Assembly: GCA_002748055.1 (NCBI GenBank) | Contig: PDRI01000095.1 | Coordinates: 3,081 to 67,080 of the forward strand | DNA from: Bacteroidota bacterium | Lineage (GTDB): Bacteria; Bacteroidota; Bacteroidia; Bacteroidales; GCA-2748055 | Direction of reading: 5' to 3' | DNA length: 64,000 bases | Shown: piece by piece, positions 1 to 64,000 of the stretch | Numbering within the stretch: the first letter of the stretch is position 1 | How the letters are laid out: every line of letters begins with the position of its first letter | Position numbers and translations under genes: made by a program | Notes under the pieces: generated by a model | What the model was told of the DNA's origin: nothing | Seen by the model: the letters and a program-made list of their open reading frames with translations, nothing else | Databases searched by the model: none

Positions 1-3000
1 ACCGTCTTTCCCGCTCTGTCGGCCCAGGTTTACATTCACCAGCTTCCTGGCAGGATTCGGATACAATGCCAATGAAGCAAGTGGCGAACCAAAGATTCCG
101 TCAGGTCCTTTCTTTTTGTAGGCTACATTGGCCTGAAGAATCCGTTTCGAATTTCTGTCCTGGATAAAAGCAGCGACCCCCAGATCATCGACATCCTCAA
201 CATAGCTCTTATAGTCCCAGGTATTTGTTCTCACATCACTTTGTCCGAAAGACCAGCTGCTGCCAATCAGTTTCCCGGAAGGAGTTGGCAACATATCCAG
301 TACCACGTTCCTGAACTCCGTATCGCCATTCTCGCCGGTATAGGCCGTCACTTCACGCTCAAATACAACAACATACAGCTGAAGATTGTCCACATAGCTG
401 GCCACCCGGCAAGTGGTTGTAGTCGTGGCCTCAAGGCCGGAATCCTCCCAGTTTACACTGAGATCGAGATCAAATTCGGCGGGGTAGAGCGTTAAGCGAA
501 GCCCCTGTTCAAGTGCCCGGGTTGCTTTAACTCCTGCAAAATCGAAGCGATACTCAGGCTCAAATCCCCCATCCATCACCGCATAGGGTACGGTGGGAAT
601 CCCGTAGTTAAAGGCCCTGGTCTCTGGGGCAATCTGGTTGTTCTGATTCATGGGATCGTTCCCGGGATAGTCCATGTGGTATTGCAGATCAATCACATCG
701 TTATGATTCTCTTCAGCAAAAGCATCTACCAGCTCATCGGCATTCCTGGCGCTTAAATCTGCCGAATTCGTAAAATACTCCAGCACAGCCTTTCTGGTCC
801 GACGCTTGAAACTCACATTATCAAAAGCAAAGCCCTGGTTGCCTATTCCCTCCCGACCCTGGGTGCCAAGAATAACCCTGAACATCACACCAGGCTCACC
901 TGCAAGCTCTTTCAAACCATGAACAGCTGTTTGCCAATCAGTATCAGGATTAAAGACTTCGAGCCCCCAGGCCTCCTCACTGCCGCCGGGTTTGTTCACG
1001 ACTTGTGGAATATTGTACCAGCCTATCCCACTCTCCAATTCTCCAACCGTCTGCCAGCCATCTTCCCGGTTTAATTGGTACTGTAACACAGCTCCATCCC
1101 GCTCGGGTGCAAAGCTCCGCATCAGATCCATGCTAATCATGGGCCTGTCTATTTCACTGAAATCGTAGCAGGGACTCTGCACCCAGGAATGCTCTTCATA
1201 CCCAATCTGGGTTTCGGGAAGCCTGGTAAAGAAGGCCCTGTCGCCACTCGCCCCTTCAAATCCATCGAAATCAGGGGTTTCCCAAACCCAGCTGGAGACC
1301 TGGTCCTCAGACTCCATGGTCCATCCTCCAGTGCTTAGATCAAAGGCTTCTGTAAAGCCCGATTCAGAAAGCTTAACGGTTTGGCGAAGGTTTACATCCT
1401 TGGTGATACTGTCCATACAGCCTTCTGCTGTTCCGGTTAGTAATTCAACCCGGTACAAACCTGCCTGAGCAAAATCAAATTTTACAGAACCTGAGTCGGC
1501 CGCAACACCAATCTGTTGCAGCAAGCTCCCATCCTCGGCCATAAAGCTCCAGATGGCGGTGTCTGCAGGAGACTGGCCGGAAAGGGTGCGATCCATGAAC
1601 ACGAGGCCATCATCCTCCGGAAGACAATCACTCGTCCATGTGAAGTCTGCACTCAGGTATGTACCTATATGTTTATCCATTCGCTTCTCCGATAAACAGC
1701 CACTGGAGTCAATCGCCGACAAGAAGATACTGTAGGTTCCCGCGCGCTCATAGTGGTGGTCGGGGCTCACTACCCTGCTGGTATCAAGTGCTCCGCTACC
1801 AGGATCCCCGAAGGTCCAGAGCCAGTGCTTAACCCCAAGTTTTCCTTTTGTCAGATTCCGAAACCCGACAATGCCTCCGGTATCGGCAATGCAGGTGGCA
1901 TTCAAGCTGAAATCAACGACCGGAGCAGAAAGAATATCCAATTCGGTAAGGGAAGATGCCGAACAGCCATTTCCGGTAGTCACCCGACACAAGATGCTGT
2001 GCACACCCGGACTCACCTCCAGCGGATCGAAATAGTAACCACTATCGCTACTGATTACACCCGGGCCTTCGAAAACAACATCTTCCACATCGGCCTGTAA
2101 GGCTAGTAACCCGCTGTTCTGACAATAGGATTCCTCCAGCCCCAGAATGATGGGTGGGGAAATGGTTTCGACCGTGAAAGTCCGGCTCAGATTGAGGGTA
2201 GCTCCCCGGTCAACATAGGTATAGTGAATCGTATACTCCCCTTCGCTCAGATTGGCAGGATTGATCGATGCGGTGTTGTTCCCGTTGTCGGTCAGACCTC
2301 CTACCGGATTGCCTGAAGCATTTGTAAGACTGAATTGGCCGACAATGCCCGTAACATTCGATGCTGATGCCAGAAAGACCCCCCCATTTGCACAGACCCT
2401 GTCGTCCGGAATATATAAACCACCATTGTTTCCCAGCACAAATACCAGTGCTGTATCGTAGCTTACGCAGCCGTTTTGATTCACATAGGAATAGACAATG
2501 TCGTGCGGCGAGTTAATGGTATCTGCAATAGCCGGATCAAAAGTCCCGCTACCACTAAAAACACCCGGCCCGCTGAAAATGCCACCCGGGATATTCGCTT
2601 CAAGAATCACCGGATCGGCATCATAAGGATAAGCCGATGCCAGGTTGGTAATCTCGACATCCGTTACGGGATTTACGTTCAAGGTCACCACTCCACTGCC
2701 GGTATTTTCGACACCATTCACATCCCTTACCAGCAGAATCTGATAGGTGGTCGTGTCATCAGGCATGACCGGAAGACTGTAATTACTGACCGACACCTCT
2801 GTGTAGCTCATGGTATCGGTACCATCGCTAAGCTCGATATACCAGGGCTCCCTTCCATTCAGAAAAATGGTCAACTCTGCAATGTCTCCCCTGCATACCT
2901 CTGAGGTTCCGGCGAGCAAAGCAATGGGAAGGTCTGTATAGATTTCAAGTTCGTTTAGCTCGAGATCTTCAGCAGCTTCACACTCATTCCCCGCAGGATC

Positions 3001-6000
3001 GATTAAAACAACGCTGATATCGAGCATTCCGGGTGCAACATCGACATCTCCTTCATCCACCTCGTAAGCCAGCTCATACAAGCCATCTCCAAATTCAGTG
3101 AATGTAACCCTGTCCGAACTAATGGGAACTCCATTAATGATGGTACCTGTAGCAACGCCATAGCCTTCATCATCGGCCGTAATCGTAACCTGAACGATAC
3201 CCCCGACGCCTACTTCCAGATCCGGTACCTCGAGACGATCGACCACGGGTGGATTGGCATCGATAATCACTGCACCCACATTCTGTAACAATGCATAAGG
3301 TTCTCCGATGTTCCCTGAAGGTTTTGCAAGCACTACCGAAGCTTCAAGCTCACCTGGCATCACATCCGTCTCACCCTCCTCGACCGTGTACAGCAGGCGG
3401 TAATGTCCACCCCCAAGTTCAACAAACTGAATATTAGCACTATCTGCACTAATCCCATTCACCTGTGATTCCTCCAGTAAGCTATAACTTTCGCCGTCGG
3501 CCTGAATCAATATTTCCACAACATCACCAATCTTATATATACCGGCTTGTACGCTCATGGTTGTAATTTCGGGGTTGGCAGCATCAATGGGGTCGCTATC
3601 CTGAGTGATGAGTTCGTTGTAGGCAATCCCGTTTACCGTTCCGTCGGAAAGCACGAGTTGGGCAACCGGAATGTCTTCCTCGGGAAGGAAGGAGTCTCCC
3701 CCTTCAACAACCTCGAAATTAGCCAGGTAAGTAGTCTCGTCAACACGCTGTAAGTTGTAAAGCGAATAGCCGCCCAACGTACCCGATACCAGACTATAGC
3801 TGCTTCCTCCATCATGGAAAACACGGATGGTGGCCGAGATAATGTCCCCGATTTTCATCGCTGCATTCGGAATGCTCACATTGGTGACAGTGGGCAAACG
3901 ATGACTGACCACCACATCGAAACTGCAGACACTTTCATTACCGGATAAATCCGTAGCTGTATAGCTTACTTCGGTCGTTCCCAGGTTGAATTCACAGCTG
4001 CCCAGATAGTTGATCCCTGTGCCTGGAGAGGATCCGATGGTAGCTCCGTCTAATTCCCAAACCAGGCTCAGCAGATCGCAATTGTCCTCAACAACGGGGT
4101 CCTCAACAAGAAGCAGCGAACTGTTTTCGTTCCTTTCGATGGTATCATGAACGTCTTCGGGACAGCTGGTGAACACCGGAGCTTCATCATCTTCTACTGT
4201 GATTGTCACAAAATTCGATGCGATCTCACCACATTCCACAGTGGCCATTCTCAGATAGAAGGTAGTCTCCGGGAGGCCTTCCGGAGGATCGTAGGAAAGG
4301 CCTGTTGCCCCTGCAATATCACTGAAAACACCACCAGCGGGACGCGATTTCCATTGATAGCTCCAATTACCGGAGCCTCCACTGGCTGCAGTCAGTGAAT
4401 TAATCTCTTCGGGATCACCCAGGGGACAGATCTCCTGGTCGCTTCCGATGGTTCCTCCATCCAGGACTTCGTTTACAACAACCGTTTCAACGGCTGAATA
4501 AGCGGAAGTTCCTGCCGAATTGTAGGCCAGAACCCGGTAGTAGTAGGTTGTCAGATTCTCTGTATTCAGATCTGTCCATTCCTCGCTATCTGCGGAGAGA
4601 TCCGCTACAACAGTGTAGGCTGCCACTCCCTGTTCCCTCCGCTGAACAATAAACCCGGCTTCGTTATCACTGTTATCGGTCCAGATCAGATCGACAGAAC
4701 AGACATTGTTCGCACTACCCTGTAAATCGCTTGGAGCTTCGGGTGGTGCAAGCTCGGTCATCGCATTTCCGGTAGCCGGGGCCGATGCACCTGCCAGGTT
4801 CTCGGCATACACCCTGTAGTAATAGCGCTTGTTGTCGTCCAATCCAGTGTCTTCAAAGGAAGTAACATTCTCGCCAACACTTCCGACTTCTGTATAACTG
4901 CCAAAAACCGAATTAGCCCTGTAAATGGAAAACTCATCCTCGTTGAAGGAATTGTCGTTCCAGGAAAGAACCATCGACGACGAGGTAATCTCACTAAAGT
5001 CCAGTCCGTCCGGAGCCACTGGAAGGGTAGGCATCGTTGTAGCCGATGCACTGGCATAGCTGTCCGAACTTCCTCCGGAATTAAATGCATAGACCCTGTA
5101 ATTGTAGCTGGTCTCTTCCAGAAGCGATGTTGAGACATAGCTAGTTACATTGGCTGCAACCTTCCCGTCTTTGACAAAGAGGCCTGATTCAGCAGTCGAG
5201 CGGTAAATCTCAAAGCCTTCTTCATCGTTTGAATTGTCTGTCCAGAACAATTCAACAGAGGATGCAGTAATCGATCCGGTGGATAGATTTGAAGGGCTGC
5301 TGGGGGGAAGTGGAAGGGTGCGCACTGAAGCCTGGCTAAAGTCTGAACTTCCTCCTGCATTCACAGCATAAACCCTGTAATAATAGCGCCGATAGGGTGT
5401 GAGGCCCGTATCAGTAAAACGCGTCACATCGGCCCCGACAGATCCTACAACCTGATACAAAAAGCTTGAATAGCGTGAGCGCTCAATCCGGAAGCCGGTT
5501 TCATTGTCAGAATTGTCCTCCCAGACAACATCCAGGCTGGTGCTGCCGATATTCTCAAAATCAACCAAAGAGGGCTTAGCAGGCGGATCGGGCAGGGTCG
5601 TCTCACTTCCGTGAGCATAGCTACTGGATTGTTCAAAGCCCTTATAAGCGAAAACCCTGAAGTAGTATTGGGTATTGCTGACCAGACCGGAAGCCAGATA
5701 GGTGGTCACATTTGCTCCGACACTCCCGATTAAAAGCCAGGAGCCGAAGATGCTTGTTCGGGCATAGATACGAAAACCTGTCTCATCCGTTGAATGATCG
5801 TCCCAGATGAGCTCAATCGAATTATTTGTTACTTCCCCAAAACGCAGATTACTTGGTCCGATTGGTGGTGCAGCCAGGGTAGTGACATTGCCGGAAGCCG
5901 GACCAGAACTACCTCCTGTGTTCACAGCATAGACCCTGTAGAAGTAGTCTGTCAATGGCGTTATTTCATTGGTATCCAGATAGCTTACTTCATCGGCCGG

Positions 6001-7455
6001 GGTGGTACCCACCTGATTGTAATCCCCCTCTTCAGAAAGTGCCCTGTGAATCGTGAACCAATCTTCATTGTCGGCATTGTCGGTCCAACTCATCGATACC
6101 GAAGCGCTGGAGACCCCTGAAAAGGCGAGATCTGTGGGTGCGGCTGGTGCCGACGGAAGGGTTGTTTCATTGCCCTCGAGAACCGAAGATGAACCGGCTG
6201 CATTCAGTGCTACAATGCGAAAATAATACGTGGTTTCTTCCGAAAGGCCCGTTACCGTAAAAGTCGTAACATCCGTTCCCACACTACCCTGGGAGCTAAA
6301 GCCCCCGGACGAACCGGTCGACATAAATATCTCAAAAGAATCCTCGTTATCGGAGTTGTCGGTCCAGTTTAAGGTAATCGATGAAGAAGTAACAGCACTA
6401 AAGACAAGATCGCCCGGGGCAGCAGGAATCTCGGGGTCTGTTGTGACTTCCAGCACTTCCGTATAGGCCGAAGGCCCGACATTATTCACAGCCCGGACAC
6501 GGAAATAATACGTGGTCGCTGCACTAAGCGAAGTAAGCGTATAAGATGTAAGATCCGGTTCCGTGGTATGGACCGGGCTGAAATCCCCGTCATTGCCTGT
6601 CAGTGACTGTTCAATTTCAAAGCCATTCTCATCCGATGAATTGTCGTTCCAATTCAACTCAATGCTGCTACTGGTGACCGCAGCACTCGCAAGCATATCC
6701 GGAGCATCGGGAAGGCCGTTCAGGTAGTCGGCCACGGCAAGGGCCCATGCCTTACCCATTTTGTCGTATCCCGATTGCAATAAGTGGATGCCATCAGCTT
6801 CAAAGTCTCCGGGATAGTCAATCCCTGCACCAAGTTCCATATCTACCAGAACAAGCCCTGGATCACCCCTGTCAGCTACCATCAGCGCAATATTGTCGTT
6901 CAGATCGCTAATGTCTGAACTGAGTGGATAGGTGTTTACGATACGAGCCACAAAGACCTGCACATGTTTTCCATTAGCCACTTCCCACGCGTCAATCTCA
7001 TCCAGAATCCGGGCGATGGTATCGGCCGAACTTCCCTCTCCATCCAGTACATCGTTCGTGCCAATATGCAACAGAACAATGTCGGGTGAATAGACATCCA
7101 GATAAGGCTGCCCTCCGGTGGAATAAGCTTCTTCGATGTCCTCCCCGGTCTGCAACAGGTTCAGCACATTGGAATCGGAAGTATTCGGAATACCCGCATG
7201 CTCGGTATCGGTCATCAAAAGAGAACCCGAGGACTTATGTCCGATCATATCGCTGCTGTACCCCTCCGCTGTGAGGCTGTCTTTTAAAACAAGACGATAG
7301 GAGACCCTCTCCTCCATCGGAAGAGAACCCCGGCCTTCGGTAAGCGAATTGCCCAGTGGAAGAATTTTTACAGATTGCCCCGCAGCAATCGCTGAAGACA
7401 GCAGGAGCAGAAACATTATCGGCGTGATCAGGGCCTGGATGTATGACTTTTTCAT
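1..7455 (-). CDS. Partial (3'-truncated by the window edge) giant secreted protein of at least 2485 aa. Order: signal peptide, SGNH/GDSL hydrolase, 8 FN3-like repeats, HYR-like domain, three ~95-aa Ig-like modules, PKD-like domain, and the start of a T9SS C-terminal sorting domain.
   Basis: Not in the supplied ORF track. Manual reverse-strand translation from the ATG at 7455..7453 stays in the frame that ends exactly at base 1 (7455 = 3 x 2485), and I saw no stop. The N-terminus MKKSYIQALITPIMFLLLLSSAIAAGQ looks like a signal peptide. SGNH blocks: LPLGNSLTEG, LLHIGTNDV, DGIHLLQSGYDKMG. There are eight ~93-aa units with W(T/N)DNS.(N/D)E.GF.I.R and YY(Y/F)RV.A.N..G.S. HYR-like: APVFTSCPEDV...VEDNCD...TATDLSGNESVCSFDVVV. 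PKD-like: WLWTFGDPGSG...HHYERAGTYSIFL. The tail LYPNPARKLVNVNL sits at bases ~1-60. Confidence 0.85.
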   Translation of the reverse strand, partial: MKKSYIQALITPIMFLLLLSSAIAAGQSVKILPLGNSLTEGRGSLPMEERVSYRLVLKDSLTAEGYSSDMIGHKSSGSLLMTDTEHAGIPNTSDSNVLNLLQTGEDIEEAYSTGGQPYLDVYSPDIVLLHIGTNDVLDGEGSSADTIARILDEIDAWEVANGKHVQVFVARIVNTYPLSSDISDLNDNIALMVADRGDPGLVLVDMELGAGIDYPGDFEADGIHLLQSGYDKMGKAWALAVADYLNGLPDAPDMLASAAVTSSSIELNWNDNSSDENGFEIEQSLTGNDGDFSPVHTTEPDLTSYTLTSLSAATTYYFRVRAVNNVGPSAYTEVLEVTTDPEIPAAPGDLVFSAVTSSSITLNWTDNSDNEDSFEIFMSTGSSGGFSSQGSVGTDVTTFTVTGLSEETTYYFRIVALNAAGSSSVLEGNETTLPSAPAAPTDLAFSGVSSASVSMSWTDNADNEDWFTIHRALSEEGDYNQVGTTPADEVSYLDTNEITPLTDYFYRVYAVNTGGSSGPASGNVTTLAAPPIGPSNLRFGEVTNNSIELIWDDHSTDETGFRIYARTSIFGSWLLIGSVGANVTTYLASGLVSNTQYYFRVFAYKGFEQSSSYAHGSETTLPDPPAKPSLVDFENIGSTSLDVVWEDNSDNETGFRIERSRYSSFLYQVVGSVGADVTRFTDTGLTPYRRYYYRVYAVNAGGSSDFSQASVRTLPLPPSSPSNLSTGSITASSVELFWTDNSNDEEGFEIYRSTAESGLFVKDGKVAANVTSYVSTSLLEETSYNYRVYAFNSGGSSDSYASASATTMPTLPVAPDGLDFSEITSSSMVLSWNDNSFNEDEFSIYRANSVFGSYTEVGSVGENVTSFEDTGLDDNKRYYYRVYAENLAGASAPATGNAMTELAPPEAPSDLQGSANNVCSVDLIWTDNSDNEAGFIVQRREQGVAAYTVVADLSADSEEWTDLNTENLTTYYYRVLAYNSAGTSAYSAVETVVVNEVLDGGTIGSDQEICPLGDPEEINSLTAASGGSGNWSYQWKSRPAGGVFSDIAGATGLSYDPPEGLPETTFYLRMATVECGEIASNFVTITVEDDEAPVFTSCPEDVHDTIERNENSSLLLVEDPVVEDNCDLLSLVWELDGATIGSSPGTGINYLGSCEFNLGTTEVSYTATDLSGNESVCSFDVVVSHRLPTVTNVSIPNAAMKIGDIISATIRVFHDGGSSYSLVSGTLGGYSLYNLQRVDETTYLANFEVVEGGDSFLPEEDIPVAQLVLSDGTVNGIAYNELITQDSDPIDAANPEITTMSVQAGIYKIGDVVEILIQADGESYSLLEESQVNGISADSANIQFVELGGGHYRLLYTVEEGETDVMPGELEASVVLAKPSGNIGEPYALLQNVGAVIIDANPPVVDRLEVPDLEVGVGGIVQVTITADDEGYGVATGTIINGVPISSDRVTFTEFGDGLYELAYEVDEGDVDVAPGMLDISVVLIDPAGNECEAAEDLELNELEIYTDLPIALLAGTSEVCRGDIAELTIFLNGREPWYIELSDGTDTMSYTEVSVSNYSLPVMPDDTTTYQILLVRDVNGVENTGSGVVTLNVNPVTDVEITNLASAYPYDADPVILEANIPGGIFSGPGVFSGSGTFDPAIADTINSPHDIVYSYVNQNGCVSYDTALVFVLGNNGGLYIPDDRVCANGGVFLASASNVTGIVGQFSLTNASGNPVGGLTDNGNNTASINPANLSEGEYTIHYTYVDRGATLNLSRTFTVETISPPIILGLEESYCQNSGLLALQADVEDVVFEGPGVISSDSGYYFDPLEVSPGVHSILCRVTTGNGCSASSLTELDILSAPVVDFSLNATCIADTGGIVGFRNLTKGKLGVKHWLWTFGDPGSGALDTSRVVSPDHHYERAGTYSIFLSAIDSSGCLSEKRMDKHIGTYLSADFTWTSDCLPEDDGLVFMDRTLSGQSPADTAIWSFMAEDGSLLQQIGVAADSGSVKFDFAQAGLYRVELLTGTAEGCMDSITKDVNLRQTVKLSESGFTEAFDLSTGGWTMESEDQVSSWVWETPDFDGFEGASGDRAFFTRLPETQIGYEEHSWVQSPCYDFSEIDRPMISMDLMRSFAPERDGAVLQYQLNREDGWQTVGELESGIGWYNIPQVVNKPGGSEEAWGLEVFNPDTDWQTAVHGLKELAGEPGVMFRVILGTQGREGIGNQGFAFDNVSFKRRTRKAVLEYFTNSADLSARNADELVDAFAEENHNDVIDLQYHMDYPGNDPMNQNNQIAPETRAFNYGIPTVPYAVMDGGFEPEYRFDFAGVKATRALEQGLRLTLYPAEFDLDLSVNWEDSGLEATTTTTCRVASYVDNLQLYVVVFEREVTAYTGENGDTEFRNVVLDMLPTPSGKLIGSSWSFGQSDVRTNTWDYKSYVEDVDDLGVAAFIQDRNSKRILQANVAYKKKGPDGIFGSPLASLALYPNPARKLVNVNLGRQSGKDG
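4474..6711 (-). repeat. In-frame tandem array of 8 fibronectin type III-like domains (~93 aa each) inside the giant minus-strand CDS.
   Basis: The signature recurs eight times in the manual translation: S(S/A)(I/V).L.W.DNS.NE.GF.I.R ... T.Y.(D/V)..L...T.YYYRV.A.N..G.S. 2238 bp / 8 = ~280 bp per unit. Confidence 0.8.
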
Positions 7456-7859
7456 GTGCTTGATTTTGCTTTCGAAATGCCTCCGGATTGGGTCCCTGGA
7501 GTGCACCTATACAAATCTAAAAGATTTTTGCTGCTGTCTGAGTCCTATTTGATTAACCCGATCAATTCTGCCATGAATTACGATGAAAAGCCCGGCAGAA
7601 AGAAATCTGTCCATCTGACAATTTATAAAATACTGTTATTCTGCGTATTATACAATCTCTCCCAAGCTTTATCCTGCACGAGTCAAAAACAGAAAAATCA
7701 ACAGCGATCAGAATTCATCAACGAAATTCTTCCATTTATACCGAAATTTTAACAGTTCGTCCAAATCAAGCTGTATCCGGAGAAATGCTCCCCGTGACGG
7801 AACAGCTATAACTGCACTTCGATGGCGACTTTTTCCATTGATTAGGACGGTGAGAATAC

Positions 7860-7867
7860 TATCTTTG
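7860..7867 (+). promoter_or_regulatory. Candidate Bacteroidota -7 promoter box (TAnnTTTG).
   Basis: TATCTTTG lies 34 bp upstream of the ATG at 7901, inside a 445-bp divergent intergenic region. Confidence 0.35.
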
Positions 7868-7900
7868 TACTCCCTTTGACGGAGTCAGGGGATCGTTGTT

Positions 7901-8923
7901 ATGAAAGAAGGCGTTAGTGTCATTATATGTTGCTACAACAGTGAGCAACGCATTGGAAAGGTGCTTTCCCACCTTTCGCTCCAGGAGGAAACCGATGGCT
8001 TCGATTGGGAAATCATCGTTGTGGACAATGCCTCAAGCGATCGCACCGCAGAGGTAGCCAGACAGAACTGGCAGAGAGCGGAGGTGGCTTTTCAGATCGT
8101 TCATGAGCCGGAGCCTGGCTTAAGCAATGCCAGAAAGCGGGGACTGGCTTCAGCTGCTTATGACATCATCGTTTTTGTGGATGACGACAATTTACTCGCA
8201 GCTCAATACATCGCCAGGGCCTATCAGATTATGAGGCAACACCCGGAGGTTGGTTTGGCTGGTGGATTGGGCAAAGCAGTATCCACCATTCCCCTGCCTG
8301 CCTGGTTCAGGGAATATGAGAGTGCTTATGCAGTAGGAGAGCAAAGCCATGAAGCGGGCTATCTGCCTTCTGAGAGGACCTACCTTCATGGCGCGGGTGT
8401 GGTCATGAGAAAAGATGCCTGGGACCGCATTCTGGACAGGGGCTTTCACTTCATGCTTTCCGGACGAAAGGGAAAATCGCTCAGCTCAGGTGAAGATTCC
8501 GAAATCAGTTATGCCTTTCGTTTAGCCGGCTACAGACTGTGGTACGATCCCAAGCTGTGCTTTGATCATCTGCTCGGAGAGAGCCGCCTGCAATGGCCCT
8601 ATCTGCTGAAACTTGCCCGGGCTTTTGGACACAGTTTCGTCGCATTGGAACTATACAGAAAAGAACTCATGGAGCTCAGAGGCTGGGAAGCACGTAAAAC
8701 GGATTCCCTTTGCCTGGGCTTTCTTGTCAACTTATACCATCTGCTTAAACTCTATCCCCGCTACCTTCGTTGTAAAACCAAAAATGCAGAAGGATGCCAG
8801 GATGAAATGAGTTTCCATTACAGAAAGGGGATTATGCAGGCGCAAGTTCAAAGCATCGGAAGCTTTGGCTCGTTAAAAAAAGAGCTGAAAACCCTGCACC
8901 GTCAGCTTGCCATAAAACCCTAA
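7901..8923 (+). CDS. Family 2 glycosyltransferase (GT-A fold).
   Basis: 340-aa ORF. N-terminus VSVIICCYNSEQRIGKVLSHL...WEIIVVDNASSDRTAEVA, followed by the DDD motif VFVDDDN. This is a typical GT2 signature. Confidence 0.85.
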   Translation: MKEGVSVIICCYNSEQRIGKVLSHLSLQEETDGFDWEIIVVDNASSDRTAEVARQNWQRAEVAFQIVHEPEPGLSNARKRGLASAAYDIIVFVDDDNLLAAQYIARAYQIMRQHPEVGLAGGLGKAVSTIPLPAWFREYESAYAVGEQSHEAGYLPSERTYLHGAGVVMRKDAWDRILDRGFHFMLSGRKGKSLSSGEDSEISYAFRLAGYRLWYDPKLCFDHLLGESRLQWPYLLKLARAFGHSFVALELYRKELMELRGWEARKTDSLCLGFLVNLYHLLKLYPRYLRCKTKNAEGCQDEMSFHYRKGIMQAQVQSIGSFGSLKKELKTLHRQLAIKP

Positions 8924-8963
8924 ATACAAAACCAGATTCCAGTTACAAAAATCCAACTTAGCT

Positions 8964-9875
8964 ATGTTTAACGACCTCACCATTGCACTTCCTGTATACA
9001 AAAGAACGGACTTCGTAAGAAAAGCTCTTGACAGTGCTGTAAACCAGACCGTAGCTTGTAAAATCGTATTAATCGACAACAACTCACCCCATGATGATTT
9101 CAAGCGCATCGTGGAAAGCTATAACAATCCGAACATCAAGTATGTCAAAACGGAAACAACCGTACCCCAGGATGAAAACTTCAACAACTGTTTCAGGTAT
9201 TCCGATACCACCTGGGTAACCGTTCTTCATGACGACGACATGCTTCATTGCCAATACGTGGAGTTTTGCCAGAAAATCATTCAGGAAAGGCAGGACCACA
9301 TTGGCGGTATTATTTACCAGTGCCATGTAAGTGAAGAAGAATGGAAAGAGGTGGATAAGCCCACCAGCCTCACCTCCTCGATCCGGAAGCTGAATCCGGC
9401 CTATTTTCACTTTCACAACATCCCCTTCCCTTCTGTACTTGTAAAACGCGAAACTGCGCTTGAGCTGGGGGGGTTTATTAACGACCTGCATCCCATTGCC
9501 GACTTCGATTTCTGGTACAGGTATACCAAACGGGAACAGGTTTACTTTGTGGATCAGCAAATGGCCTATTTCCGGATTTCCCCCATGCAATCGACCAACC
9601 ACCTAATTGAAGCCATGATCAATAACATCTACGACTACCGAATGCGGGAGATCGCCGCCAGTAAACACAATACCAAGAGGGCCAGACTCTGCGTGGAATA
9701 TGTGCGGGTGGTAAATATCGACTATTTCCTGGGCACCTATCCAAACCTGATCATCCCCGAATACATCCTGAACGATAAAAATGTTCAGCGCACCCGGAAG
9801 CGGATGAAATCGAGCCTGTACCGAAAATACATGGAACGTTATATGCGAAAGTTGTCCTTCGGCCCTCAATCCTAA
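8964..9875 (+). CDS. Family 2 glycosyltransferase.
   Basis: 303-aa ORF. LTIALPVYKRTDFVRKALDSAVNQT...IVLIDNNSPHDD and LHDDDM. It starts 40 bp after the previous GT2. Confidence 0.8.
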   Translation: MFNDLTIALPVYKRTDFVRKALDSAVNQTVACKIVLIDNNSPHDDFKRIVESYNNPNIKYVKTETTVPQDENFNNCFRYSDTTWVTVLHDDDMLHCQYVEFCQKIIQERQDHIGGIIYQCHVSEEEWKEVDKPTSLTSSIRKLNPAYFHFHNIPFPSVLVKRETALELGGFINDLHPIADFDFWYRYTKREQVYFVDQQMAYFRISPMQSTNHLIEAMINNIYDYRMREIAASKHNTKRARLCVEYVRVVNIDYFLGTYPNLIIPEYILNDKNVQRTRKRMKSSLYRKYMERYMRKLSFGPQS

Positions 9876-9897
9876 CCTATTAAAACGAAACATTACA

Positions 9898-12800
9898 ATG
9901 AAAAAAGGAATACTTACAACACTCTTCCTCTCCTTCTTCCTGTTCTTGTTTTTTGCCCCCGAAGCAGAGGCCCAAACAGTGGTCTTCGATCAGGAGATTT
10001 ACTGGGAGCACCCCATTCCAAAGCCCTATGGAGGTTACGGCTTTTACTGGTGGCACCGAACCGATGGTGGATACTACAACATCAATTACGGGAGCATGCC
10101 TTCGGACAACTGGAGCGCATACTATAACGGGGAATGGACGATTCGCTTCGAGATTCTCGACATGCCTTCCTCCGAGCCCTTTACCATCCAGTTTGGCATC
10201 TGGCAGGATCAAGATAAGGGAGGCGCGCATCCTGAAACGGTATCCGGACAACAGCAAATTGTCCCCGGTTCGGTCTATAGCGCAAGCCTGGGAAGCCCGA
10301 GCAGTTGGTGGAACAAAGAACCCGGAGACCCCGTCGACTTTAGCCGCCCTGGAGATTTCTACCGAATTGGTCTCGTACTCTGGAACCCGAATCCTTTGTG
10401 CCTGTTAAAAGGCCCTGAATGGGGAGGAGGCGGATGCCCGGAGAATGCATACAAGTATTTCCCCATGCGGGCCCGTGTCACGGTTACAGCCACCGGGGGA
10501 GAAGCTCCTCCCGTTGATCCGCCAAGTTATGGTATCGATTACCAGAATGAGCGAAGCGATGCCCCGGTTTCCTCCGATGACGAGTATGCCTACAATGCGG
10601 ACTTCTCGGATGCCGTAAGCGGCAGTGGCGCCTATCTTGGCCTCACACCCGGTCAAAACGTCTATTTCCGAAAGAAGGCCGATCATTCAAAGACCCAGAC
10701 CCTTGAGGTTCCCTCCAGGGCTGCTGCCCCTTCTTTCTCCATTAACTTTCAGAGTGAAGCAACGAATGAGGCTGTAAGCAATGCTCACGAATTTGCCTCA
10801 GCCAACGATTTTAGTGATGCACAGGATGGAAACGGGAACCCTGTGTCCATCGTTCCGGGACAGTCATTGTTCATTCGGACAAAAGCCACATCCTCGGCCT
10901 TTGCCTCCGAAACCCTGGCACTGACCCCCCCGGCACGACCGGCAGCTCCTGACTTTGGCATTGATTTTACGAACGAAGTGACAACGCTGGCCATTCCAGA
11001 GACCATGGAATATGCCAGCAGTGCCGATATGTCGGAAGCAGTCCAGGGCGTGGGCACTCCCCTCAGCCTAAGCCCCGGTAATGAGCTGTTTTTCCGCTAC
11101 CGGGCAACGGCAAGCGATTTTGCATCGGAACAGCTGCATTTAGAGGTTCCCGAAAGACCGGCTACACCGACATACAGTATTGATTATGCGAATGAGACAA
11201 CTGCTGAAGCCGTTTCCAGCAGCGACGACTACAGCCCGGCATCGGACATGAGTGGTGCCTCGGCAGGCAATAATGAGGTGCTCACGCTTACCCCGGGTTC
11301 CAACCTTTACTTCAGAACCAGGGCTACTTCAAACAGCTTCCAATCGGACATCCAGACCCTCGTGGTCCCCGGTCGTGCGGCAACACCCAGCTTCAGCATC
11401 AATTTCATTGCTGAAACCACAAACGAAGCGGCAGAAGATTACATGGCCTATTCGACCCAGGCCGATATGAGCAATCCGGAATTTGGCGGGGGTGACCCGA
11501 TCGCTTTGAACCCCGGAACCGACCTCTACATCCGGCAGGAATCCTCAGCTGCAGGCTTCCAGTCGGACATCCAGCATCTGCAGGTTCCGGAAAGGGAAGC
11601 CGCACCAGCGTTTGGTTTTGAATACCTTACAGAACAAACCAGTACGGCAGTCGGCAGCGATCATGAATATGCTGACAATTCAGATTTCCAGAACGCTACA
11701 AGTGGCAATGGTGAGCCTGCCCCGGTTATCCCCGGGCAGATCCTTTACATCAGGCTGAAAGCTACTGCTGTGGCCTTTGCATCGGCAAGCCAGCAGCTCG
11801 ACATACCTGCACGCCCCGAAGCCCCCGAAATCGGCATCGACTTTGTTGCCGAAGAAACAGACGATGTGATCAGCAGCTCCATGGAATACGCGACACTCCC
11901 CGATATGAGCGATGCTGTCAGTGGGGATGGAACAGCCATTGCCGTCGCACCAAATGCAGACATCTACATCCGGTACATCGCCACCCCCAGCAGCTTCAGC
12001 TCCGAAATTCAGCACCTGGATGCCCCCGGCCGGAGTCCAACACCGGCTTACAGCATCGATTTTGATCATGAAACGACCTTTCAGACCATTGACGAGCTGG
12101 ATGAGTACTCAAATGATCCGGGCATGGCAGGGGCCACTGCCGGTTCGGGGACTGTTCTGGCACTCACTCCGGGTAGCACGGTGTATTTCAGGACCACGGC
12201 CGGAACACACGGTTTCCTGTCGGAAATTCAAACCCTTGAGATTCCCGCACGCCCGGAAACCCCGGCCTTCAGCATAGACTACCTGAACGAATCAACCCTG
12301 GAAAGCCTGAACAACACCTTTGAATATGCGAGTCGGGCCGACATGGCTGATGCCGTTAGTGGCACAGGGAGTCCGGCTCCACTTAATCCCGGAAACCACA
12401 GCTATTTCAGGCAAAAAGCTTCGGCCTCGGAATTCCGCTCCGGAATTCAGGATCTGGATGTGCCCGGACGCCCCCAGGCACCGGAATTTGATTTTGACTA
12501 TCTGACCGAGGAAACCACCACTTCTGTTGGTCCCGGCTACGAATATGCTGCCAGCAGTGATTTCAGCGATGCCATCACCGGAAATGACAATCCGGCACCC
12601 GTTGTTCCGGGTCAGGCTTTTTACATCAGGGCAAAATCGAGTACCACTTCATTTGCTTCTGAAGCCCAGGTTCTGGCGATCCCCTCTCGACCAGATGCTC
12701 CTGCTGTAGGGATAAATTACCTGACGGAGAAAACGGATGTGCCCATTCCCGAAACCATGGCCTTCTCTGCGGATGCAGATATGACAGAAGCCGAAACCGG

Positions 12801-14772
12801 GACCGGCATGCCTCTGGATGTTCCACCGGGCACACAATTGTATTTCCGGTACCATGCGAGCAGCAGTAGTTTTGCATCCCATATTCAACATCTGGATGCA
12901 CCTGAGCGTGGGACACCGGCCTTCAACATCGACTTTGAGGAGGAACAAACGGTAGAAATTCTGACAGCCAATGATGAATATGCCACAAACATTGAAATGA
13001 GTGGTGCCAGAACCGGAACCGGAACCAGAATCGCGATCAGTCCGGGCACCAGTCTGTACTTTCGTTCAAAAGCCAGTGCTACGGCATATATGACGCTTGT
13101 CCAAACGCTTGTCGTACCCGAACGGCCCGAATTGCCGAACTTTGAGATCGACTACCAAAACGAAAGAACGAGCTCCATCGTCAGTTCCGGCTTCGAGTAC
13201 TCCAGCACTTCCGATATGCAGAATGCCTTAAACGGCACAGGATCCCATGTCGATCTGACACCCGGCAAGAACATGTATTTCAGGGTAAGAAGCGGTGCTT
13301 CTTCCTTCCACTCGGAGATTCAGACCCTGATTGTTCCTGGCAGGTCCGCGGCTCCGAACTTTGGCATTGATTTTATGGAAGAAGAAACGACTCCAGCACT
13401 TGGGAGTGAACATGAATATGCTTCCAATATTGATTTCAATGGTGCCATCAGCGGAAATGGAAATCCTGCCCCCCTTATCCCGGGCGAATCCATGTACATC
13501 AGGTTCAGGGCGCTTTCAGACGCATTTGCATCTGAGGCTCAACACCTGGTGGTTCCCGCAAGGCCCGACAGGCCATCCATCGGAATTGACTATGTGAGAC
13601 AGCGAACCGATGTAAGCATCCCTGCGTCTATTGAGTATTCGCTTCAGAGCAATATGCATGATGCAACAGCCGGCAGTGATGATTACCTCCAGGTACCTCC
13701 GCAAACCAATCTGTACTTCAGGGTAATCGGAACCACCACGACATTCAAGTCTGATGTTCAACACCTTTCCTCCCCTGCCAGGCCAGCGAAACCAGCTTTC
13801 GAAATCAATTATGCCCTGGAACAGACTAAAACAGCGGCAGCCGAAAACGTGGAGTACTCAACACAGAGCGACATGAGCAATTCCCTCATATCGGATGGCG
13901 ATTACATCCCCCTCACTCCCGGACAGGACTTCTATTTCAGATTTTTAGCTACAACCAGCTCTTACGATTCTGATATTCAACATCTTTCTGTTCCATCCAG
14001 AAGGCCTGCACCGGGATTTGGTTTTAGCTATGAGTCGGAACTGATCCTGCCGGCCATAAGCAGCAACTATGAGTATGCCGATAACCCGGAAATGACCAAT
14101 GCCCTAAGTGGCACTAACAACAGGCTAAGTGTGATTCCGGGACAGCCCCTCTATATCAGACAGAAGGCCGGTAACAATTCCTTTGCCTCTGAAACGCAAA
14201 TGATGGACATCCCTTCCCGACCGGTGCTCAGCAGCAGCGACACGGATACAACCGGCAGCAATCCACTGGTCCTGACCCTCACCTATCCGTCAAATATGAG
14301 TGATTTTGTCCAGGACAGCCTAAAGCTTGAAAATGCCAGCTTGCTTTCGGTCACAAAGATCTCCGAAGGAGACGATGCCAATGTCTATGAGCTTTCCTTA
14401 AACTGCACAGAAGGCGCGGTCAGGGCAGAACTGGCAGCCAACGCAATCCCGCAAGGCAGTTTCAGATCGGAACCCTTCAGCATCTATTACAAAGCAGGCT
14501 ATATCAATGGACTGCAGGAGTCCGGATCACTTTCGGTTAAACTCTATCCAAACCCGAACGCCGGAAGGCTCTTCCTGGAGTCCAATCAGGAGGCTGGCAG
14601 GCTTCAATACATTTGGATTTACAATGTTACAGGCAGCCTTGTACATACAGGCAGGCTTGATGGACAGTATCGTGCCGAGCTCAATCTCGAAGGATTGGAA
14701 AAAGGCATCTACTTCCTCAGAGTGGATACACAAAAGACAAGAATCCACTCCAAATTTCAACTTTATAAATAG
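9898..14772 (+). CDS. Giant secreted repeat protein (1624 aa). Order: signal peptide, unknown ~180-aa N-terminal domain, 17 tandem ~73-aa units, Ig-like module, T9SS C-terminal sorting domain.
   Basis: Signal peptide MKKGILTTLFLSFFLFLFFAPEAEAQ. Repeats have the consensus AP.F.IDY..E.T.......EYA...DMS.A..G.G....L.PG...YFR.KA....FAS..Q.L.VP.RP. The C-terminus KLYPNPNAGRLFLES...GIYFLRVDTQK..SKFQLYK matches the Por_Secre_tail pattern. Confidence 0.9.
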   Translation: MKKGILTTLFLSFFLFLFFAPEAEAQTVVFDQEIYWEHPIPKPYGGYGFYWWHRTDGGYYNINYGSMPSDNWSAYYNGEWTIRFEILDMPSSEPFTIQFGIWQDQDKGGAHPETVSGQQQIVPGSVYSASLGSPSSWWNKEPGDPVDFSRPGDFYRIGLVLWNPNPLCLLKGPEWGGGGCPENAYKYFPMRARVTVTATGGEAPPVDPPSYGIDYQNERSDAPVSSDDEYAYNADFSDAVSGSGAYLGLTPGQNVYFRKKADHSKTQTLEVPSRAAAPSFSINFQSEATNEAVSNAHEFASANDFSDAQDGNGNPVSIVPGQSLFIRTKATSSAFASETLALTPPARPAAPDFGIDFTNEVTTLAIPETMEYASSADMSEAVQGVGTPLSLSPGNELFFRYRATASDFASEQLHLEVPERPATPTYSIDYANETTAEAVSSSDDYSPASDMSGASAGNNEVLTLTPGSNLYFRTRATSNSFQSDIQTLVVPGRAATPSFSINFIAETTNEAAEDYMAYSTQADMSNPEFGGGDPIALNPGTDLYIRQESSAAGFQSDIQHLQVPEREAAPAFGFEYLTEQTSTAVGSDHEYADNSDFQNATSGNGEPAPVIPGQILYIRLKATAVAFASASQQLDIPARPEAPEIGIDFVAEETDDVISSSMEYATLPDMSDAVSGDGTAIAVAPNADIYIRYIATPSSFSSEIQHLDAPGRSPTPAYSIDFDHETTFQTIDELDEYSNDPGMAGATAGSGTVLALTPGSTVYFRTTAGTHGFLSEIQTLEIPARPETPAFSIDYLNESTLESLNNTFEYASRADMADAVSGTGSPAPLNPGNHSYFRQKASASEFRSGIQDLDVPGRPQAPEFDFDYLTEETTTSVGPGYEYAASSDFSDAITGNDNPAPVVPGQAFYIRAKSSTTSFASEAQVLAIPSRPDAPAVGINYLTEKTDVPIPETMAFSADADMTEAETGTGMPLDVPPGTQLYFRYHASSSSFASHIQHLDAPERGTPAFNIDFEEEQTVEILTANDEYATNIEMSGARTGTGTRIAISPGTSLYFRSKASATAYMTLVQTLVVPERPELPNFEIDYQNERTSSIVSSGFEYSSTSDMQNALNGTGSHVDLTPGKNMYFRVRSGASSFHSEIQTLIVPGRSAAPNFGIDFMEEETTPALGSEHEYASNIDFNGAISGNGNPAPLIPGESMYIRFRALSDAFASEAQHLVVPARPDRPSIGIDYVRQRTDVSIPASIEYSLQSNMHDATAGSDDYLQVPPQTNLYFRVIGTTTTFKSDVQHLSSPARPAKPAFEINYALEQTKTAAAENVEYSTQSDMSNSLISDGDYIPLTPGQDFYFRFLATTSSYDSDIQHLSVPSRRPAPGFGFSYESELILPAISSNYEYADNPEMTNALSGTNNRLSVIPGQPLYIRQKAGNNSFASETQMMDIPSRPVLSSSDTDTTGSNPLVLTLTYPSNMSDFVQDSLKLENASLLSVTKISEGDDANVYELSLNCTEGAVRAELAANAIPQGSFRSEPFSIYYKAGYINGLQESGSLSVKLYPNPNAGRLFLESNQEAGRLQYIWIYNVTGSLVHTGRLDGQYRAELNLEGLEKGIYFLRVDTQKTRIHSKFQLYK
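10519..14223 (+). repeat. Coding tandem array of 17 units of ~69-73 aa (207-219 bp), organised as a 4-unit super-repeat.
   Basis: The conserved aromatic anchor codon (F/Y of P.F.IDY) of the type-A units lies at 10735, 11611, 12487 and 13360, with spacings of 876, 876 and 873 bp. The last type-A unit is at 14017, a spacing of 657 bp (3 units). Unit 1 (anchor 10528) is a distinct variant ending DHSKTQTLEVP. Confidence 0.85.
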
Positions 14773-14798
14773 AAACAAGCATTTTTAATACACTGATA

Positions 14799-17273
14799 AT
14801 GAAAACAAAACATCTGATTCTCGCTTTTCTAAGCGTGCTCTTATCAATCGGTTTCGTGTCCAGGACAGAGGCCCAGACCACCGTTTTTGACCAGGAAATC
14901 TACTGGGAGCACCCCATTCCCAAGTCCTATGGAGGTTATGGCTTCTACTGGTGGCACCGGACCGATGGTGGCTACTACAATATTAATTACGGGAATATGT
15001 CTTCAACCGATTGGAGCCCCTACTATAACGGAGAATGGACCATCCGTCTCGAGGTTTTGGACATGCCTTCTTCCGAACCCTTCATCATCCAGTTTGGCAT
15101 CTGGCAGGATCAAAACAAGGGAGGCGCTCATCCCGAAACCGTATGCGGACAACAATTTGTAACCCCCGGATCGGTCTATACAGCAAGCCTGGGCAGTCCC
15201 AGCGGATGGTGGAACAAAGAATCCGGAGACCCGGTCGATTTTTACCGCCCGGAGGATTTTTACCGGATTGGCCTCGTGCTATGGAATCCCAATCCATTTT
15301 GCCTCTTAAAAGGCCCGGAATGGGGACCTGGTGGATGCCCGGAGAATGCATACAAGTTCTTTCCCATGCGCATGAGGGTTACTGTAACCGCCACGCAGGG
15401 TCCCGGCGGACAACCCATCAATCCCCCAAATTATGGCATCGACTACTATAGTGAAAGAACCAGCACTGTTGTTTCTTCGACTGACCAGTACAGCTATACT
15501 TCAGATTTCGCCACGGTTTATAACGGGAACAATGACTACCTAAACCTGACCCCGGGGCAAACCGTATATTTCAGAAAAGCCTCCGATCACTCGAAGACAC
15601 AGACCCTCAATGTGCCTGCGAGGCCGGCTGCACCCTCCTTCGCGATTGACTACGCAAACGAGGCGACAGCGACTGCCGTGTCCTCCGGCTATGAGTACGC
15701 TACCCAATCGAATATGAGTGATGCCGTCGACGGGAATGGCTCAGTTGTATCCATTGAACCCGGCTCCACCATTTACATCAGACAGAAAGCCACGAATTCC
15801 TCCTTCCTTTCCGACATCCAGACGCTTGCCGCACCGGCACGCCCTGCAGCTCCGGCTTTTGAAATCGACTACATGAGCGAACAGACCAGTACACCGGTGA
15901 GTGCCGACTACGAGTATTCTTCTGCTGCCGATATGACCGGGGCCGTTTCAGGTACTGGCCTTGCAGTGGCACTTACACCTGGTGAAACGAGCTACTTCAG
16001 ACAGAAAGCCAGTTCTTCTTCCTTCGCCTCTTCAATCCAGACCCTTGCTGCACCGGTAAGGCCGGCAGCTCCAGCTGCATTCTCTGTTGATTATCTGAAC
16101 GAGCGAACCGGCATACAAATTCCTGCAACAATGGAGTACAGCAGCAATCCGGCAATGGAGAACCCTACTGAAGGAAGCGGAACCTACCTGAGCCTCACAC
16201 CTGGCACCGACATGTATTTCAGAAACAAAGCCAGCGATGCGGCCTTTGCATCCGAAGCCTTCCATCTGGTTGTAGGAGCCCGTTCTTCTGCTCCAGGCTA
16301 TAGCATTGATTTTCTGAATGAAGCCACCACCGAAGCTGTAAGTGAGCAGGACGAGTATGCAACAAACCCGGAAATGACCGATGCACAGAGTGGAGAGAAT
16401 AAACCCATAGCGCTAATCCCCGACACTAGCATTTATCTCAGGACGAAATCAACCGTAACGGCCTTCGCCTCCGAAATCCAGACCCTCAGTGCACCAGCCA
16501 GGCCTGCAGGCCCGGTCTTTAGCATTGACTATGCAAATGAATCGACCGTGGAAGCTGTCAACAGCAACATCGAATATGCCGATAACGAGCAAATGAACAA
16601 TGCCCGTGCAGGGAGCGGAGAGACTGTCCCGCTTGTTCCCGGCACGACGCTGTACCTCAAAAGCAAAGCAAGCACAACGGCCTTTGCATCTTCGGTGAGC
16701 ATGCTTGAGGCTCCGGCACGACCTGTGATAAGCAGTAGTGAGTCGGAGAGTACGAGCAATAACCCCTTAGTCGTGAATTTCAGCTTTTCTTATACTGCAA
16801 GCGGCCTTACAACAGATGGAATCTCGGCTGAAAATGCCACAGTTAGCTCGATTAATCTGATCTCCTCTGAGCCTGATGGCAGCGTCTATGAATCGCTTAT
16901 TGTTGGCAATGCCAAAGGTGAAATCAGCCTGGTGGTCAATGCCAATGCCGTAAGTGAAGGCAATTTCAAATCGGATACCTTCAAGATAGATTACCTAACC
17001 AGCACAGGCCCGGAAAGGCCCGGAGAAAAGGCTTCGTTCAGGATCTATCCAAATCCGAGCTCAGGCAAGTTCTATATTAAAGGAAATCATTTTGACAATG
17101 AACAGATTGAGCTCTCGATCTATTCGGCAAGTGGCGTCCTTTCTTACAGAAACAGCAAGCTGAGAAGCGAAGATGAAATAGTCCTTCAGCTGGAAGGCCT
17201 GGAACCCGGTCTTTACTACCTGAAGGTAAAAGACGGAGACAGGATCCTGTCGGCCAAAATGGTGCTGGAGTAA
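14799..17273 (+). CDS. Paralog of the preceding gene (824 aa). Same N-terminal domain, 6 tandem ~72-aa units, Ig-like module, T9SS C-terminal sorting domain.
   Basis: Signal peptide MKTKHLILAFLSVLLSIGFVSRTEAQ. The N-terminal domain shows about 25 differences in ~177 aligned residues versus the upstream gene (manual count). C-terminus: RIYPNPSSGKFYIKG...GLYYLKVKDGDRILSAKMVLE. Confidence 0.9.
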   Translation: MKTKHLILAFLSVLLSIGFVSRTEAQTTVFDQEIYWEHPIPKSYGGYGFYWWHRTDGGYYNINYGNMSSTDWSPYYNGEWTIRLEVLDMPSSEPFIIQFGIWQDQNKGGAHPETVCGQQFVTPGSVYTASLGSPSGWWNKESGDPVDFYRPEDFYRIGLVLWNPNPFCLLKGPEWGPGGCPENAYKFFPMRMRVTVTATQGPGGQPINPPNYGIDYYSERTSTVVSSTDQYSYTSDFATVYNGNNDYLNLTPGQTVYFRKASDHSKTQTLNVPARPAAPSFAIDYANEATATAVSSGYEYATQSNMSDAVDGNGSVVSIEPGSTIYIRQKATNSSFLSDIQTLAAPARPAAPAFEIDYMSEQTSTPVSADYEYSSAADMTGAVSGTGLAVALTPGETSYFRQKASSSSFASSIQTLAAPVRPAAPAAFSVDYLNERTGIQIPATMEYSSNPAMENPTEGSGTYLSLTPGTDMYFRNKASDAAFASEAFHLVVGARSSAPGYSIDFLNEATTEAVSEQDEYATNPEMTDAQSGENKPIALIPDTSIYLRTKSTVTAFASEIQTLSAPARPAGPVFSIDYANESTVEAVNSNIEYADNEQMNNARAGSGETVPLVPGTTLYLKSKASTTAFASSVSMLEAPARPVISSSESESTSNNPLVVNFSFSYTASGLTTDGISAENATVSSINLISSEPDGSVYESLIVGNAKGEISLVVNANAVSEGNFKSDTFKIDYLTSTGPERPGEKASFRIYPNPSSGKFYIKGNHFDNEQIELSIYSASGVLSYRNSKLRSEDEIVLQLEGLEPGLYYLKVKDGDRILSAKMVLE
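15423..16724 (+). repeat. Coding tandem array of 6 units of the same ~72-aa repeat family.
   Basis: Units begin PPNYGIDY, APSFAIDY, APAFEIDY, AAFSVDY, APGYSIDF and GPVFSIDY. The first unit again ends DHSKTQTLNVP. Confidence 0.85.
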
Positions 17274-17305
17274 GCCCAGCCCAGGGGACAGACCAACAGA
17301 TCACG

Positions 17306-17341
17306 GCGCCGGGAGTAAGCTTCCGGCGCTGTCTTTTTTTG
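17306..17341 (+). terminator. Rho-independent terminator closing the 7901-17273 unit.
   Basis: GCGCCGGGA-gtaagc-TTCCGGCGC forms a 9-bp stem with one G-T wobble, followed by tgtcTTTTTTT. It sits between convergent genes. Confidence 0.75.
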
Positions 17342-17352
17342 GCTTCCCGAAA

Positions 17353-18942
17353 CTATCGGAGATACCTAAATGCAGCATCAATAACAAAGCTTCCCTCGCT
17401 CTGGTGCAGATGGTGGGTCGCAAGCAACCCCCGGTTAGAAGCCGGGTAAAAAACCCTTACAAGCTCTTCGCTGTATCCTTCAAGATCGAGTCTGACGATC
17501 CTGTTCAGGTTAAGGGCTTTTCCATAGATTCCGTCTTCGTTCCGTTGCGAAGGCCTGTAGAATTCCCCATTAAAGGAGAAGATCCTGCCTGCATTACGGG
17601 CCACCCGGCTATCAGTAATCACGGGATTCTGAGGATGGGGAATGATGCTGTTCAGTTTCAGGGAATCGACCTTATAAATATACAGCTCGCTGTCGACCGG
17701 ACTGTTTGGATCTGTTTGTTTGTTGGTAAACAACCATTTCTGCCCAAATTCATCATCAAAGAAAGAGGAATCGAAAAGGAGCTCCCCATGGAAAGCTGTT
17801 ACATAAAGCTCCCAGGAATCGGGAAAGCGCTTGCAGCGATAGATCTCCAGACGTTTATTCCCACTCGTTTCAGGCATTAAATACAACTCGCCCTGATCCT
17901 CAAAAATATTGGGATAGGACAAATGATAGGGTTTTACAAGTACATCTCTGATGTCGCTCAGTTCATGTCCCAGGAGCCTTCCACAGGAGATCTTGCCCAT
18001 CTGGCTTCTGTGATCGATGCTTTCAAAAAACACATACTGATCATCATTCTGCTTATACAGAAAAGGATCTGCCCATTCCTCACCTTTGCAGGGAAACACA
18101 ACATCGGTCCTGCATTTATCATGATCCAGAAAGTCGCCCTCTCCAAAGAACAGGGTCCAGCAAAAATAACGGCTGCTCCTGAGACGGTAATTCAGCCTGT
18201 GTAAAAGTTTGACAAAGAGGCCCGAATAGAATTGAAAGAGATAGTACAAGAAATGCCTTCCCCGTGGTAGTGCAGCATGCTGCTGTACTGAATCCGGGCC
18301 GGCATCTCTTCCTGCCGGAAGCTCGCCTGAAGCAAGCCTGCGCACTGCCTTCACCATTAGGGACACAGCCCCTTCCAAAGCCATCACCCTGCACTTTGAA
18401 ATGGAAAAACTCCGGTTGAAAAAGGCTTCATCAATAACAGACTGGGCCCCGAATTCCGATCCGCTGGCTATCAACCTGGCCCGTACACCCGCCTGCCTGT
18501 GCAACACCTCCCAGAAACCCACATGATGCTCATGTTTGTAGGCCTTCTCACCCAATTGCAGAGACAATGCTCCCAGGCGTGTTTTTACGACGAGAAGCTC
18601 CGGGGGCAGATCCAATTCAAGGCTGATGATAAGATCCGGACTGAAAGCACCGCTCAGGCCCTGCCCATCGTTCCCAAGAGCAACAATCTCGGTACCATCC
18701 AGCAAATCACCCGGCACTCTTTCTCCGGACTCGATCCCAAATAGTTGCCTTTCGAGCTTCATCTCCATCTCAAAGCAAGGCTCCCACCATCTTCCGGGTC
18801 GGAATTTGTGCCTGCATGAAGTTTCAAACCGATAAACAGTAGTCAGGCAAAGATCCGGATGCGCCAGAATCTCCCTGAGTATCCTCAACTTCCAGTTGGG
18901 AATCGCTTCGATGTCGTTGAGATATACGCCAAGGCTCAGCAT
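17353..18942 (-). CDS. Two-domain protein of uncertain function. The N-terminal half is formyltransferase-like. The C-terminal half resembles the bacterial family annotated as glucosamine inositolphosphorylceramide transferase (GINT1-like).
   Basis: The track ORF begins with TTG at 18945 and the ATG follows immediately at 18942. C-terminal motifs EEWADPFLYK, YVFFESID, HLSYPNIFEDQGELYLMPETSG, LEIYRCKRFPDSWE are recalled from that family. The assignment is from memory only. Confidence 0.45.
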   Translation of the reverse strand: MLSLGVYLNDIEAIPNWKLRILREILAHPDLCLTTVYRFETSCRHKFRPGRWWEPCFEMEMKLERQLFGIESGERVPGDLLDGTEIVALGNDGQGLSGAFSPDLIISLELDLPPELLVVKTRLGALSLQLGEKAYKHEHHVGFWEVLHRQAGVRARLIASGSEFGAQSVIDEAFFNRSFSISKCRVMALEGAVSLMVKAVRRLASGELPAGRDAGPDSVQQHAALPRGRHFLYYLFQFYSGLFVKLLHRLNYRLRSSRYFCWTLFFGEGDFLDHDKCRTDVVFPCKGEEWADPFLYKQNDDQYVFFESIDHRSQMGKISCGRLLGHELSDIRDVLVKPYHLSYPNIFEDQGELYLMPETSGNKRLEIYRCKRFPDSWELYVTAFHGELLFDSSFFDDEFGQKWLFTNKQTDPNSPVDSELYIYKVDSLKLNSIIPHPQNPVITDSRVARNAGRIFSFNGEFYRPSQRNEDGIYGKALNLNRIVRLDLEGYSEELVRVFYPASNRGLLATHHLHQSEGSFVIDAAFRYLR

Positions 18943-18981
18943 CAAAAGGCCTGTATTGGTCTCAGAGAGAGATGGAAGGAA

Positions 18982-19707
18982 TCATTTCTTCTGTAAAACA
19001 TAACGAAAAAAGCGCGGAGAGTAAACCAGGTAACGTCTCCACATGCGTTTAGGCTCTTTCACAAGCCGGAAAAACCACTCCAGACGAAGTTTTATCATCC
19101 AGGCAGGGGCCCGCTTCACAGTCCCTGCGTAAAAATCGAACACAGCGCCAATACTACAAATAACACCGGTGTCCAGGCTGTCTTTGTGCCTGTACGACCA
19201 AATCTCCTGCTTAGGCGCCGTCATACCAACAAAAAGGATATCGGGCTTAAAGGCATTCACAGCATCCAGCATTTGACGATTGTCCTCATCCGAAAACACG
19301 GGTTTATAGGGTGGAGAAAAGCATGAAAATGTAACATTCGGATACACTCTGCCAATCCTCTCCCCGATGGCTTCCAGGGTGGAAGGCATACTTCCCAGAT
19401 AGAATACCTTTAAGGCCTCTTTATTGGCTTTTTCCAGCAAATACTGGTGGATATCTGCACCGGCAATCTTGAAGATCTGCTCATTGCAAAACCGCTTCAC
19501 AGCCCAGACAATGGGAAAACCATCGGGCAATAAGAGGTCAGAAGCCTGCAAAGCCTTCTTAAACTCCTCATCCTCTTCTGCCACGACATAGGAGTATGCA
19601 TTGATGGTATTGATTAACTTCTGGCCCGGCTGATGCTTATAGGTCTTCAGGTTGATCCGGGCGACCTCATAATCGTGAAAGGGAATCCTTTTGATAGCGG
19701 ATGTCAT
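18982..19707 (-). CDS. WecG/TagA/CpsF family glycosyltransferase (GT26).
   Basis: 241 aa. LLLPDGFPIVWA, DILFVGMTAPKQEIW, GAVFDFYAGTVKRAPAWMIKLRLEWFFRLVKEPKRMWRRYL. Confidence 0.85.
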   Translation of the reverse strand: MTSAIKRIPFHDYEVARINLKTYKHQPGQKLINTINAYSYVVAEEDEEFKKALQASDLLLPDGFPIVWAVKRFCNEQIFKIAGADIHQYLLEKANKEALKVFYLGSMPSTLEAIGERIGRVYPNVTFSCFSPPYKPVFSDEDNRQMLDAVNAFKPDILFVGMTAPKQEIWSYRHKDSLDTGVICSIGAVFDFYAGTVKRAPAWMIKLRLEWFFRLVKEPKRMWRRYLVYSPRFFRYVLQKK

Positions 19708-19742
19708 AGCTTAATGTTTTTTTCTGAAAACCTTGATTCGCT

Positions 19743-20999
19743 TTAAGTTACCACCCTCTCGGGGCGAACTTTGCCCCGGAGCGGTTTACCGGACTTTTTC
19801 TGTGGCAGAAAAGGATAAGCCGAGAAAGCCTCATCGTTGCTGGAATACAGGTCAATCAGATAGAGCATTGTGCAGTTAATCAGAATGTTGGTACTCACAC
19901 TTCCAAAAGCCCCGGCACCAGTAACCAGGGTCAAAAGTATACCAAGAAAATTGAACTTAATAAAGCGTAACTTCTCGGGAAGCTTCTTCCGAAGTGCACG
20001 AACCAGAATAACAATGACCCCCAGAACAAAGAAGGCGCCATATTGGGTGTATTCACCAATCAGGCCAACGTCGGACTGAAAAAAATGATAGTGCTCCATG
20101 TAGTAGATCACCTTTCTCCCATAAGCTGAATGTCCGTCGGAAGCACCATTACCGGTAATATAGCTGAGCGGTGTTGGCATAAAATCTGTGAGAAAAAAGC
20201 GGCTTGCCAAAACCCTGATATTGCTGTCAACGCTCTCACTCTGGTCCCTGGTTACATCCAGCATCTCAAGAAAAACATCCTGAAACATGAAAAAGACAGG
20301 TAGTGCAATTGATGCACCCAGAATGAAAATCAAGAACTTCGATTTAATCACCTTACTCTGCAAAATGAATACGATGGTCAGGAGAATCATCGCTGCAAGC
20401 ATCTGTCTGGTTCCCAAAAGAACCAACACCACCAGGCTTAGCAATAAAAAAACGAGGTACTTAAATCGAAATGTCCGGAATGCCAGATACAACCAGATAA
20501 AATACGAAATGACAAAGAATCCCGCTCCGGGCATGAATATACGCAGGGTACCCCGGTCGATAAACATCTTGGCCGATGAAATCTGAACCGGGTACAGATT
20601 GTACTGGATCAGGTATATCAATATGTAGCTGACGCCAAGGGCTAAAATAACCCTGATAATGAATTCACCTTCAAGCTTCAGAAAATGCAGGAGGAAATAG
20701 AAGAGGTAAAAATAAAGCACTTTCTGTGCATAAGCTGTAGCTCCGACAGACTGGCCCTGAAAGGCTGAGGCACCAAACATGCTCAGCACCATTCCCGTCA
20801 TAATCAGGAGTATGGGCCCCCAGAACTGAAGCTTGTAAAACTCCTCGCGTCCATAAAACACAAACAGCACCAATAAGAGCAGTATCAAGGCAAGGGCAAT
20901 CCACTCTGCCAGCTTAAAAACCACCTCCGGGAAAACAACCAGATTGAAGAATTTAAGCGACAAAAGCATAACCAAAACAAACACAACCTTCTTGATCAT
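19743..20999 (-). CDS. wzy: O-antigen polymerase/ligase-like integral membrane protein (Wzy-type).
   Basis: 418 aa with many hydrophobic helices. It has a large loop with ITGNGASDGHSAYG...HYHFFQSDVGLIGEYTQYG, typical of Wzy_C-like proteins, and sits between the flippase and GT genes. Confidence 0.55.
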   Translation of the reverse strand: MIKKVVFVLVMLLSLKFFNLVVFPEVVFKLAEWIALALILLLLVLFVFYGREEFYKLQFWGPILLIMTGMVLSMFGASAFQGQSVGATAYAQKVLYFYLFYFLLHFLKLEGEFIIRVILALGVSYILIYLIQYNLYPVQISSAKMFIDRGTLRIFMPGAGFFVISYFIWLYLAFRTFRFKYLVFLLLSLVVLVLLGTRQMLAAMILLTIVFILQSKVIKSKFLIFILGASIALPVFFMFQDVFLEMLDVTRDQSESVDSNIRVLASRFFLTDFMPTPLSYITGNGASDGHSAYGRKVIYYMEHYHFFQSDVGLIGEYTQYGAFFVLGVIVILVRALRKKLPEKLRFIKFNFLGILLTLVTGAGAFGSVSTNILINCTMLYLIDLYSSNDEAFSAYPFLPQKKSGKPLRGKVRPERVVT

Positions 21000-21006
21000 G
21001 GCCTTC

Positions 21007-22452
21007 TTAATTCTTTCTTGATATGACCGATTTCATCGTCTCCAGCATGAATCTAAAACCATAAGCCGGAAACTCGTACAGATAGCGGAAGAATGGCCAT
21101 TTCATAAGCCTCAGCGACAGATAGGGCGCATACCAGTTGTTGGCCAGCCACTGAATAAAGAACTTGGAGAGAACCACACCCAGAAGGCCATAGTGCGGAA
21201 GTACAAGAAAACCGGCGAGCAGGATAAGCCCTCCCGAAACTGTTGAAGGAATCACAAAGGGCACATCGTTGGTCGAGGTAAAGACCGTAGCATGGAAAGA
21301 GGCATGAAGATCCAGAATCTCGGTTACCGCAATGATCATAAAAATCGTAAGCCCCACAAAACGGGTGTTCTCAATTCCGACCAGCTCCAGCACAGGATTC
21401 CCAATGAAAATGATCACCAAACTGGATGCAATGATAACCAGGAAGCCCAGGAACATGTATTCCGAGGATTTCTTTCTCAGATTGAGAATGTCCTTTTCGG
21501 CCGCAAGCACATAAATCTTTGGAACATTGGTATAAAACGGAGCCCTGGCTATATTGAGAACGAAGGTAAATATCCGCATGGTAAACAGGAAGTCGGCCAT
21601 TAGTTGCGCATCACTAATCTGGGAAGCAAGAATGGAGGTCCCGGACTGGATGGCGTAAGCCCCCCAGAATAACAGGCCCGTGCGCCAGGTAGCCGTCCAC
21701 ATCGAACGAAAGATTTCCTTATCGAAATAGTTGCGATGTTCAATAACAACCCCATGCCTTGTCAACCACCTCATAACAAACCACTTGACATAGAAGAACT
21801 TCATCAGGGCTTCCACCATCAAATAGGCGATGAGAAATGCGGGACCCAGCTTAAGGAGCAGAAGAACGACGAAAATGATTACACGCAGGACCCCCTGAAA
21901 TACGCCAAAGCGGGCCTCCTCGGCCACATAGCCCAATCCGCGCATAAAGGCCGTCCATTTAACAGCCAGCAGCATAAAGAAGCTATAAGGCACTACAATG
22001 AGAAATCCCACCCAAAGGTCCACCTGGTGATTCGACAATTCAAGAATGTTCCAGGCTGCTGCGAGTCCCCCGGTCGAAATCAGCACAACAGCAATCAGGG
22101 CCAGAAAGATATAGATCCGGTTCGACGTCGTGAGCAGATTCTTCAGTTTCTCAAGGTTGGGCGTCCCACTCTCCACCTTGTCGAACTTGTCATATTCCGC
22201 TTTGTTCCTCGGCAGATACTCCGCCCCGGCAAAGAAATAGCTCACTGCCCGAATCAGGGTATTCCCAAAACCGGAATCTGCCAACATCGCAAAGCCTATG
22301 ATGGTGTTGATAAAGAACCAGAAGGATTGCTCTATGGGGGTAAATAATTTGATCACCAGCGGCAGTACAAAAATAGCACTCCCAAAGCGCACAAAATAGG
22401 AAGCCCATGACATCATGGTCGGGCTGTCGTAGATCCTTTTGAAAAGCGACAA
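21007..22452 (-). CDS. wzx: Polysaccharide flippase (Wzx/MOP superfamily-like) membrane protein.
   Basis: 481 aa, roughly 12 or more hydrophobic segments, EPS-locus context. The track start at 22452 is TTG. An alternative ATG start lies at 22416 (MMSWASYF). Confidence 0.55.
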   Translation of the reverse strand: MSLFKRIYDSPTMMSWASYFVRFGSAIFVLPLVIKLFTPIEQSFWFFINTIIGFAMLADSGFGNTLIRAVSYFFAGAEYLPRNKAEYDKFDKVESGTPNLEKLKNLLTTSNRIYIFLALIAVVLISTGGLAAAWNILELSNHQVDLWVGFLIVVPYSFFMLLAVKWTAFMRGLGYVAEEARFGVFQGVLRVIIFVVLLLLKLGPAFLIAYLMVEALMKFFYVKWFVMRWLTRHGVVIEHRNYFDKEIFRSMWTATWRTGLLFWGAYAIQSGTSILASQISDAQLMADFLFTMRIFTFVLNIARAPFYTNVPKIYVLAAEKDILNLRKKSSEYMFLGFLVIIASSLVIIFIGNPVLELVGIENTRFVGLTIFMIIAVTEILDLHASFHATVFTSTNDVPFVIPSTVSGGLILLAGFLVLPHYGLLGVVLSKFFIQWLANNWYAPYLSLRLMKWPFFRYLYEFPAYGFRFMLETMKSVISRKN

Positions 22453-22626
22453 AGCGGTATATTTTTATTCGAAAAACTAAGCTAACAAAATGTTTTTGAC
22501 CAGGGAGGTAAAATCGCGAAAAGTTATCGTCGAATCAAGAGTCTTCTGGAAACGCCCTTCATGTTCGGAAGCACAAGCACCCTGCCTTCCGGACCGGGTA
22601 GATTTCCCCGCAGAAGAACCGGGACC

Positions 22627-23427
22627 TCATCCTGCCACAAGCAGGGGTATTTCATGAATCCTGGCAGCCACCTCAGAAAATGAACTGAAATAACTCCCAA
22701 TGATCTCGGAGGTATGCCCCAGACAAAACATATCGATCAGGGCATCCTCAATCCCTTCTCTGCTATTACGGGAAAGAACCTTTTTTGTTGCCATAATCTT
22801 GTCGCCAAACACCTCTCTCAAGGTCAACTCCTCGGCCTTCGAATCGGTCGAAAGGAAAAAACTGGTTTTTGGATTCCGGGCGACCTTATCCTCCATCAAA
22901 GAAATGAAAACAGAAGTTTTACTTCGATTGATTGAATGTACATTATCGGTTCGCCTGATATGAATTCCTATGGTATCGGGACTGAAGTTGCCGGTCATCT
23001 CCTTTATCTGTTCATCCAGTTTGGGAACTGGTCTGAAACCGAAAAAAGGCCTGTCGCCGGGATAAAAATCATGCACCGAAGCCAAAAAGACCCTATCGAA
23101 GGAGGCAAGAGCTTCTTTAGCAAACTCTTCCGGCCTGATCTTATCCTCATCGAGGAGATTAATCGCACGGTCATAACGGAGGGCCTTCAGTCCAAAATAG
23201 AACTTGTAAAAACGATTTTCATGAAAAGGTGTAGCTGACTGTTCCCTTACCTCAAACTCTTCGGGAGGCTGAAAGAGATCCGAAAACCGGCAGTTAAGCC
23301 CTTTATAGGGGGTCCAGGTCACGCGAAGATCCTTCTCCACATCCCGGGCAAGCCAGTAAGCCGCATTAATTACCCTCAGGCGGTTTGCCAGGCCCGCCAG
23401 GGCTTCCACCTCTATAAACGATCTCAT
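22627..23427 (-). CDS. Putative fucosyltransferase-like glycosyltransferase (HxRRxD motif), 266 aa.
   Basis: The track ORF (to 23595) overlaps the upstream gene. The likely start is MRSFIEVEALAGLANRL at 23427, which forms an ATGA overlap with the upstream stop. Motifs: GIHIRRTDN, FFLSTDS, DMFCLGHTSEIIGSYFSSFSEVAA. Confidence 0.45.
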   Translation of the reverse strand: MRSFIEVEALAGLANRLRVINAAYWLARDVEKDLRVTWTPYKGLNCRFSDLFQPPEEFEVREQSATPFHENRFYKFYFGLKALRYDRAINLLDEDKIRPEEFAKEALASFDRVFLASVHDFYPGDRPFFGFRPVPKLDEQIKEMTGNFSPDTIGIHIRRTDNVHSINRSKTSVFISLMEDKVARNPKTSFFLSTDSKAEELTLREVFGDKIMATKKVLSRNSREGIEDALIDMFCLGHTSEIIGSYFSSFSEVAARIHEIPLLVAG

Positions 23428-24326
23428 ATTTCTTTCTTTTTCAATCCAAGCTTGTACTTGATCACACTGCCAGTTTCCATGGCATAGGATACAAGCAGGG
23501 CCTGGTAAGCAAGAGGTGAACGAGCATGCCTCCGGTAAAATTTGCATGCCTTTCTGATGTTCAGATTTGATCGAATGTCGGTACATGCCTTCCAAAGCCC
23601 CTTAAAACTACCTCCATGATCAAGTCCGGTAGTATTGCTGTCGTTGAAAATCCTCAGCTGCCCGTAAACGGTCTGGGTATAACCAGCCTTTTTAGCCCTT
23701 AGGGTATAATCGCTGTCGCCATGATACTGTGGAAAGACCTTTGCATCCCACAAGCCAACAGTCCGAAGCACCTCGATGGGAACCAGGGTCCCCATCCCGG
23801 GCAGCCAGTCAACGTTCTTGGGTTTTAAATACTCCTCCGTATCGGCCGCTTCATAGCCATACATCCCCCGTTTCCCATTTCGCGGATTAAAGTAACCGCC
23901 ATAGGACCAGATCAGATTTTCGCGTTTGGGATCTCCGAAAAAGTAAATCTTTGATCCCAGAATCACCGGTCCATCCATTTGTCCCACAAGGGCATCCAAC
24001 TCCTGAAAATAGTCATCCGCTGCAAGGATGTCATTATTCCACAAAAGCACATAGTCTGCCTTCATCTCATCAAGGGCATACCGGGCCCCCATATTAATTC
24101 CACCGCTCCACCAAAGATTCCCGTCGCCCTGCAGGACGAGGACCTCGGGATGGTGCTCTGCAAGCCAATCGGAGGTACCGTCACTGGACCCGTCATCGAT
24201 CAGCACAATCGTAAAATCACTGTAGCGAAAACTGGCCAAACTAACCAGCTTATGAAGCTGAGCAATGCACTGTTTTGTATTTTCCAGCCGGTTAAAGACC
24301 GGAATCAGAATGGCAATCTTCTTCAT
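23424..24326 (-). CDS. Family 2 glycosyltransferase, paralog of 34080..34982.
   Basis: IAILIPVFNRLENTKQCIAQL...IVLIDDGSSDGTSDWL...LWWSGGINMGA...LLWNNDI...GDSDYTLRAKKAGY. Confidence 0.85.
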   Translation of the reverse strand: MKKIAILIPVFNRLENTKQCIAQLHKLVSLASFRYSDFTIVLIDDGSSDGTSDWLAEHHPEVLVLQGDGNLWWSGGINMGARYALDEMKADYVLLWNNDILAADDYFQELDALVGQMDGPVILGSKIYFFGDPKRENLIWSYGGYFNPRNGKRGMYGYEAADTEEYLKPKNVDWLPGMGTLVPIEVLRTVGLWDAKVFPQYHGDSDYTLRAKKAGYTQTVYGQLRIFNDSNTTGLDHGGSFKGLWKACTDIRSNLNIRKACKFYRRHARSPLAYQALLVSYAMETGSVIKYKLGLKKKEI

Positions 24327-25429
24327 CTAAGCACGCTTTTAAATACCGCTATTTGATAGTCGGGGTTGTAATACTCATCCACCACCTCATAACAGGCCTC
24401 AAGCAGGTCCTTCGATTTTTCCGGGTGCTGAGCAAGCCACTCCCTGGTCACTCTAAACAGATCATCCTCATCATTCTCCTGAAAGAAATCTCCGGTAATG
24501 CCCGGTTTAATGGCTTCAAATTCGGGCATCTGAAGATAGAAATTATTGTGCGTGATCGCCGGAGTCCCATAACCGAGTGAATGAATAACCGTTAATCCAA
24601 TGTTTCCGGGTGACACGCAAAGGGAGGCATTGAATAAAAGCTCTCCGATCCTTTTCTCATCATAACAGGCCCCGTAAAACCATGCCCGATCCTCCAGAGC
24701 CAGTTCTTTGGCCAGAGAGAGCAGGGCATTACGCTCAATGCCATCTCCAACAAATACCACGTTCACCGGACTGCCTGCATCCAGCAGGCGCCTTTGCAGA
24801 CGGAGAATCATCGGCAGCTTCTTAACCGGCTCGAGGCGACCAATAAAAATCAAAACAGGATCGTCATTGTTAAAATGAGACCTGAAAACTTCGGTCTGCT
24901 GAAGCCCGATCCTGACCAGGCCCTGGCTTGAATAGGCAAGGGAATTGTAGATTACATGCAGCTTTTCGGGCTTAAAGCCCCGCCCGATCATCAGCTCCCT
25001 GGCATAATTTCCATAGAGAAAATGGCCATTAAATATCCTGAAATACAAACCCTTAATCGTCCTTACAAGCCATCTATCCTTCACAAACTTCCCATGGGTC
25101 CAGGTATAAACCTTTTTGCCTAATAAGCGGCAGGTAAGGCCAACAAGCCAGGACGAGATATCTTTAGGCTGGCCTTCCACGATATAGCAGCTATACGCTT
25201 TGAAACAGAGTCGCAGAGACCCCGCTAAATAGTACTTGCCCTTGATAAATGTGCAGCGAAGTTCATGAACGGGCCTCTTAAACAAGCTGTAATCGAGCTT
25301 CTTGATAGGTGTATCCAGCTTATCCCCAAAATAAAAATCACATCCGAGCCCATCCTCCATATGCAGAAAAATCTCCTTTCTGTAATGAGGCGCATAATTG
25401 AATATGCAACAAATGCTGGAAGAAGCCAT
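24323..25429 (-). CDS. GT-B fold glycosyltransferase (GT4-like).
   Basis: 368 aa. VLIFIGRLEPVKKL...VVFVGDGIERNAL...ASLCVSPGNIGLTVIHSLGYGTPAITH. The stop overlaps the next gene's ATG (ATGA at 24323-24326). Confidence 0.7.
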   Translation of the reverse strand: MASSSICCIFNYAPHYRKEIFLHMEDGLGCDFYFGDKLDTPIKKLDYSLFKRPVHELRCTFIKGKYYLAGSLRLCFKAYSCYIVEGQPKDISSWLVGLTCRLLGKKVYTWTHGKFVKDRWLVRTIKGLYFRIFNGHFLYGNYARELMIGRGFKPEKLHVIYNSLAYSSQGLVRIGLQQTEVFRSHFNNDDPVLIFIGRLEPVKKLPMILRLQRRLLDAGSPVNVVFVGDGIERNALLSLAKELALEDRAWFYGACYDEKRIGELLFNASLCVSPGNIGLTVIHSLGYGTPAITHNNFYLQMPEFEAIKPGITGDFFQENDEDDLFRVTREWLAQHPEKSKDLLEACYEVVDEYYNPDYQIAVFKSVLR

Positions 25430-25558
25430 CGCCTTTTTTACAAATGAAGGCCTAAGATAATGTAAAGATATAAGAAATTGTATGGAAGTATTTCACTAAT
25501 TTAGCGTTCCGCAACGAGTATGGCCCCTGAACCCGGCACAGGGGCAACAGGATATCAA

Positions 25559-26680
25559 ATGAAAGCAAAAAAGATACTGTTTATACTGCATCTTCCTCCT
25601 CCGGTCCATGGAGCTTCCCAGATTGGTCAGTTCATCCGGGATAGTAAGAGCATCCGGAATGCTTTCGATTGTCATTTTATCAGCCTTTCGAGCGCCAAAA
25701 AGCTTTCCGAAATCGGAAGATTCAGCATCCTGAAGATTCTCCTCTTGCTGAAATTGTATTGGCGGGTCTTCCGCTTTTTGCTCCTTAACAGGACCGACCT
25801 GTGTTACATTACCCTGAATTCTCACGGGGGTTCATTTTTCAAGGATGCGGGAATTGCGCTCATTACGCGCATGTTCAGGCGAAAAACCATTTACCATTTT
25901 CACAACAAAGGGATTCGCGATTATCAGGACAAATTCATCTACAACCTGGCCTACAAAGCGGTCTTTAAGAAAGCCCATGCCCTGCTCCTTTCCCCCCTGC
26001 TCTATCCCGACATCAAAAAATACCTGTCCCCGGATCGGGTTCATTATTGTGCAAATGGCATTCCTGTCCACCCTGTGAAGCCGCATTCGCCGCAACAGGA
26101 GAAATGCAGGATTCTCTTTCTTTCCAACATGATGAAAGCCAAGGGCGTTCTCGATCTGATAGAGGCCTGCAAGCTTTTGAAAAAAGAGGGCCTCAGTTTT
26201 CATTGCGATTTTGTCGGAAAATGGTTTGATGTGGACGAAGCCCAGTTCAAAAGCCTTGTATCGAGGCATGAACTGGATGATTATGTCTGTTCACACGGTG
26301 CACAATTCGGGAACGATAAGGAAGTCTTTTATTCAGAAGCCGATCTTTTTGTATTTCCTTCCCGTAACGAAGCCTATCCCCTGGTCCTTTTGGAAGCGAT
26401 GCAGCATAAGCTACCCGTAATCTCGACCAAGGTAGGAGCCATCCCCGAAATTGTGGACGAAGAACATACCGGACTCCTGGTAGAATCGCAAAACCCCGCG
26501 CAACTGGCCCTGGCTATGTCTCGCCTGATCAGGGAGCCCCAAACCAGAGATCGCTTTGGTGATGCCGGTTATAAGAAGTTTTGCGAGCACTACACCCTGA
26601 ATATTTTTGAACAAAAACTAAAAATCATTCTTTCAGAAATCACCGGTGCTGATGAAGGTGATCCTCCATCCCTTCGTTGA
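25559..26680 (+). CDS. Group 1 (GT4) glycosyltransferase.
   Basis: The likely start is MKAKKILFILHLPPPVHGAS at 25559 (the track ORF starts at 25520). C-terminal motif: LFVFPSRNEAYPLVLLEAMQHKLPVISTKVGAIPEIVDEEHTGLLV. Confidence 0.85.
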   Translation: MKAKKILFILHLPPPVHGASQIGQFIRDSKSIRNAFDCHFISLSSAKKLSEIGRFSILKILLLLKLYWRVFRFLLLNRTDLCYITLNSHGGSFFKDAGIALITRMFRRKTIYHFHNKGIRDYQDKFIYNLAYKAVFKKAHALLLSPLLYPDIKKYLSPDRVHYCANGIPVHPVKPHSPQQEKCRILFLSNMMKAKGVLDLIEACKLLKKEGLSFHCDFVGKWFDVDEAQFKSLVSRHELDDYVCSHGAQFGNDKEVFYSEADLFVFPSRNEAYPLVLLEAMQHKLPVISTKVGAIPEIVDEEHTGLLVESQNPAQLALAMSRLIREPQTRDRFGDAGYKKFCEHYTLNIFEQKLKIILSEITGADEGDPPSLR

Positions 26681-26882
26681 AAAAGAACGGATGGGTTCCG
26701 GGAATCCCTAAGTTGCAAACCTGCCATCCGAATTGGATCGAGAGCCCTAACCAGGGCTTGCTGAAAAAGGCTGTAGTGCATCAGATACAAGACAGCAAAA
26801 CCTAGCTGTATAGGAATACTGCAAGTTGCAGCTAAGGCAGTAGATGATGTGCGACAGACGAATGATGTATAATTCCAGATTA

Positions 26883-26926
26883 AAATGCAAGCTTCATCCG
26901 ATGATAGGATCATCATGCTTGCATTT
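26883..26926 (-). terminator. Candidate hairpin terminator downstream of wecB.
   Basis: AAATGCAAGC...GATGAT-agg-ATCATC...GCTTGCATTT forms a two-part stem. On the minus strand it is followed by TTTTA. It lies 67 bp beyond the wecB stop. Confidence 0.45.
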
Positions 26927-26992
26927 AGCTGTTCCTATATTCTTCTAAATGACTGAATATATGCTAGAATCATGTTTTTCAGCAGACCCTAA

Positions 26993-28138
26993 CTAAGCTT
27001 TTAGTATAGCCTGCAGACAGCGCATGGCCGTTTGCCCATCCCATAAATCCGGACGAACCGGTTTTCGAACCTTTTTGAGTGCCGCGACGTACTCCTCACG
27101 GATTCGCTCGACATTGTTGCCAACCAACACACTCGCTCCGCCATGCTTCCGAAGTGTTATAGGACGTTCCGTATTCCACCTTAGTGTAAGACACGGGGTT
27201 CCCAGCACCGTACATTCCTCCTGTAATCCACCCGAGTCTGTCAGGAATAGTTTTGCAGACATATTGAGTCGGAGCATCTCATGGTAACCAATGGGGCGCA
27301 TAAGGACAAGATTCGTAGTTGAAGCTACTTTATCCCAAAAACCGAAGCTTTCCAACTGCTTACGGGCTCTTGGATGAATAGGCCAGAGGAGTGGCATTTC
27401 AGCAGCAACCTCATTTGTCAGAAAATCCACAAGAGCTGAAAAAACCTCTTTTTGATCTACATTGGATGGCCTGTGAAGAGTCATCACTGAAAACCCTTCA
27501 TCATTCAGTTCTGGAATCTCTTTTTCAGGATCCAGCAAGTTCTGCCTAACCAACTCATCTTTCAAAAACCCGGCTGCCTTCTCCCTTTGTTCCTCCAGCG
27601 TATCGATCATAATGTTCCCGACAAATTCTATTCTTTCATCACTCACCCCTTCCTTCTTCAGATTTTCATTCGACATAATATCCGGTGTCAATAACAGATC
27701 CGAAAGCCTGTCGGTAACCAAACGGTTTATCTCCTCCGGCATGGTTATATCGCCAGATCGCAATCCAGCTTCAATATGGCAACACTTTATATGCATCTTT
27801 TTTGCAGTGACTGAACAGGCAAGGGTTGCATTTACATCACCAACAACCACAACCCAATCGGGTTTCTCTGCCATCAACACTTTTTCAAAAGCAATCATCG
27901 TATTCCCAACTTGCTCTGCATGAGTTCCGGATCCAACTTCCAGATGAATATCAGCAGGGGGGATATTCAAATCATCAAAGAATTTCTGGGACATCTGGTG
28001 ATCATAATGCTGACCTGTATGAACCAGAAGGTGTTCAAGCTTGTCCCTGCTATTCTCGTTGTACCGGTCAATGGCTCGAATAAAAGGGGCAATTTTCATA
28101 AAATTCGGTCGGGCACCTACCACAGAAATTATTTTCAT
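26993..28138 (-). CDS. wecB: UDP-N-acetylglucosamine 2-epimerase (non-hydrolysing).
   Basis: MKIISVVGARPNFMKIAPFIRAI...HLLVHTGQHYDHQMSQKFFDDLNIP.ADIHLEVGSGTHAEQ...TDSGGLQEE. Confidence 0.9.
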   Translation of the reverse strand: MKIISVVGARPNFMKIAPFIRAIDRYNENSRDKLEHLLVHTGQHYDHQMSQKFFDDLNIPPADIHLEVGSGTHAEQVGNTMIAFEKVLMAEKPDWVVVVGDVNATLACSVTAKKMHIKCCHIEAGLRSGDITMPEEINRLVTDRLSDLLLTPDIMSNENLKKEGVSDERIEFVGNIMIDTLEEQREKAAGFLKDELVRQNLLDPEKEIPELNDEGFSVMTLHRPSNVDQKEVFSALVDFLTNEVAAEMPLLWPIHPRARKQLESFGFWDKVASTTNLVLMRPIGYHEMLRLNMSAKLFLTDSGGLQEECTVLGTPCLTLRWNTERPITLRKHGGASVLVGNNVERIREEYVAALKKVRKPVRPDLWDGQTAMRCLQAILKA

Positions 28139-28187
28139 AAAATTGAATTAAGTAACACTATCTATGCAAAAAACAATTCCGCGAAGC

Positions 28188-31100
28188 TTAATGGACCAGT
28201 AACCTGCGCGTAACGGCCCTGTCTCCGACGATGAGCATAACTGCATATACACCATCCTCCAAAAACGAAGATAAGGAAAATGACAATTCAATTGAATTCG
28301 TTGCTTCGCCCCCTGAAAAAGAATCAAGCGGTTCATCTGCATTTGAACAAAGGTCGCCAAGCTCCAGCTTCTGCACATAAACAATTTGTCCCATCATATC
28401 GGAAATCCTTAAATAAGCCGGACCTGAATTACTTAGTGAACACTCTATATGCATCCTGAAATCACCACTATTGGGATTTGGATAGAGGACCATATACAAA
28501 CTATCATTGTAGTAATCTGGCAATACATTCTCCAGAATCAACTCTTTCATCTCCCCCAGGACGTAACCCTGGTCGGTCTTCGCAAAGGGAGTTACCTCAT
28601 AGGAAGTATTCTCATCCACAAAAAGGCTGGTAGTGTAGTTAATCTCTCCGGGACCGGCATCGTAATTCCTTAGAATTTCTTCGTCGCTCAAAGCTCTGCT
28701 GTATATTGCTGCCAAATAGAAAATTCCACGCCAGGGCCTTTCTCCTGTAAGTTCATTCGCAAATACGAGCTCATAATTATCCGAAAAGCTCGAGAAATCC
28801 CCGTCCCTTCGTCCGCTATAAACCTTGTCCCCATCAATAAAGATGGATTCCTCCCCACCTGATCCACGCTTATACACCACATGGTAAAGCCCCGGAACCG
28901 TATGATTCTCTTCGGTCAGAATCTCGGGAAACCCATTCTCCGTAGACGATGTTGTATTCAGGCGGGAGGCAAAATTAAAGAAAGCCTGGTTTCCGCTCTG
29001 CCCCAACATGAAAGCCCGGTTATTATTGTCTAACGACAGTCCCATAATCCGGGCAGGGCCGCTCTGACTTACCTCCGATGGTCGAATCCAGGTTTCAAGT
29101 GTTAACTCGTTTGTAGATTTCAAACTGGCAATTAGTTCCTTTGGGATAGCTTCAGATTTGATGATTGTATTCCCGTCTACCTTCAGTCCCTGCCCCGGGA
29201 GCCATGAGGTACCCAATGGGTTTATAATATCCAGGTTGATTGGGTCATCACGATCACTGCGATCATATACCCGCATCCCATTTCCATGCGAAAAATCATA
29301 GAGTAATTCCAAACCACGGCTGACACGCTTTTCGTGCCCAACTTCGGAAAATTCCTGATCTGCATAAATGACCCTGTCTTCGTATTCAACGATATTGTTC
29401 GTATCTCGTTTGGTAACCAACAAGCCGTAGTTCTGCAAATTGGTATGCCCGTGAGTTTCCATCTGAGAAACAGCCGCAGCTACGTTGGGCGAAAGCGTAG
29501 ATAAAAATTCAACAATTTGCACCTCAGGTAAGCTTGCGACAACTAAGCCCTGACTTTTCGTTGTTTCTACAATCTCATTGGAAGGCAGACTTTCATTCAG
29601 TGCATGATCATAAGCCACAACCCGTATAGCATAGCTAATGCCCGGACTGAGTCCGGTAAGCGTATAGTTATTCCCCGTCGACTCTCCTCTGGCGAAGCCA
29701 TTAACGATGATACTATAACCAGTAACCCCGACATTGTCAATGGAGGGGGTCCATTCAATTGATATCGAGGTTTGTGAGACAAGCGTAGATTTGAGATTTC
29801 CTGGTGGAGAAGGAGGATCTACATCTGGCGCCCGAGTCCTCACCCGTAGCATCTCACTTGGAGCGCTCATATTTACAGATGCATCAACCGCAACTATATA
29901 CACATCGTATTGGGAGCTGTGATTCAGCCCCCTGAGATCAAAATAAGTATAAGGTGTTGTGCCATGCCACCTGTCCTCAGGTTCCTCAACAGAATAAATC
30001 ATGTACCCCCCCATTTCTGCGTCATCCGTAGACGCATCCCAAGAAAGTGTAACAGAATTTTCCGTAGAATCTGTTGCGAGCAGATTCTGAGGGACCGTTG
30101 GCGGGGTTATATCAAGATCTGTAGTCGAGACATAGAGCTCTGTGCTTCGACCGCTCTCATTTCCTGCCTTATCATAGGCGCTGACCGAAAATGAATAGGG
30201 AGAATTCGGCTCAAGACCAGCAACCCTGCAAGTCCTTGTACTCGTGGTAGTCACTTCGACTCCTTGCTTGTAAACACGGTATCCGGCAACACCAACATTA
30301 TCGATGGATGCTCCCCATTCCAAGTCAATAAAAGTACCCGTCACATTACTGGTTTTCAGACCTCCCGGGACTGATGGCGGACTGTTATCAACCTCTGGCT
30401 CCTGATGCTGGGTCTTCATATTGGGCAGCTCCAGAACCCTGCCGGGGGGGCTTACAACATTCCCTCTGGGAACATTCATGTCGTCTCCGTAGGTAAAACA
30501 GACGAAATCATCCAACAAGGTCCATTCCTTGCGCACAGGTTTCCAAATAGAGGTGTTCCCTCCAAAAAAATGCCCCAAAGAAATCTGGTTCACCCCCTTA
30601 TCGATATCAGAAGCTGTTAGCAGATACATCCCTGATTTGGATTCAACCAGCTTTCCATCAATAAAGCCTTCCATGATCCCGTCAGAATTGGGAACGCCTC
30701 CCGTGAAAGAATTGATAACAACACGAATGGTTATGTTATACCATCTTGGCTCCGAAACATCAAACTTAAAACGCCCATTATCATAGTCGAGGCCTTCGGG
30801 TTGATAGGTATCCCAGAAGTCTGTCTCCCCCCACTCATCCCGATTCTGATTCTGGTAGAAACAGTAAAAGGCCAAACCTCCATAGGGCTGAAACATAATT
30901 GCAGTTGAATAGCCTTCCCCTTCTCCCGGACGAACGCAATTCTGCTGAGTAGCTTTGTTTAAAGGAGACCCACCATTGGTCGCCGGAAGCTTTCCTCCCA
31001 TCGCAAAATCAAAACCAGGCCTGAAAAACACATTATAGGAAAGGTACATTTCTTTCGGTTCTGCACCAATGTTCACCTTCCAGTAATCTCCACCCCTGTA

Positions 31101-31514
31101 TGGTGACTCCCCTGAATAGCCTCCCACCACAGTATCGGTGAAATTAAACTTCATCGCAACACTCCCGGTGAGTGGATCCAATACAATGCTGTCTTTAATA
31201 TGGTTTGCAAACCAGGAAGGCCAGCGGTTATCACCATCTCTCCATCCGGGATAACTCCAATCGGGATTCCAAAGATCCGTTGTATACTCAAAAGGGATTT
31301 GACGATTCCGGTGATGCTCCAGGTCCTGCGAATAGATGATATTAAAACTGGCCGGCTTTTTCCCGCCATCTTCGGTTTTACCAACATTCTCATCCAGTCT
31401 GCCCGGCTGTGACCATCCACTACCTACCATTGCCAAAAAGGCCAGGCCCCATCCAAGTCGTAGACTCCTCCACCTCCCCTTGCGCTTACCCATACAAATC
31501 TGAACCATCACCAT
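28188..31514 (-). CDS. Large secreted protein (1108 aa). Order: signal peptide, jelly-roll domain tentatively PL14-like (polysaccharide lyase), 3 FN3 domains, LamG (Laminin_G_3-like) domain, T9SS C-terminal sorting domain.
   Basis: N-terminal domain: YLSYNVFFRPGFDFAMGGKLPATNGG...C, which resembles the GGKLPGLYGG motif I recall for PL14. FN3 x3 at ~29560-30385 (IDLEWGASIDNVGVAGYRVY..., VTLSWDASTDD..., ISIEWTPSIDNVGVTGYSI...). LamG-like: LTLETWIRPSE...FANELTGERPWRGIFYLAAIYSRALSDEEI. Tail: LYPNPNSGDFRMHIE...VMLIVGDRAVTRRLLVH. Confidence 0.8.
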   Translation of the reverse strand: MVMVQICMGKRKGRWRSLRLGWGLAFLAMVGSGWSQPGRLDENVGKTEDGGKKPASFNIIYSQDLEHHRNRQIPFEYTTDLWNPDWSYPGWRDGDNRWPSWFANHIKDSIVLDPLTGSVAMKFNFTDTVVGGYSGESPYRGGDYWKVNIGAEPKEMYLSYNVFFRPGFDFAMGGKLPATNGGSPLNKATQQNCVRPGEGEGYSTAIMFQPYGGLAFYCFYQNQNRDEWGETDFWDTYQPEGLDYDNGRFKFDVSEPRWYNITIRVVINSFTGGVPNSDGIMEGFIDGKLVESKSGMYLLTASDIDKGVNQISLGHFFGGNTSIWKPVRKEWTLLDDFVCFTYGDDMNVPRGNVVSPPGRVLELPNMKTQHQEPEVDNSPPSVPGGLKTSNVTGTFIDLEWGASIDNVGVAGYRVYKQGVEVTTTSTRTCRVAGLEPNSPYSFSVSAYDKAGNESGRSTELYVSTTDLDITPPTVPQNLLATDSTENSVTLSWDASTDDAEMGGYMIYSVEEPEDRWHGTTPYTYFDLRGLNHSSQYDVYIVAVDASVNMSAPSEMLRVRTRAPDVDPPSPPGNLKSTLVSQTSISIEWTPSIDNVGVTGYSIIVNGFARGESTGNNYTLTGLSPGISYAIRVVAYDHALNESLPSNEIVETTKSQGLVVASLPEVQIVEFLSTLSPNVAAAVSQMETHGHTNLQNYGLLVTKRDTNNIVEYEDRVIYADQEFSEVGHEKRVSRGLELLYDFSHGNGMRVYDRSDRDDPINLDIINPLGTSWLPGQGLKVDGNTIIKSEAIPKELIASLKSTNELTLETWIRPSEVSQSGPARIMGLSLDNNNRAFMLGQSGNQAFFNFASRLNTTSSTENGFPEILTEENHTVPGLYHVVYKRGSGGEESIFIDGDKVYSGRRDGDFSSFSDNYELVFANELTGERPWRGIFYLAAIYSRALSDEEILRNYDAGPGEINYTTSLFVDENTSYEVTPFAKTDQGYVLGEMKELILENVLPDYYNDSLYMVLYPNPNSGDFRMHIECSLSNSGPAYLRISDMMGQIVYVQKLELGDLCSNADEPLDSFSGGEATNSIELSFSLSSFLEDGVYAVMLIVGDRAVTRRLLVH

Positions 31515-31579
31515 CTTCTACAATTTCTCTCTATAGCCTCCTTTAGCAAGACAAGTCCCACGTTATTAATGCATTTTTG

Positions 31580-31587
31580 CAAAAATA
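31580..31587 (-). promoter_or_regulatory. Candidate -7 promoter box (TAnnTTTG on the minus strand).
   Basis: Plus-strand CAAAAATA equals minus-strand TATTTTTG. It lies ~66 bp upstream of the ATG at 31514 and is embedded in the 12-bp palindrome TTTTTGCAAAAA. Confidence 0.35.
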
Positions 31588-31612
31588 TCTCTTTTCTTTA
31601 ACCCCGGAACAA

Positions 31613-31633
31613 ACATGGGCAATAAACCCATGT
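31613..31633 (-). terminator. Weak candidate hairpin downstream of the GT4 gene at 31653..32789.
   Basis: ACATGGG-n7-CCCATGT. On the minus strand it is followed by TTGTT only. Confidence 0.3.
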
Positions 31634-31652
31634 ATTTAACAATCTTTTAGCA

Positions 31653-32789
31653 CTATACCAGCCTTCTGAACGCCGCAAGAAACTCCTCCACCATTTTATT
31701 GGTATTGCTCTTAGTCAGAATAATCTCCCTGGCACTTTCCGACATAACAGCCTTCTCTTCTTCGCTCAAACTAATGTATCGAACCATGGCATCCTGCAGG
31801 CTTTCCTGCTTATGAGCCCGAAAGCGAAATCCGGTTTTACCATCGATAACCAAGTCATCTTCAGTTCCATCTGCTTCACTAACAATACATGGCTTTCCCC
31901 ATATCATAGCCTGGTTTAGTGCAAGCCCCCCGATACCAGGCAGAACCATGCAATCGGCAGCAGCAAAATACGCGTCCACGCCATCCACAATTCTCCCTAG
32001 CCAGTTGATATTAGGATCATTGGCCGCATCAAGCATCTTCAGCATGTCGGCCCTTTCCGGTCCATCCCCAATGATCAATAAACGAATCTCGTCATACTTC
32101 TTCCTCAGCTGTAAAAAGGCCGCAATCAACAAGTCAATCCTTTTCTCGGGGATCAGACCTCCCACGTAAATAAAGGTCTTCTTCCCATCCAGTTTCAGTT
32201 CTTCTCTGACCTTCTTGGCGCTCTGTTTAATCTCCTTTTCATTTTTCAAGAGATCATCAATCTCTATCCCGTTATAACAAGTCGTAATCAGCCCCTTGGC
32301 GACCCCCAAACTCTCAACATAATCGCTTGCCTTCGTGCTATAGGTTAAATGGCAATCCCCTTTTCGAAACATCCTGGAAACCATATGGTTTTTCATCGCT
32401 AACAGGAGCCCCTTTGCTCTACCGGGTTCCCATCCACAACTCCAGATAATCAGCTTCTTCTGTCTGCGTTTTGCCCATGAAGCAATCCGTCGGTTTGTAA
32501 CAATTCCCGCTATACCAGGTAACACAATAATATCCGGATCAAAAGCCCTAACCTTTTCCATAAGCCCTCTGTTCTCCACCACGCTAAAGGGACCTACCTG
32601 TCTCTTGTGCTCTTCAAAAATCTCATTTGCAAAACTAACCTCACCACTGTAAGAAGGGCGGCCATCATTCTTCTGGTGAACACCATGATATACCCTAATT
32701 TCAAAACCTTTCTCCCTTGAAAGCTTCTCATAAAAACTGAGCCTGTAGTGCTGAAGAGTAACGGTAATGAATGCAACTTTTACTGCCAT
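31653..32789 (-). CDS. Group 1 (GT4) glycosyltransferase.
   Basis: 378 aa. FIYVGGLIPEKRIDLLIAAF...LLIIGDGPE...ADCMVLPGIGGLALNQAMIWGKPCIVSEADGTEDDLVIDGKTGFRF. Confidence 0.8.
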   Translation of the reverse strand: MAVKVAFITVTLQHYRLSFYEKLSREKGFEIRVYHGVHQKNDGRPSYSGEVSFANEIFEEHKRQVGPFSVVENRGLMEKVRAFDPDIIVLPGIAGIVTNRRIASWAKRRQKKLIIWSCGWEPGRAKGLLLAMKNHMVSRMFRKGDCHLTYSTKASDYVESLGVAKGLITTCYNGIEIDDLLKNEKEIKQSAKKVREELKLDGKKTFIYVGGLIPEKRIDLLIAAFLQLRKKYDEIRLLIIGDGPERADMLKMLDAANDPNINWLGRIVDGVDAYFAAADCMVLPGIGGLALNQAMIWGKPCIVSEADGTEDDLVIDGKTGFRFRAHKQESLQDAMVRYISLSEEEKAVMSESAREIILTKSNTNKMVEEFLAAFRRLV

Positions 32790-32954
32790 AAGTATAGCTG
32801 GTTTCAGATATCAAGAATCCAACAGATGAATTTAGTGCTTTATATCAAGTCCACAAAATCCATGTACGGACAAACGAGCATGAAGTTTCCAAAAAATATT
32901 GCGATCTTTCCGTTGCGCTAAAAAAATATCTGCTCATAGCGAAGGTGCAAAACA

Positions 32955-33031
32955 ATGAAAAACCTAAAGCCTGCATATTATTTATCCTCCATCTTCCTCC
33001 ACTCATTCGTGGATCAGTATTAAAAATGTGA
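32955..33031 (+). pseudogene. Frameshifted 5' remnant of a GT4 glycosyltransferase gene, related to the N-terminus of 25559..26680.
   Basis: ATG at 32955 gives MKNLK. After a +2 shift at 32972 the frame reads CILFILHLPPLIRGSVLKM*, stopping at 33029-33031. Compare MKAKKILFILHLPPPVHGASQI in the intact gene. 15 consecutive codons align at DNA level. Confidence 0.55.
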
Positions 33032-33039
33032 AATTGCCT

Positions 33040-34059
33040 ATGAAAGAGACGATGTATCTTTACCCGATAACGGGCAGAAGGAACGAGACCGTTACCAATC
33101 CCTATGTATACAGGCTGGCCGATGTCCTGTCGAAGGATTTTGAGATTCTAAATCTTGAAACTCCTTCCACAACAGGCATCATCGACTTACTGAAGTACCT
33201 TCGGAGGGTAAAAATCATCTATTTAAACTGGATCGAAGACCTGCCGGAAAAGCATATGGGTGTAATCCAGACAATTTTCTTCATCCCCCTTGCCATTCTG
33301 TTAAAAATCTTTGGTAAAAGACTGGTATGGACCCTTCACAACAAAAGATCTCATTCGAAAAAATATCCGCATCTAAAGCAGCTTCTATTCAACTTCATGC
33401 GCAGGCAGAGTGATCTGGTCGTTACCCATGCCAGCGAAGGTTTGGACTGTATACCGAACAACAAAAGGAAGGCATATTTCCCTCATCCTGTATACAATTC
33501 GACCCTAAAAACAGGTACAAAGAAACAATACGATCTGATAATTTGGGGCTCTATTACTCGATACAAAGGGGTTGACAGTTTTATCCAATTCATGGAGAAG
33601 GAAGATCGCCTGAATCAGATGGATATTCTCATTGCAGGAAAGATTAGTCACAGCGATATTGAAAACTATCTCATTAAAATGAGTAAAGAATACACGCGGC
33701 TGACGGTCATCAATCGCTTCATCGAAAATGAAGAACTAGATGCCTTCATCGCCAGGTCAAAGATCATCCTCTTTACGTATCACGCAAAATCTATTCTCAG
33801 CTCAGGTGCCCTGATGGATTCACTTAACTACAAGTCTTGGATTATCGGCCCCAAGGTTGGTGGATTCCTCGACCTTCAAAAAGAAGGCATCATTCAAACC
33901 TACGACACCTTTGAAGACTTACCTGCACTAATCGACATGCTTCTGAGGAAGGAGCTTGAAAATGACTCTTCCCTTGAAAAAAGAATCTCTTTCATGGAAA
34001 AACACAGCTGGGATGCCTATGGAGCCTGGTTAAACAACGAAATCAAAGCATTGATCTAG
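33040..34059 (+). CDS. Probable GT-B fold glycosyltransferase.
   Basis: The track ORF starts with GTG at 33028. ATG candidates are at 33040 (MKETMYLYP) and 33052. Motifs: LVWTLHNKRSH, DLIIWGSITRYKGVDSFI, ILFTYHAKSILSSGALMDSL. Confidence 0.5.
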   Translation: MKETMYLYPITGRRNETVTNPYVYRLADVLSKDFEILNLETPSTTGIIDLLKYLRRVKIIYLNWIEDLPEKHMGVIQTIFFIPLAILLKIFGKRLVWTLHNKRSHSKKYPHLKQLLFNFMRRQSDLVVTHASEGLDCIPNNKRKAYFPHPVYNSTLKTGTKKQYDLIIWGSITRYKGVDSFIQFMEKEDRLNQMDILIAGKISHSDIENYLIKMSKEYTRLTVINRFIENEELDAFIARSKIILFTYHAKSILSSGALMDSLNYKSWIIGPKVGGFLDLQKEGIIQTYDTFEDLPALIDMLLRKELENDSSLEKRISFMEKHSWDAYGAWLNNEIKALI

Positions 34060-34079
34060 AAAACGCTAATATTTTGATA

Positions 34080-34982
34080 ATGTATAATATAGCTATACTG
34101 ATACCGGTATTTAACAAGCTTGAATATACCAAGAGGTGTATTGCCCAGCTCAGCGAATTCAGGATAGATCCGGAGCTGCAACACAGCTGTTTAAGTATCG
34201 TCCTCATAGATGACGGCTCGAGCGATGGAACCAGTGAATGGGTCAGGAAACAACACCCGGAAGTTCATCTGCTTGAAGGAGATGGCACGCTCTGGTGGAG
34301 TGGAGGAATCAATATGGGTGCAAAATATGCCATCGAAACGCTGAAGGCAGACTTTCTGCTACTCTGGAACAACGATATTCAGGTAGCCGCTGATTATTTC
34401 AAAAAACTTGATCTGCTGCTCCCCGACCTGGCAAAAGACACCGTGGTTGGCTCGAAGGTATACGAAGCGATAGGAAGCGACATCATCTGGGCTTTTGGAG
34501 GATATTTCAACGCTAAAACAGGAACGAATTACATGATCGGTACAAGACAAAAAGATGGTGAAGCTTACATGAGTGCCAGGGAAGTTGACTGGATTCCCGG
34601 CATGGGCACCATGTTCCCCGTAGCTGTCGTTCAAAAGATCGGCTTCTGGAACGATGAAGACTTTCCTCAATACTATGGTGACAGTGATTACACCCTCAGG
34701 GCAAAGAAAGCCGGATACCACAACATTGTTTACCCTCAGCTGAGGATATGGAACGACAACAGCAGCACAGGCCTCACCCACCAGGGGAGCTTTAGAGGCC
34801 TGTGCAGAACCCTGACAGATATGAAGTCCAGTTCAAAACTCAGTACGAACATCCGGTTTTACCGGCTGCATGCCACCTCTCCACTAGCCTATCAACGACT
34901 AATTGCACATTATTTCAAAATGATCGGAGGATTTTTTAAGTGGAAAATACTCGCCATGTTCGGGATGAAAAAGAAACGGTGA
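34080..34982 (+). CDS. Family 2 glycosyltransferase, paralog of 23424..24326.
   Basis: The track ORF starts with TTG at 34074 and the ATG is at 34080 (MYNIAILIPVFNKLEYTKRCIAQL). Motifs: IVLIDDGSSDGTSEWV, LWWSGGINMGA, LLWNNDI, GDSDYTLRAKKAGY. Confidence 0.85.
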   Translation: MYNIAILIPVFNKLEYTKRCIAQLSEFRIDPELQHSCLSIVLIDDGSSDGTSEWVRKQHPEVHLLEGDGTLWWSGGINMGAKYAIETLKADFLLLWNNDIQVAADYFKKLDLLLPDLAKDTVVGSKVYEAIGSDIIWAFGGYFNAKTGTNYMIGTRQKDGEAYMSAREVDWIPGMGTMFPVAVVQKIGFWNDEDFPQYYGDSDYTLRAKKAGYHNIVYPQLRIWNDNSSTGLTHQGSFRGLCRTLTDMKSSSKLSTNIRFYRLHATSPLAYQRLIAHYFKMIGGFFKWKILAMFGMKKKR

Positions 34983-35000
34983 GGCGCTGCCTCACCGTTT
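34974..35000. terminator. Bidirectional intrinsic terminator between convergent operons.
   Basis: AAACGGTGAGGC-gct-GCCTCACCGTTT is a perfect 12-bp stem, A-rich on the 5' side and T-rich on the 3' side. The TGA stop of the plus-strand gene lies within the stem. Confidence 0.75.
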
Positions 35001-35024
35001 CTTTAACATCGCTCACCCTGCAAT

Positions 35025-36197
35025 CTACAAACCAAGCATTTCGGGATCAACACCCCGCTCATTGAGCATCTTGCGTATCTCCTCCATGTAAACCGAATTC
35101 ATCACAATAACCACATCCGGCTTGTATTCTTCCATGAAATCAGGACCAACATACTGAAGCCCAATCCCCGGAATATAGTTCCCGTGCATGTGGGGATTGA
35201 TGTCTACAACGTGTTCAATGACCCCTATGTCGTTGAACTGGGTCAGAAAGCCAACAGACTTTGAGCCGCCGCCCCAGACAACCACTTTCTTCCCTTCCTG
35301 CTTGTAGCGGTTCAGTCGTTCCCTCCATTCGCCAAGCTGAAGGTTGATCTTTTCAACGAAAACCCTGGTCAGTTCTTTCAGCTCCTCAACCGATTCCTCG
35401 AGCGGATGAATCTTTGTGGAAATCTCTTTTACCGGTTTTGCCTCAATAAAAAGATACTGTTCGTCGTACTCGAGATACATATCCAGCACCTCGAAACCAT
35501 TCATGCGGAACAATCTGGCCAGGGAACCAGGACTCAGATAGGTACAGTGCTCATAAAAGATATCCCAGAAAGCCTGGATCTTCAGAATACGGACAATACA
35601 GGGAATCTCGAAGAACAGCACTACTTTTTCATTGTCCTTGATCGACTTTCTGATGGTTTCCAGAAATCCGTAGGTATCATGAATATGCTCCAGAGTGTGC
35701 CTGCAGGCAATACAGTCGGCCTGAAGGTCGCCATGTTCCTCCGAATAAAACTCCTTAATAAAACGCAGCCTCGGGTTTTCCTTGGTCCGTCCGGGCACCC
35801 AGGCAGGATCGATCCCGATCCCATTGTTATCGCCCAGCTCGCACATCAGGGAGATAAAGTCGCCTTTCCCGCAGCCAATTTCAATCACATCCTTCTTCTT
35901 GATATCGTATTTGTCGATAAAGCGCTGAGTGACTCCGGTGATAAACTTCACAAAGGTGGGAGAAAAACCCTGCTGATCCTCATAACCCTGGGTATAGTAG
36001 TCCAGGGTGGTATCAAAGGAACTGTTAAAGATAAAGCCACAATGATTACAAATGGCCAGATCAATGGGCTTGGTGGGAATGGAAAGTGCTTCTTCCTTGT
36101 CCTTAATGGTCACAAGGCTGTGCACCGGTGCAGCCGGTATGCTGAAGAAATCTTCATAATCGGCCTTCCGGCAGTTTGGGCAATGGCTATGTTTCAT
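35025..36197 (-). CDS. SAM-dependent NDP-hexose C-methyltransferase-like enzyme (TylCIII/TcaB9-type architecture).
   Basis: 390 aa. The N-terminal four-Cys zinc ribbon is CPNC...CNHC. SAM motif I: VIEIGCGKGDF. The extended C-terminal domain is as in sugar C-methyltransferases. Confidence 0.7.
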   Translation of the reverse strand: MKHSHCPNCRKADYEDFFSIPAAPVHSLVTIKDKEEALSIPTKPIDLAICNHCGFIFNSSFDTTLDYYTQGYEDQQGFSPTFVKFITGVTQRFIDKYDIKKKDVIEIGCGKGDFISLMCELGDNNGIGIDPAWVPGRTKENPRLRFIKEFYSEEHGDLQADCIACRHTLEHIHDTYGFLETIRKSIKDNEKVVLFFEIPCIVRILKIQAFWDIFYEHCTYLSPGSLARLFRMNGFEVLDMYLEYDEQYLFIEAKPVKEISTKIHPLEESVEELKELTRVFVEKINLQLGEWRERLNRYKQEGKKVVVWGGGSKSVGFLTQFNDIGVIEHVVDINPHMHGNYIPGIGLQYVGPDFMEEYKPDVVIVMNSVYMEEIRKMLNERGVDPEMLGL

Positions 36198-36229
36198 TGA
36201 AATCTGATTTTATCGGTTTGTTCTGCTAA

Positions 36230-36775
36230 CTATTTATTAAAGGTATTCACATCGAAATCGGGATGCCCCAGATCCTTTTCAGACACATGTTCTACCGGAA
36301 TGGGCCAATCGATATCAAAAGCAGGATCGTTATAACGGATGCCCCGTTCGGCACCAGGCGTATAGAATTCGGTCACCGGATAGTAAATCTCGCAATCGTC
36401 CTCCAGTGCCAGCATAGCATGGGCAAAATTCTCAGGAACATAGGCCATTCTGCAATTCTCGGCACTCAATTCCTGCCCCACCCACTCCATAAAAGTTGGT
36501 GACTCCGGCCTAAGGTCGATCATCAGATCCCAGATCCTTCCTCGGGTACAGCGGATAAATTTCGATTCCTGATAAGGATCAATCTGATAGTGCATCCCCC
36601 TGATGGTCCCCTTTTTCAAGGTCCTGGAGGTATTAATCTGCTTAATACGGCCATTGATCCCATGGTCCTCAAATTCCTTTTGGCACCAGGCACGTCCGAA
36701 AAAGCCCCTTTCATCCTCAAGCTTCTTTATCTCAACGAGAAAGGCCCCTTTTAGTTTTGTTTCATGAAAGATCAT
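36230..36775 (-). CDS. dTDP-4-dehydrorhamnose 3,5-epimerase family (RmlC-like cupin) sugar epimerase.
   Basis: The likely start is MIFHETKLKGAFLVEIKKLEDERGFFGRAW at 36775 (the track ORF extends to 36826 and overlaps the upstream gene). Motif: IRGMHYQ...ESKFIRCTRGRIWDLMIDLR. Confidence 0.85.
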   Translation of the reverse strand: MIFHETKLKGAFLVEIKKLEDERGFFGRAWCQKEFEDHGINGRIKQINTSRTLKKGTIRGMHYQIDPYQESKFIRCTRGRIWDLMIDLRPESPTFMEWVGQELSAENCRMAYVPENFAHAMLALEDDCEIYYPVTEFYTPGAERGIRYNDPAFDIDWPIPVEHVSEKDLGHPDFDVNTFNK

Positions 36776-36803
36776 CTTCCTTGGTTTTAAATGATTCCGG
36801 GGG

Positions 36804-37847
36804 CTACAGCCACTCCAGGTTTTCATTGATCAAATTCTTCTCCTGGAGGTAATTCAGTACCTGCAGCCTGATCAGTCGGGATTCCCGGAAATTGGGATCA
36901 TTGAATTCCATGGCCACAAGATTATCCCTGATCTCGGCAATGGTTGTTTTCAGGTCCCACACGGGCTGGTGGTCGGGAGCTATCGATTTATAGAAATCGA
37001 AATTCACCCTGTAGGAGCGTTTGTCGGGAGCCGCATCGGGATTTACACTTACTTTTACTCCCGGAATCTGTGAAGCAACCGCCTCTGCCAGTGGAGCAAT
37101 CTGGTTATTCCATTCATTGCTACCGGTATTTACAGCAACAAAATTCCCTCCCTGATCTTGTCTTCGAACAACCCCCCACTCAAATGCACGGGCCATGTCC
37201 TTCGTATTGATCATCGGACGCCACGGTGTGCCATCGCTCAGGATCCCGATTTCTTTGTTAACCAGAGCTCCCGCAACAAAATCATTCAGCACCAGGTCCA
37301 GACGCAAACGGTTCGACCAGCCACAGGCTGTAGCAAAACGCAGGCAGGTTACCATGAAATGGTCATCGGCCAATGGCTCCAGATCACGCTCGGCGGCAAC
37401 CTTCGAACGCGCATAGGCGGTAAGGGGATTAAGCTCATCATTCTCTTTCTTCGGATACTCACTGGCAGCACCATACATGCTGCAGCTGGAAGCGTAAACA
37501 AAGCGTTTAACACCATTCTTCTTGCACTTTTTTGCCAGTTCAACAGCCGCCTTGTAATTCACCTCCATGGTAATGTCCTCGTACTTTTTCCCCATCGGAT
37601 CGTTCGAAATCGCTGCGAGGTCGAGAACTGCGTCCACATCTTTCAGAAGGGCTTCGGGAAACTTCCGTATATCCCCAAAAACCTGGCTGTCGAGTTTTAC
37701 CTCGGGAAAGAATGCCGGGTTCGTCAGACTGTGGGCAAAATAACCAATATCAAAACCAATCAATTCTGCATCGGGAAAAGTTGAACGCAATTGCTGGCTT
37801 ACACTTGGGCCGATATAACCCAGATTTCCTGCTATAATAATCTTCAT
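36804..37847 (-). CDS. NAD-dependent epimerase/dehydratase (extended SDR).
   Basis: 347 aa. MKIIIAGNLGYIGPSV (Rossmann), SSCSMYG, YARSK (YxxxK). Confidence 0.8.
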   Translation of the reverse strand: MKIIIAGNLGYIGPSVSQQLRSTFPDAELIGFDIGYFAHSLTNPAFFPEVKLDSQVFGDIRKFPEALLKDVDAVLDLAAISNDPMGKKYEDITMEVNYKAAVELAKKCKKNGVKRFVYASSCSMYGAASEYPKKENDELNPLTAYARSKVAAERDLEPLADDHFMVTCLRFATACGWSNRLRLDLVLNDFVAGALVNKEIGILSDGTPWRPMINTKDMARAFEWGVVRRQDQGGNFVAVNTGSNEWNNQIAPLAEAVASQIPGVKVSVNPDAAPDKRSYRVNFDFYKSIAPDHQPVWDLKTTIAEIRDNLVAMEFNDPNFRESRLIRLQVLNYLQEKNLINENLEWL

Positions 37848-37866
37848 ATCCTTGTGATTTTAGTTG

Positions 37867-38655
37867 TTAATCATTCCATACTTTCCAGGGAGCCTCGCCA
37901 TTCTTCCAGAGGCCGTCCAGGAGGTTTTTGTCTCTAAGGGTATCCATGGGCTGCCAAAAATCGGTATGCTTAAAGGCATTCAGCTGGCCATCTCGTGCCA
38001 GGGCCTCCAGGGGCGCCTTTTCAAAAGAAGTGGAATCCCCCTCAATGTACTTAAAAATACCCGGTTCAAGGACGAAGAAGCCCCCGTTGATCCAGGCCGT
38101 TTCATCGCCGTCTCCCTCCGGTTTTTCCTTAAAGTAATTTATGCTCGATTCGCCGGGTTTCAGATTGAAAACCCCAAAACGACCGTGCTGCCTCACCGAG
38201 GTCAGGGTCGCGAGCTGCCCCATATTCTGATGGTGCATAATCAGCTCGTTAATGTTTACGTTACTGACCCCGTCTCCATAGGTCAGGCAGAAAGTCTCAT
38301 CCTCCACATAGTCCTGTATCCGCTTGATCCGTCCCCCCGTCATGGTCATCTCTCCGGTATCGACCAGGGTAACTTTCCAGGGTTCGGAATGCATAGAGTG
38401 TACCTGCATTTTGTTGTTCTTCATGTCGAAAGTGACATCAGAATTGTGCAGGAAGTAGTTCGAGAAATACTCCTTGATAATGTTGCCTTTATACCCGCAA
38501 CAAATCACAAAATCGTTCAGACCGTAGTGGGAATAAATCTTCATAATGTGCCAGAGAATAGGCCTTCCGCCAATCTCTACCATGGGCTTGGGACGAATAC
38601 CACTTTCTTCACTGATACGCGTACCGAAGCCTCCTGCTAATAATACAACTTTCAT
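37867..38655 (-). CDS. rfbF: Glucose-1-phosphate cytidylyltransferase.
   Basis: [57 protein letters not shown]...[22 protein letters not shown]. Confidence 0.9.
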
Positions 38656-38659
38656 ATGC

Positions 38660-39742
38660 TCAGTAATTAATCGTTAGGCTTTGAAAAAGATCCAGGGTAT
38701 TGGCCAGCGCAATGTCCAGACCACTTTCCCTCCAATGGGTATCTGTACCATAATAGAGTAGCTCATCGGATTCCATAAAGTCCTCATAAAGCCGAATGAC
38801 GGGCATTCCCCTTTCTTCAAGGCCGGCATACAACCTGGGTAGGAAATCATTATAAGGATCATTATTGATCAGATCGTGATAGATCGTATACTTCGAGGGA
38901 ATGGCCATAAAGACCATTTTCAACTTATAGGTCTCGTATAATTTCTCCGACAAATCCACCATGTTATCACAATAAGTATTGATCTCATCATCGCTGTACT
39001 GGTAATAAAAACTGCCGGGATCGTCTCCGAGCTGGTCGTGGTAAAAAACCCACGGGGTTTCCTCCTCCAGGGTATAGACCGGTGTCATGTCGGTAATATA
39101 GCCAAAGACATCGAATTTCATCGTGGCAGCCATTGAATACAGGTCGCAGGTGAGTACATTTCTCGATAGCAGTGTACTGTACAACGCATCCGTATTGTCC
39201 TGAAATATCACATCCCTGGTATTGGCCAGAGCTTTCCGGACCCCACTCCTCTCGTCTGCCAAATGCCCAAGCTGATGCGGCGTTGTAAATCGGGTAGGAA
39301 TGTAGCGTTCTGCCGATTCAAACAAGAGGATTTTCTCCTCCTCATTGCGGTATTCATTCTCTGCCAGAAGCGTTAAAGGCCTGTCCATCCTGGCATAAAA
39401 GACCCGCTTGTTTAGGCTGTCCGAGAGCCTTTCCGGGAAGGTAGTCATCCGGGTAAAATCGAAGAAACTATCACCAAAAAGCAATACATCGGCCTCCTGC
39501 AGGCTCGGATGCCGGTCGGTAAAACGATACTTCACCGAATACCCGGGAAGGTTCTCTTCCCTGAAATGCTTAATATAATTAAAGTAATACAACTCACCAT
39601 ACTTTGTATTCTCCCAGTATTCGGGAATAATCTTTTCTTTGAGAACGGCATTAAACATGGAGGGTACCCTCACGGCAATAAAAGCATAGAGGCAAATCAC
39701 ACCCGCAACGTAAACCAATATTTTTAATAAGCGCTCACTCAT
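38660..39742 (-). CDS. AlgJ/AlgX-like (DHHW-type) SGNH-fold O-acetyltransferase partner protein.
   Basis: 360 aa. It has an N-terminal membrane anchor, [10 protein letters not shown] and YYGTDTHW (DxHW motif), and lies directly downstream of the MBOAT gene. Confidence 0.65.
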
Positions 39743-39753
39743 GACTCCTTAGC

Positions 39754-41196
39754 TTAAAACTGAAAATACAGAAAATCGGATCCCTGCCATACACCGAGTA
39801 TCGCAATTGCAATGATCAAAACGGATAAAACCAGCCACTTCACCGGCCTGGATAGATTGGCCTTTAAGCGGGCATACAAACCCGTATACTCTTCCAGGGA
39901 TTCAACCAGCAAGAGAATGCCAATCCCCAGAAAGGCAAGCAGAAAATCGACCCGGAAATGGAAAAGATTTAGCTGTCCGCTTCCAGTAAAACGAAAGGTA
40001 TCCCCAATAATCTGAAAGGCATCATAGGTATTGTTTGCCCGGAAAAAGATCCAGGAAAAATAGACCAGCACAAAAGTAATCAGGATCTGACTGGTCTTAT
40101 ACAGCCCGTTAAATTTCGTAAGGCCGATCCCCTTATTGAACCGATCTCTGAACTTCTTGGTCATGATCGCAAAAACCAGGTAAAACCCATGCAGGGCACC
40201 CCATATCACAAAGGTCCATTCGGCACCGTGCCATAAACCACTTACAAGGAAGGTAATAAAGAGGTTATAGTACCAACGCCATTTCACAACCCTGTTCCCG
40301 CCAAGCGAAATATAGACATAGTCCTGGAACCAGGTCGATAGTGAGATATGCCAGCGTTTCCAGAATTCCCTGATACTCATGGCAAAATAGGGCCTCCTGA
40401 AGTTTGTCATCAGCCGGTAACCCAGAATAAGTGCAGCTCCGATGGCAATATCGGAATACCCCGAAAAGTCGCAGTAAATCTGGAAGGAAAAGAAAAAGGT
40501 AGCGATCATGTTCTGGAAGCCACCATAATCGCCCGGATTATTATAAACGATGTTCACATACTCGGCAAGACGGTCGGCGATGACCACCTTCTTAAAGAAG
40601 CCCCAGACCATCAGAAAAACGCCCTCCTTTACCCGCTCATATTCGAACTTATAGTCCTGACGGAATTGCGGAAGGAGATTTACAGAACGCTCAATTGGTC
40701 CTGCCACAAGCTGTGGGAAAAAGGACACAAAAAGCGCAAAACGTCCAAAATGGTATTCCGGTTCCTGCTTGCGACGATAAATATCAATCGTATAACTCAG
40801 GGTCTGGAAGGTATAAAAGGAGATTCCTACCGGAAGCAGAAAATGATAGGCCGGCACTTCCCTGAAAATATTGAACTGGTCAAAGAAGAAATTCACGGTA
40901 TCGCCAAAAAAATTGAAGTACTTAAAAAAGAACAACAAGCCAAGATTCGTCGTCAGACTTGCCATAAGCAGGAGCTTTCTTGGCGTTTTCTTTTCAAGCT
41001 TGTGCATCAGGATGCCGGCAAAGTAATCTACCACCGTAGAGAACATGATCAGGACGATGTACTTGTAGTTCCAGCACATGTAAAAATAATAGCTGGCAAT
41101 CAACAGCAGAATCCACCTGTACCTGGGATTCATTGCAAAATAAGCTGCTACAACAATGGGGAAGAAAATGAGAAATTCAAGCGAATTAAAGAGCAT
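39754..41196 (-). CDS. MBOAT family O-acyltransferase (AlgI/DltB-like).
   Basis: 480 aa, polytopic. MLFNSLEFLIFFPIVV..., FWKRWHISLSTWFQDYVYISLGGNR, SGLWHGAEW (conserved His). Confidence 0.9.
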   Translation of the reverse strand: MLFNSLEFLIFFPIVVAAYFAMNPRYRWILLLIASYYFYMCWNYKYIVLIMFSTVVDYFAGILMHKLEKKTPRKLLLMASLTTNLGLLFFFKYFNFFGDTVNFFFDQFNIFREVPAYHFLLPVGISFYTFQTLSYTIDIYRRKQEPEYHFGRFALFVSFFPQLVAGPIERSVNLLPQFRQDYKFEYERVKEGVFLMVWGFFKKVVIADRLAEYVNIVYNNPGDYGGFQNMIATFFFSFQIYCDFSGYSDIAIGAALILGYRLMTNFRRPYFAMSIREFWKRWHISLSTWFQDYVYISLGGNRVVKWRWYYNLFITFLVSGLWHGAEWTFVIWGALHGFYLVFAIMTKKFRDRFNKGIGLTKFNGLYKTSQILITFVLVYFSWIFFRANNTYDAFQIIGDTFRFTGSGQLNLFHFRVDFLLAFLGIGILLLVESLEEYTGLYARLKANLSRPVKWLVLSVLIIAIAILGVWQGSDFLYFQF

Positions 41197-41223
41197 AAAA
41201 CCTAGTACTTCAAGATAAAACTT

Positions 41224-43428
41224 TTAATTTCCAGATAGTTGCAGAATTAGTCTGCCGGTTTTCAATATTTTGGTGCATCCCTTTTCGGATAGCCTGTAAA
41301 AGTACATTCCATTTCTGAGGCTGCCGGCCCTTAGATCAATCGACGAGGAAGCCCCGGAGAGTTCCCTTTGCAGGATCACTCGTCCATTCATGTCGATCAA
41401 TTCAAAACTGACAGAACGACCCGGATCTTGGGGCAACTCCACACGTATCAAATCACGCACCGGATTGGGGTAGACCCTCAATGCTTCTGCTTCAAACCGA
41501 TTGCCTGCCGATGTAGATTCAAACACGCGAAGGTTGAAGGACTGGAAGCTGGTGTCAATTCCATCACTTACCCCAAGGGTTACCAGTGTTTGTCCGAGAT
41601 CTGCTTTGGTCGGGGTGCCAATCAGCACCTGTGAAGCGGGGTTGAAATCGAGCCAGTCCGGAATGCTGTAATCGAAATAGACCAGCGGATCGTTTTCATT
41701 GTCGCTGGCTGTTATTCCGTAGCTATAGGTATTCCCTACCTCTGCCGAGTCCTTGGGCACCGATCCGATTTCCGGCGGATAGTTGTAATAAACAACAGCA
41801 AGTTGGAAGGCCTGGGTGGTAGTAGCAATGCCGTCGGAGACCGTAAGCACAATGCTCTCGACCCCGGCCTGATTTCTGGCAGGTGTTCCGCTGACCAGAC
41901 CGGTGGAGGGATGAATCGTCATCCAGCCAGGCTTCTGGTTGGCCCCGTATTGCATCACATCCTCCGGGTCCTGGTCGGAAACAACCAACTGGTAACTATA
42001 GGTGTGCCCCGTCTTAACACTCAGGGGGGGAGATGAGAGGATGATGGGTGGATAGTTCACAACATCCACGCTGATTACCAGGTTATAGACATTCGATTCC
42101 CGCCCATTGGCAATAGCCTTTACCGGAACCTGCAGTTCACCATTAAAACTCAGATCGGGTATAATAGTCTGCCCCTGAACAGTATAGTTCGATCCGTTTC
42201 CGACTATCAGGACCATTCCGGCAGGAGCCTTCTCGTTCTCGACCAGTATGAGGTCAGCTGGTGTAATCGTATGTGTCGCCCCTTCTGCAATCGAAATGTT
42301 TTGCTGACCAATAATCTCGGGAATCCAGTTTACCGTAAAATCCACCAGGCAGGATGAAGACTTCCGGAGAATCTCCAGAACCCTTCCATCATCCGTGGCT
42401 ACAAACTCAATGGTCTCCATTCCGCTCCATTGCTCATTGCGCGGAACAACCGTAGCCACATGGCTCACCGGATCGATGCTCACTGAAAAATGCTCGGGGG
42501 AAGCAGGGGATACTGACCAATCAATGTTGGCAGCAGGTGTTTCCGGATCGGATACATAGGCATCAAGGGAAATGGTCGAAAAAGCCTCTCCCCGATCCGC
42601 ATCCTGGTTCGCAATCTGACTAAGCGTCGGCGTGCTGTTATAATTGTCAATCTCCTCAAACCATAAATCGGCCATCTTGTCGTAGCCGTTCTGGTTGGGA
42701 TGCAGCTCATCCGTCATATCATTAGTATAATCAATGCCTGCCGCACACTCCATATCGACCAGCTCAAGATGGTCGCCCATTGCGATTCTGCTCTGCACCA
42801 GCGATGTCAGATTGTTGTTAAAAGCAACCACACCGGACCGGGTATTGCAAGCATAGCCCTTTTCACTAATAACCTTGGAAACAAAGACCAGCACCGGATT
42901 TCCACTCGACTGCTCATATGTATCTACGGCATCCAGAATAGCTTCCACATGATTCACCCCGGTCTGCCCCTGCTGAATATCATTCGTACCAATATGCAAA
43001 AGAATGATATCGGCCTGGTTCGATGCCGTATTCAGATAGGGGCCCGGGCTGACTACTCCGGTGTGCGAAGAAGTTCCCGTTTCCATCACAGCGGCGAGCT
43101 CCCAGCTGTGAATTCCGGCAAAACCTCCATGATAGGGATCTGACATTACACTTTGTCCACTGCGTTCGCTCCCCACGAAATCGGGATTGTACCCGGCATC
43201 TGCCAACAGGTTATAAAGGTGGTGGCGATAGCCTATTGCACTGGCATCTGCCAGGGGCTGACAGGATCCTATCGCGCCATTCGTGCACCAAACCCCCTTG
43301 GTAATTGAATTTCCAAGTGGCAGAACCTTTAACTGGGCCCGGCTATCAACTGTTGTAAAAGCCAGGAAAAAGACCCAAAGTACAAGGAAAAAAGAAAAGG
43401 CATTTATCGAACGGGGCGATTTCTTCAT
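41224..43428 (-). CDS. Secreted SGNH/GDSL hydrolase fused to Ig-like and dystroglycan-type cadherin-like repeats and a T9SS C-terminal sorting domain.
   Basis: 734 aa with a signal peptide. SGNH blocks: VLPLGNSITKG, LLHIGTNDI, DELHPNQNGYDKMA. Cadherin-like repeats: PGWMTIHPSTGLVSGTPARNQAGVESIVLTVSDG and IPDWLDFNPASQVLIGTPTKADLG. Tail: RVYPNPVRDLIRVEL...GMYFYRL. Confidence 0.85.
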   Translation of the reverse strand: MKKSPRSINAFSFFLVLWVFFLAFTTVDSRAQLKVLPLGNSITKGVWCTNGAIGSCQPLADASAIGYRHHLYNLLADAGYNPDFVGSERSGQSVMSDPYHGGFAGIHSWELAAVMETGTSSHTGVVSPGPYLNTASNQADIILLHIGTNDIQQGQTGVNHVEAILDAVDTYEQSSGNPVLVFVSKVISEKGYACNTRSGVVAFNNNLTSLVQSRIAMGDHLELVDMECAAGIDYTNDMTDELHPNQNGYDKMADLWFEEIDNYNSTPTLSQIANQDADRGEAFSTISLDAYVSDPETPAANIDWSVSPASPEHFSVSIDPVSHVATVVPRNEQWSGMETIEFVATDDGRVLEILRKSSSCLVDFTVNWIPEIIGQQNISIAEGATHTITPADLILVENEKAPAGMVLIVGNGSNYTVQGQTIIPDLSFNGELQVPVKAIANGRESNVYNLVISVDVVNYPPIILSSPPLSVKTGHTYSYQLVVSDQDPEDVMQYGANQKPGWMTIHPSTGLVSGTPARNQAGVESIVLTVSDGIATTTQAFQLAVVYYNYPPEIGSVPKDSAEVGNTYSYGITASDNENDPLVYFDYSIPDWLDFNPASQVLIGTPTKADLGQTLVTLGVSDGIDTSFQSFNLRVFESTSAGNRFEAEALRVYPNPVRDLIRVELPQDPGRSVSFELIDMNGRVILQRELSGASSSIDLRAGSLRNGMYFYRLSEKGCTKILKTGRLILQLSGN

Positions 43429-43460
43429 CTGGGGATAATTATCTGGTCTTTGACGGATAT

Positions 43461-43495
43461 AAAATAGGGTGCCAATCGTTCCGACACCCTATTTT
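43461..43495 (-). terminator. Hairpin terminator or attenuator between two co-oriented T9SS cargo genes.
   Basis: AAAATAGGGTG-n13-CACCCTATTTT is an 11-bp perfect stem. On the minus strand it is followed by TTTTAT. Confidence 0.55.
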
Positions 43496-43517
43496 TCTTT
43501 CATACTTTTCAGCCTCC

Positions 43518-45917
43518 TTATTCAATGATCAGTTTACGCGTTGCATACTGTCCGTTTTCATGAACCCGCAGGAAGTAAACCCCGGATTGCAGATCGGAAA
43601 CATCAAGGCGTATCCTGCCCTCACCCGGATTAAGGGACTTCTGGAAGACAAGTTTACCGGCAATATCTGAAAGCTCGACCCTTTCCGGATTTCCGGTGAA
43701 CTCGGCAAAGATGAAGTCCTTCGCCGGGTTTGGATAAACACGGCTGAGCACAGACTCACCCTTTTCAATTCCATTTGGCCAGTTATGGACTGTAAGAATA
43801 AACTGGTGGTTTACAGAAATCTGCCCATCACTAAGGGTAATCATCACCGTATGCACTCCCACATCGTCCAGTCCGGGGGTACCGCTCAATACCTTGGATC
43901 CCATATCGAAAGTCAACCAGGACGGAATAACTGCCGGAATGTAGGTAATGGGGTCATTCTGGTGATCAACCGCAGTGAGCAGATAGGTATACAGGCTGCC
44001 GCGCATAGCACTGTCGACCGGAGTTGAAAGCACTTCCGGAGCCGTATTGACTGCATTAACCGTGATGGAAAAGTCCTGAAGGGTTTCTACATATCCATCC
44101 GAGACATAAAGTGAAACCGGATTCTGTCCTGCATTTGCTGCTGCAGGTGTACCACTCAGGGTTTGGGTTTCCGGATCAAAGGTCAGCCAGCTGGGCAGCA
44201 CCTTGGCACCATAAGTCAGGACATCGCCATCCTGATCATAGCCAGCCATCACATAGGTGTATTCGCTGTAGTTATCGATCGTAGTAGCCGGGGTTGAGGT
44301 AACCTGCGGAGGATGATTATCGGAGGTTACCGTAATTGTAAATTCATGTATTACAGACAACTGACCATCAGAAATCGTGATGCTCACCAGATGGTCCCCA
44401 ACGTCTTCCCGGGCAGGCTGGCCACTCAGGGTATGGGAAACGGGGTCGAAACTCAACCAGGCCGGAATCGTTGTTGCCTCATAACTCAGGGGATCCTGAT
44501 CCGGATCGGTCGCCAACACCGTATAAACATAGATACTCCCTTCCAGAATAGAGGTAATCGGGTTAGAGCTCACGACAGGGGCGTCATTCACATTGATCAC
44601 CTGAAGTGTGAAATCCTGATAGACTGTCGTAATGCCATCGCTGGCACTCAGCCTTATCGCATGGTTTCCGACATCGCTGTCCTGAGGAGTACCGCTCAGC
44701 ACACCCGTAGAAGCATTAAAGCTCAGAAAATCGGGAATATTCTCATCATTGAGGGTAAGGGGATCGTTTTTGTAGTCACCGGCCTCAAAGGTGTAAGAAT
44801 ACAAATTCTCCTCGGAAACGGTGTCGATGGGTACCGACTTAATAATGGGGAAGTAGTCCTGGGGCTTGCAGTGCATGCGACCATTCAAGCCATCCTGATA
44901 GGCCTCGTTCACTTCAGCGTTGGTCATCGCCTTCCCGTAAACGAAGATATCGTCCATGGCGCCATTCAGGGGATAGAGGTTAGAGGGGTGAGCCGACCAG
45001 TAGCCAATGTCCAGCTGATCGTCCCCGTCTCCTTCAAAACCTGCTGAACCATAATTGAAGCTTTGAGTTGTCTTAGCTCCATTCAGGTACAGGGCAATTA
45101 CCTTGCCGATCCCGTCATAAGTCACAACCAAATGGTTCCACTGGTTATTAATGACAGAGGAATTGCTCCACAATGTGGTGTAATTAGCGGCGGGAACATT
45201 TTTTGGCTTGATCTGCCAGAACGCCTTGTTACCATAAGTGGGTGCAATTCCCGTCAGCCAGAAAAACGTATTATCAGCAACAGTACCGCGGGCCATAAAG
45301 ACCTGGTTGTTGGGGTCACCGAAATTCTCGTAATTGCCCTTGGAATAGAACCAAAGTGAAATCGAAAAGCCTTCATTTGCAGCAAAGTCGTACTGGCCGT
45401 TGTCATTCACACTCATAAAATAGGAATTGGTCCGGGTATCAGGTGTAAAGACCTTTCCACCAGCAACCATGGCTGTGGTATCCTTCAGGCTGGTGGTAGT
45501 CTGCCCGTCATACCCCCCTTTAAAATCTGTTAAATCGCCGTCCAACTGCCAGTAGGAAATAAGGTCGTTATCACAAACAATCTGACCGGCAAGGTAGATG
45601 TAAAACGAGCGAACCGACTCTCCGATCGCATTGCGGGCCTTCACCGTAACGATACCGCCCTGGCTACTGGCGTTGGGAAACCAGCTGATCACTCCTGATG
45701 TAGCGTCGATAGACATGCCCTGAGGGGCATTCACAAGTGAATAAATCTCTGGCGGATCCGCATTCTCGGCATCCACGTCATAGGTAAACCACTGTCCAAG
45801 AATGGCCGTCTGATCGGCTATCGGGCCAATATAGGGTGCCTCAGCAGCAAAAGTAGTGCTGAGGGCAGCAAACAGCAGCAACACTGCCATTAGGTTTGTA
45901 AGGTATTTCTTTCTCAT
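43518..45917 (-). CDS. Secreted adhesin-like protein. Order: signal peptide, one Ig-like repeat, LamG (Laminin_G_3-like) domain, four dystroglycan-type cadherin-like repeats, T9SS C-terminal sorting domain.
   Basis: 799 aa. LamG-like region: FSISLWFYS...WNHLVVTYDG...LYLNG...MDDIFVYGKAMT. Repeats: IPDFLSFNASTGVLSGTPQDSDVGNH, IPAWLSFDPVSHTLSGQPAREDVGDH, LPSWLTFDPETQTLSGTPAAANAG, IPSWLTFDMGSKVLSGTPGLDDVG. Tail: RVYPNPAKDFIFAEF...GVYFLRVHENG. Confidence 0.85.
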   Translation of the reverse strand: MRKKYLTNLMAVLLLFAALSTTFAAEAPYIGPIADQTAILGQWFTYDVDAENADPPEIYSLVNAPQGMSIDATSGVISWFPNASSQGGIVTVKARNAIGESVRSFYIYLAGQIVCDNDLISYWQLDGDLTDFKGGYDGQTTTSLKDTTAMVAGGKVFTPDTRTNSYFMSVNDNGQYDFAANEGFSISLWFYSKGNYENFGDPNNQVFMARGTVADNTFFWLTGIAPTYGNKAFWQIKPKNVPAANYTTLWSNSSVINNQWNHLVVTYDGIGKVIALYLNGAKTTQSFNYGSAGFEGDGDDQLDIGYWSAHPSNLYPLNGAMDDIFVYGKAMTNAEVNEAYQDGLNGRMHCKPQDYFPIIKSVPIDTVSEENLYSYTFEAGDYKNDPLTLNDENIPDFLSFNASTGVLSGTPQDSDVGNHAIRLSASDGITTVYQDFTLQVINVNDAPVVSSNPITSILEGSIYVYTVLATDPDQDPLSYEATTIPAWLSFDPVSHTLSGQPAREDVGDHLVSITISDGQLSVIHEFTITVTSDNHPPQVTSTPATTIDNYSEYTYVMAGYDQDGDVLTYGAKVLPSWLTFDPETQTLSGTPAAANAGQNPVSLYVSDGYVETLQDFSITVNAVNTAPEVLSTPVDSAMRGSLYTYLLTAVDHQNDPITYIPAVIPSWLTFDMGSKVLSGTPGLDDVGVHTVMITLSDGQISVNHQFILTVHNWPNGIEKGESVLSRVYPNPAKDFIFAEFTGNPERVELSDIAGKLVFQKSLNPGEGRIRLDVSDLQSGVYFLRVHENGQYATRKLIIE

Positions 45918-46213
45918 AGCAAATAATTGTTTTTGTAATTGACTGTAATCTCTTACGGAAATCTTTCAAGAAGGTTTGTAAATCGTAAATAAATATTTTA
46001 ACACTAACATCTAAGGCTCACTACTTAAATACCTAAAGATAAAGATTTGGGTTGCAGCTTGCCTTCTCATTTTGACCGGCTTGCGGTATTCGATGACATC
46101 CCGGCTCAATTGCTTTCACCCTGATGGCAAAGTGCCAAGCACTAAAAAACAGCCATTCGTCCAGCGGGAATCGCCATTGGTCACAAGATAATACAATTCT
46201 AACACTCCCAAAA

Positions 46214-48637
46214 CTAGGACGGTTTCTTTTTGGGCTTGTTTAATGCCGGAATTCTGTTGAACAGTCCCTTCCTCTTTTGTTGCGTATAGTACTTTCCATG
46301 TGCCCCTTTCTTTGGAATGTCTCCATTGATGAGCAAATGCAGGTTCTTAATGTCCTTGGCCTCAATATCGTCGAGGGTCTGCAACAGCATTCTTTTTTTC
46401 ACAATGCCCAGACGCGATACATAAATGTTGATGTCGGAGTAGCGCATCAGCACAAACGAGTCGGTCAACAGCCCATAAGGTGGTGTATCTATGATGATGT
46501 AGTCGTACTTTTTACGCAGTTCTTCAAACAAAATCCTGGTCTGATCCCCGGAAATCAACTCAATGGGATTGGGAGGAATCTGCCCTGCAAGCATAATGTC
46601 CAGATTGGGCACCCCCGATGAGATGGTAATCTCTTCCATGGAAGCCTTGTTGATCAGATAGGAGCTAACACCCACCAAACCTCTAATACCAAGGGTATTG
46701 TAAATGTCGCTTGGGCGTCTAAGGTCAAATTCCACCAGGATGGTTTTATTGTTGGTGACCGCCAGAGAACTCGCCAGATTCAGGGCCGAAAAAGACTTCC
46801 CCTCTCCTTCCATGGTTGAGGTAACCAGAATCACCTGGTTCGACTTCCCCATCAAATAGTAAATAATATTGCTTCGAAGCGAATGGAAAGCCTCAGCAGC
46901 AATGGAATTAGGCTGGTCCCTGATGACATTGATGGTGCCCCTGGCATGCTGCGGAATACTGCCCACCTGGTTGAGGCTCGTATAGCGCCGGAGCTCCTCC
47001 TTATTGGCAACACGATTGGTAAACATCTTCCGGATCAGAACGAAGGTGATGGGGATGAGTAAGCCAAAAAGAAAGGCCCCGATCAGCACCAGTACTTTCT
47101 TTGGCGCTGCAATTCCGGCATACTGCGGAGGTTCGACCAGCTCACAATCGGAAAGCGTAGAGGCCTTGATGATTTGCGCCTGAATACGTTGCTCCAACAA
47201 GGACATATAGACCCCTTCACTCAGGTTAAACTTCCGCTCTATCCCCAGCAACTGCCGCTGGGTATAGGGCAGGCTTTTGTACTCCCTGTCCAGTTGGCCG
47301 ATCCGGCTGTTAAGCTCCCTGAGCTCGGCATTTGCCGTATTCAGGCTGTACGAGATATTCTCCATAATCAGCCGCTCCAGATTGGCGATGGTAATATTCA
47401 GGGTCTTCAGCCTCGGGCTTCTCAACTGCTTATTATTGATCAGCTGCTGCCTCTCGGTGGCCATAGAGGTTAGTTCCTCAATCAATGCAGTAAGCTGGGG
47501 ATCGTTTATACCCGCAGCTGAAGGGGCAAGCATGCCTGTCGATTCATTGGATGCAAAATAGTCCTGCATTTGCTGCAGGTAATTACGTCTGCGTTCGATG
47601 TCGTCACGCTCCAATTCCGATTCCTGCAACTGGTTATAAACATTCCCTGCCTTCTCATCGATATTCATTACACTGGAGCTGCGCCTGATGTTTTGCAATT
47701 CCTGTTCCGAACTGCCCAGGGATTTGGAAATATCGGCCAACTGGAAATCGAGATGCTCTATCGTCTTCTCTGCCAGATGATTCTTTTTCTCAAGATTGTT
47801 CTCGATATACTTCTCCACTAAATGGTTCAGAAAATCAATTCCCTTTTGAAGGTTTCCGGAACGCATAGACATATCCACCATTGTCGCATCAACGGAAGAG
47901 GCTTCAACCTTCAGGGCCTGCTTAAACTGCCCCGTCAGCGCAGCCTTCGAATTAAATCGGAAAAAGAGATCCTTGCCCTGGTAAGCATCTGCATTGTAAT
48001 TTGAATTCAGAACGAGCTTGAATGAGGCATATTCATTCTCTACCACATCGCCGAATTTATACTCTCCCCCAAGTTGAAATGAAGTGGAAGGAATCACATA
48101 CTCATCACTCTCGAAATTGACTATACTCACCTCATTTCCATTCGCGGCTATCGAGTAACGCTCATCATCCAGTATCTTCACATAGAATAAAACATCCACA
48201 ACCTGCAGGTGCTTCTTATCCGGAAAAACCAGAAAAGGGGATTCGGTATAAAGCTCTTTCATACTGAATTCCATCTCTTTCGGAATCCTGTCTTCCTGGA
48301 GATAATAAGATACCTGCACATCCATTTCCTCTACGACCGACCGAATCAGGGGAGTGGAACCCATCAGGTAGATTTCGTTTTGCAGGTTCTTGTCCTGTTC
48401 AATCAGTTCATTCACCCTCATCATATCCTCGGATCCGCCTCCATAGGCATTGGAACGCTCCATTTTCAGGACAACCGAGGCGGCCACATTGTATTCCCTG
48501 GCGGCAAACTTCACATAGAACATCCCGATCCCCAGGGTCAGCCCCATGGAGATAACCACCACATACCAGAACTTGAACAGATCCCGAATAAACTCGATCA
48601 GATAGCTCAGGACATTCTCATTGATACTATTCGTCAT
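46214..48637 (-). CDS. wzc: Polysaccharide co-polymerase / tyrosine autokinase (Wzc/GumC-like, PCP-2a).
   Basis: 807 aa. It has an N-terminal TM segment, a long coiled-coil periplasmic region and a second TM segment. Walker A: LVTSTMEGEGKSFSALNLA. Walker B-like: YIIIDTPP. Confidence 0.85.
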   Translation of the reverse strand: MTNSINENVLSYLIEFIRDLFKFWYVVVISMGLTLGIGMFYVKFAAREYNVAASVVLKMERSNAYGGGSEDMMRVNELIEQDKNLQNEIYLMGSTPLIRSVVEEMDVQVSYYLQEDRIPKEMEFSMKELYTESPFLVFPDKKHLQVVDVLFYVKILDDERYSIAANGNEVSIVNFESDEYVIPSTSFQLGGEYKFGDVVENEYASFKLVLNSNYNADAYQGKDLFFRFNSKAALTGQFKQALKVEASSVDATMVDMSMRSGNLQKGIDFLNHLVEKYIENNLEKKNHLAEKTIEHLDFQLADISKSLGSSEQELQNIRRSSSVMNIDEKAGNVYNQLQESELERDDIERRRNYLQQMQDYFASNESTGMLAPSAAGINDPQLTALIEELTSMATERQQLINNKQLRSPRLKTLNITIANLERLIMENISYSLNTANAELRELNSRIGQLDREYKSLPYTQRQLLGIERKFNLSEGVYMSLLEQRIQAQIIKASTLSDCELVEPPQYAGIAAPKKVLVLIGAFLFGLLIPITFVLIRKMFTNRVANKEELRRYTSLNQVGSIPQHARGTINVIRDQPNSIAAEAFHSLRSNIIYYLMGKSNQVILVTSTMEGEGKSFSALNLASSLAVTNNKTILVEFDLRRPSDIYNTLGIRGLVGVSSYLINKASMEEITISSGVPNLDIMLAGQIPPNPIELISGDQTRILFEELRKKYDYIIIDTPPYGLLTDSFVLMRYSDINIYVSRLGIVKKRMLLQTLDDIEAKDIKNLHLLINGDIPKKGAHGKYYTQQKRKGLFNRIPALNKPKKKPS

Positions 48638-48645
48638 TGTTCTTT

Positions 48646-49422
48646 CTACCTTACGTAATTAATCATGAAAGTCATTACCACTATCGAGAGTGAAGCGATG
48701 GACAGGAGCAGGTCATACGGGAAGACATCCAGGCCCCATTTCTTCGAATTCAGTGGTTTAACATAGATGATGTCATTCGATTTAACCATGTACAACTCGG
48801 AGGTCAGAAGATCGTCCCGGGTCAGATCTATCTCGTATTTAGACCTGTACTCACCCTCTTCCCTGACGATAAGCACATGGTTTCTATCGCCGAAAACGGC
48901 AATATCTCCCGCATAACCAATGGCCTGCAGAATATTTACACTTTTGTAGTTGAAAACATAGACCCCAGGGCGATTTACCTCACCCAAAATCGTCACTTTG
49001 TTATTTACAAAACGAATAAAGACCGATGGGTTCAGAAGGTACTGTGACAATTCCGCCTCAATCAAATCCGATGCTTCGAGCAGGGTAAGCCCGGAAACCT
49101 TGGTACGGTTGATATAGGGAAGCTTAATGAAACCACCATCATCCACGGTATGGCTCAATAAAGAGGGATCGTGAACATTCTGATTCGCCTGCTGGCTAAA
49201 ATTGGTCTGTGTTTCATCATCGCTCGTCACCCGGATATAAATCTCATCACCCTGGCGGATCTTATTGTCCATATTCTGGTCGATGAAGTACATATTGTCT
49301 TCCTGCTGAGCAAGCATTTCCTTTGTTTCTTGCACGTACATTACCTTCCTATTCGGAACGCAGGCTGCCAGCAACAGCAGTGCCAGCAAACTGAGAATAA
49401 CAGGCCCCTTGTTTCTTTGCAT
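48646..49422 (-). CDS. wza: Polysaccharide export outer-membrane protein (Wza-like, Poly_export plus SLBB).
   Basis: 258 aa. Lipoprotein-type signal LLLLAACVP. Motifs: IRQGDEIYIRV and VTILGEVNRPGVY. It lies 8 bp upstream of wzc. Confidence 0.8.
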   Translation of the reverse strand: MQRNKGPVILSLLALLLLAACVPNRKVMYVQETKEMLAQQEDNMYFIDQNMDNKIRQGDEIYIRVTSDDETQTNFSQQANQNVHDPSLLSHTVDDGGFIKLPYINRTKVSGLTLLEASDLIEAELSQYLLNPSVFIRFVNNKVTILGEVNRPGVYVFNYKSVNILQAIGYAGDIAVFGDRNHVLIVREEGEYRSKYEIDLTRDDLLTSELYMVKSNDIIYVKPLNSKKWGLDVFPYDLLLSIASLSIVVMTFMINYVR

Positions 49423-49533
49423 ACTAAAACGATTTAAACCGATTTAAAACTACCGCCTAAATTAACAGAATATACCCGAAGTGCATGAAAATCGCTGTGA
49501 AAAAAAAGGAGGAAAGCTGCCCGGGCAAAACAA

Positions 49534-50961
49534 TCAATGCCCCCCGGCTATAAAAAAGGTCTTTACCGTCTTTATAAACAAACCGATGTCCTTCCCGATG
49601 TTCCAGTTGTCGATATAGTGCATGTCCAGCATCATCCACTCTTCGAAGGAAACATCATGCCGGTTCGGAACAATTTGCCAGGAACAGGTAATCCCGGGCT
49701 TCACCGACAGCCTTCGGAGTTGCCAACGCTCGTATTGCTTCACTTCAGACTCCAGCGGAGGCCGCGGGCCAATCAAAGACATATCCCCTTTTACGACATT
49801 CAAGAGCTGGGGAAGCTCATCAAGACCTGTTTTCCGGAGAAACTTACCTATGCCCGTAATCCGGGGATCATCCTTCATTTTAAAAACAGGCCCGTCCGCT
49901 TCATTCCTGGCCTTTAGCTTCTTCAACTGGGCTTCGGCATCCACCACCATTGTCCTGAACTTATAGAGCTTAAACTTCCTGCCACGCAGGCCAATTCTTT
50001 CCTGCATAAAGAAAACCGGCCCCTTGGATGTGAATTTAATCATGATGGCAATCAGCAGGAAGAAGGGAGAAAGAAGCACCAGGGCAAGCATGGAAAAATA
50101 CACATCCCCCATGGATTTCAGAACCAGGGAAAGATTGTTGGAAGGGGCATCAATGATGGACAGGTCATTGGTTTTGTTCAGGGTTTTAAGCTGGAATTCA
50201 GTGGGATCAAGTGGTGAAACTGAAGACTGAAGGCGGAAAACTACACCAATCTCGTTACAGGCATCCACAATCTCCTTAATGAATTCAATGTCTACGTCCC
50301 TCCGACAGTACAGGACCTCATCAATAACCGTATTGTCTAGCTCCTTTTTCAGGGACGCGTCCGGGGGGAGAATCGTAATGTAGGACCCATATTTGGCCCT
50401 GATCAACTTGGAATCGGTCAGTATGGAAACAATATTAAACCCCCACTCCTTTTGCTTCATCAGGTTCTCGATCGTACCATCGGAAAAAGCATCGGCGATG
50501 AGCAGCACATTGTGAAAGCTTTTGCCGCTCGACCGGTAACTCTTCAGAACCTTAAAAACGAACATCTTGAAAATAAGGAGCAGCACATATAAGACCCCGG
50601 AATAAACCGCTACCAGCATCACCGGGATAGAGGTCAGTCTGAAAACGACCTTAAACAACAATAAAAGGATGAAAATCAGAAAAATCCCACGGCCAAACTG
50701 GAAAGCCAGTGTCAGATAGCGCTGGGTTCTGGGTACCCTGGCCATGCCCGTAATACGGGAAAGCACAAACCAGGACATCAGAATAAAAATAAAAAATACC
50801 ACAGCCTGGAAATCCTTCAAAACCATATCGACCACGTAGAATTGTGTGATCCAGATGGCAACGGGAAACGCAAGGCTGGCAAGAAGCATTTCAATCACAT
50901 CAATGATGAAGTGCCCCTTCTCCTTCTTTGGCTCGGTTATGCCTTTGTGCGTTTTTGACAT
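49534..50961 (-). CDS. Polyprenyl-phosphate sugar phosphotransferase (WbaP/bacterial sugar transferase family), the initiating enzyme.
   Basis: 475 aa with N-terminal TM helices. C-terminus: FMQERIGLRGRKFKLYKFRTMVVDAE...DPRITGIGKFLRKTGLDELPQLLNVVKGDMSLIGPRPP. Confidence 0.9.
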   Translation of the reverse strand: MSKTHKGITEPKKEKGHFIIDVIEMLLASLAFPVAIWITQFYVVDMVLKDFQAVVFFIFILMSWFVLSRITGMARVPRTQRYLTLAFQFGRGIFLIFILLLLFKVVFRLTSIPVMLVAVYSGVLYVLLLIFKMFVFKVLKSYRSSGKSFHNVLLIADAFSDGTIENLMKQKEWGFNIVSILTDSKLIRAKYGSYITILPPDASLKKELDNTVIDEVLYCRRDVDIEFIKEIVDACNEIGVVFRLQSSVSPLDPTEFQLKTLNKTNDLSIIDAPSNNLSLVLKSMGDVYFSMLALVLLSPFFLLIAIMIKFTSKGPVFFMQERIGLRGRKFKLYKFRTMVVDAEAQLKKLKARNEADGPVFKMKDDPRITGIGKFLRKTGLDELPQLLNVVKGDMSLIGPRPPLESEVKQYERWQLRRLSVKPGITCSWQIVPNRHDVSFEEWMMLDMHYIDNWNIGKDIGLFIKTVKTFFIAGGH

Positions 50962-51110
50962 TTAATCGATTAGATTATGGCTGTTTCGCCGAAGCTAAAT
51001 TGCGAAAATTCTACAGTTATATACGCTAATCTGCTGCGAACGTTGTGCAAAATTTGACAAATTCTGAAATTGTCAGCCTGAATCGCAGTAAAATAGTGAC
51101 AAGCCGGAGC

Positions 51111-51139
51111 AATTCCGGAATTTTTGATTTTGTACAAAA
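51111..51139. promoter_or_regulatory. Two adjacent perfect 12-bp palindromes, candidate operators in a divergent promoter region.
   Basis: AATTCCGGAATT (51111-51122) and TTTTGTACAAAA (51128-51139). They lie ~150 bp from both the WbaP-like ATG (50961, minus) and the SiaC-like ATG (51282, plus). Confidence 0.3.
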
Positions 51140-51281
51140 CGAAACTTAGCCCAAGTTATTCCGGCTATTGACCATTGAAAAACGCTCGTTCGTCAATTCC
51201 TTAAAAAAAACTCCAAAAGGGCATAAACAATCTTTGCTACCTTTACTTTCTCGAACAACGCACCCTTTTGAAGCAGTATTT

Positions 51282-51650
51282 ATGGAAGACCTACTGATTA
51301 AAGCGACCGACAAAGCAATGGGCGTCGACCTGTCCTATGGGATTCTGAACTTCACCGGTCGATCTATTCTCACCGATCCAAAAGTGTTTTTTGAACCGGT
51401 AAATGCCTGGGTTACGAAGTATTTGAAAAAACCGGCAGAAGAAACAGTGGTCAATGTAAAACTGGAGTACATTGACACGGCCTCCACCCAAGCCCTCTAT
51501 CAAATGCTGAGGCAGCTGAATGGCCTGAGAAAGAAAGGGCTTGTTCTTATGGTAAACTGGCACATCGAAGATGACGACCCCGAAATGAAAGAGTTGGGCG
51601 AGATGATTGAACAGCGCCTGGGGCTGGAGTTTCAATTCATTTCTTTCTGA
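51282..51650 (+). CDS. DUF1987 / SiaC-family small regulatory protein (122 aa).
   Basis: The track ORF starts with TTG at 51168. The ATG at 51282 gives MEDLLIKATDKAMGVDLSYGILNFTGRSILTDPKVFFEPVNAWVTKYL...VNVKLEYIDTAST...WHIEDDDPEMKELGEMIE. This layout matches DUF1987 as I recall it. Confidence 0.7.
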   Translation: MEDLLIKATDKAMGVDLSYGILNFTGRSILTDPKVFFEPVNAWVTKYLKKPAEETVVNVKLEYIDTASTQALYQMLRQLNGLRKKGLVLMVNWHIEDDDPEMKELGEMIEQRLGLEFQFISF

Positions 51651-51679
51651 GGGGGTGAAAAAAAACGTATTTTGGACCC

Positions 51680-52489
51680 ATGGCAGATGACCGCCCTAAA
51701 CTGAGCCGTAGCGAACTTGAGGAAGCCTGTCTGCGGCAAAACATCATTATCCAACGCAAAGATCCCCTGACCGGGTCAAGCATCAACCTTCCCAACATTG
51801 AGAAAGTAAACAAGATGATCCGGGAGTTCGACATACTGGTGGATGGAGCCTCCCGCGGAAAGTCGGTTAATGAGATTAGTAAGATTGAACGTTTCTTATA
51901 CGAGCACGAAGATGATCCCGAGAAGCAGAGCGAATACCTGGCTTCCTGCTACAGTAAGGCATCGATGTACATCGAAGCACAGCGGAGTCTGCTGAATGAC
52001 AAGCATTCGGAGAACTGGAAATACTTGTTTGTCAGCTACTTTAAGTTAGAAGACATCTATTACTACTTCAACAAAGGGATCAGTGCCTCCGTTTTTTTCA
52101 AGGATTTCACCCTGTACAAGGACATGGTAGAGCTGACCTACCACGTCAAGCTTATGAATTATCTGCGCAGCCAGGTCCAGCTTCAAATCCTTCCCGAAGC
52201 CGAGAAGGATCTTCCTTCACCCATTGAGGATGTTAACCTGAAACTGGCTATCATCCACCTGCTGGGCATAAGTGATCTTTTAACAAAGCGCAGTACTCAG
52301 CAGGGGCTGGCCGGCCTTGCCCGCTTTTTTACGGTCATTTTTGGAGAGGATCCGGCTTCATGGCGCAGTCTGCTGAAAAAGCTGGAACAAATTGGAAGCG
52401 GAAGTGACAAGGACATCCTGAATGAGCTAAACCTGTGTAAAGCCAAAGAAATCATCTCCGTATTCGGAATTGATTTGGAAAAAGACTAA
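51680..52489 (+). CDS. Hypothetical protein (269 aa), apparently helical, with no recognisable motif.
   Basis: Clean ORF with 29-bp and 39-bp gaps to the flanking SiaC-like genes. No signal peptide or TM segment is evident. Confidence 0.6.
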   Translation: MADDRPKLSRSELEEACLRQNIIIQRKDPLTGSSINLPNIEKVNKMIREFDILVDGASRGKSVNEISKIERFLYEHEDDPEKQSEYLASCYSKASMYIEAQRSLLNDKHSENWKYLFVSYFKLEDIYYYFNKGISASVFFKDFTLYKDMVELTYHVKLMNYLRSQVQLQILPEAEKDLPSPIEDVNLKLAIIHLLGISDLLTKRSTQQGLAGLARFFTVIFGEDPASWRSLLKKLEQIGSGSDKDILNELNLCKAKEIISVFGIDLEKD

Positions 52490-52528
52490 TTGCTATATTT
52501 GTAATTAATTACGAGAAATAGAATAACC

Positions 52529-52900
52529 ATGGAAAAAATTAGTATTGAACCCACAAAGAAATCACTGGAAGTTGAATGCGCACCTGGTTACTTTAAACTC
52601 TCTGGGAACTCAATACTGTCCGATCCACGGAAATTCTTCAAGCCCATCGTCGAATGGGTCGAAGTCTATGTTCAGCAACCAGAGGAGTTAACCACGATCG
52701 ACCTGAAGCTTGAGTATGTCGATACAGCATCCGTCCAAAGCGTATTCGACATTATGCGTATGTTCAAGCCCCTCCAGGAACAGGACAAAGAGGTTGCGGT
52801 CAACTTCTATTTCGAATTCGATGATCCGGAATTGCTCGAACTGGGTGAGATCATGGAAGGCAGACTTGGTATCAAATTCAATTTCATCGAATACCAGTAA
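52529..52900 (+). CDS. Second DUF1987 / SiaC-family small regulatory protein (123 aa).
   Basis: MEKISIEPTKKSLEVECAPGYFKLSGNSILSDPRKFFKPIVEWVEVYV...IDLKLEYVDTASV...FYFEFDDPELLELGEIME. It is collinear with 51282..51650. Confidence 0.7.
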   Translation: MEKISIEPTKKSLEVECAPGYFKLSGNSILSDPRKFFKPIVEWVEVYVQQPEELTTIDLKLEYVDTASVQSVFDIMRMFKPLQEQDKEVAVNFYFEFDDPELLELGEIMEGRLGIKFNFIEYQ

Positions 52901-52982
52901 GCCCCTGAAGCCCCTGCGGCTCCATTGCTCTCATGGAAGATAATTGTACTTTTAGGCTATCATCCCCTAAACGAACTGTTTC

Positions 52983-53144
52983 ATGAACCCAAACTTCTCC
53001 CACAGGTCCTTTTCCGGGACAGCAGCCACTTTTGTCGCAGGAAGCCTGACGGCGCCCCCCCTTTCAAGAGCGGCTCTTGATCAGGGACGGAAAATAAATG
53101 CAGTTCCGGCAGGTAGTGTTGTTCATCGGACTCACCGACCTTGA
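52983..53144 (+). pseudogene. 53-codon ORF resembling a decayed TAT-signal N-terminus. It may be a gene remnant or may be spurious.
   Basis: MNPNFSHRSFSGTAATFVAGSLTAPPLSRAAL... has a hydrophobic A/G-rich stretch after HRSF, like a degraded SRRxFLK signal. It is below the track's length cutoff. Confidence 0.2.
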
Positions 53145-53212
53145 ACCCCGGAGCAAAAGACTTATTTAAGCAGCTTTAGTAACACTTTAATTCACAAACA
53201 AAAACCAATACA

Positions 53213-54181
53213 ATGATTGATCGCAGACGTTTTATTCAGGCAGGAGCAATGACCGTTGCAGGTGCGGCACTGGCCGGATGTACCACCAGTGGAAACCAGG
53301 AAGCTCCGGAAGCCAGTAAACCAAAAAATATCCGTCATAATCCCATTGGGGTTTCGACCTATTCTTTCTGGCAGTTTAACCGGCCAAAAAATGACCCCCC
53401 CATTGAAGAAATCATCGATAAGGTTGCAGCCATGGGCTTCGACGGAGTTGAACTGCTTCTGGTACAGATGGCCGCCGAAGATACACCCTACCTGAATAGT
53501 TTGAAGCGAAGAGCTTTTCATGCAGGTCTCGACCTGATGGGCTTTTCCACTCACCAGGGTTACGTCAGACCCGATAAAGCCTACCGTGACGAAAACATCG
53601 CACTGACCATCCACCAGATTGAGCTGGCCTATCAACTTGGCATCCCCACCATGCGGATTAATACCGGCCGCTGGGGCACTTCGGAATCCTTCGATCATTT
53701 GATGGAGAACAGGGGGATTGAACCTACCATTGAAGGCTACACCGATGAGGATGGCTTCAAGTGGGTAATCGATGCCATGGAGCAGATCGTACCTGTAGCC
53801 GAGAAATGTGGGGTTACACTGGGCCTTGAAAACCACTGGGGACTGGGACGCACAGCCGAAGGTGTCAAGCGCATTGTTGACGCTATTGACTCACCGTGGC
53901 TGAGCGTAACACTCGACACAGGAAACTTCCTGGAAGAGCCCTATGATGAGCTTAAGAAACTGGCTTCAATGGCCAGTCTCATGCAGGCGAAGACCTATTA
54001 TGGAGGTGGAAAATGGTACACCCTTGATCTGGACTATCCGCGCATTGGTGCCATTATGAGAGATGCAGGTTACAAGGGCTATATCTCCCTCGAAATGGAA
54101 GGTAAGGCCGATCCGATGGAAGCCGTACCCCAGAGTCTGGAAGTCCTGCGCGACGCCTTCTGGTATGAAGTCGGGGCATAG
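53213..54181 (+). CDS. Xylose isomerase-like TIM-barrel protein (sugar phosphate isomerase/epimerase family) with a TAT/lipoprotein signal.
   Basis: MIDRRRFIQAGAMTVAGAALAGC (twin-arginine plus Cys). Motifs: GFDGVELL, LGLENHWG, DTGNF, ISLEMEG. Confidence 0.85.
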   Translation: MIDRRRFIQAGAMTVAGAALAGCTTSGNQEAPEASKPKNIRHNPIGVSTYSFWQFNRPKNDPPIEEIIDKVAAMGFDGVELLLVQMAAEDTPYLNSLKRRAFHAGLDLMGFSTHQGYVRPDKAYRDENIALTIHQIELAYQLGIPTMRINTGRWGTSESFDHLMENRGIEPTIEGYTDEDGFKWVIDAMEQIVPVAEKCGVTLGLENHWGLGRTAEGVKRIVDAIDSPWLSVTLDTGNFLEEPYDELKKLASMASLMQAKTYYGGGKWYTLDLDYPRIGAIMRDAGYKGYISLEMEGKADPMEAVPQSLEVLRDAFWYEVGA

Positions 54182-54236
54182 ACCGGCTCGATGAAAATCC
54201 AATGCCCGGAAAGCTAAGCCGGGCAGGCTAAAAAAG

Positions 54237-54267
54237 GCTCCCGGCTTACCCCCGGGAGCTTTTTTTT
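54237..54267 (+). terminator. Rho-independent terminator.
   Basis: GCTCCCGG-cttaccc-CCGGGAGC followed by TTTTTTTT, and preceded by an A-tract. Confidence 0.8.
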
Positions 54268-54369
54268 GTTCCACTGCTCCTTTCAAATGCCCGATCACGT
54301 GCAAAAAAGTGCAAATGCCAACGAAATGTTAATCCCGGACACAATCAATGTTTTATAACATAATTTCTA

Positions 54370-54377
54370 TACTTTTG
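54370..54377 (+). promoter_or_regulatory. Candidate -7 promoter box (TAnnTTTG).
   Basis: TACTTTTG lies 20 bp upstream of the ATG at 54397. Confidence 0.4.
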
Positions 54378-54396
54378 TGGTAAAATTATTCAGCTT

Positions 54397-56340
54397 ATGA
54401 CAGAAAATCTGTTCACCATTCTTAAAGAAAAGAAAATCAAGCTCTCCGATCGCATCACCGATCTGCTTGAAAACTGCCAGGGCTTCAGCGTAGCCGATAC
54501 CACCCTGGAACTGGCCGACGCCTCCACAGGCGGAAAAGACAAGATGTCCTTTGATGTCGTTTATGACATCCCTGGCAAAGGGCCTTATACCGAGGCTGTA
54601 GTGCACAGGGTTCAGAACGGTATTTCGGCAAATTATACGGAACCCTATATGCGCCGCCGCGATCCCGAAACCATGGTCATCGCCGATGACAAACCCTCCG
54701 ATAAAACCAGATTCAAGGACAAATATGGCTACGATTTTGCCAGCCTGCAGGAAGAAACCCTGGCCTGGATGAAGGAGAGGAAACTGTCGGTTTTCTTTTA
54801 CTATGCGGGCCGGATGGGAATTGGTTCCCTGGGAATTGCAATCGTTCCGGATAACGCAGCTTTCTTCGCCATGGGATTGTCCATGCTACAGGAGATGGTT
54901 CCGGTGGCCAAGCTAAAAAAACACAGCGAGATCGCTTCTTCCATTCTTGTTGCACCTGTCTTCAGGCACACCCATTTCGAAGGGAAACAGGTCGTGGTGC
55001 ACAACCGGACCGACGAGATGCACGAATTGTATGCCTACAACCTCTATCCGGGGCCAAGTGCCAAAAAGGGACTCTATGGCGTGTTGCTTACCAAAGGAGA
55101 AAGAGAAGGTTGGGTAACAGCCCACTGTTCGGCCGTACAGTCGATCAGCCCCTACGACAATATATCCACCTTCATGCATGAAGGAGCCAGCGGAGGCGGA
55201 AAAAGTGAAATGCACCAGCATATTCTGAGGGAACCCGATGGAAGGGTTCTTCTTGGGGAGAACCCCAAAACCGAAGTGCTGCGCTACATCACCATTCCCC
55301 GGTTTTGCTCATTCAATCCGGTTGCAGACGATATGGCTTTCTGCCACCCTTCACTCCAAAGAAACGATGGTAAACTCCGGATCATTGATGCCGAGAATTC
55401 ATGGTTTGTTCGCGTGGACAGCGTACATCGCTATGGCGATGACCCTTCACTCGAACGGGTTACCATTGATGCCCGGGACCCGCTCCTTTTTCTGAACATC
55501 GACACCACTCCGGGTTCAACCGCCCTGATCTGGAATCACATCGAAGATGAACCGGGCAGGCCCTGCCCCAACCCCCGCGTTGTACTCCCCCGTAATACAG
55601 TTGAGAATGTGGTGGATGGCCCTGTGTCGGTCGACATACGCAGCTTTGGACTTAGAACACCTCCCTGCTCCAGCGAAGATCCTAACTACGGCATACTGGG
55701 ACTCTTCCATATCCTTCCTCCGACCCTGGCCTGGTTGTGGCGGCTGGTTTCGCCCCGGGGACACAAGAACCCCAGTATCGTGGGCTCGGACAGTATGGAA
55801 AGTGAAGGAGTGGGCTCCTATTGGCCTTTTGCCTCGGGCCTGCAAATCGACCATGCCAACATGCTGCTTAAGCAAATCATAGAGAGCCCGAGAACCACCT
55901 ATACCTTAGTCCCTAACCAGTACATCGGGGTATGGAAGGTGGGCTTCAAACCCCAGCTTCTGATGAGGGAATACCTGACCCGGAGGGGGGTGGCCAAACT
56001 CAAAAAAGAACAATACCAGTCGGCCCGTTGTCCGTTGCTGGGCTATGAACTGAACTACCTCACGATCGAAGGATCCAAAATACCTTCGCGCTTCCTGAAA
56101 GTATACAAACAGGACGAGGTAGGTACTGAAGGCTATGATGCGGGGGCGGAGATTCTGACCAAGTTCTTCAAAGAAGAACTGCAGAAATACCTGAAAAAAG
56201 ACCTGCTGGCCACCGGTAAGCGCATCATTGATGCCTGTCTCTCGGATGCCACAGCAGAGGAGTACAACCAGATAGTCCCGATGAGCTATTCCTACTCCTT
56301 CCAGCACCTTTCGGACTACGAGGAGAGCAACAGCCATTAG
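54397..56340 (+). CDS. Uncharacterised 647-aa cytoplasmic protein with an HprK/PEPCK-like P-loop. It may belong to the family annotated DUF4914 in Bacteroidota.
   Basis: No signal peptide. Walker A-like HEGASGGGKSEM at 55183-55206 fits GxSGxGKSE. The family assignment is from memory only. Confidence 0.6.
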   Translation: MTENLFTILKEKKIKLSDRITDLLENCQGFSVADTTLELADASTGGKDKMSFDVVYDIPGKGPYTEAVVHRVQNGISANYTEPYMRRRDPETMVIADDKPSDKTRFKDKYGYDFASLQEETLAWMKERKLSVFFYYAGRMGIGSLGIAIVPDNAAFFAMGLSMLQEMVPVAKLKKHSEIASSILVAPVFRHTHFEGKQVVVHNRTDEMHELYAYNLYPGPSAKKGLYGVLLTKGEREGWVTAHCSAVQSISPYDNISTFMHEGASGGGKSEMHQHILREPDGRVLLGENPKTEVLRYITIPRFCSFNPVADDMAFCHPSLQRNDGKLRIIDAENSWFVRVDSVHRYGDDPSLERVTIDARDPLLFLNIDTTPGSTALIWNHIEDEPGRPCPNPRVVLPRNTVENVVDGPVSVDIRSFGLRTPPCSSEDPNYGILGLFHILPPTLAWLWRLVSPRGHKNPSIVGSDSMESEGVGSYWPFASGLQIDHANMLLKQIIESPRTTYTLVPNQYIGVWKVGFKPQLLMREYLTRRGVAKLKKEQYQSARCPLLGYELNYLTIEGSKIPSRFLKVYKQDEVGTEGYDAGAEILTKFFKEELQKYLKKDLLATGKRIIDACLSDATAEEYNQIVPMSYSYSFQHLSDYEESNSH

Positions 56341-56410
56341 GAGGGACATTGATAGCCTGTGAACAGAAAGATTCTTGTTAACTTCACATCCAACTAAAAC
56401 CACTTGTAAA

Positions 56411-57010
56411 ATGAGAAAAACATTGTTTCTTACGCTGGCTGTTGTATGCGGACTGCAGGGCATGGCCCAGGCACAAGGTAAAAAGCTGTTCAATGGCAAA
56501 AACCTGGATGGCTGGATCATCTACGGCACCGAAAAATGGTATGTAGAAGATGGACTCCTGATCTGTGAAAGCGGGCCCGACAAAGCTTACGGCTATCTGG
56601 GCACCAGTGAGACTTTCAAGGACTTCGAACTCACCCTGGAATTCAAACAGGGAGCAGATGGGAACTCAGGGGTCTTCTTCCGCTCATCCATCGAAGGCAC
56701 GAAGATTACCGGCTGGCAAGCCGAAGTGGCCCCTCCCGGCTCCAACACAGGCGGTATCTACGAGTCTTATGGAAGAGGCTGGCTTATCAAGCCGGATCCT
56801 GAGCTGGACAAGCACCTGAAATTTGGCGAGTGGAACAAAATGAAGATCCGGGTGGTTGGCGACAACGTAGAAACCTGGCTAAACGGTCAGAAAATGATCA
56901 GCCTGGAGGACGAGAAAATCGGTCAGGCTGAAGGCTGCATTGCGCTTCAGATCCACAGTGGAGGCGGCATCAGGGTGATGTGGCGGAACATAAAGATCAC
57001 GAGCCTGTAA
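56411..57010 (+). CDS. DUF1080 (3-keto-disaccharide hydrolase-like) secreted protein.
   Basis: The likely start is MRKTLFLTLAVVCGLQGMAQAQ at 56411. Motifs: LFNGKNLDGW, W.VEDGLL, NSGVFFRS, GWQAEV, EWNKMKIRVVGDNVETWLNGQK, IALQIHSGG. Confidence 0.85.
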   Translation: MRKTLFLTLAVVCGLQGMAQAQGKKLFNGKNLDGWIIYGTEKWYVEDGLLICESGPDKAYGYLGTSETFKDFELTLEFKQGADGNSGVFFRSSIEGTKITGWQAEVAPPGSNTGGIYESYGRGWLIKPDPELDKHLKFGEWNKMKIRVVGDNVETWLNGQKMISLEDEKIGQAEGCIALQIHSGGGIRVMWRNIKITSL

Positions 57011-57040
57011 ATTTTATAAAACTGTGGACCTGGGCTTCTC

Positions 57041-57059
57041 AGGCTGACAGCCTTTTTTG
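57041..57059 (+). terminator. Weak candidate terminator.
   Basis: AGGCT-gac-AGCCT is only a 5-bp stem, followed by TTTTTTG. Confidence 0.3.
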
Positions 57060-57101
57060 TATCTTGTCCACGACATTAAGCAACGCACGAAAATTTTTAT
57101 C

Positions 57102-58049
57102 ATGAAACAAGTACGCAATAGACGCGATTTTCTGAAGGTTTCCGCAGCCGGAAGCCTGGGTGTAATGGCCCTGGGCGCCATGGCATGTAAGAGTGGAACA
57201 GGAAAAGTTGCCGCAGGCCATGAGGCTGCTGCCGCTGTCGATTTGAAAAGCTTTGAAATTGGGCTTCAGCTCTACACCATCCGTGATGCCATTGCAGCAG
57301 ACCTTCCCGGTTCCCTGAAAAGGGTTTCTGAGTTGGGTTATAAGAATCTGGAGCTGGCAAACTATGCCGACGGAAAGTTCTATGGTTATGCCCCGGAAGA
57401 GTTCAAGGCAATGGTTGAGGATCTTGGCATGGCGATCATCAGTTCTCATACCAAGGTTGAAGCAGCGGGGATTACGCTTGACAATGCAAAATTCATGGCC
57501 GATGCGCATGCCAAATTGGGAGTTAAGTACTGTATTCAGCCCTGGGTAAACGAAGAAGAGCGGAATGTGGAGTCTTACAAACGGATGATCGCCGATTGGA
57601 ACAAGGTGGGTGAAATTATGAAAGAATTCGGCATCCAGTTCGGGTACCACAATCACAATTTTGAATTTGCAAATCTCGACGGCATTGTTCCCTATTATGA
57701 GCTTTTCCTGAAAGGACTTGATCCCGAGCTGGTTATCATGGAACTTGATCTTTACTGGGCCAGCAAAGCCGGCCAGGACCCGGTAGAGTTGTTCAGGAAC
57801 TATCCTGGTCGCTTCCATCTCTTCCACATGAAAGACATGACCACAAAGGGCGAACCCTACTATGACATTGTCAAGGATGACATCACCTCGGTTGGAGCCG
57901 GAGTAATCGACTTCAAGCGCATCCTCGCAGAGAGGGAAACGGCCGGCCTGAAGTACATGTTCGTTGAAGACGACAACCAGGGCAACGGGCACCCCTTTAA
58001 AGGCATCGAAACCAGTATTACGAATCTGACCTCAGATATCCTGGTTTAA
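57102..58049 (+). CDS. Second xylose isomerase-like TIM-barrel protein with a TAT/lipoprotein signal.
   Basis: The likely start is MKQVRNRRDFLKVSAAGSLGVMALGAMAC at 57102 (the track ORF starts at 57057). Motifs: GYKNLELA, FGYHNHNFEF, LFHMKD. Confidence 0.85.
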   Translation: MKQVRNRRDFLKVSAAGSLGVMALGAMACKSGTGKVAAGHEAAAAVDLKSFEIGLQLYTIRDAIAADLPGSLKRVSELGYKNLELANYADGKFYGYAPEEFKAMVEDLGMAIISSHTKVEAAGITLDNAKFMADAHAKLGVKYCIQPWVNEEERNVESYKRMIADWNKVGEIMKEFGIQFGYHNHNFEFANLDGIVPYYELFLKGLDPELVIMELDLYWASKAGQDPVELFRNYPGRFHLFHMKDMTTKGEPYYDIVKDDITSVGAGVIDFKRILAERETAGLKYMFVEDDNQGNGHPFKGIETSITNLTSDILV

Positions 58050-58065
58050 GCAACGCTTTTGTTGT

Positions 58066-58110
58066 AAGGGGAGTATGCAGCATTGACTGGGTACTCCCCT
58101 TCCTTGTTTT
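58066..58110 (+). terminator. Hairpin terminator.
   Basis: AAGGGGAGTA-n16-TACTCCCCTT is a 10-bp perfect stem, followed by ccTTgTTTTa. Confidence 0.55.
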
Positions 58111-58274
58111 ATCCGCCCGACAACAAGTCTTACAAAAACACCTGAATACCGCTCTTTATATAAGCCAATCGTGGCATTCATCAATTCTCATTTGCTAAAA
58201 ATGAAATTATTCCTACTTTGCAGGGATATTACGCGGGCTTTGAATGCCCATGAAGGGATTAGCTAGCACACAAA

Positions 58275-59426
58275 GTGGCGGAAGATCACAAGCAAGACAT
58301 CGTTATCGTTACCAATGGGTTCCAGACCGATTACATGTGGAACCTGGTGAATGGCATTTCAAAACACTGCCGTGTGCTGTTGATTTGCTCCAACGACCTG
58401 GCCCGGCTTACTTTCGATTCAAATGTAGTTGTCAATAACCTGAGAGGGGATGTCAACAGCAATGTGGCATTTCGGAAGAAGATTGCCCGTTTACTCAGGT
58501 ATTATCGGCGGCTCTTTTCCTTTATCGCGAAGTCAAGGGCTAAAGTCCTGCACATTCAATGGCTCAGAGTCTATGTCATCGACGGCATCTTCCTCACCCT
58601 CTTTGCACGGGCCAGAGGGAAAAGGGTCATCTATACAGCCCACGACGTGCTGCCCCACGACAAAGACACCCTCACGAACAGACTGCTGTTCCGCATGATC
58701 TACAAGCTTCAGAATGAAATTATTGCCCATACAAATTTTATTCGAAAACGGCTGATCAATGAATTTGGACTACGCGAATCAAAAGTTCATTTCATCGAGC
58801 ATGGCGTCTATGAGGTAGAAGAAAAGAAAGAAATAAGCGTTCAAAAAGCCCGGGAAAAGTACGGAATAGAAGCGAACGATTTTGTTATTCTTTTTTTCGG
58901 CAGAATTGCGCGTTACAAGGGGGTTGAACTGGTAGCTTCCATCCTGGACCAGATTGATTCAGATCGTCAGCGGGTCAGGCTCATTATTGCCGGGAGGGCC
59001 TCTAAGGACTATGAAGCTGATTTTATGCGCTTTTACGAGAGCGTAAAATCGGATAAAATCATCCCCAGGTTTGGTTTCATTGAGGACCAGGAGCTTGAAT
59101 GGTTATTCAAGGCATCAAGCCTTACGGTATTGCCATACCAGGAAGCCAGTCAGAGCGGCGTGCTGTTTATGTCCTATGCCTTTGGAATCCCGGTTGTTGC
59201 ACCCAGACTTGGAGCCTTCCCGGATTATGTTTCAGAACCGGAAACCGGAATTCTTTATCATCCCGATTCTGAGAACGGACTTTTGAACGCACTGCTGGAA
59301 GCCCGTCGTCACTACGGCCAACCCGATGAATCCAGAAGAGACCATATAAAATCCTTTGCCCATAAGAATTTTGCATGGGATTCGAGTGGAAAGCGATTGT
59401 ATAGTCTTTACATGAAAAACCAGTGA
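58275..59426 (+). CDS. Group 1 (GT4) glycosyltransferase.
   Basis: 383 aa with a GTG start (no in-frame ATG nearby). Motifs: VIYTAHDVLPHD, ILFFGRIARYKGVEL, LTVLPYQEASQSGVLFMSYAFGIPVVAPRLGAFPDYV. Confidence 0.75.
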   Translation: MAEDHKQDIVIVTNGFQTDYMWNLVNGISKHCRVLLICSNDLARLTFDSNVVVNNLRGDVNSNVAFRKKIARLLRYYRRLFSFIAKSRAKVLHIQWLRVYVIDGIFLTLFARARGKRVIYTAHDVLPHDKDTLTNRLLFRMIYKLQNEIIAHTNFIRKRLINEFGLRESKVHFIEHGVYEVEEKKEISVQKAREKYGIEANDFVILFFGRIARYKGVELVASILDQIDSDRQRVRLIIAGRASKDYEADFMRFYESVKSDKIIPRFGFIEDQELEWLFKASSLTVLPYQEASQSGVLFMSYAFGIPVVAPRLGAFPDYVSEPETGILYHPDSENGLLNALLEARRHYGQPDESRRDHIKSFAHKNFAWDSSGKRLYSLYMKNQ

Positions 59427-60403
59427 ATATGGCCGACGCGAACAACCCATTCATCTCAGTCATTATTCCCTCCTACAATGCTTACCGTACAATTGGTCGT
59501 ACGATAACGGAAATTAAAAAACAGCGTTCCGGAGGGATGTTGCTGGAGATTATCGTTGTTGATTCCTCTGATGATGAGCAAACCAAAACACTGCTGAACA
59601 GTTTTGAGGGAGACGGGCTTAGGGTAATCACTTCGGGGATCAGGGTTATGCCGGCCATACAGCGTAACATTGGAGCCAGGGCTGCAAAGGGAAAACTCCT
59701 GGTGTTTATCGACTCAGATGCCTATCCTGATCCGGATTGGCTTCAAAAAATCAGTGAAGCCTACTCGAAGGGCTATCGTGTGGGAGGCGGGAGCTATCTT
59801 GTTCCTGAGGAGCAGCTCAAAAACAAGCAGATCGTCGCTCAGTACTATTTCGAGTTTGGAGAGTATATCCCCGCAGGACGAATCAGGAAGAAGAAGATGG
59901 CCCCAACCTGCAATCTTTTCTGCGATCGGGAATTGTTCTTTGAAGCAGGAGAAATCCCCGTAATCCGGGCTTCAGAGGACACCCTTTTTGGCCTGAATGT
60001 GAACAAAATCAGTCCCCTCTACTTCTTTCCCGAAATCAAGGTATACCATGTCTTCCGTGAAGATCCAAAGCACGCCTTGTCGAATCAGAACCTGATTGGC
60101 AAATTTATCATCATCTACCGGAGAATCTATTACAAGGGAATCTACGGATCGAAGATCAGCTTGCTGGTCCTTTACCCCATGATCATCTGTTACAAGTTTT
60201 TCAATGTCTATCTGAGAAACCTCTTCCCCGAACCCCGGCATTTTCTGAAGCTTAATACCGTGTTATTCAAATTTATCCAATGCACCTGGTACTGGGCGGG
60301 AGGAGCCTTTCAAGGCATCTTCTACGATGTGATCAATGACCCGGACAATTCCATGCCGGATGAAATAAAGTCGGTGTCTTCCTCCCCTAGTGTGCAAATG
60401 TAG
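59423..60403 (+). CDS. Family 2 glycosyltransferase.
   Basis: ISVIIPSYNAYRTIGRTITEI...EIIVVDSSDDEQT...VFIDSDA. The GTG at 59423 overlaps the upstream stop (GTGA). An alternative ATG lies at 59429. Confidence 0.8.
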   Translation: MNMADANNPFISVIIPSYNAYRTIGRTITEIKKQRSGGMLLEIIVVDSSDDEQTKTLLNSFEGDGLRVITSGIRVMPAIQRNIGARAAKGKLLVFIDSDAYPDPDWLQKISEAYSKGYRVGGGSYLVPEEQLKNKQIVAQYYFEFGEYIPAGRIRKKKMAPTCNLFCDRELFFEAGEIPVIRASEDTLFGLNVNKISPLYFFPEIKVYHVFREDPKHALSNQNLIGKFIIIYRRIYYKGIYGSKISLLVLYPMIICYKFFNVYLRNLFPEPRHFLKLNTVLFKFIQCTWYWAGGAFQGIFYDVINDPDNSMPDEIKSVSSSPSVQM

Positions 60404-60433
60404 AACCTCCCGTTTCTCAGCCTAAATGCCATC

Positions 60434-61288
60434 CTAAAGCGGCACATCCTTCACCCCGGCCAGACTATAGGTCTTCTCCTTTACCCACTTGGCCCATGCA
60501 AGCGGACGCCTGGAACTGTCAAAGGTCTGCCATGGGATGGGGTCCCCAACTGTAACGGTGATGTGCTTACCCCAGTGCTTGTAGGTTTCATCAATCAAAT
60601 AGAGCATCTCGATATTGGCTTTGATACCCAGCGCCTTTCGAATACTGGCCAGCCGATAGAAGAAATTGGTATTGGCCCCTCCCACATGGATGGGAACAAT
60701 GTCGCGCTGGTACTGTCTGGCCTTATTAATAAAACTCTTTTGCCATTCCAGATCCATTACCTCGCCCTTGATTCGACGACTGACCAGGCCGGCAGGGAAG
60801 GTCAGAATCTGCACCTCGGATTTGAATGCTTCATCCAGTTTCCTGGCCAGTTCAGTTCCCTGCCTTCCATGCTTATTCACCGGAATAAACACCCCGTGAA
60901 GGTTCTTCAGGTTCATCAGAAGGTCATTTACCAGACACTTATAGCTATCCGGCCCGTATTTTCTTCCGAGCATGACCATGACAATATGGCCGTCCAGGCC
61001 TCCCCAGGGGTGGTTGGCCGCAAAGATGTAACGGCCATCATCGGGCAGCCTCTCCTCACCAACAAAATCAATCTTCAGCTCGAATAACTCGAGCATGGCC
61101 ACGCTGAAATCGTAGCCCTGCAGGTGACCGTAGTCCCTGATGATTTGATTAATCAAATCCTGGTGAAAAATTCGCCTCAGATAGCGATAGACAAAACCCG
61201 GAATCCATCTGGCCAGCCTTGGATTCTTATCGTAGAACAAATCCTTAAAGTCAATTTCCCTGATGTCGTTTTTCGTTCCCTTATCCAT
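60434..61288 (-). CDS. Lysophospholipid / 1-acyl-sn-glycerol-3-phosphate acyltransferase family (PlsC-like).
   Basis: 284 aa. HX4D motif in [12 protein letters not shown], followed by FPAGLVSRR. Confidence 0.7.
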
Positions 61289-61417
61289 AGTACGGCAATC
61301 ATATCTGTAACCAAAAGTATAAAATCAGCTGAAAAAGGGCCAAAAGATTCGCCTGATGCTTACACCCGGGCATATTTTGCTTTGAATCGAAGTGGAATCG
61401 CCTTATATTTGGATACT

Positions 61418-62152
61418 ATGACTATCCGAATAGCCGACAGCGTGGAGGAAATGGGAAGGCAGGCCGCCCTTGAAGGATCCGCGCTAATCCGTCAGGCAAT
61501 CAATGAAAAGGGCTCAGCACGCATCATTCTTGCCACTGGCGCTTCCCAGTTCAAGGTCCTGAAGCACCTGGTACAGGAAGAGATTGACTGGGCAAAGGTA
61601 ACCGGCTTCCATCTCGATGAATACATCGATTTGCCCCTGAATCATCCGGCTTCATTCCGGAAATACCTAAAGGAACGCTTTGTAGATCTGGTGCCGATAG
61701 GCACCTTCCACTACATAAACGGAGAACATGACCCGGCCAAAGAATGCAGGAAACTTGGCGAACTGATTGCAGAAGCCCCTGTAGATGTGGCTTTTGTAGG
61801 TATCGGGGAAAATGGTCACCTGGCCTTCAATGATCCTCCGGCCGATTTCGAAACGGAAGAGGCCTATCTGGTAGTGGAGCTGGATGAGCTGTGCCGGCAG
61901 CAGCAACTTGGAGAAGGCTGGTTCGAACAGATCGGAGAAGTGCCCGGAAAGGCCATCAGCATGTCTGTTCGGCAGATCATGAAAAGCCGCCACATCATCT
62001 GTTCGGTGCCCGATGCCCGTAAGGCCAAAGCTGTGAAAGCGACCGTGGAAGGAGAAATTGGCCCCATGCTTCCGGCATCAGTCTTACGCAGGCACCCCAG
62101 GACTCATTTGTTTCTCGACCGGGAGGCAGCTTCCCTGCTTTCCGATTCTTAA
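61418..62152 (+). CDS. nagB: Glucosamine-6-phosphate deaminase / 6-phosphogluconolactonase family protein.
   Basis: The likely start is [17 protein letters not shown] at 61418 (the track ORF from 61124 overlaps the divergent gene). Motifs: [31 protein letters not shown]. Confidence 0.8.
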
Positions 62153-62162
62153 AGCCGGCAAC

Positions 62163-63404
62163 TTGAGTTTTTTTAGGAAACCGGCTTTGTTCATTGCCTC
62201 GATTGCACCGGGGCTCTTTCTGATCGGATACAACATTGGTACCGGCAGCATTACCACAATGGCCTCCTCGGGGGCGGCCTACGGCCTTACCCTTACCTGG
62301 CCCCTGCTGCTGTCGTGCCTTTTCACCTATTTCCTCATCATGCTTTTCGGACGCTACACCGCCACGACCGGTCGCACCATTCTGGGAAGCTTTCGGGAAT
62401 ACACCGGCACCGGGGTTACCGTATTCGTGCTCGTTTCCCTGCTGGTAAGTGAATGGGTATCCTGCATGGGCGTTATGGGGGTCGTCACTCAGGTTGTACA
62501 GGAATGGTCGAGACCCCTGACCGCCTCGCACAAGGGGTTTTCCCCGGTACTTACCGCACTCATCTTCGGGGGACTGCTCTACTACCTTTTCTGGAACGGA
62601 AAACACCGGGTATTCGAGAAGGTACTTGCGATCTTCGTCGGCATTATGGGGCTCAGCTTCGTACTCACCATGTTCATGGTGATTCCGGAACCGGCCGAAG
62701 TGCTCCAGGGCCTCGTCCCCCGTATACCAGATGATCCGGATGCCCTGCTGATCATGGCCGGCATGGTGGGCACCACCATGGGAGCCATCCTCTATGTGGT
62801 GCGCTCCATCCTGGTGCAGGAAAAAGGCTGGGGTCCGGGTGACGAAAAGGAGGAACGCCGCGATGCCATTCTCTCGGTTTCACTGATGTTCCTGCTGTCG
62901 GTTGCAGTCATGGCCGCTGCAGCAGGGACCCTCCATCCGCATGGACTCCGGGTCGACAATGCCATCGACATGGTTAAGCTCATGGAGCCGCTTGCAGGAC
63001 GTTTCGCAATATCCATCTTTGTCGGAGGCATTGTAGCTGCCGGACTCTCCTCCCTGTTTCCGATTGTTCTGCTGGCTCCCTGGCTGCTGGCCGATTTCAC
63101 TAACCGACCCCGGAACATGCGTTCCACTTCGAGCCGGCTGCTTGTACTCTTCGGAGTCCTGCTTGGGCTGGTTGTACCGGTATTTGGCGGAAGGCCCGTC
63201 CTGGTCATGATCATGTCCCAGGCCATGGCTGCGATCGTCACCCCCCTGGTGCTGGGCCTCATGTTCTACATCTACAACAACAAAAAAATTATGAAGGGCC
63301 AGACCCCAGGCCTGAGGACAAACCTGCTGCTGGGATTCATCTTTCTTTTTACGTTGGCCATGGCAGTAGCCGGCATCATTGGTATCGCCGGCCAGTTTCA
63401 ATAA
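62163..63404 (+). CDS. NRAMP-family divalent metal transporter.
   Basis: APGLFLIGYNIGTGSITTMASSGAAYG is the Nramp signature region, followed by about 11 hydrophobic segments. The start is uncertain: TTG at 62163 sits just after the nagB stop, while the track start at 62058 would overlap nagB by 95 bp. Confidence 0.75.
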   Translation: MSFFRKPALFIASIAPGLFLIGYNIGTGSITTMASSGAAYGLTLTWPLLLSCLFTYFLIMLFGRYTATTGRTILGSFREYTGTGVTVFVLVSLLVSEWVSCMGVMGVVTQVVQEWSRPLTASHKGFSPVLTALIFGGLLYYLFWNGKHRVFEKVLAIFVGIMGLSFVLTMFMVIPEPAEVLQGLVPRIPDDPDALLIMAGMVGTTMGAILYVVRSILVQEKGWGPGDEKEERRDAILSVSLMFLLSVAVMAAAAGTLHPHGLRVDNAIDMVKLMEPLAGRFAISIFVGGIVAAGLSSLFPIVLLAPWLLADFTNRPRNMRSTSSRLLVLFGVLLGLVVPVFGGRPVLVMIMSQAMAAIVTPLVLGLMFYIYNNKKIMKGQTPGLRTNLLLGFIFLFTLAMAVAGIIGIAGQFQ

Positions 63405-63579
63405 TAGGCTGTTCCGCGAAGAAGCCTGAAAGGCAAAACCAACAGGCCTTTTGAAGGTATGATTTCCATTTGCCTCCCCAAAATAGTGTACCTTTTTTAG
63501 AATATATCAAACCCGGGTACACCCCCGTTTGGATAAGTTTGTTTATGTATATTTCATTGTCAAACCTAATCTTATTCCT

Positions 63580-64000
63580 ATGAAGAAACTTGCTACTCTT
63601 TTACTATTCTCCCTCTTTACAGTGGGAGCCTTTTCGCAGGCATTCACCGGGGTTTCCTGGGTTGCATGGGGCGATGAGCCCGATTATGAAGGCGTCGCAG
63701 GCTATGCCGACAACCCATATCAAACACCTGTGCTTGCAATTCCCATGAATGTAAAGGGTGTGGTCCCCGCCAACATCTCCGATGCAGCAACATTTGATGC
63801 AGCATGGGATCTGCTTGGCGATGAGCAGGTCATGGCAAAAATGATCACCGACGGCAGCATTGATTTCTACGATCTGGACGGTGACAGAACCTTCGGTGCA
63901 TCCTGGAAGGGCATGCACGATGGATCGAATCTCTACATTTTTGCTAAATACTATGACACCAATGCCCAACTGGATGCTGGTACACATAATTTTGAGGTAA
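63580..64000 (+). CDS. Partial (3'-truncated) secreted protein, possibly with a CBM9/DOMON-like carbohydrate-binding domain.
   Basis: Not in the track because it runs off the window. ATG at 63580 gives MKKLATLLLFSLFTVGAFSQ (signal peptide), then ...FDAAWDLLGDEQ...FGASWKGMHDGSNLYIFAKYYD. The domain guess is weak. Confidence 0.6.
   Translation, partial: MKKLATLLLFSLFTVGAFSQAFTGVSWVAWGDEPDYEGVAGYADNPYQTPVLAIPMNVKGVVPANISDAATFDAAWDLLGDEQVMAKMITDGSIDFYDLDGDRTFGASWKGMHDGSNLYIFAKYYDTNAQLDAGTHNFEV

Follow-up and report, generated by a model that had tools for sequence, protein, structure and literature searches.

A single gene fills the left end of the window, the whole stretch of 64,000 nucleotides that we analysed. 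On the minus strand, the frame that opens with the ATG at 7455 runs to base 1 as 2485 codons with zero in-frame stops, as the first-pass annotation had proposed; from the base composition of the region, the chance of an open frame of this length is about 1e-54. Upstream of this ATG, an in-frame stop is found at a distance of 18 codons. The supplied track of open reading frames (ORFs) lists only ORFs of 60–142 aa over 1–7455, so the largest gene on the left side is indeed missing from it and 12% of the window (7455/64000) is left unannotated. This is an edge effect, because frames extending past either end are left off the list.

Extending the contig leftward, as had been suggested, recovered the C terminus: beyond base 1, the public contig adds 56 codons and then a TAA stop, giving a complete product of 2541 aa. 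This contig came from a metagenome collection, through an exact match to the window edge; in the GTDB genome collection the window edge had no exact match. The product is 100% identical to P0108, which GenBank lists as "hypothetical protein CSA96_06525" from the genome of an uncultured member of the Bacteroidetes, and the same start and stop are called in an independent assembly (L003). The gene is already in the databases and is new only relative to the supplied ORF track; its product is of a known kind, ordinary in kind and uncharacterised in detail.

A frame of this length might also be an assembly chimera or a decaying pseudogene rather than one functional gene, and one related genome has the orthologue called as three genes (1984, 110 and 648 aa). 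However, the helicase next to that split orthologue is split too, which points to assembly frameshifts. A chimera or pseudogene would also have to be reconciled with 2541 codons free of stops, with the identical assembly obtained independently (L003) and with collinearity of the frame with about 20 full-length orthologues. We give this explanation almost no credence and regard it as effectively refuted by the open frame, P0108, L003 and the orthologues. We conclude that the minus-strand region from 7455 to 1 encodes one real gene. From the divergent intergenic region to the window edge, the features are:

7456..7900, no strand: divergent intergenic region, common with a GT2 gene; two TAnnTTTG motifs
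7381..7455, minus: start codon and predicted Sec-type signal peptide, aa 1–25; read from the sequence
6712..7371, minus: SGNH/GDSL esterase head, CE3-like, aa 29–248; PF00657, PF13472
4465..6711, minus: eight tandem FN3 units of 93–95 aa each, aa 249–997; PF00041, alignment
4192..4464, minus: RemA/SprB-repeat-like Ig unit, aa 998–1088; RemA sequence match
3898..4191, minus: HYR domain, aa 1089–1186; PF02494
2932..3897, minus: three Ig-like modules of about 107 aa each, aa 1187–1508; predicted structure
1927..2931, minus: four β-rich, Cys-containing units of about 80–90 aa each, aa 1509–1843; conservation pattern
1384..1926, minus: two PKD units, aa 1844–2024; PF18911, PF00801
790..1368, minus: MAM-like jelly-roll, aa 2030–2222; predicted fold
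106..789, minus: HBP35/Omp28-like pair, thioredoxin-fold aa 2223–2325 and Ig-like sandwich aa 2326–2450; Foldseek
1..72, minus: first 24 residues of a T9SS type A sorting domain (domain aa 2462–2541), the remaining 56 codons lying beyond the window

The SGNH head is related to CE3 esterases

The predicted signal peptide has an MKK n-region, an 18-residue hydrophobic core (h-region aa 8–25, mean Kyte–Doolittle hydropathy 2.25) and an AIA-A site, and the N-terminal pattern is conserved in orthologues, in keeping with the signal peptide put forward earlier. The head that follows matches PF00657 (Lipase_GDSL) with 40 bits against a cutoff of 23.6 and PF13472 with 37.1 bits against 32.9. Its catalytic residues are Ser37, Asn134, Asp221 and His224, in the motifs GNS(37)LT, GTN(134)D and D(221)GIH(224). 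Blocks I, III and V together with a Pfam match above cutoff place it among the SGNH/GDSL hydrolases, which bears out the esterase domain named at first pass. Across 18 orthologues and the paralogue, Ser, Asp and His do not vary, and the Asn is present in 17 of the 19 sequences. Paralogy of the two SGNH modules in the window had been asserted before, and the head is 35% identical to the module of 41224..43428 (E 9e-35).

Only one PDB entry is a sequence relative of the head, namely 2VPT, the CtCes3-1 esterase (E 2e-15 over aa 25–248). Family CE3 has as its hallmarks a GXSXT Block I and a DFVG...DXD calcium loop (PMC9487903); the head has GNSLT at Block I and keeps the loop only in part (DMIG(x10)DTE versus DFVG...DXD). 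A homology search with the head alone returned eight fragments of its own family and no named relative, and a literature search for T9SS cargos that combine an SGNH or carbohydrate-esterase head with FN3 returned nothing relevant. The head appears catalytically intact, and among characterised enzymes its nearest relative is CtCes3-1, a CE3 acetyl-xylan esterase. SGNH-subfamily orthologues with 45–53% identity all keep the catalytic triad unchanged, which argues that enzymatic function is under selection.

A long stalk of β-sandwich modules

PF00041 (fn3) matches the region after the head with 226 bits against a cutoff of 25 (E 4e-68) in seven Pfam stretches. Alignment resolves eight units with 26–51% pairwise identity, the eighth, beyond Pfam's seven, having the common W...YYYRV...N..G.S pattern; the count of eight given at first pass is thus the right one. 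Next to the array, aa 998–1060 match the RemA chain 8GL6_D by sequence (E 8e-6), while the SprB repeat match of the protein is weak and below cutoff (E 0.025). The HYR-like module that had been noted is an HYR domain by PF02494 (39.9 bits versus 21.7, aa 1089–1183).

The three Ig-like modules of aa 1187–1508, likewise noted before, have no Pfam or NCBIfam match. AlphaFold2 predicts three tandem Ig-like sandwiches here (pLDDT 92.3), and Foldseek relates the model to titin Ig tandems (E 3.9e-9), FdeC and filamin. About 335 aa beyond them (aa 1509–1843) had gone unmentioned and comprise four further β-rich units below database thresholds, with boundaries set from the conservation pattern. All matches of this part in Pfam and NCBIfam are sub-threshold (Cadherin_5, E 2.6e-4; tandem-95, E 0.002) and it has no relatives among PDB sequences; its units are probably Ig/cadherin-like. 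The PKD-like module reported earlier holds as PKD (PF18911, PKD_4, 49 bits versus 27, in two stretches; PF00801, PKD, 28.3 bits versus 23.5), but there are two units rather than one.

A fold cassette precedes the sorting domain

The roughly 420 aa before the sorting domain (aa 2030–2450), also absent from the first-pass annotation, comprise a MAM-like jelly-roll and an HBP35/Omp28-like pair of thioredoxin-fold and Ig domains, modelled together by AlphaFold2 with a pLDDT of 90.8. The jelly-roll has no Pfam match, MAM included. Foldseek aligns it with the neuropilin MAM domain 5L73 (TM 0.62), LAST-MAM 8A28 and meprins and also with the gingipain K1 adhesin 4ITC, CBMs and ephrin-receptor ligand-binding domains, and 'MAM-like jelly-roll' is used here as a fold label only.

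For the thioredoxin-fold/Ig pair, the top Foldseek match is 5Y1A, HBP35 (E 1.9e-11; TM 0.59, normalised to target). Its sequence identity to P0103, an Omp28-like protein, is 30% (E 9e-23), and its match to NCBIfam Omp28_seleno is weak (E 0.003). A search of the PDB with the cassette sequence profile did not find HBP35, so the link to HBP35 is one of fold alone. Some relatives have a precomputed PF11551 match; in the 2541-aa protein itself PF11551 has no match and NF045500 reaches 16.9 bits against a cutoff of 200, and we therefore describe the pair as HBP35/Omp28-like in fold and not as a family member. The CxxC motif is absent: the CWPC of P0103 aligns with D-L-S-A, and CxxC is kept in 1 of 36 close family rows and in 0 of 129 representatives. 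Because of this replacement, redox activity is not expected for the thioredoxin-fold domain.

The recovered tail matches PF18962 (48 bits versus 27) and TIGR04183 (36.7 versus 23; type A), so the window edge does hold the start of a T9SS sorting domain; with GDSL, fn3, HYR and PKD, every domain named for HMM checking scores above cutoff. Clustering at 50% identity gives at least 650 clusters with a cassette of this kind (MAM-like, thioredoxin-fold and Ig), nearly always immediately ahead of the sorting domain. The cassette ends 70–115 aa from the C terminus in 128 of 129 representative relatives, and 123 of the 129 carry the PNP sorting-domain signature. We considered whether the cassette is a free-standing protein of 500–700 aa that was fused onto a giant gene and rejected this, as nearly all such matches begin mid-domain and have no signal peptide; the idea is undercut further by the 1.06-Mb contig on which frameshifts split an orthologue and the neighbouring helicase.

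Orthologues vary in FN3 number and paralogues exchange the distal part

The approximately 20 orthologues have a common architecture in which only the number of FN3 units differs (2–12). Constant features are the head, the 191-aa linker, the Ig modules, of which there are always exactly three, and the C-terminal part, which is about 1033 aa long. FN3 number changes by gain or loss of internal units, with the terminal units staying collinear. The array would serve as a spacer of variable length. In paralogues the C-terminal part is retained and the SGNH head and FN3 array are replaced by FN3 only or by 1–9 divergent InlB B-repeats; several genomes hold 2–3 copies. Since these paralogues have the C-terminal part but no enzyme, what is conserved in the family may be a non-enzymatic function.

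On that basis the protein could be a surface adhesin or fibril like SprB, RemA and FdeC, with the C-terminal part and stalk as its core and the SGNH head as an accessory payload of one subfamily. The exchange of distal parts, the presence of 2–3 copies in several genomes and the match of aa 998–1060 to the gliding adhesin RemA fit such a role, as would the modelled resemblance of the Ig modules to the adhesin FdeC and of the MAM-like domain to gingipain adhesin domains and CBMs. The invariant catalytic triad of the SGNH subfamily argues against it, however, as does a sorting domain of type A where SprB has type B. We consider this account possible but rather improbable as the main one; it is compatible with an esterase activity of the head.

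The gene borders an exopolysaccharide locus

Divergent from the gene are two GT2 genes and, after them, genes for two proteins that carry T9SS tails, which agrees with the arrangement against a GT2/repeat-protein unit described previously. The window is an exopolysaccharide locus, with Bac_transf, Wza-like, Wzc-like, GT2/GT4/WecG and epimerase genes, a putative O-acetylation pair in which an MBOAT lies beside an AlgX-like protein (38660–39742), as well as another SGNH protein that has a T9SS tail. Por_Secre_tail is found on at least four other proteins of the window, an indirect sign that the host may encode the T9SS machinery.

In the divergent intergenic region, TAnnTTTG occurs at 7512–7519 (minus) and 7860–7867 (plus), each correctly oriented and preceding its start codon by 57 nt and 34 nt, respectively; two copies so placed compare with about 0.25 expected by chance. 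The motif is not enriched across the window (35 versus 35.7 expected). The two copies may be Bacteroidota −7 promoter elements, a weak, positional hint.

How far the exopolysaccharide setting extends to other genomes is mixed. Gene tables were inspected for three further loci, and all three have GT2, alone or together with WecG, no more than 10 kb from the gene. By tblastn of flanks up to 10 kb around orthologues, such genes are sporadic (GT2 at 4 of 34 loci, WecG at 3 of 34 and PL14-LamG at 5 of 34). Consistently conserved beside the gene are housekeeping-like genes for an RsmD-like methyltransferase, DUF3822, a 211-aa protein and a helicase. Because of this sporadic recurrence, the link to exopolysaccharide is kept only as a sub-hypothesis.

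Known SGNH acetyltransferases, those of the AlgI/J/X and PatA/B systems, work in the periplasm or membrane, beside an MBOAT that supplies acetyl groups. The head might by analogy be an O-acetyltransferase, like AlgX, PatB or the C-terminal domain of OatA, that acetylates exopolysaccharide: in structure, SGNH-fold acetyltransferases come nearest to CE3 enzymes (PMC9487903), and the locus has both an MBOAT and an AlgX-like protein. That AlgX-like protein is, however, already a candidate for the role, enzymes of this type act in the periplasm or at the membrane beside the MBOAT, and a T9SS cargo at the distal end of an extracellular stalk would have no evident acetyl donor. We consider an acetyltransferase head very unlikely.

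Proposed function

The 2541-aa protein is, in our judgement, probably a T9SS-exported O-acetylesterase on a variable-length stalk. The gene with its domains and sorting domain, the conserved catalytic residues and the pattern across the family are shown; export, anchoring, geometry and substrate are inferred. The Sec signal peptide would take it to the periplasm, where the C-terminal type A sorting domain would direct it through the T9SS and then be removed. Type A sorting domains are found on released as well as anchored cargos, so the protein may be set free or, like HBP35, be attached to the outer membrane by its new C terminus. If attached, the MAM-like jelly-roll, the redox-dead thioredoxin-fold and the Ig domain would form the cell-proximal part and about 19 β-sandwich domains an extended stalk, estimated from typical domain sizes at about 65–75 nm if straight, with the CE3-like SGNH head at the distal, N-terminal tip. 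The head would most likely strip O-acetyl groups from a polysaccharide. The window favours as candidate substrate the polysaccharide of the adjacent exopolysaccharide locus with its MBOAT/AlgX-like pair; acetylated environmental glycans, such as xylan, are an alternative.

More speculatively, large T9SS cargos may be built on a widespread and as yet undescribed 'base' cassette, the unit of MAM-like domain, CxxC-less thioredoxin-fold, Ig domain and sorting domain, which could be a common export or anchoring adaptor for varied distal payloads. FN3 number in the SGNH subfamily (2–12) would then be a molecular ruler that sets the height of the O-acetylesterase above the outer membrane for trimming the cell's own O-acetylated exopolysaccharide. 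We offer this combined proposal tentatively and hold it to be unlikely as a whole.

With this gene, a seemingly empty 12% of the window turns into a single well-defined gene, and the window as a whole can be read as an exopolysaccharide locus flanked by predicted T9SS-exported polysaccharide-modifying proteins. The protein belongs to a conserved, uncharacterised family of uncultured Bacteroidales with a fixed cell-proximal part and exchangeable distal parts, and its C-terminal cassette recurs in hundreds of clusters of large T9SS cargos with no dedicated family model. Should the cassette be a general export or anchoring adaptor, it would help to predict surface-tethered T9SS cargos and might find use as a display scaffold. 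The accepted picture of the T9SS and of SGNH esterases is not overturned.

Comparison with known systems

CtCes3-1 of Clostridium thermocellum (2VPT), a GDSL-2/CE3 acetyl-xylan esterase, has in common with the head GxSxT (GNSLT), GTND at Block III and DxxH at Block V. The calcium loop differs, DFVG...DXD in CE3 and DMIG...DTE here. CtCes3-1 is displayed through an accessory module, a dockerin (PMC9487903), whereas the present head has no dockerin and sits on a stalk of about 2300 aa with a T9SS signal.

SprB and RemA of Flavobacterium johnsoniae are very large, repetitive β-sandwich proteins exported by the T9SS, as the present protein is predicted to be, and one of its units (aa 1009–1060) matches RemA (E 8e-6). 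We know of no enzymatic head described for SprB or RemA. The SprB sorting domain is of type B and the present one of type A, and a RemA-type lectin domain was not found in the present protein.

In functional analogy, the locus may be likened to the O-acetyl-peptidoglycan cluster PatA/PatB/Ape1 and the alginate system AlgI/AlgJ/AlgX (PMC9487903): a polysaccharide locus brings together an MBOAT, an SGNH-like acetyltransferase and, distinct from the latter, SGNH esterases. The esterases here differ in being predicted T9SS-exported multidomain proteins.

HBP35 of Porphyromonas gingivalis (5Y1A) has a thioredoxin-fold, an Ig-like domain and a T9SS sorting domain in the same order as aa 2223–2450 and the tail. 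The T9SS exports it, and A-LPS fastens it to the cell surface (PMC3120885). HBP35 and Omp28-like proteins have CxxC where the present protein has D-L-S-A, and HBP35 is a stand-alone protein of 35 kDa, whereas here the unit forms the C-terminal end of a protein of 2541 aa.

The complete gene and its domains

The first-pass annotation had read one uninterrupted minus-strand frame from the ATG at 7455 to base 1 and had noted that the gene is missing from the ORF track. Both statements hold: translation gave 2485 codons with zero stops, and over 1-7455 the track lists only ORFs of 60-142 aa. By its own description, the ORF lister leaves out ORFs that run off the source end, so the absence is an edge artefact of the track and not a biological oddity. 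The nearest upstream in-frame stop lies 18 codons before the ATG. An exact 40-mer from the window's left edge was not found in the GTDB genome collection but was found in metagenome contig PDWJ01000334.1, on which leftward extension past base 1 yielded 56 further codons and a TAA stop. The extended product of 2541 aa matches in length a protein already deposited in GenBank as hypothetical (CSA96_06525), to which the window's 2485 codons are 100% identical. The chance of 2485 stop-free codons, computed from the base composition of the region, is about 1e-54. We considered whether the long frame could be an assembly artefact; this is refuted. Run SRR6011893, assembled independently by Logan, yields the same 2541-aa gene call. 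The 123-nt overlap between the window and PDWJ01000334.1 contains one mismatch (window base 84, contig position 40; C versus A), giving Pro versus Thr at aa 2458, and the contig's translated tail differs from CSA96_06525 at residue 2524, whereas the window sequence agrees with the GenBank record. PDWJ01000334.1 is thus a near-identical variant assembly.

All domain types named earlier (SGNH, FN3, HYR, PKD, three Ig-like modules and a sorting domain) were recovered, except that the single PKD module proved to be two units and aa 2030-2450 had gone undescribed.

Domains of the 2541-aa protein (all encoded on the minus strand)
aa 1-25: signal peptide, read from the sequence; orthologues share it
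aa 29-248: SGNH/GDSL domain (PF00657, 40 bits against a cutoff of 23.6)
aa 249-997: eight FN3 units
aa 998-1088: RemA/SprB-like unit (match to RemA chain 8GL6_D, E 8e-6)
aa 1089-1186: HYR domain
aa 1187-1508 (window 2932-3897): three ~107-aa modules (AlphaFold2 pLDDT 92.3)
aa 1509-1843: four more beta-rich units, every match sub-threshold
aa 1844-2024: two PKD units
aa 2030-2450: 420-aa cassette (modelled at pLDDT 90.8, pTM 0.86)
aa 2462-2541: T9SS type A sorting domain

The modules at aa 1187-1508 matched no Pfam or NCBIfam profile; in the AlphaFold2 model they form three Ig-like sandwiches in a row, similar to titin Ig tandems, FdeC and filamin. Remoter copies of this module, which has no Pfam model, occur at 28-40% identity in Proteobacteria and other phyla (loci L037, L041, L044, L045, L053-L056 and L060), with hosts including Azospirillum, Methylobacterium, an Alteromonadaceae bacterium and Geobacter. 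We conclude that the original observation is sound and that its interpretation stands with amendments: the gene is predicted to encode an uncharacterised large multidomain T9SS cargo with a carbohydrate-esterase head.

The predicted esterase head

By sequence, the sole solved relative of the head is 2VPT (E 2e-15), the structure of CtCes3-1, which has been characterised as a GDSL-2/CE3 acetyl-xylan esterase (PMC9487903). Of the CE3 motifs, Block I (GxSxT) reads GNSLT in the head; the calcium loop is kept only in part. The catalytic residues are Ser37, Asn134, Asp221 and His224. Three of these, Ser, Asp and His, show no substitution in any of 18 orthologues or in the product of 41224..43428, whose SGNH domain is, as proposed, paralogous (35% identity, E 9e-35).

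FN3 number as the sole variable

About 20 orthologues share this architecture (45-53% identical, 1984-2882 aa), all from uncultured Bacteroidota. Compared using HMMs built on the protein's own repeats, they have a signal peptide and SGNH head of constant length, a linker of 191 aa after the last FN3 unit, exactly three Ig modules (~107 aa) and a C-terminal remainder of ~1033 aa. Only FN3 number varies (2, 5, 7, 8, 9, 10 or 12). When close relatives are aligned, the two terminal units of the array remain collinear and gains or losses fall among the internal ones, so the array behaves as a variable-length spacer. This ruler-like variation is one of two chief by-products of the analysis, the other being a fixed C-terminal cassette common to hundreds of large T9SS cargo clusters.

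A GTDB genome scan found close relatives in Bacteroidales/Bacteroidota MAGs only, often at 2-3 copies per genome. Paralogues keep the C-terminal part with a different N-terminal start: FN3 units alone in one of them, and 1-9 divergent InlB B-repeats in others. A plausible second reading, compatible with the esterase one, is that the protein acts primarily as an adhesive fibril and carries the enzyme as an optional payload.

A polysaccharide locus next to the gene

As first described, the gene is divergent from a GT2-containing unit; two GT2 genes come first there, and the next two encode T9SS-tailed proteins. Most of the remaining window is one exopolysaccharide/capsule locus.

Features of the locus (7901-50961)
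Within 7901-50961: WecG; several GT2 and GT4 glycosyltransferases
Within the locus: UDP-GlcNAc 2-epimerase; C-methyltransferase; NAD-dependent epimerase
Within 7901-50961: PL14-FN3-LamG protein
Within 7901-50961: Wzc-like (GNVR+AAA_31) and Wza-like (Poly_export) export components
Within 7901-50961: initiating sugar transferase (Bac_transf)
Within the locus: LamG-He_PIG-sorting-domain protein
38660-41196, minus: MBOAT (AlgI-like, 101 bits) adjoining an AlgX-like SGNH acetyltransferase
41224-43428: SGNH-He_PIG-sorting-domain paralogue

The AlgX match is borderline (27 bits, cutoff 26.5). The MBOAT/AlgX-like pair lies directly beside the SGNH paralogue; this gene content suggests that the polysaccharide is O-acetylated. 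That the giant protein's own SGNH head is an acetyltransferase is unlikely, since it would have no evident extracellular acetyl donor.

In each of the three further loci with inspected gene tables, a GT2 gene, with or without WecG, is present no more than 10 kb away. By tblastn, only a few of 34 loci have exopolysaccharide genes nearby; the neighbours conserved with consistency (15/34) comprise an RsmD-like methyltransferase, DUF3822, a 211-aa protein and a helicase.

Other observations concern the surroundings. The 1624-aa T9SS-tailed protein at 9898-14772 (plus) has only the sorting domain in Pfam, plus a sub-threshold OspG-kinase match; in three orthologous loci the large T9SS protein beside the gene has LTD and CotH domains. 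The 445-bp divergent intergenic region holds two correctly oriented TAnnTTTG motifs, one 57 nt before the minus-strand start codon (7512-7519, minus) and one 34 nt before the plus-strand start codon (7860-7867, plus); across the whole window the motif shows no enrichment. Outside the locus, two xylose-isomerase-like TIM-barrel genes flank the gene for a 647-aa protein (54397-56340, plus), which matches DUF4914 from end to end (940 bits).

The C-terminal cassette and known T9SS cargos

An exhaustive cassette search returned 650 clusters at E <= 1e-30. Among the 129 best representatives, the cassette ends 70-115 residues from the C-terminus in 128 and a PNP sorting-domain signature is present in 123; representatives with signal-peptide-like N-termini are ~1100-3100 aa long. 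A normally free-standing cassette protein was rejected, as such matches are fragments or frameshift-split calls. On a 1.06-Mb MAG contig (L002, 10001-18150), gene calling breaks the orthologue into three consecutive genes (1984, 110 and 648 aa), most likely through frameshift errors of that assembly; a nearby helicase is likewise split (231 + 231 aa). Many 300-700-aa database 'proteins' matching the cassette are calls of this kind.

The first half of the cassette is modelled as a MAM-like jelly-roll and the second as a thioredoxin-fold domain with an Ig-like sandwich. In this protein D-L-S-A stands at the position where a genuine Omp28-like relative has its CxxC, so the thioredoxin-fold domain is almost certainly not redox-active, and no cassette among the 129 representatives has CxxC. 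In alignment A2, row P0024 keeps CxxC (S-C-A-I-C) at the motif position and several other rows retain the second Cys only. Judged from sequence, the motif appears to be at differing stages of loss across the family.

In structure the second half is best matched by Porphyromonas gingivalis HBP35 (5Y1A, E 1.9e-11). The likeness is in fold only: a cassette sequence profile did not retrieve HBP35 from the PDB, and HBP35/Omp28 family HMMs scored far under their cutoffs in the giant protein. In T9SS cargos the sorting domain is removed by PorU, followed by release or by attachment via anionic LPS (PMC11285876), and HBP35 takes the attached route (PMC3120885).

Follow-up and report, generated by a model that had tools for sequence, protein, structure and literature searches.

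RemA of Flavobacterium johnsoniae is an adhesin that carries a lectin domain and belongs to the T9SS type A cargo (PMC8481357), and our literature search, which returned nothing on the domain described below, offered RemA alone as an analogy. Other points of comparison are provided by the families CBM30, CBM22 and CBM4/9, by the surface glycan-binding lipoproteins of Bacteroidota PULs and, with regard to evolution, by tandem surface paralogs that undergo concerted evolution.

Here, we describe genes A and B, two tandem ORFs of one shared layout within the window, the whole stretch of 64,000 nt that was analyzed. Both proteins consist, in this order, of a signal peptide, an N-terminal "head" domain, a stalk of repeats (17 in A), a spacer, and a T9SS type A C-terminal sorting domain. 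The account that we favor, with moderate confidence, is that A and B are T9SS stalk proteins with a conserved, glycan-linked jelly-roll tip that was shaped by selection together with old recombination in its core.

The source of the DNA is a Bacteroidota MAG, and the features discussed below are the following:

8964..9875, + strand: GT2 glycosyltransferase, 303 aa; stops 22 nt before gene A
9898..14772, + strand: gene A, 1624 aa, PID91732.1, "hypothetical protein" in GenBank (exact database match, ORF list)
9898..9972, + strand: A signal peptide, residues 1-25 (ending PEAEA, followed by QT), read from the translation
9973..10494, + strand: A head domain, residues 26-199; predicted beta-jelly-roll of an unannotated family
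10000..10464, + strand: A head core, residues 35-189; putative old conversion or recombination tract
10495..14214, + strand: A linker and 17 stalk repeats, residues 200-1439; ~73 aa each, period from motif spacing
14215..14532, + strand: A spacer domain, residues 1440-1545
14533..14769, + strand: A T9SS type A C-terminal sorting domain, residues 1546-1624 (PF18962 at 1549-1620, E = 1.2e-11; TIGR04183)
14799..17273, + strand: gene B, 824 aa, PID91733.1; layout of A but with 6 stalk repeats
14874..15395, + strand: B head domain, residues 26-199; HMM score 315 bits
14901..15365, + strand: B head core, counterpart of the putative tract in A
15396..16715, + strand: B linker and 6 stalk repeats, residues 200-639
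16716..17270, + strand: B spacer and T9SS type A C-terminal domain, residues 640-824 (PF18962 at 749-822; TIGR04183)
19743..22452, - strand: Wzy-like (418 aa) and Wzx-like (481 aa) membrane proteins, cassette members

The type A sorting domains of both proteins score above the curated cut-offs by which T9SS cargo is recognized, with 45.1 bits (A) and 44.8 bits (B) for PF18962 (cut-off 27) and 35.4 and 38.2 bits, respectively, for TIGR04183 (cut-off 23). Both N-termini are hydrophobic and, judged from the translations alone, have the character of Sec signal peptides, ending in AEA (A) or TEA (B) before QT. The Sec signal peptide would carry A and B to the periplasm, and the type A domain, by analogy with T9SS cargo that has been studied, would direct export and attachment to the cell surface, where both proteins are probably anchored. 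The counterpart of the A spacer in B has a weak Pfam match to Big_12; for the stalk repeat, neither a Pfam match nor a relative among PDB sequences was found. Like RemA, A and B combine a Sec signal, a type A C-terminal domain and a sugar-related domain that is presumably displayed on a long protein. Unlike RemA, they match no lectin family in Pfam, the head being an unannotated jelly-roll, their stalk is built from another, 73-residue repeat, and their genes are located inside a Wzx/Wzy cassette. We know of no link of A or B to motility. A six-frame HMM search detected no third copy of the head within the 64-kb window. Four further ORFs in the window carry C-terminal sorting domains, at least five T9SS cargo genes are clustered at this locus, and PL14 and SGNH cargo proteins are also encoded there.

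The head defines an unannotated family of 447 clusters (~450), in which 132 of the 164 domain matches begin within the first 80 residues and the domain nearly always follows a signal peptide. An earlier note on this DNA had not recognized the domain, and database searches bear this out: the head had no Pfam match in any of the proteins scanned (3 + 10 + 54, comprising the genes themselves, 10 relatives and 54 family members) and no match in NCBIfam or among PDB sequences, whether the latter were searched with a single sequence or with a profile. Assignment to a known family, named in that note as the outcome that would speak against it, was thus sought in all three resources and failed. The suggestion of a fold compatible with a beta-sandwich agrees with the AF2 model of the A head, a confidently predicted beta-jelly-roll (pLDDT 94.1, pTM 0.89). 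The best structural matches of this model have TM <=0.40 and E above 0.01, and none is significant. Chains of CBM30 are the best non-viral Foldseek matches (TM 0.39-0.40, probability up to 0.95, E 0.015-0.03), and the nearest folds also include GH16 and PL7 (TM 0.23-0.30, E >=0.035); for the concanavalin A-like lectin/glucanase superfamily (GH16, PL7, LamG), there was no Pfam match and no clear superposition of the head. With CBM30, CBM22 and CBM4/9, the head shares a similar length (~170-190 residues), an aromatic-rich composition and a modular occurrence beside catalytic domains, and its predicted fold is likewise a jelly-roll. It differs in showing no significant sequence similarity to these families or to CBM6, in the non-significant structural E values, and in usually being placed at the very start of a T9SS stalk protein, not beside a glycoside hydrolase.

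The genes that surround A and B recur with the head. In 8 other loci, the gene that immediately precedes the head gene encodes an ortholog of the GT2 glycosyltransferase (55-65% identical), and orthologs of the Wzy-like (50-60% identical) and Wzx-like (65-73% identical) proteins adjoin head genes in loci L002-L009. The latter two are probably Wzy and Wzx, as their sequence character and context suggest; their orthologs in L005 have no match in Pfam. A conserved Wzy-Wzx-GT2-head cassette is thus shared with 8 other loci, usually with the head in T9SS cargo, and the cassette protein of L004 consists of a head and a C-terminal domain only. Elsewhere, the head is fused with SGNH, LamG, CBM6, BACON or FG-GAP modules or with a large domain that weakly matches DUF6298, and head genes adjoin genes for heparinase II/III, Wza/Wzc and CBM60. 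The family members P0007 and P0008 are reminiscent of the surface glycan-binding lipoproteins of Bacteroidota PULs in being short, with a lipoprotein-like signal and the head only, and they adjoin heparinase II/III, FG-GAP and GFO/IDH/MocA genes; A and B differ from those lipoproteins as T9SS cargo in a biosynthetic locus rather than products of SusC/D loci, and no homology of the head to known glycan-binding lipoproteins was found.

Because the head is a fixed member of the Wzy-Wzx-GT2 cassette and is fused to, or encoded beside, carbohydrate-active modules, we infer that its ligand is a glycan. In the arrangement that we propose, the stalk of 17 (A) or 6 (B) repeats of 73 residues would hold the head off the membrane, and the ~174-residue head would be the functional part of the protein, binding, or less likely cutting or modifying, a glycan, probably the polysaccharide of its own locus. 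The two stalk lengths would then mean that the paralogs show nearly the same tip at two heights.

A catalytic jelly-roll (glycanase, lyase or esterase) that acts on the locus polysaccharide, in place of a binding module, is an unlikely identity for the head. Polymer-trimming enzymes are often encoded in polysaccharide loci, the nearest folds include the jelly-roll enzymes GH16 and PL7, head-only proteins and proteins with a head and a C-terminal domain exist in the family, and across 54 diverse members one Glu (E88 of the head) never varies and one Asp and one Arg hardly ever do, all of which would suit an enzyme. However, at ~174 residues the head is below the size of a GH16 or PL7 domain, its many conserved Trp suit a sugar-binding surface, it is often joined to catalytic or catalytic-like domains (SGNH and the weakly matched DUF6298) as binding modules are, and PL14 and SGNH are already represented among the cargo of the locus. 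Less probable still, and to our mind quite unlikely, is a head that serves as an adhesive tip whose target is something other than a glycan, such as a protein, a mineral or a host surface, the locus then reflecting the attachment of cargo to a surface glycan. The clustering of T9SS cargo genes here would fit such a case, as would the linkage of type A cargo to surface lipopolysaccharide in the species studied. Nevertheless, the head gene alone consistently follows the GT2 gene in 8 other loci, glycan-related neighborhoods also surround heads that lack a sorting domain, and the fusion partners are carbohydrate-related.

A bolder extension of the glycan-binding reading, which we regard as doubtful, would have the head found a new family of glycan recognition or trimming wired to Wzx, Wzy and GT2, with the anchored stalks holding or measuring the cell's own polysaccharide layer at two heights; A and B would then represent a so far undescribed protein component of Bacteroidota capsule or exopolysaccharide architecture. 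If the glycan link is true, the ~450 clusters of the head are a candidate for a new family that binds or acts on carbohydrates, without annotation, solved structure or close structural neighbor. Likewise, the Wzy-Wzx-GT2-head cassette would be a genomic handle that names the polysaccharide of the locus as the likely ligand, so that head function is directly testable with a 174-residue recombinant domain.

Comparison of A with B delineates the head sharply. The hand count in the earlier note, a gapless alignment with about 25 differences in ~177 positions, is close to the computed result of 24 differences in 174 gapless residues (26-199), which corresponds to 86.2% protein and 81.0% DNA identity, with 99 of 522 nt differing. 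The range for which this was claimed, 9898..10518, does contain the head but also spans the signal peptide, which is poorly conserved, and 8 residues of the linker. Identity falls sharply on either side of the head. The signal peptides agree at 10 of 25 residues (40%), and a one-residue indel between A and B lies just past residue 201. The stalk repeats are, on average, 40% identical over 17 x 6 unit comparisons, the best pair being unit 1 with unit 1 (59%), and the units within the A array are themselves 39% identical on average; the spacers share 34% and the last 185 residues 33% of their positions. The repeats are therefore far more divergent than the head, as had been proposed, and the alignments gave no sign of the equal divergence of head and repeats that would have contradicted this. 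With 10 Trp, 13 Tyr and ~21 Gly in 174 residues (Trp makes up ~0.1% of the remaining protein) and two conserved Cys, C168 and C180, the head also matches its earlier description as W/Y/G-rich with two conserved Cys. The long stretches of identical DNA had been overstated: the longest runs are 28, 25, 20 and 15 nt, and shuffling of codon columns yields a mean longest run of 25.4 nt (P = 0.29 for >=28 nt), which places the observed maximum at the chance expectation.

Of the two causes previously proposed for this conservation, purifying selection and gene conversion at the 5' ends, the first is upheld. Strong purifying selection keeps the head conserved, as indicated by the dN of 0.085 and dS of 0.83 (bootstrap 0.54-1.30) of the A and B head cores, a ratio of ~0.1 (0.08-0.15 by counting methods), and by heads that are 65-69% identical across genomes whose four-fold sites match at 0.16-0.26 (null 0.24-0.25). 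Between the A and B heads, four-fold sites match at 0.49 against a null of 0.26. Maximum likelihood estimates of dN/dS (Biopython) had an unstable dS, ranging from 3.5 to 16, so NG86 with bootstrap and codon-identity counts were relied on. In total, heads of other genomes are 57-69% identical to those of A and B, with synonymous sites saturated; between genomes, the head is 57-67% identical, compared with 50-73% for the neighboring GT2, Wzx and Wzy, and the tails are only 26-37% identical. All 13 of the 13 positions that are conserved family-wide are identical between A and B. Head conservation is owed mainly to selection at the protein level, not to homogenization, and the stalk, spacer and sorting domain drift much faster. 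The evolutionary pattern itself is unsurprising because conserved heads on fast-evolving stalks are common in bacterial surface proteins.

The synonymous sites carry an additional signal. In the head core, A and B share the codon at 82 of the 121 conserved residues versus 47.9 expected (z = 6.6). Codon identity is at the chance level in the signal peptide (3/9), at the head edges, which are identical in protein (2/16 versus 5.7 expected), and in the linker plus unit 1 (19/52 versus 19.1 expected), which amounts to 82/121 in the core versus 24/77 in the flanks, and a segment scan yields P = 0.01. Apart from the spacer, synonymous similarity between A and B is retained only in the head core, with the edges, signal peptide and unit 1 at chance, and so the core most likely shares a younger A/B ancestor (dS ~0.8) than the flanking sequence, through old conversion or recombination between the tandem copies, a conclusion drawn from modest numbers of sites (16 at the edges and 52 in the linker and unit 1). 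The lower dS inside the putative tract than in the flanks is the pattern expected of gene conversion. The spacer, which has low protein identity, keeps codon identity above chance (21/36 versus 12.4 expected), and the history is accordingly more complex than a single head tract. Conversion at the 5' ends, the second cause put forward earlier, thus holds in part: the core at residues 35-189 probably has a separate old history, but codon use in the signal peptide and over the first 9 residues of the head is at the chance level.

The relationships among genomes are consistent with such a history. The A and B heads are each other's closest relatives (86% identity versus <=67% to any other head), and in unit 1 and the tails A and B resemble the counterparts in other genomes as much as they resemble each other, a discordance that unequal rates could mimic. 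A relative, L005/L009, shows recombination directly, with breakpoints inside the head or close to it. As in other cases of concerted evolution in tandem surface paralogs, there is a local drop in synonymous divergence, the flanks are saturated, head and flank relationships appear to disagree, and related loci display clear mosaics; unlike in those cases, the putative A/B tract is old and devoid of near-identical stretches, and selection explains most of the conservation.

Purifying selection alone, following one whole-gene duplication after which the head was constrained and the rest diverged fast, would leave the uneven synonymous signal to noise or estimator bias, and we consider this somewhat unlikely. 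The low dN/dS and the family-wide conservation of the head are what it predicts, and the codon identity of the spacer is in line with it. Furthermore, pooled four-fold matches outside the head (22/53) are not clearly different from those inside (31/64), the maximum likelihood dS is no lower for the head than for the tail, and the A tail is a long branch that could itself explain why the B tail resembles other genomes more. Yet retention at the level of the core would give ~35 of 52 matching sites in the linker and unit 1 and ~10 of 16 at the edges, far from the chance values observed, and bootstrapped dS is saturated in 92% of the flank replicates versus 0% of the core replicates. Moreover, in other family pairs with heads 73-83% identical, unit 1 is 75-84% identical, versus 59% here. 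We retain selection combined with a probable old exchange of the core. As the protein sequence of the head edges is identical and their codons are randomized, the A/B pair is a clean, small case in which selection can be separated from old recombination within one domain.

Recent or ongoing gene conversion that homogenizes the 5' parts, with a minor contribution of selection, is highly improbable. It could draw on the sharp drop in identity at both head ends and on recent-looking tracts of 91-98% DNA identity in a related genome. Between the A and B heads themselves, no near-identical DNA tracts were found, the 99 nucleotide differences, the dS of ~0.8 and the chance length of the longest run all argue against recency, the edges are alike in protein and not in codons, and the conservation of heads across genomes is beyond the reach of conversion. 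In addition, the B head has changed by point mutation after its divergence from the sister genome, and the codons concerned do not match those of A. Recent conversion was rejected on the strength of this dS, these runs and the lack of exchange since that split; any exchange of the core between the tandem copies would be old, with none recent.

Comparison with the sister genome also shows how constraint is distributed at short range. Between A and its counterpart A', the head has no nonsynonymous change and the repeats have 21. The head of B differs from that of its ortholog B' by 6 nonsynonymous and 2 synonymous changes, so the constraint on the B head is not uniformly strong. A short conversion from A was considered as the origin of the six clustered B/B' differences and was discarded, as the codons differ from those of A. 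B' is disrupted by an insertion sequence.

Two adjoining genes of the window, each named "hypothetical protein" in GenBank, encode paralogous stalk proteins:

9898..14772, + strand: gene A, ORF of 1624 aa
14799..17273, + strand: gene B, ORF of 824 aa, adjoining A

In both, a signal peptide (residues 1–25) is followed by a head (26–199), a short linker and a stalk of ~73-residue repeats (17 copies in A, 6 in B), and the protein is closed by a spacer and a T9SS type A C-terminal sorting domain. The heads align without gaps, with 24 differences in 174 positions (86.2% protein and 81.0% DNA identity), versus 10 of 25 identical residues in the signal peptides, a mean identity of 40% among the stalk repeats (17 x 6 unit comparisons; best, 59%, unit 1 against unit 1) and 33% in the last 185 residues, here called the tail. 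These values confirm the observation of an earlier sequence-only note that the head is far better kept than the repeats, and its description of a domain rich in Trp, Tyr and Gly with two conserved Cys is borne out by counts of 10, 13, ~21 and 2, respectively. The long runs of identical DNA that it reported do not stand out: the longest between the heads is 28 nt, a length reached or exceeded in 29% of codon-column shuffles. In both A and B, as in most relatives, Gln follows the predicted signal-peptide cut (A-x-A↓Q; window 9970..9975 and 14871..14876), which fits the tendency of secreted proteins of Bacteroidota to begin with Gln, cyclised to pyroglutamate.

The conservation of the head was proposed in that note to reflect either purifying selection or gene conversion at the 5' ends. 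By counting methods, the A and B heads differ by dN 0.085–0.10 and dS 0.7–1.1 (ratio ~0.1), and the remainder of the genes by dN 0.3–0.7 with dS saturated or undefined. The heads of syntenic genes in two other genomes (loci L002 and L003) are 65–69% identical to those of A and B at the protein level, with four-fold sites at conserved codons matching at 0.16–0.26 against a null of 0.24–0.25, a control that shows long-term constraint on the head; between A and B themselves, the match is 0.49 against a null of 0.26. Between genomes, the head (57–67% identity) is kept about as well as the GT2 (55–65%), Wzx-like (65–73%) and Wzy-like (50–60%) proteins encoded next to it, and the tail is only 26–37% identical. 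The sister genome GCA_002754885.1 (locus L024) has orthologues of both genes, A' and B'; between A and A', the head shows a single change, which is synonymous, and none that is nonsynonymous, whereas the repeats show 21 nonsynonymous and 20 synonymous changes. None of the 24 A/B head differences falls at the 13 positions kept in at least 90% of 54 diverse family members. The B and B' heads differ by 6 nonsynonymous and 2 synonymous changes, with all six amino-acid changes in 35 residues around the family-invariant Glu (window 15054..15158, B residues 86–120), where A and A' show none; these changes arose in both lineages, and A was not the template.

Strong purifying selection thus stands, and the proposal of recombination is partly right, for a probable old event in the head core (residues 35–189) and not for the 5' end. 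Identical codons at A/B-conserved residues were counted and compared with the number predicted from codon usage.

Same-codon test between A and B, by region
Head core (35–189): 82/121 same codon, 47.9 expected, z = 6.6
Signal peptide: 3/9, 3.3 expected
Head edges (26–34 and 190–199): 2/16, 5.7 expected
Linker plus unit 1: 19/52, 19.1 expected

At both head edges, the proteins are identical and codons match at chance; a best-segment scan within the head picks residues 35–189 (permutation P = 0.01). In bootstrapped NG86 estimates, the core has a dS of 0.83 (0.54–1.30) and is never saturated, whereas 92% of replicates show saturation in its flanks. A single plain duplication, which would give equal synonymous divergence everywhere, does not fit this unevenness. 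The family relationships agree with the codon evidence for a separate history of the head core: the two heads are mutual closest relatives (86%, with all other heads at 67% or lower), unit 1 and the tails are as near to their counterparts in other genomes as to each other, and the B tail scores higher against the tails of locus L006 than against that of A, a picture that unequal rates could also give. Other family pairs with heads 73–83% identical have unit 1 at 75–84%, versus 59% for A and B. We read A and B as an older duplication with a single, ancient exchange of the head core, at a dS of ~0.8 or roughly 20–40x the divergence from the sister genome, a reading limited by small site counts in the flanks and by unstable maximum-likelihood estimates. 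The spacers (14215..14532 and 16716..17033), with 34% protein identity and the same codon at 21/36 sites (12.4 expected), are not explained by a single exchange tract; their pattern suggests either a recent common ancestor followed by very rapid change of the protein, or exchange over a second tract.

Recombination of the head region is directly visible in a MAG that carries two copies of the tandem pair, with clearly mosaic genes (L005, 7212..12619; L009, 7208..12670). Gene 1 of L005 resembles gene 1 of L009 over the first ~240 nt, has a breakpoint near nt 240, and from there to ~nt 900 resembles its own tandem neighbour (0.81–0.93 versus 0.41–0.79); the second genes of the two copies are 91–98% identical across the head and ~50% beyond. 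One pair among these genes has heads at 94% and tails at 42–49% identity, and another has heads at 78% and tails at 98–99%. Locus L006 (5045..17037) has three intact head genes in an array with a broken fourth (14938..15342, 15288..15473, 15346..17037), probably a frameshifted pseudogene. In B' (827 aa), the end of the sorting domain was lost to an insertion sequence with a DDE_Tnp_1 transposase on the opposite strand (L024 9400..10863; counterpart of window ~17190..17273), probably placing B' outside T9SS secretion in that genome.

The head is a family that is genuinely unannotated, although the proteins that carry it are of a familiar kind. As in the earlier reading, which did not recognise it, the head had no match in Pfam, NCBIfam or PDB sequences with one sequence, a profile or each of 54 members as the query. 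Only 9 relatives came from a word-indexed search; an exhaustive profile search yielded 447 head clusters at E <=0.001, 50 of them at <=1e-30. In 155 retrieved proteins, 132 of 164 head matches start within the first 80 residues. Fusion partners of the head are LamG with SGNH, FG-GAP with a 3-keto-disaccharide hydrolase domain and CBM6, BACON repeats, and CarboxypepD_reg/PEGA repeats; in some relatives, the head stands alone behind a lipoprotein-like signal, in genes adjoining those for Wza/Wzc, CBM60, FG-GAP, heparinase II/III and GFO/IDH/MocA proteins. In P0032, it lies at the C-terminus, behind a large N-terminal region whose sole Pfam signal is a weak, sub-threshold DUF6298. Two proteins (P0034 and P0009) carry a circular permutant directly after the signal peptide, second half first (FxIQFGIWQ ... 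FFPM.A.VT, then VFDQ.I.WE ... GGYGFYWWH ... RFE). Many relatives (P0010-P0012, P0040-P0044) have a second, more divergent head-like domain mid-stalk and, immediately behind each head, the motif TFSGWxNY, both absent from A and B.

These carbohydrate-related fusions and neighbours, in varied positions, are the behaviour of binding modules and, together with the many conserved Trp and one invariant Glu of the family, make glycan recognition our best guess for the role of the head; the main alternative is a small enzyme. The beta-sandwich fold suggested in the earlier note is supported. Among studied proteins, A and B are closest in logic to RemA of Flavobacterium johnsoniae, a cargo adhesin of type A that carries a lectin domain (PMC12618676), by analogy and not by membership, given that no lectin family matches A or B. 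Taking the C-terminal domain as the anchored end, the head would form the distal tip, and A and B would show almost identical tips at the ends of stalks with 17 versus 6 repeats. As a candidate for a new carbohydrate-related module, the head is well defined.

The window represents a polysaccharide locus encoding GT2 enzymes, a WecG-family transferase, proteins similar to Wzx and Wzy and, farther along, Wza-like and Wzc-like ORFs named by size and position only. It encodes at least 4 other T9SS cargo proteins, with SGNH esterase, PL14 lyase or LamG heads; four further large secreted proteins of the locus, each with a repeat stalk and an enzyme or lectin-like head, and the gene following B are:

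1..7506, - strand: GDSL + 7 FN3 + HYR + PKD, running off the window
28191..31517, - strand: PL14 + FN3 + LamG
41227..43488, - strand: GDSL + He_PIG, with a clear T9SS sorting domain
43521..45965, - strand: LamG + He_PIG, with a clear T9SS sorting domain
17353..18945, - strand: GINT1_N-like protein, 530 aa, directly after B (domain E = 4e-33)

GINT1_N is the N-terminal domain of glucosamine inositolphosphorylceramide transferase; of the syntenic loci searched, that of the sister genome alone has a counterpart of this protein. A further 8 loci, in Bacteroidales-like MAGs, have the cassette Wzy(-) Wzx(-) GT2(+) head gene(s)(+), and the number of head genes per locus ranges from one to four. In one of these (L004), the protein consists of the head plus C-terminal domain only, which makes the head the core of the protein and the stalk dispensable. 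The 73-residue stalk repeats (window 10495..14214 and 15396..16715; consensus xRPAAPxFxIDYxxExT...EYA...DM..A..G.G....L.PG...YFR.KA....FAS.IQ.L..P) match nothing above the curated cut-offs of Pfam or NCBIfam and no PDB sequence, the sole signal being NCBIfam MAG6410_fam_LP over part of one unit (~36 bits versus a cut-off of 450). Many genomes have this repeat together with the head, and it seems to be another family that lacks annotation.

Follow-up and report, generated by a model that had tools for sequence, protein, structure and literature searches.

A T9SS-type protein with a PL14/PL36-related β-jelly-roll domain encoded in an extracellular polysaccharide locus of Bacteroidales

The gene described here occupies positions 28188-31514 on the minus strand of a window of 64,000 nucleotides from a Bacteroidota bacterium (GCA_002748055.1 PDRI01000095.1:3081-67080), the window being the whole stretch of DNA that was analyzed. 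The open reading frame listing gave an ATG start, a stop codon at 28188-28190 and a multidomain, predicted secreted protein of 1108 amino acids, in exact agreement with the coordinates and length of a preliminary description. All features given below lie on the same strand. The neighboring genes, also on this strand, are a GT4 gene 138 nt upstream and wecB 49 nt downstream, and the surroundings encode PGT, Wza, Wzc, Wzx/Wzy-like proteins and many glycosyltransferases. The host locus is a Wzx/Wzy-Wza/Wzc-type extracellular polysaccharide (EPS) locus of Bacteroidales, and these adjoining genes bear out the earlier placement of the gene within a polysaccharide biosynthesis locus. No terminator-like site was found between the gene and either neighbor. 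The sigma-70 promoter and terminator scan, which is uninformative for Bacteroidota, was at or below the shuffle background. By sequence inspection, TATTTTTG at 31580-31587, 66 nt upstream of the ATG, was noted as a possible Bacteroidota -7 promoter element, on the basis of TAnnTTTG, which we take to be the consensus. The Rfam scan of the window returned no matches. For O-acetylation, the locus also encodes an MBOAT of the AlgI type together with an AlgX-like partner.

The sugar-nucleotide genes of the window indicate a CDP-activated C-methyl deoxyhexose and ManNAc, and neutral, amino, C-methyl and O-acetyl sugars are predicted from the locus. No uronic-acid synthesis gene or UDP-sugar dehydrogenase was found in the whole window. 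Since there was no SusC-type gene among the annotated genes of the window, and only one of the 62 neighbor-gene clusters of related loci gave a SusD match, the locus is not a polysaccharide-utilization locus.

The protein opens with a signal peptide and a β-jelly-roll, continues with three FN3 domains, a small β-domain and a LamG domain, and ends in a type A C-terminal sorting domain (CTD) of the T9SS, which carries an insertion. Every domain previously described (jelly-roll, three FN3, LamG and T9SS CTD) was thus recovered. A full-length ortholog (P0007/L001) of 1088 amino acids is 47% identical across aa 55-1108, whereas a look-up of the exact protein sequence returned no record. The signal peptide (~aa 1-35, 31410-31514) was recognized by sequence inspection as a basic n-region, KRKGRWRSLR, followed by the hydrophobic LGWGLAFLAMVGSGW, with a likely cleavage site close to SGWS/QP, and hydrophobic leaders are found at the N-terminus of homologs as well. 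Three tandem FN3 domains (aa ~376-462, 463-560 and 561-650; 29565-30389) were matched by Pfam fn3 in three stretches with an E-value of 4.6e-31, together with an fn3_2 match at aa 380-452, and they are probably spacers. The NCBIfam match to 'exoglucanase CbhB' was rejected as a functional clue, as it reached 163 bits against a cutoff of 1950 and covered the FN3 region alone. The small all-β domain (aa ~663-730, 29325-29528) was seen as strands at residues 24-90 of the AF2 model of aa 641-1108. No family match was found for this domain, and the alignment with P0003 showed that it is conserved in P0003 and other homologs.

The LamG/concanavalin-A-like lectin domain (aa ~735-950, 28665-29312) was identified by Pfam Laminin_G_3 at aa 797-947 (E=2.9e-14). 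The AF2 model of aa 641-1108 was of moderate quality, with a pLDDT of 70.5, and its Foldseek matches were lectin-type jelly rolls, namely neurotoxin HCN domains, a sialidase lectin domain and domain 4 of AbnA. The LamG domain is probably a carbohydrate-binding module. No second catalytic domain was found in the C-terminal half, for which Foldseek returned generic lectin-like structures only.

The CTD (aa ~1004-1108, 28191-28505) was assigned from TIGR04183 and a CTD alignment. It scored 23.0 bits against TIGR04183, exactly at the cutoff of 23, and 18.2 bits against Pfam Por_Secre_tail (PF18962), below the cutoff of 27; these weak scores are explained by an insertion of 21 residues. The domain aligned with the T9SS CTDs of four other cargo genes in the window, among which YPNP...G...L...L..G.Y is invariant. 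The protein therefore combines a CTD with an N-terminal signal peptide, as type A T9SS cargo does, the signal peptide being recognized from sequence inspection only. We infer that the 1108-aa protein is secreted and displayed on the cell surface, and the earlier proposal of T9SS export with adhesion- or lectin-type modules is supported, at the level of prediction, by the CTD, FN3 and LamG matches and by the C-terminal fold. Since T9SS-exported SGNH/GDSL proteins are also encoded in the EPS locus, the protein would fit into a set of extracellular polymer-tailoring enzymes.

The N-terminal β-jelly-roll (aa ~57-372, 30399-31346) is clearly related to the PL14/PL36 polysaccharide lyases, with a putative catalytic or glycan-binding function. 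The likeness to PL14 that had been suspected from the sequence was upheld by three independent tests, namely the Pfam profile, a profile search of the PDB and the predicted fold. In the whole protein, Pfam PF21294 (Polysacc_lyase_14) matched aa 141-333 with an E-value of 1.2e-21 and 77.8 bits against a cutoff of 27, and the jelly-roll domain alone scored 80.9 bits against the same cutoff. All 28 aligned relatives matched this profile as well. Searched against PDB sequences, the family profile ranked AkAly30 (PL14, 8e-31) above Aly36B (PL36, 5e-22) and the latter above vAL-1 (PL14, 4e-16), while a single-sequence phmmer search of the PDB gave vAL-1 as the only match (E=1.4e-5). The AF2 model of the domain had a pLDDT of 85.2 and a pTM of 0.88. 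Each of its top eight Foldseek matches in the PDB was a polysaccharide lyase with a jelly-roll fold (PL14, PL36 or PL20), with target-normalized TM scores of 0.70 for 5gmt (PL14, E=9e-14), 0.76 for 6kzk (PL36), 0.68 for 3gne (PL14) and 0.63 for 2zzj (PL20), and the predicted fold is thus a β-jelly-roll matching solved PL14 and PL36 structures. The preliminary description would have been contradicted by the lack of any PL or GH profile match or by a match to a lectin family only, and neither was observed. Homologs of PL14 and PL36 are hard to distinguish (PMC11890756). The branch of the PL14/PL36 superfamily to which the query belongs comprises about 3800 clusters at 50% identity, 346 of them matching at E<=1e-30, and to our knowledge no member of the clade of the query has been characterized.

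Active-site residues were counted over 180 family domains, 172 of which are complete. The residue roles of AkAly30 are in part presumed. Roles in the lyases were taken from PMC3764139, PMC8286568 and PMC8618178, and offsets were derived from alignments of the PDB chains. In the alignments, Lys175 in GGKLP (30990-30992) is equivalent to the catalytic Lys of vAL-1 (K197), AkAly30 (K99) and Aly36B (K143), and Lys is found at this position in 174 of the 180 domains. This residue is contained in FDFAMGGKLPATNGG (aa 168-182), the motif on which the initial comparison with PL14 had been based. Tyr217-Cys218-Phe219 (30858-30866) corresponds to the Y-x-Y motif of PL14/PL36, with the first Tyr kept and the second changed to Phe. 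Tyr217 is aligned, with conserved spacing, with the first active-site Tyr (vAL-1 Y233, AkAly30 Y140, Aly36B Y185), which is Tyr in 171/180 domains, and Phe219 replaces the second one (vAL-1 Y235, AkAly30 Y142, Aly36B Y187), a position at which 158 of the 180 domains carry Tyr and 12 carry Phe. In PL36, the Lys and the first Tyr have been proposed as the acid/base and proton-transfer residues, and the Lys of Aly36B has been proposed to act as both base and acid (PMC8286568). Both residues are present in 164 of the 172 complete domains. Retention to this degree suggests that the cleft is under selection, for which there would be no need in a module with a structural role only.

At the position of the active-site Arg (vAL-1 R221, which is R116 in the PDB; AkAly30 R128; Aly36B R169), the query has Ala205 (30900-30902), with ungapped spacing in all three lyase alignments. 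In vAL-1 this Arg binds the substrate (PMC3764139), and in PL36 it is part of the conserved active-site center (PMC8286568). Across the 180 domains, position 205 is Arg in 58, Gly in 42, Leu in 15 and Ala in 11, and the canonical Arg is kept in about 31% of the family; the full canonical tetrad is found in about a third of the complete domains (53/172). In the query, neither Lys nor Arg occurs at any of the cleft positions 203, 205 and 209, whereas 113 of the 172 domains have at least one such residue there. Gln209 is aligned with Gln120 of vAL-1, a residue that contacts the bound glucuronate (PMC3764139). Arg264, Asn268 and Glu282 are near-invariant in the family, and Arg264 and Glu282 are not present in AkAly30 or Aly36B. 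Arg264 was considered as a compensatory swap for the lost Arg and rejected, as its invariance does not depend on the presence of Arg205. An R264-E282 pair, charge-swapped in AkAly30, was also dropped, as the outcome varied with the alignment used. The structure prediction and active-site comparison recommended at the outset thus returned the lyase fold and two of the four canonical residues (K/A/Y/F). The tentative lyase assignment stood as far as the superfamily and the retention of Lys175 and Tyr217 are concerned, while its enzymatic part stays tentative in view of Ala205, Phe219 and the lack of a uronate-synthesis gene in the window. Because two of the four canonical residues are absent, we consider lyase activity of the jelly-roll domain only plausible.

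In 33 of the 42 genome hits, which are nearly all from uncultured Bacteroidales, the homolog lies in a Wzx/Wzy-type locus comparable with that of the query, a locus being counted when the homolog was flanked by at least two EPS-type genes. The link to an EPS locus is therefore firmer than could have been known from the single sequence, and both the context in the window and the 33/42 loci indicate that the gene, like that of the dedicated glycanase AlgL, is embedded in a biosynthesis cluster and inherited with it. At least two copies were present in 19 of the 42 loci, with two to five paralogs per locus in such relatives. The search for uronate-synthesis genes covered the whole window and the neighbor genes of the 42 loci, and UDP-glucose/GDP-mannose dehydrogenase accounted for only one of 62 neighbor-gene clusters. 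A literature search for PL14 combined with EPS and T9SS returned nothing relevant.

From the domain architecture, the homology to the lyase superfamily, the preserved Lys and Tyr and the recurrent link to EPS loci, we tentatively propose, with a probability of roughly 0.45, that this is a cell-surface protein dedicated to the polysaccharide of its own locus, probably as a depolymerase. The protein would cross the inner membrane through its Sec signal peptide and be exported by the T9SS through its CTD, followed by release or by anchoring to the outer membrane. The three FN3 modules would hold the jelly-roll domain off the cell, and the LamG module would aid polymer binding. The substrate would be the EPS of the locus itself, which the jelly-roll domain would most likely cleave or trim when newly exported, thereby controlling chain length or release. 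Cleavage would proceed through the conserved Lys175/Tyr217 pair, as in the PL14 and PL36 lyases. This depolymerase reading is weakened because β-elimination needs a uronic acid and the window lacks a UDP-sugar dehydrogenase, and a simple trimming role is weakened because two to five paralogs per locus exceed what it would need.

The main competing explanation, which we regard as rather unlikely, is a non-catalytic surface lectin or tether, in which a PL14-like domain that has lost its lyase activity would, together with LamG, only bind the locus polysaccharide. Anchored through the T9SS, the protein would then keep the capsule or EPS attached to the cell, or organize the matrix. The absence of the canonical Arg, of the second Tyr and of any basic residue at positions 203, 205 and 209 would be expected of such a protein, as would the adhesion-type FN3 and LamG modules; the uronate pathway is absent from the window and rare in related loci, and the tandem paralogs in 19/42 loci fit a structural or binding repertoire. 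However, Lys175 and Tyr217 are kept, as their equivalents are in 164/172 domains, which is more than binding usually demands, and the full tetrad in 53/172 indicates that the clade has not degenerated as a whole. If catalysis is retained, the lyase scaffold with its Lys and Tyr could also have been turned to other chemistry on a neutral or unusually substituted polymer, e.g., as a hydrolase or transglycosylase, by epimerase-like proton abstraction or by elimination at another acidic sugar. The family-specific Arg264, Asn268 and Glu282, the low retention of the canonical Arg and the sugars predicted from the locus are consistent with this possibility, but the activities reported for PL14/PL36 are alginate, oligoalginate and glucuronan lyase (PMC11890756), and no precedent for other chemistry was found in the cited literature. 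We consider this possibility improbable.

It is very unlikely that the protein is a foraging or antagonistic lyase which degrades a foreign polysaccharide (e.g., algal alginate or glucuronan) or the matrix of a competitor, with its position in the EPS locus being incidental. The characterized PL14 and PL36 enzymes do act on exogenous alginate or glucuronan, and glycan-degrading enzymes are common T9SS cargo in Bacteroidota. However, the position in an EPS locus recurs in 33/42 genome hits, no SusC/SusD pair or uronate catabolism genes were found adjoining the gene, and the active-site Arg is lost. Returning to a protein that processes its own polymer, the sequences would also permit a broader proposal, which we consider unlikely: T9SS-exported PL14-like proteins, of which a locus encodes one to five paralogs, may represent an unrecognized core part of a widespread Bacteroidales EPS system, forming a surface polymer-processing layer with the SGNH/GDSL enzymes. 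Their remodeled site (Lys/Tyr and Arg264/Glu282, without the canonical Arg), acting on a polymer maybe without uronic acid, would then amount to a new activity on the lyase scaffold.

The extracellular polysaccharides of environmental Bacteroidota are poorly understood, and so is the control of their chain length, release and attachment. Surface processing of the cell's own polymer by this protein, if it takes place, would link the T9SS to EPS maturation and define a function for a large uncharacterized branch of the PL14/PL36 superfamily; if the substrate lacks uronic acid, the known chemistry of the fold would be extended. If the protein only binds, a lyase scaffold would here have been co-opted for tethering a capsule. 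In both cases there would be a gain for the annotation of such proteins, which database records now label 'hypothetical', 'LamG-like' or 'chitodextrinase'.

Among the known systems, AkAly30, an alginate lyase from Aplysia kurodai (PL14, PDB 5GMT), gave the best profile match (8e-31) and the best Foldseek E-value, with a TM score of 0.70. It shares with the query the β-jelly-roll, GGKLPG with the catalytic Lys, the S-x-[R]-x-M-W strand, an equally spaced Y-x-Y strand and FFGG. However, the structural alignment shows only ~16-18% identity, and the query has Ala for Arg128 and Phe for Tyr142. AkAly30 is a digestive enzyme of a eukaryote, has a single domain and acts on polymannuronate, whereas the query is an 1108-aa bacterial T9SS cargo from a biosynthetic locus. 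Aly36B, an alginate lyase from Chitinophaga sp. (PL36, PDB 6KCV/6KCW/6KZK), had a profile match of 5e-22 and the highest target-normalized TM scores (0.74-0.76). Both proteins are from Bacteroidota and have in common an N-terminal 'DFE..G.Y....W' extension, the Lys (K143) and the Tyr (Y185), but Aly36B has the full K143/R169/Y185/Y187 center where the query has K/A/Y/F, and it is a small catabolic enzyme encoded outside EPS loci, whereas the query is encoded inside one. The cell-wall lyase vAL-1 of Chlorella virus CVK2 (PL14, PDB 3A0N/3GNE/3IM0), with glucuronan-type specificity (EC 4.2.2.14), has TM scores of 0.67-0.68 to the query and shares with it 'FDFA.GGK' and a Gln that follows the M-W/F strand (vAL-1 Gln120, PMC3764139). 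This viral enzyme attacks the host cell wall and has Arg116(221) and Tyr130(235) in place of the Ala and Phe of the query.

Dedicated glycanases are known from EPS operons, among them AlgL (PL5) from those for alginate, PslG, PelA and BcsZ. Like these, the query is a protein of polymer-cleaving type that is encoded in a biosynthetic cluster and inherited with it. However, AlgL, PslG, PelA and BcsZ are periplasmic, single-domain proteins of synthase-dependent systems, whereas the locus of the query is of the Wzx/Wzy-Wza/Wzc type, and the query itself is predicted to reach the cell surface through the T9SS, carries FN3 and LamG domains and often occurs as tandem paralogs.

The gene at 28188-31514 on the reverse strand, with exact ORF bounds in the ORF listing, encodes a protein of 1108 aa that, judged by sequence, begins with a Sec signal peptide (MVMVQICMGKRKGRWRSLRLGWGLAFLAMVGSGWSQ...). 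In Pfam, Polysacc_lyase_14 (PF21294) was matched at residues 141-333 (E = 1.2e-21; 77.8 bits, gathering cutoff 27), fn3 in three stretches at residues ~376-650 (E = 4.6e-31) and Laminin_G_3 at residues 797-947 (E = 2.9e-14). At the C-terminus, Por_Secre_tail gave a weak match below its cutoff (18.2 bits against 27), and the NCBIfam model for the T9SS type A sorting domain, TIGR04183, reached its cutoff exactly (23.0). About 105 C-terminal residues can be aligned with the CTDs of four further T9SS cargo proteins in the window, with YPNP, a Gly, two Leu, a Gly and a Tyr invariant; the 21-residue insertion in our protein accounts for its low scores. Despite these scores, the alignment leads us to accept the C-terminus as a T9SS CTD. 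The jelly-roll, three FN3 domains, LamG domain and sorting domain listed in the preliminary description are therefore all present. A model of residues 641-1108, of moderate confidence (pLDDT 70.5), is all-beta, with a small beta sandwich (~663-730), the LamG domain (~735-950), a further small beta unit and then the CTD. The PDB structures that it resembles are ConA/LamG domains of a generic lectin type (HCN domains of neurotoxins, the lectin domain of a sialidase and, in the arabinanase AbnA, carbohydrate-binding domain 4), and no second catalytic domain was found in this half by model or structure matches.

The N-terminal jelly-roll had been likened to PL14-type lyases, with a PL or GH profile match and a structure prediction proposed as checks, and both agreed with the likeness. 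The PF21294 match lies well above its cutoff. Searched against PDB sequences, the domain alone matched vAL-1, the PL14 lyase of a Chlorella virus (E = 1.4e-5), and a family profile built from 28 relatives matched AkAly30 (PL14, Aplysia kurodai; 8.3e-31), Aly36B (PL36, Chitinophaga; 4.6e-22) and vAL-1 (3.5e-16). The AlphaFold2 model of residues 36-376 is confident (mean pLDDT 85.2, pTM 0.88), and in a Foldseek search of the PDB jelly-roll polysaccharide lyases took all of the top eight places, with target TM scores of 0.70 for AkAly30, 0.74-0.76 for Aly36B, 0.67-0.68 for vAL-1 and 0.63 for the PL20 glucuronan lyase; lectin-like folds rank below them. Sequence and model together argue for a genuine relative of the PL14/PL36 lyases, and by descent the protein is a member of this jelly-roll superfamily. 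Homologs of PL14 and PL36 are difficult to tell apart (PMC11890756), and the same ambiguity holds for this family.

The strand spacing between the protein and the lyases is ungapped in both single-sequence and family-profile alignments, so the residue mapping is firm. Numbering offsets were taken from PDB chain alignments and cross-checked against published residues: Cys115, Cys124 and Gly118 of AkAly30 (PMC8618178), the substrate contacts Arg116 and Gln120 of vAL-1 (PMC3764139), and the PL36 centre of Lys143, Arg169, Tyr185 and Tyr187, in which Lys143 serves as acid/base and Tyr185 takes part in proton transfer (PMC8286568). Lys175, in a GGKLP motif, corresponds to K197 of vAL-1, K99 of AkAly30 and K143 of Aly36B, and Tyr217 to Y233, Y140 and Y185, respectively. 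Ser203 (S219, S126 and a Thr) and Gln209 (vAL-1 Q225, PDB Q120; no AkAly30 or Aly36B entry) are also kept. The active-site comparison suggested earlier thus came out divided, since Ala205 replaces the Arg (R221, PDB R116; R128; R169) and Phe219 the second Tyr (Y235, Y142, Y187). The protein has the profile, the fold, the Lys and the first Tyr of the superfamily, and by alignment it retains the proposed acid/base pair but has neither the Arg that binds substrate nor the second Tyr.

Among 172 complete family domains, 164 carry the Lys and first Tyr, 145 the Lys and both Tyr, and only 53 the full canonical tetrad. At least one Lys or Arg occurs at position 203, 205 or 209 in 113 of the 172; our protein belongs to the minority with no basic residue there, and its second Tyr is also missing. 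Arg264 (168/180), Asn268 (176/180) and Glu282 (158/180) are near-invariant in the family, and in the alignment Arg264 and Glu282 are absent from AkAly30 and Aly36B at the matching positions.

As had been described, the gene is embedded in a biosynthetic locus, and most of its neighbors share its strand. Around it lie a polyprenyl glycosylphosphotransferase (TIGR03025, above its cutoff), Wza (Poly_export), a Wzc-like GNVR/P-loop protein, two polytopic membrane proteins without Pfam match (Wzx and Wzy in all probability), some ten glycosyltransferases, one of them of the WecG/TagA/CpsF family, WecB (above its cutoff), a glucose-1-phosphate cytidylyltransferase (431 bits, cutoff 300), an SDR, an RmlC-type epimerase, a C-methyltransferase, and an MBOAT with an AlgX-like partner. 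These genes make up a Wzx/Wzy-dependent locus for EPS or capsule, whose predicted product is an O-acetylated polymer with ManNAc and a CDP-derived C-methyl deoxyhexose among its sugars. A search across the whole window turned up no UDP-sugar dehydrogenase. At the locus edge, a 530-aa protein (17353-18945, reverse strand) matches GINT1_N (glucosamine inositolphosphorylceramide transferase 1 N-terminal; E = 3.7e-33), a domain not usually met in bacterial EPS clusters. At 53213-58049 (forward strand), two xylose-isomerase-like TIM-barrel proteins are clustered with a DUF4914 protein (940 bits) and a 3-keto-disaccharide hydrolase, which suggests a module for 3-keto-glycoside catabolism that has nothing to do with the EPS locus.

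Two other T9SS cargo genes lie inside the locus on the reverse strand, encoding a GDSL/SGNH + He_PIG + CTD protein (41224-43428) and a protein with five He_PIG, LamG and CTD (43518-45917). They adjoin the MBOAT/AlgX-like O-acetylation pair, and the SGNH protein could act outside the cell on the locus polymer, as an acetyl-esterase or an acetyltransferase. Flanking the locus on the forward strand are T9SS-CTD proteins of 1624 aa (9898-14772) and 824 aa (14799-17273) with barely any recognizable domain. A giant ORF (1-7506, reverse strand; at least 2502 aa) is cut off by the left edge of the window, its C-terminus lying beyond; it has an N-terminal GDSL/SGNH, seven FN3, HYR and PKD, and shares with the PL14-like protein a design of enzyme head and FN3 spacers.

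A word-indexed search returned only 6 close relatives, while an exhaustive profile search returned about 3800 clusters at E≤1e-3, of which 346 reached E≤1e-30; many are of ~1000 aa with the domain N-terminal. Species-representative genomes held 42 homolog loci, nearly all of them in uncultured Bacteroidales MAGs, and the best locus (L001) encodes a full-length ortholog (P0007, 1088 aa, 47% identity over residues 55-1108). ORFs called in these loci were compared with the window proteins, and 33 of the 42 have two or more EPS-type genes of the window kinds within 10 kb; the link to such loci is therefore conserved and not incidental. Recurring neighbors include WecB/WecG, GT4s, Wzx/Wzy-like proteins, PGT-Wza-Wzc and an MBOAT-AlgX-RfbF-SDR-RmlC-C-methyltransferase block. 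At least two PL14-like genes, often adjacent, occur in 19 of the 42, some apparent duplicates being one frameshift-split gene. Some Bacteroidales MAGs carry several across ~30-45 kb of one contig with EPS genes (L008/L027/L030 on CAVTBM010000004.1, ~676-719 kb; L016/L017; L018/L021), several apparently frameshift-split (e.g., 124 aa + 813 aa). Fifteen related loci (including L003, L004, L008, L009, L023, L026, L029, L031, L032, L036 and L041) encode a ~500-aa protein without Pfam match bearing an 'AGSDSR' PP-loop-like motif (e.g., L032:7261-8769), often directly next to or between PL14-like paralogs; the window has no homolog of it. Four loci lie on contigs labeled Anaerolineales, 'uncultured archaeon' or Woesearchaeota (L011, L024, L033, L034). 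Of these, L024 and L033 carry the domain C-terminally (residues ~350-650) and lack EPS-type neighbors; either mis-binning or a differing architecture could lie behind this.

We infer that the protein acts on its own locus's polymer at the cell surface. The leading reading, with a probability of a little under one half, is a surface-displayed depolymerase or trimming enzyme, in which the Lys/Tyr pair would cleave or trim that polymer. That Lys and Tyr are so strongly conserved favors catalysis; a binder or tether that descends from a lyase scaffold but has no catalytic activity ranks next and is rather unlikely. The missing Arg and second Tyr and the absent uronate pathway speak against a uronate lyase of the classical kind; a changed chemistry acting on a uronate-free polymer is considered improbable. 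Among 62 representatives of neighbor genes unmatched to the window, UDP-glucose/GDP-mannose dehydrogenase and SusD each occur once, and the single SusD argues against a polysaccharide-utilization-locus context. A foraging lyase for foreign polymers ranks last, with very little probability.

The annotation of this protein is sound and well supported, the activity as depolymerase or trimming enzyme being putative, and there is nothing categorically new about it; its association with EPS and T9SS is conserved and unstudied. Database names of its relatives are uninformative, and a literature search found no paper on proteins combining a PL14-like domain, three FN3, LamG and a T9SS CTD, an architecture and context unmatched among characterized members. 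In mode of action, its closest analogues would be AlgL and other glycanases whose genes lie in EPS operons.

Follow-up and report, generated by a model that had tools for sequence, protein, structure and literature searches.

Background

The closest described counterpart of the locus reported here is the SiaABCD system of Pseudomonas aeruginosa, which consists of the DUF1987 phosphoprotein SiaC, the kinase SiaB, the PP2C phosphatase SiaA and the diguanylate cyclase SiaD. SiaC/DUF1987 proteins are widespread and, to our knowledge, only the Pseudomonas SiaABCD system, with a diguanylate cyclase as its target, has been worked out. Literature searches on DUF1987, PF09345 and the SiaC-like or SiaC family found Pseudomonas papers only. 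Signalling by c-di-GMP is thought to be sparse in Bacteroidota. Structurally, SiaC is a relative of the STAS antagonists (PMC7647112, PMC8457831). Its α2 and α3 helices bind SiaD, the dimer stalk of which carries two SiaC-binding motifs, and DUF1987 proteins have been proposed to modulate adjacent proteins (PMC8457831).

In the 64-kb stretch of DNA analysed here (the window), two SiaC-family genes, A and C, flank a gene for an orphan protein, B. Uncultured Bacteroidota carry this SiaC-B-SiaC set repeatedly, in most cases divergent from the leading gene of an exopolysaccharide (EPS) export operon, and the genes therefore probably form a regulatory module that has not been described before. Our overall explanation, to which we assign a probability of roughly 0.5, is that the three genes form a self-contained cytoplasmic SiaC-B-SiaC signalling cassette of an uncultured Bacteroidota group.

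SiaC-family proteins A and C

The genes lie on the + strand in the order A-B-C, with gaps of 29 bp between A and B and 39 bp between B and C, and all three open reading frames were exactly where the preliminary description had placed them. Gene A (51282..51650, + strand) encodes an A-type SiaC-family protein (DUF1987, STAS-like) of 122 aa and gene C (52529..52900, + strand) a C-type protein of the same family of 123 aa. The family assignment, originally proposed from the sequence alone, was borne out by a Pfam scan in which PF09345 (SiaC) matched A with an E-value of 1.8e-26 and 92.6 bits and C with an E-value of 6.4e-24 and 84.4 bits, against a gathering cut-off of 24.5 bits. Nearly the whole of the 120-position profile was covered by both proteins. 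Scores against the NCBIfam SiaC equivalog NF038265 were 48.8 bits for A and 60.7 bits for C, both far below its cut-off of 150. By homology, A and C would adopt a STAS-like α/β fold of six strands and three helices. The ATG at 51282 was preferred as the start of A over a TTG upstream at 51168 because the orthologues listed are nearly all 122 aa long and cover 98-100% of the query. Identity to A among these orthologues was 74-84%, and C, with orthologues at 85-93% identity, was the best-conserved member of the cassette.

A and C are 42% identical to each other. They have in common LEY(I/V)DTAS and an acidic DDPE..ELGE motif, and both of these shared stretches had been noticed in the preliminary description. 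The best-conserved segments of both proteins were α2 (DTASVQ...) and α3 (DDPELLELGE...). The candidate phospho-site is T66 in each, at codon 51477-51479 in A and codon 52724-52726 in C. C aligned without gaps to P. aeruginosa SiaC (PDB 6KKO/6K4F) over 96 residues (E 1e-7), which placed its T66 opposite T68 of SiaC. The hydrophobic pocket beside the SiaC phospho-site is formed by residues L61, L63, L66, I71, M74, W95, L107 and F111 (PMC7647112), and all eight of these positions were hydrophobic in C.

A phospho-site region had been proposed for both paralogues, and the threonine was kept in A and C of the window. Across the family the proposal held for the C-type proteins, which carried T at this position in all but one sequence, that one having S, but not uniformly for the A-type. 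The latter had T throughout clade 1 of the two clades described below, whereas in clade 2 five of nine lineages had Ala and the other four S. Because Ala occupies the position in 5/9 clade-2 lineages, the A-type, judged by its residues, is not a phospho-switch in every lineage.

Orphan protein B

Gene B (51680..52489, + strand) encodes a protein of 269 aa, and B and C are in the same reading frame. B divides into an N-terminal domain of residues 1-167 (51680..52180), an acidic linker (residues 168-179) and a C-terminal domain predicted to be a five-helix bundle (residues 180-269; 52181..52489 with the linker). AF2 modelled the N-terminal domain as all-α with a small β-hairpin and long helices at residues 40-75, 80-100 and 144-169, with a pLDDT of about 90 across residues 10-165. 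Modelled on its own, the C-terminal domain reached a pLDDT of 88.9 and a pTM of 0.78. Orthologues of B among metagenomic lineages were 59-69% identical. The N-terminal domain was the most conserved part of the protein and held most of the invariant columns, which include the basic residues K42, K45, R59 and R71 and the further polar residues D28, N39, E41, D51, D55, S58, D107, K108, S110, E111, N112, E124 and D125. The C-terminal domain was the least conserved part. Calculated pI values were 4.9 for A, 5.45 for B and 4.4 for C. With all three proteins acidic, an electrostatic fit like that of SiaC and SiaD would depend solely on local basic residues of B.

The middle protein had been described as having no recognisable domain, and every search agreed. 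B gave nothing in Pfam at E<=1, and the whole protein, each domain separately and the distant relatives gave nothing meaningful up to E 10. Neither NCBIfam, PADLOC, PHROGs nor a PDB profile search produced a match, and tblastn against plasmids gave nothing meaningful. Foldseek with B against PDB returned nothing with E<1, and with the C-terminal domain nothing significant against PDB and BFVD; no similarity of B to SiaD or to any solved fold was found. The best PDB match to B, the NatB subunit NAA25 (E 0.03), was taken as chance. Distant homologues, with library-wide E-values from 1e-5 to 6e-4, matched B in its C-terminal part only.

Conservation of the gene set

A, B and C are real genes rather than chance ORFs, because numerous metagenomic lineages have kept them. 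Across about 35 related loci, the gene directly downstream of B was a C-type SiaC gene wherever that flank was present, and in most of the loci an A-type gene lay upstream of B. The upstream copy was always A-type and the downstream copies always C-type. When 1.84 billion representatives were searched exhaustively with an HMM, full-length B turned up in two clades only, all in uncultured Bacteroidota. Co-conservation of the three genes had been set in advance as a test of the preliminary description, and it was retained even in the second clade, where B was only 38% identical; the gene order was the same there, with C duplicated in some lineages. Seven clade-1 lineages had B and C only, with A absent at the locus. 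The invariant core of the cassette is thus B with its downstream C-type gene, and the SiaC-B-SiaC set is almost certainly a real conserved module.

The neighbouring polysaccharide locus

Divergent from A on the - strand is a gene for a WbaP-like initiating sugar-phosphate transferase (49534..50961; Bac_transf at E 8e-66 and CoA_binding_3), followed downstream by genes for a Wza-like exporter (48646-49422, - strand; Poly_export and SLBB) and a Wzc-like co-polymerase/BY-kinase (46214-48637, - strand; GNVR and AAA_31). These matches upheld the earlier naming of the divergent genes as WbaP-Wza-Wzc. In clade-1 loci with all three cassette genes, wza and wzc were syntenic. The head-to-head arrangement of wbaP and A was present in 17 of the 22 loci having A and a readable upstream flank, made up of 13 clade-1 loci and 4 clade-2 lineages. 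The proposed association of the trio with wbaP therefore stood for loci of both clades, but not for the seven clade-1 lineages with B and C only, in which the pair adjoins rsmD/DUF3822 away from wbaP, nor for those clade-2 cassettes that face a PorV or metallophosphatase gene. Part of the adjacency to wbaP may reflect common descent of the loci.

These departures bear on whether the cassette may instead be a general cytoplasmic signalling module, the output of which is unrelated to the polysaccharide neighbours and for which adjacency to wbaP is inherited gene order. The rsmD/DUF3822 pairs and the varied clade-2 neighbours, which also include GH9 and GlcNAc 2-epimerase genes adjoining some cassettes, are in keeping with this, as is the AP_endonuc_2 gene downstream, the synteny of which in clade 1 was about equal to that of wbaP. 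The same head-to-head arrangement nevertheless occurs in two clades with B 38% identical and with a different gene on the other flank, PorV as an alternative neighbour is likewise a cell-surface gene, and the region between wbaP and A contains conserved blocks. We regard a general module as possible, if somewhat doubtful.

The intergenic region (50962..51281) is a putative shared divergent control region for wbaP and A, in which three conserved non-coding blocks stood out when 17 loci were aligned over the stretch upstream of the cassette. Block 1 (51039-51061) comprises a palindrome with the core AACGTT and TTTGACAAA, block 2 (51189-51199) is TTCGTCAATTC, and block 3 (51223-51239) is ATAAACAATCTTTGCTA, which resembles the Bacteroidota -7 box. 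Block 1 occurred once in the window, where 0.02 matches were expected by chance. When the conserved blocks were used for a regulon search of the window, no additional copy was convincing. From the aligned sequences we infer putative promoter and operator roles for these blocks. Rfam at gathering thresholds gave no match in the whole window and so lent no support to an RNA element, whether in the leader or between the genes.

A second alternative is that B is a transcription regulator whose C-terminal bundle binds at block 1, either to the DNA or to a factor sitting on it, with A and C as anti-activators or co-activators. Besides the AACGTT-centred block in the divergent promoter region, this would be consistent with the confident prediction of a five-helix bundle and with the frequency of HTH domains among the non-significant Foldseek matches. 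The sole distant homologues of the C-terminal domain also include proteins from Bacteroidota integrative elements, two of them from genes that lie between one for a tyrosine integrase and one for an HTH_17 excisionase-like protein. No DNA-binding domain matched significantly in fold or in sequence, however, the best Foldseek hit having E 2.3 and a probability <0.2, and the candidate DNA-contacting domain is the least conserved part of B and acidic (pI 5.1 here; family mean about 5.1). Because both domains of B are acidic, a direct DNA-binding role was downgraded, and a regulator of this kind is unlikely.

Kinase, phosphatase and cyclase genes

The preliminary description had reported no kinase, PP2C or GGDEF gene nearby, and this was sustained on a wider scale. 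No HATPase-type kinase, PP2C/SpoIIE or GGDEF gene was present among the Pfam-scanned genes of the window, the scans covering the ORFs judged to be genes other than small ones and the giant left-end ORF. Nor was a kinase, PP2C or GGDEF gene present in the annotated related loci, which were read with flanks of up to 10 kb.

The absence of a linked SiaA or SiaB gene would be explained if B were itself a new-fold enzyme that modifies the SiaC-like proteins, for example as a kinase or phosphatase. The unusually dense invariant polar residues of the N-terminal domain would also suit such an activity. Against it, B is predicted to be all-α and has neither a nucleotide-binding motif nor similarity to Bergerat-fold kinases or PP2C. 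A Walker A motif in the segment DGASRGKS was considered and dropped, as GASRGKS is one residue short and a helix is predicted there. In addition, clade-2 A proteins often have no phospho-acceptor, and an enzymatic B is improbable. That the cassette is part of a mobile element, or serves as a module for defence or of a toxin-antitoxin-like kind, as the integrase/excisionase context of the C-terminal domain relatives might hint, is hardly credible given its stable syntenic chromosomal location with no integrase and a GC content that is not atypical, the 85-93% identity of C across lineages, and A, B and C having no PADLOC or PHROGs match and no plasmid match.

Discussion

We favour the self-contained SiaC-B-SiaC signalling cassette, and its parts are not all equally secure. 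By analogy with SiaC and SiaD, direct binding of A and C to B is fairly likely. The two proteins would grip B via their α2/α3 faces, in the way that SiaC clamps the SiaD stalk. Each paralogue would have its own site on the long helices of the B N-terminal domain, which are conserved and bear Lys/Arg residues, much as the SiaD stalk has two SiaC sites. Occupancy by A and C may then set the oligomeric or active state of B. C would be the switchable partner, under a putative unlinked RsbW/SiaB-type kinase and PP2C phosphatase, and A a constitutive or competing partner; we put the odds on phospho-control of C as even. The output of B would most likely act on cell-surface polymer production. A conserved, putative divergent control region is common to the cassette and wbaP-wza-wzc in most loci. 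An output on an EPS or surface locus is plausible but a little less than an even bet.

A broader proposal, which we put forward tentatively and consider rather unlikely in full, is that B founds a new effector family under SiaC-type switches. A and C would dock separately, C being phospho-switchable and A non-switchable in many lineages, and a c-di-GMP-independent output would directly gate the start of EPS synthesis and its export (wbaP-wza-wzc), or else surface functions tied to the T9SS, among uncultured Bacteroidota of sediments. If the interaction of A and C with B is true, SiaC proteins would have a second kind of target in B, and the cassette would offer a handle on capsule or matrix regulation in uncultured Bacteroidota.

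Comparison with known systems

The cassette resembles SiaABCD in that A and C are homologous to SiaC, with the threonine at the N-terminus of α2 and the hydrophobic pocket kept, and in that the SiaC-type genes adjoin a gene for a long-helix protein that could be clamped, near matrix-production genes. It differs in that neither the window nor the related loci have a SiaA, SiaB or SiaD/GGDEF gene. The protein encoded beside the SiaC paralogues is the orphan B, with no SiaD similarity, and two or three specialised SiaC paralogues occupy fixed positions where the Sia system has one. The cassette is furthermore found in Bacteroidota, with no evident link to c-di-GMP.

STAS partner switches compared here were HptB-HsbR-HsbA/HsbD of P. 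aeruginosa and BgrSTUWV/BgrR of Sinorhizobium meliloti, which control enzymes, and RsbV-RsbW-sigmaB and SpoIIAA-SpoIIAB-sigmaF, which control sigma factors. As in these, a small STAS-like protein is central and a Ser/Thr at the start of α2 would decide the partner, and we take the D-T-A-S motif of A and C to resemble D-S-S-G of SpoIIAA. Unlike the cassette, which has neither linked, such switches encode a kinase/anti-sigma factor and a PP2C phosphatase beside the antagonist, and the candidate target B is neither a sigma factor nor a cyclase.

Two orphan proteins of Bacteroidota integrative elements, P0133 and P0136, whose genes are flanked by integrase and HTH_17 genes, share with B a C-terminal helical domain of about 90 residues containing K(I/L)xxLHELG(I/L), with library-wide E-values of 1.6e-5 and 1.9e-4. 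Their N-terminal regions are unrelated to that of B, and they are found in a mobile-element context with no SiaC neighbours. Set against these systems, the cassette shows the SiaC family rearranged. Two or three paralogues hold fixed places around a helical orphan protein, genes for a kinase, phosphatase or cyclase are not linked, and the adjoining gene is in most cases the initiating one of a large EPS/T9SS surface locus.

Cassette genes and SiaC family membership

Three genes on the forward strand, A (51282-51650, 122 aa), B (51680-52489, 269 aa) and C (52529-52900, 123 aa), were located exactly as in the preliminary description, with intergenic gaps of 29 bp (A-B) and 39 bp (B-C). The proposal that A and C were DUF1987 proteins held, as both matched Pfam PF09345 (SiaC family, formerly DUF1987) over nearly the full profile (A, E 1.8e-26, 92.6 bits; C, E 6.4e-24, 84.4 bits; cut-off 24.5 bits). 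Scores for the NCBIfam SiaC equivalog model were 48.8 bits for A and 60.7 bits for C, both below the cut-off of 150, and the two are therefore family members rather than SiaC orthologues. A and C were 42% identical and had in common the previously noticed LEY(I/V)DTAS motif and acidic DDPE..ELGE segment.

Protein B

The central protein B had no match in Pfam or NCBIfam, even at E<=1, and a PDB profile search, PADLOC, PHROGs and plasmid tblastn were all negative. A word-indexed search identified 179 clusters of relatives. The 120 listed were all unnamed proteins from Bacteroidota/Bacteroidales MAGs or metagenomes and were nearly all 262-270 aa long and 59-69% identical to B, the exception among those listed being the protein of the window's own MAG at 100%. 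When 1.84 billion cluster representatives were searched exhaustively with a profile, only 19 matches were obtained, consisting of the main cluster (clade 1, including the window protein), a second full-length clade (clade 2) represented by P0121 (267 aa, 38% identical to window B), fragments and a few weak matches to the C-terminal third only. B is a narrow orphan family.

In the AlphaFold2 model, residues 168-179 of B form a disordered acidic linker between two domains. The N-domain (residues 10-165, pLDDT about 90) was entirely alpha-helical apart from a single beta-hairpin, with long helices spanning 40-75, 80-100 and 144-169, while the C-terminal domain modelled alone was a five-helix bundle (pLDDT 88.9). 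Foldseek comparison of both models with PDB and BFVD gave no significant match. Invariant columns were mostly in the N-domain, and invariant basic residues (K42, K45, R59 and R71) were located in the conserved long helices. Both domains of window B were acidic (pI 5.97 for the N-domain and 5.1 for the C-domain) and no DNA-binding fold was detectable in B, and for these reasons DNA binding is not claimed. The C-domain was homologous to the C-termini of integrative-element proteins (E 1.6e-5 and 1.9e-4), and this homology to proteins flanked by integrase and HTH_17 genes hints at a regulatory role for B.

These distant relatives, P0136 and P0133, form a recurrent, unannotated mobile-element gene family. 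Their genes (L034 6001-6810, L035 1741-2628 and L036 3431-4318) directly follow a tyrosine integrase gene in Bacteroidota integrative elements. An HTH_17 excisionase-like gene is next in L034 and L035; the sequence of L036 stops too soon to identify the gene that follows.

Conservation of the cassette

About 35 related loci were gathered and their ORFs classified with phmmer. The three genes recurred together in loci of clade 1 and clade 2, all carriers being uncultured. A C-type gene was directly 3' of B in every locus where the downstream flank exists, and an A-type gene was directly 5' of B in the window, 13 other clade-1 loci and nearly all clade-2 loci. Seven clade-1 lineages (L001, L004, L008, L011, L013, L017 and L019) featured B-C only, with rsmD and DUF3822 genes upstream, while a second C-type copy was frequent in clade-2 cassettes (L026, L029, L031 and L038). 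Upstream copies always scored best against A and downstream copies against C, indicating that the two are old, position-specific paralogues. Identity between orthologues was highest for C (85-93%), followed by A (74-84%) and B (59-69%). In two MAG contigs of the same project (MFD03804 bins), genes were broken into several short frames (Wzc at L020 4400-6777; WbaP and B at L024 8726-10791), which are probably assembly indel errors rather than real pseudogenes.

The candidate phospho-site

C aligned without gaps to Pseudomonas aeruginosa SiaC (PDB 6KKO, 6KKP, 7E6G and 6K4F; E 1e-7), with T66 of C opposite the Thr of LLYLNTSSIK. This Thr is T68, on which SiaB acts as kinase and SiaA as phosphatase (PMC7647112), and the hydrophobic-pocket residues listed for SiaC in that study were hydrophobic in C also. 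A has T66 at the equivalent position. Across both clades the C-type site was Thr in all sequences but one (Ser). The A-type site was Thr throughout clade 1 and in clade 2 was Ala in five lineages and Ser in four. All four A-type-Ala lineages with a complete downstream flank (L026, L029, L031 and L038) had two C-type genes, while every assessable lineage with Thr or Ser in the A-type protein (L032, L037 and all clade-1 loci) had one. The second C-type gene may reflect compensatory duplication, or both changes may stem from a single evolutionary event.

Association with wbaP and genomic neighbourhood

Gene orientations agreed with the description of the cassette as divergent from WbaP-like (49534-50961), Wza-like (48646-49422) and Wzc-like (46214-48637) genes. 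Counting the window, 13 clade-1 three-gene loci whose upstream flank could be read had wbaP head-to-head with A, usually followed by wza-wzc. Head-to-head wbaP also occurred in four clade-2 lineages (L026/27, L028, L037 and L041) whose downstream flank is unlike that of clade 1, e.g. an ADH_zinc_N gene versus AP_endonuc_2. Other clade-2 cassettes were opposite PorV (L029/30 and L038) or a metallophosphatase gene (L032). The association is recurrent, not universal, and may in part be inherited synteny. Within clade 1 the wbaP-A intergenic region contained conserved blocks at 51039-51061, 51189-51199 and 51223-51239, the first of which includes an AACGTT-centred palindrome (TAACGTTA in most loci) and is a block unique in the window. 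In L014 about 110 bp had been inserted into the leader, after the conserved promoter-like block and ahead of the A start codon.

Positions 1 to about 51,000 were identified by Pfam as one large cell-surface polysaccharide locus including several GT2 and GT4 glycosyltransferases, a WecG-type transferase, a UDP-GlcNAc 2-epimerase and rhamnose-pathway genes. An MBOAT acyltransferase and AlgX-like pair (38660-41196, reverse strand) resembled the alginate O-acetylation machinery AlgI/AlgX-AlgJ, the AlgX-like SGNH match being weak (27 bits against a cut-off of 26.5). Large secreted proteins were encoded among these genes at 9898-17273 (forward), 28188-31514 and 41224-45917 (both reverse), and four of the five had Por_Secre_tail (T9SS) domains. 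The two at 41224-45917 combined this domain with He_PIG and other adhesin-like or lectin-like domains, with an additional GDSL esterase domain at 41224-43428; the fifth (28188-31514) had PL14 lyase, Fn3 and Laminin_G_3 domains and no detected T9SS tail. The presence of these secreted proteins among the polysaccharide genes suggests a functional connection between the EPS locus and T9SS cargo. A giant reverse-strand frame of about 2,500 codons (1 to about 7455) is cut off by the left end of the window; it probably starts at a Met about 17 codons in and opens with a signal peptide. Inspection by eye also picked out a GDSL/SGNH-like region, numerous Fn3-like repeats and, at the C-terminus, a 'LYPNPA' motif of the kind typical for T9SS sorting domains.

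Downstream of the cassette, a forward-strand cluster (53213-58049) encoded AP_endonuc_2, DUF4914 (647 aa, E 5e-283), 3-keto-disaccharide hydrolase and a second AP_endonuc_2 protein. The first AP_endonuc_2 gene, TAT-type and xylose-isomerase-like, was syntenic with B-C in nearly all clade-1 loci. Within the 312-bp gap between C and this gene, a forward-strand 53-codon ORF (52983-53144) was a remnant of the N-terminal, TAT-signal-like region of a GFO_IDH_MocA oxidoreductase gene, which is intact (467 aa) at this position in L001 (46% identity to its first 50 residues, E 1e-11). The body of the gene appears to have been deleted in the window genome.

Proposed mechanism

The crystal structure of SiaC with SiaD shows the dimeric, helical SiaD stalk gripped at two motifs by four SiaC molecules. 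SiaC makes contact through helices alpha2, with T68 at its start, and alpha3, and T68 phosphorylation blocks binding (PMC8457831). The authors suggested that DUF1987 proteins generally modulate adjacent proteins (PMC8457831). The best-conserved stretches of A and C were alpha2 (DTASVQSVFDIM) and alpha3 (DDPELLELGEIMEGRL). On the simplest interpretation, B would have two separate binding sites for A and C, which would set its state, with C as the phospho-switchable partner and A, at least in clade 2, as a constitutive or competing one. As first reported, genes for a HATPase-type Ser/Thr kinase, PP2C/SpoIIE and GGDEF were absent from the Pfam-scanned ORFs, which comprised every window ORF judged a gene except the giant left-end ORF and small ORFs. 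The annotated flanks of the related loci likewise had no kinase, PP2C or GGDEF gene, and Rfam identified no RNA family in the window. A kinase and phosphatase, if they exist, would be unlinked to the cassette. The output, the least certain element of the model, may be production of surface polysaccharide, as suggested by the adjacency to wbaP and by the control region shared with it.

Comparison with SiaABCD

Only work on Pseudomonas was found in a full-text literature search for DUF1987, PF09345 and SiaC-like proteins. SiaABCD is the closest known system, and A and C pass the tests of SiaC-family membership; the cassette fails all those of a Sia module (equivalog score and presence of SiaA, SiaB and SiaD). 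It is well defined and open to testing, and is a SiaC-type module in which the partner is new and each paralogue has a fixed role.
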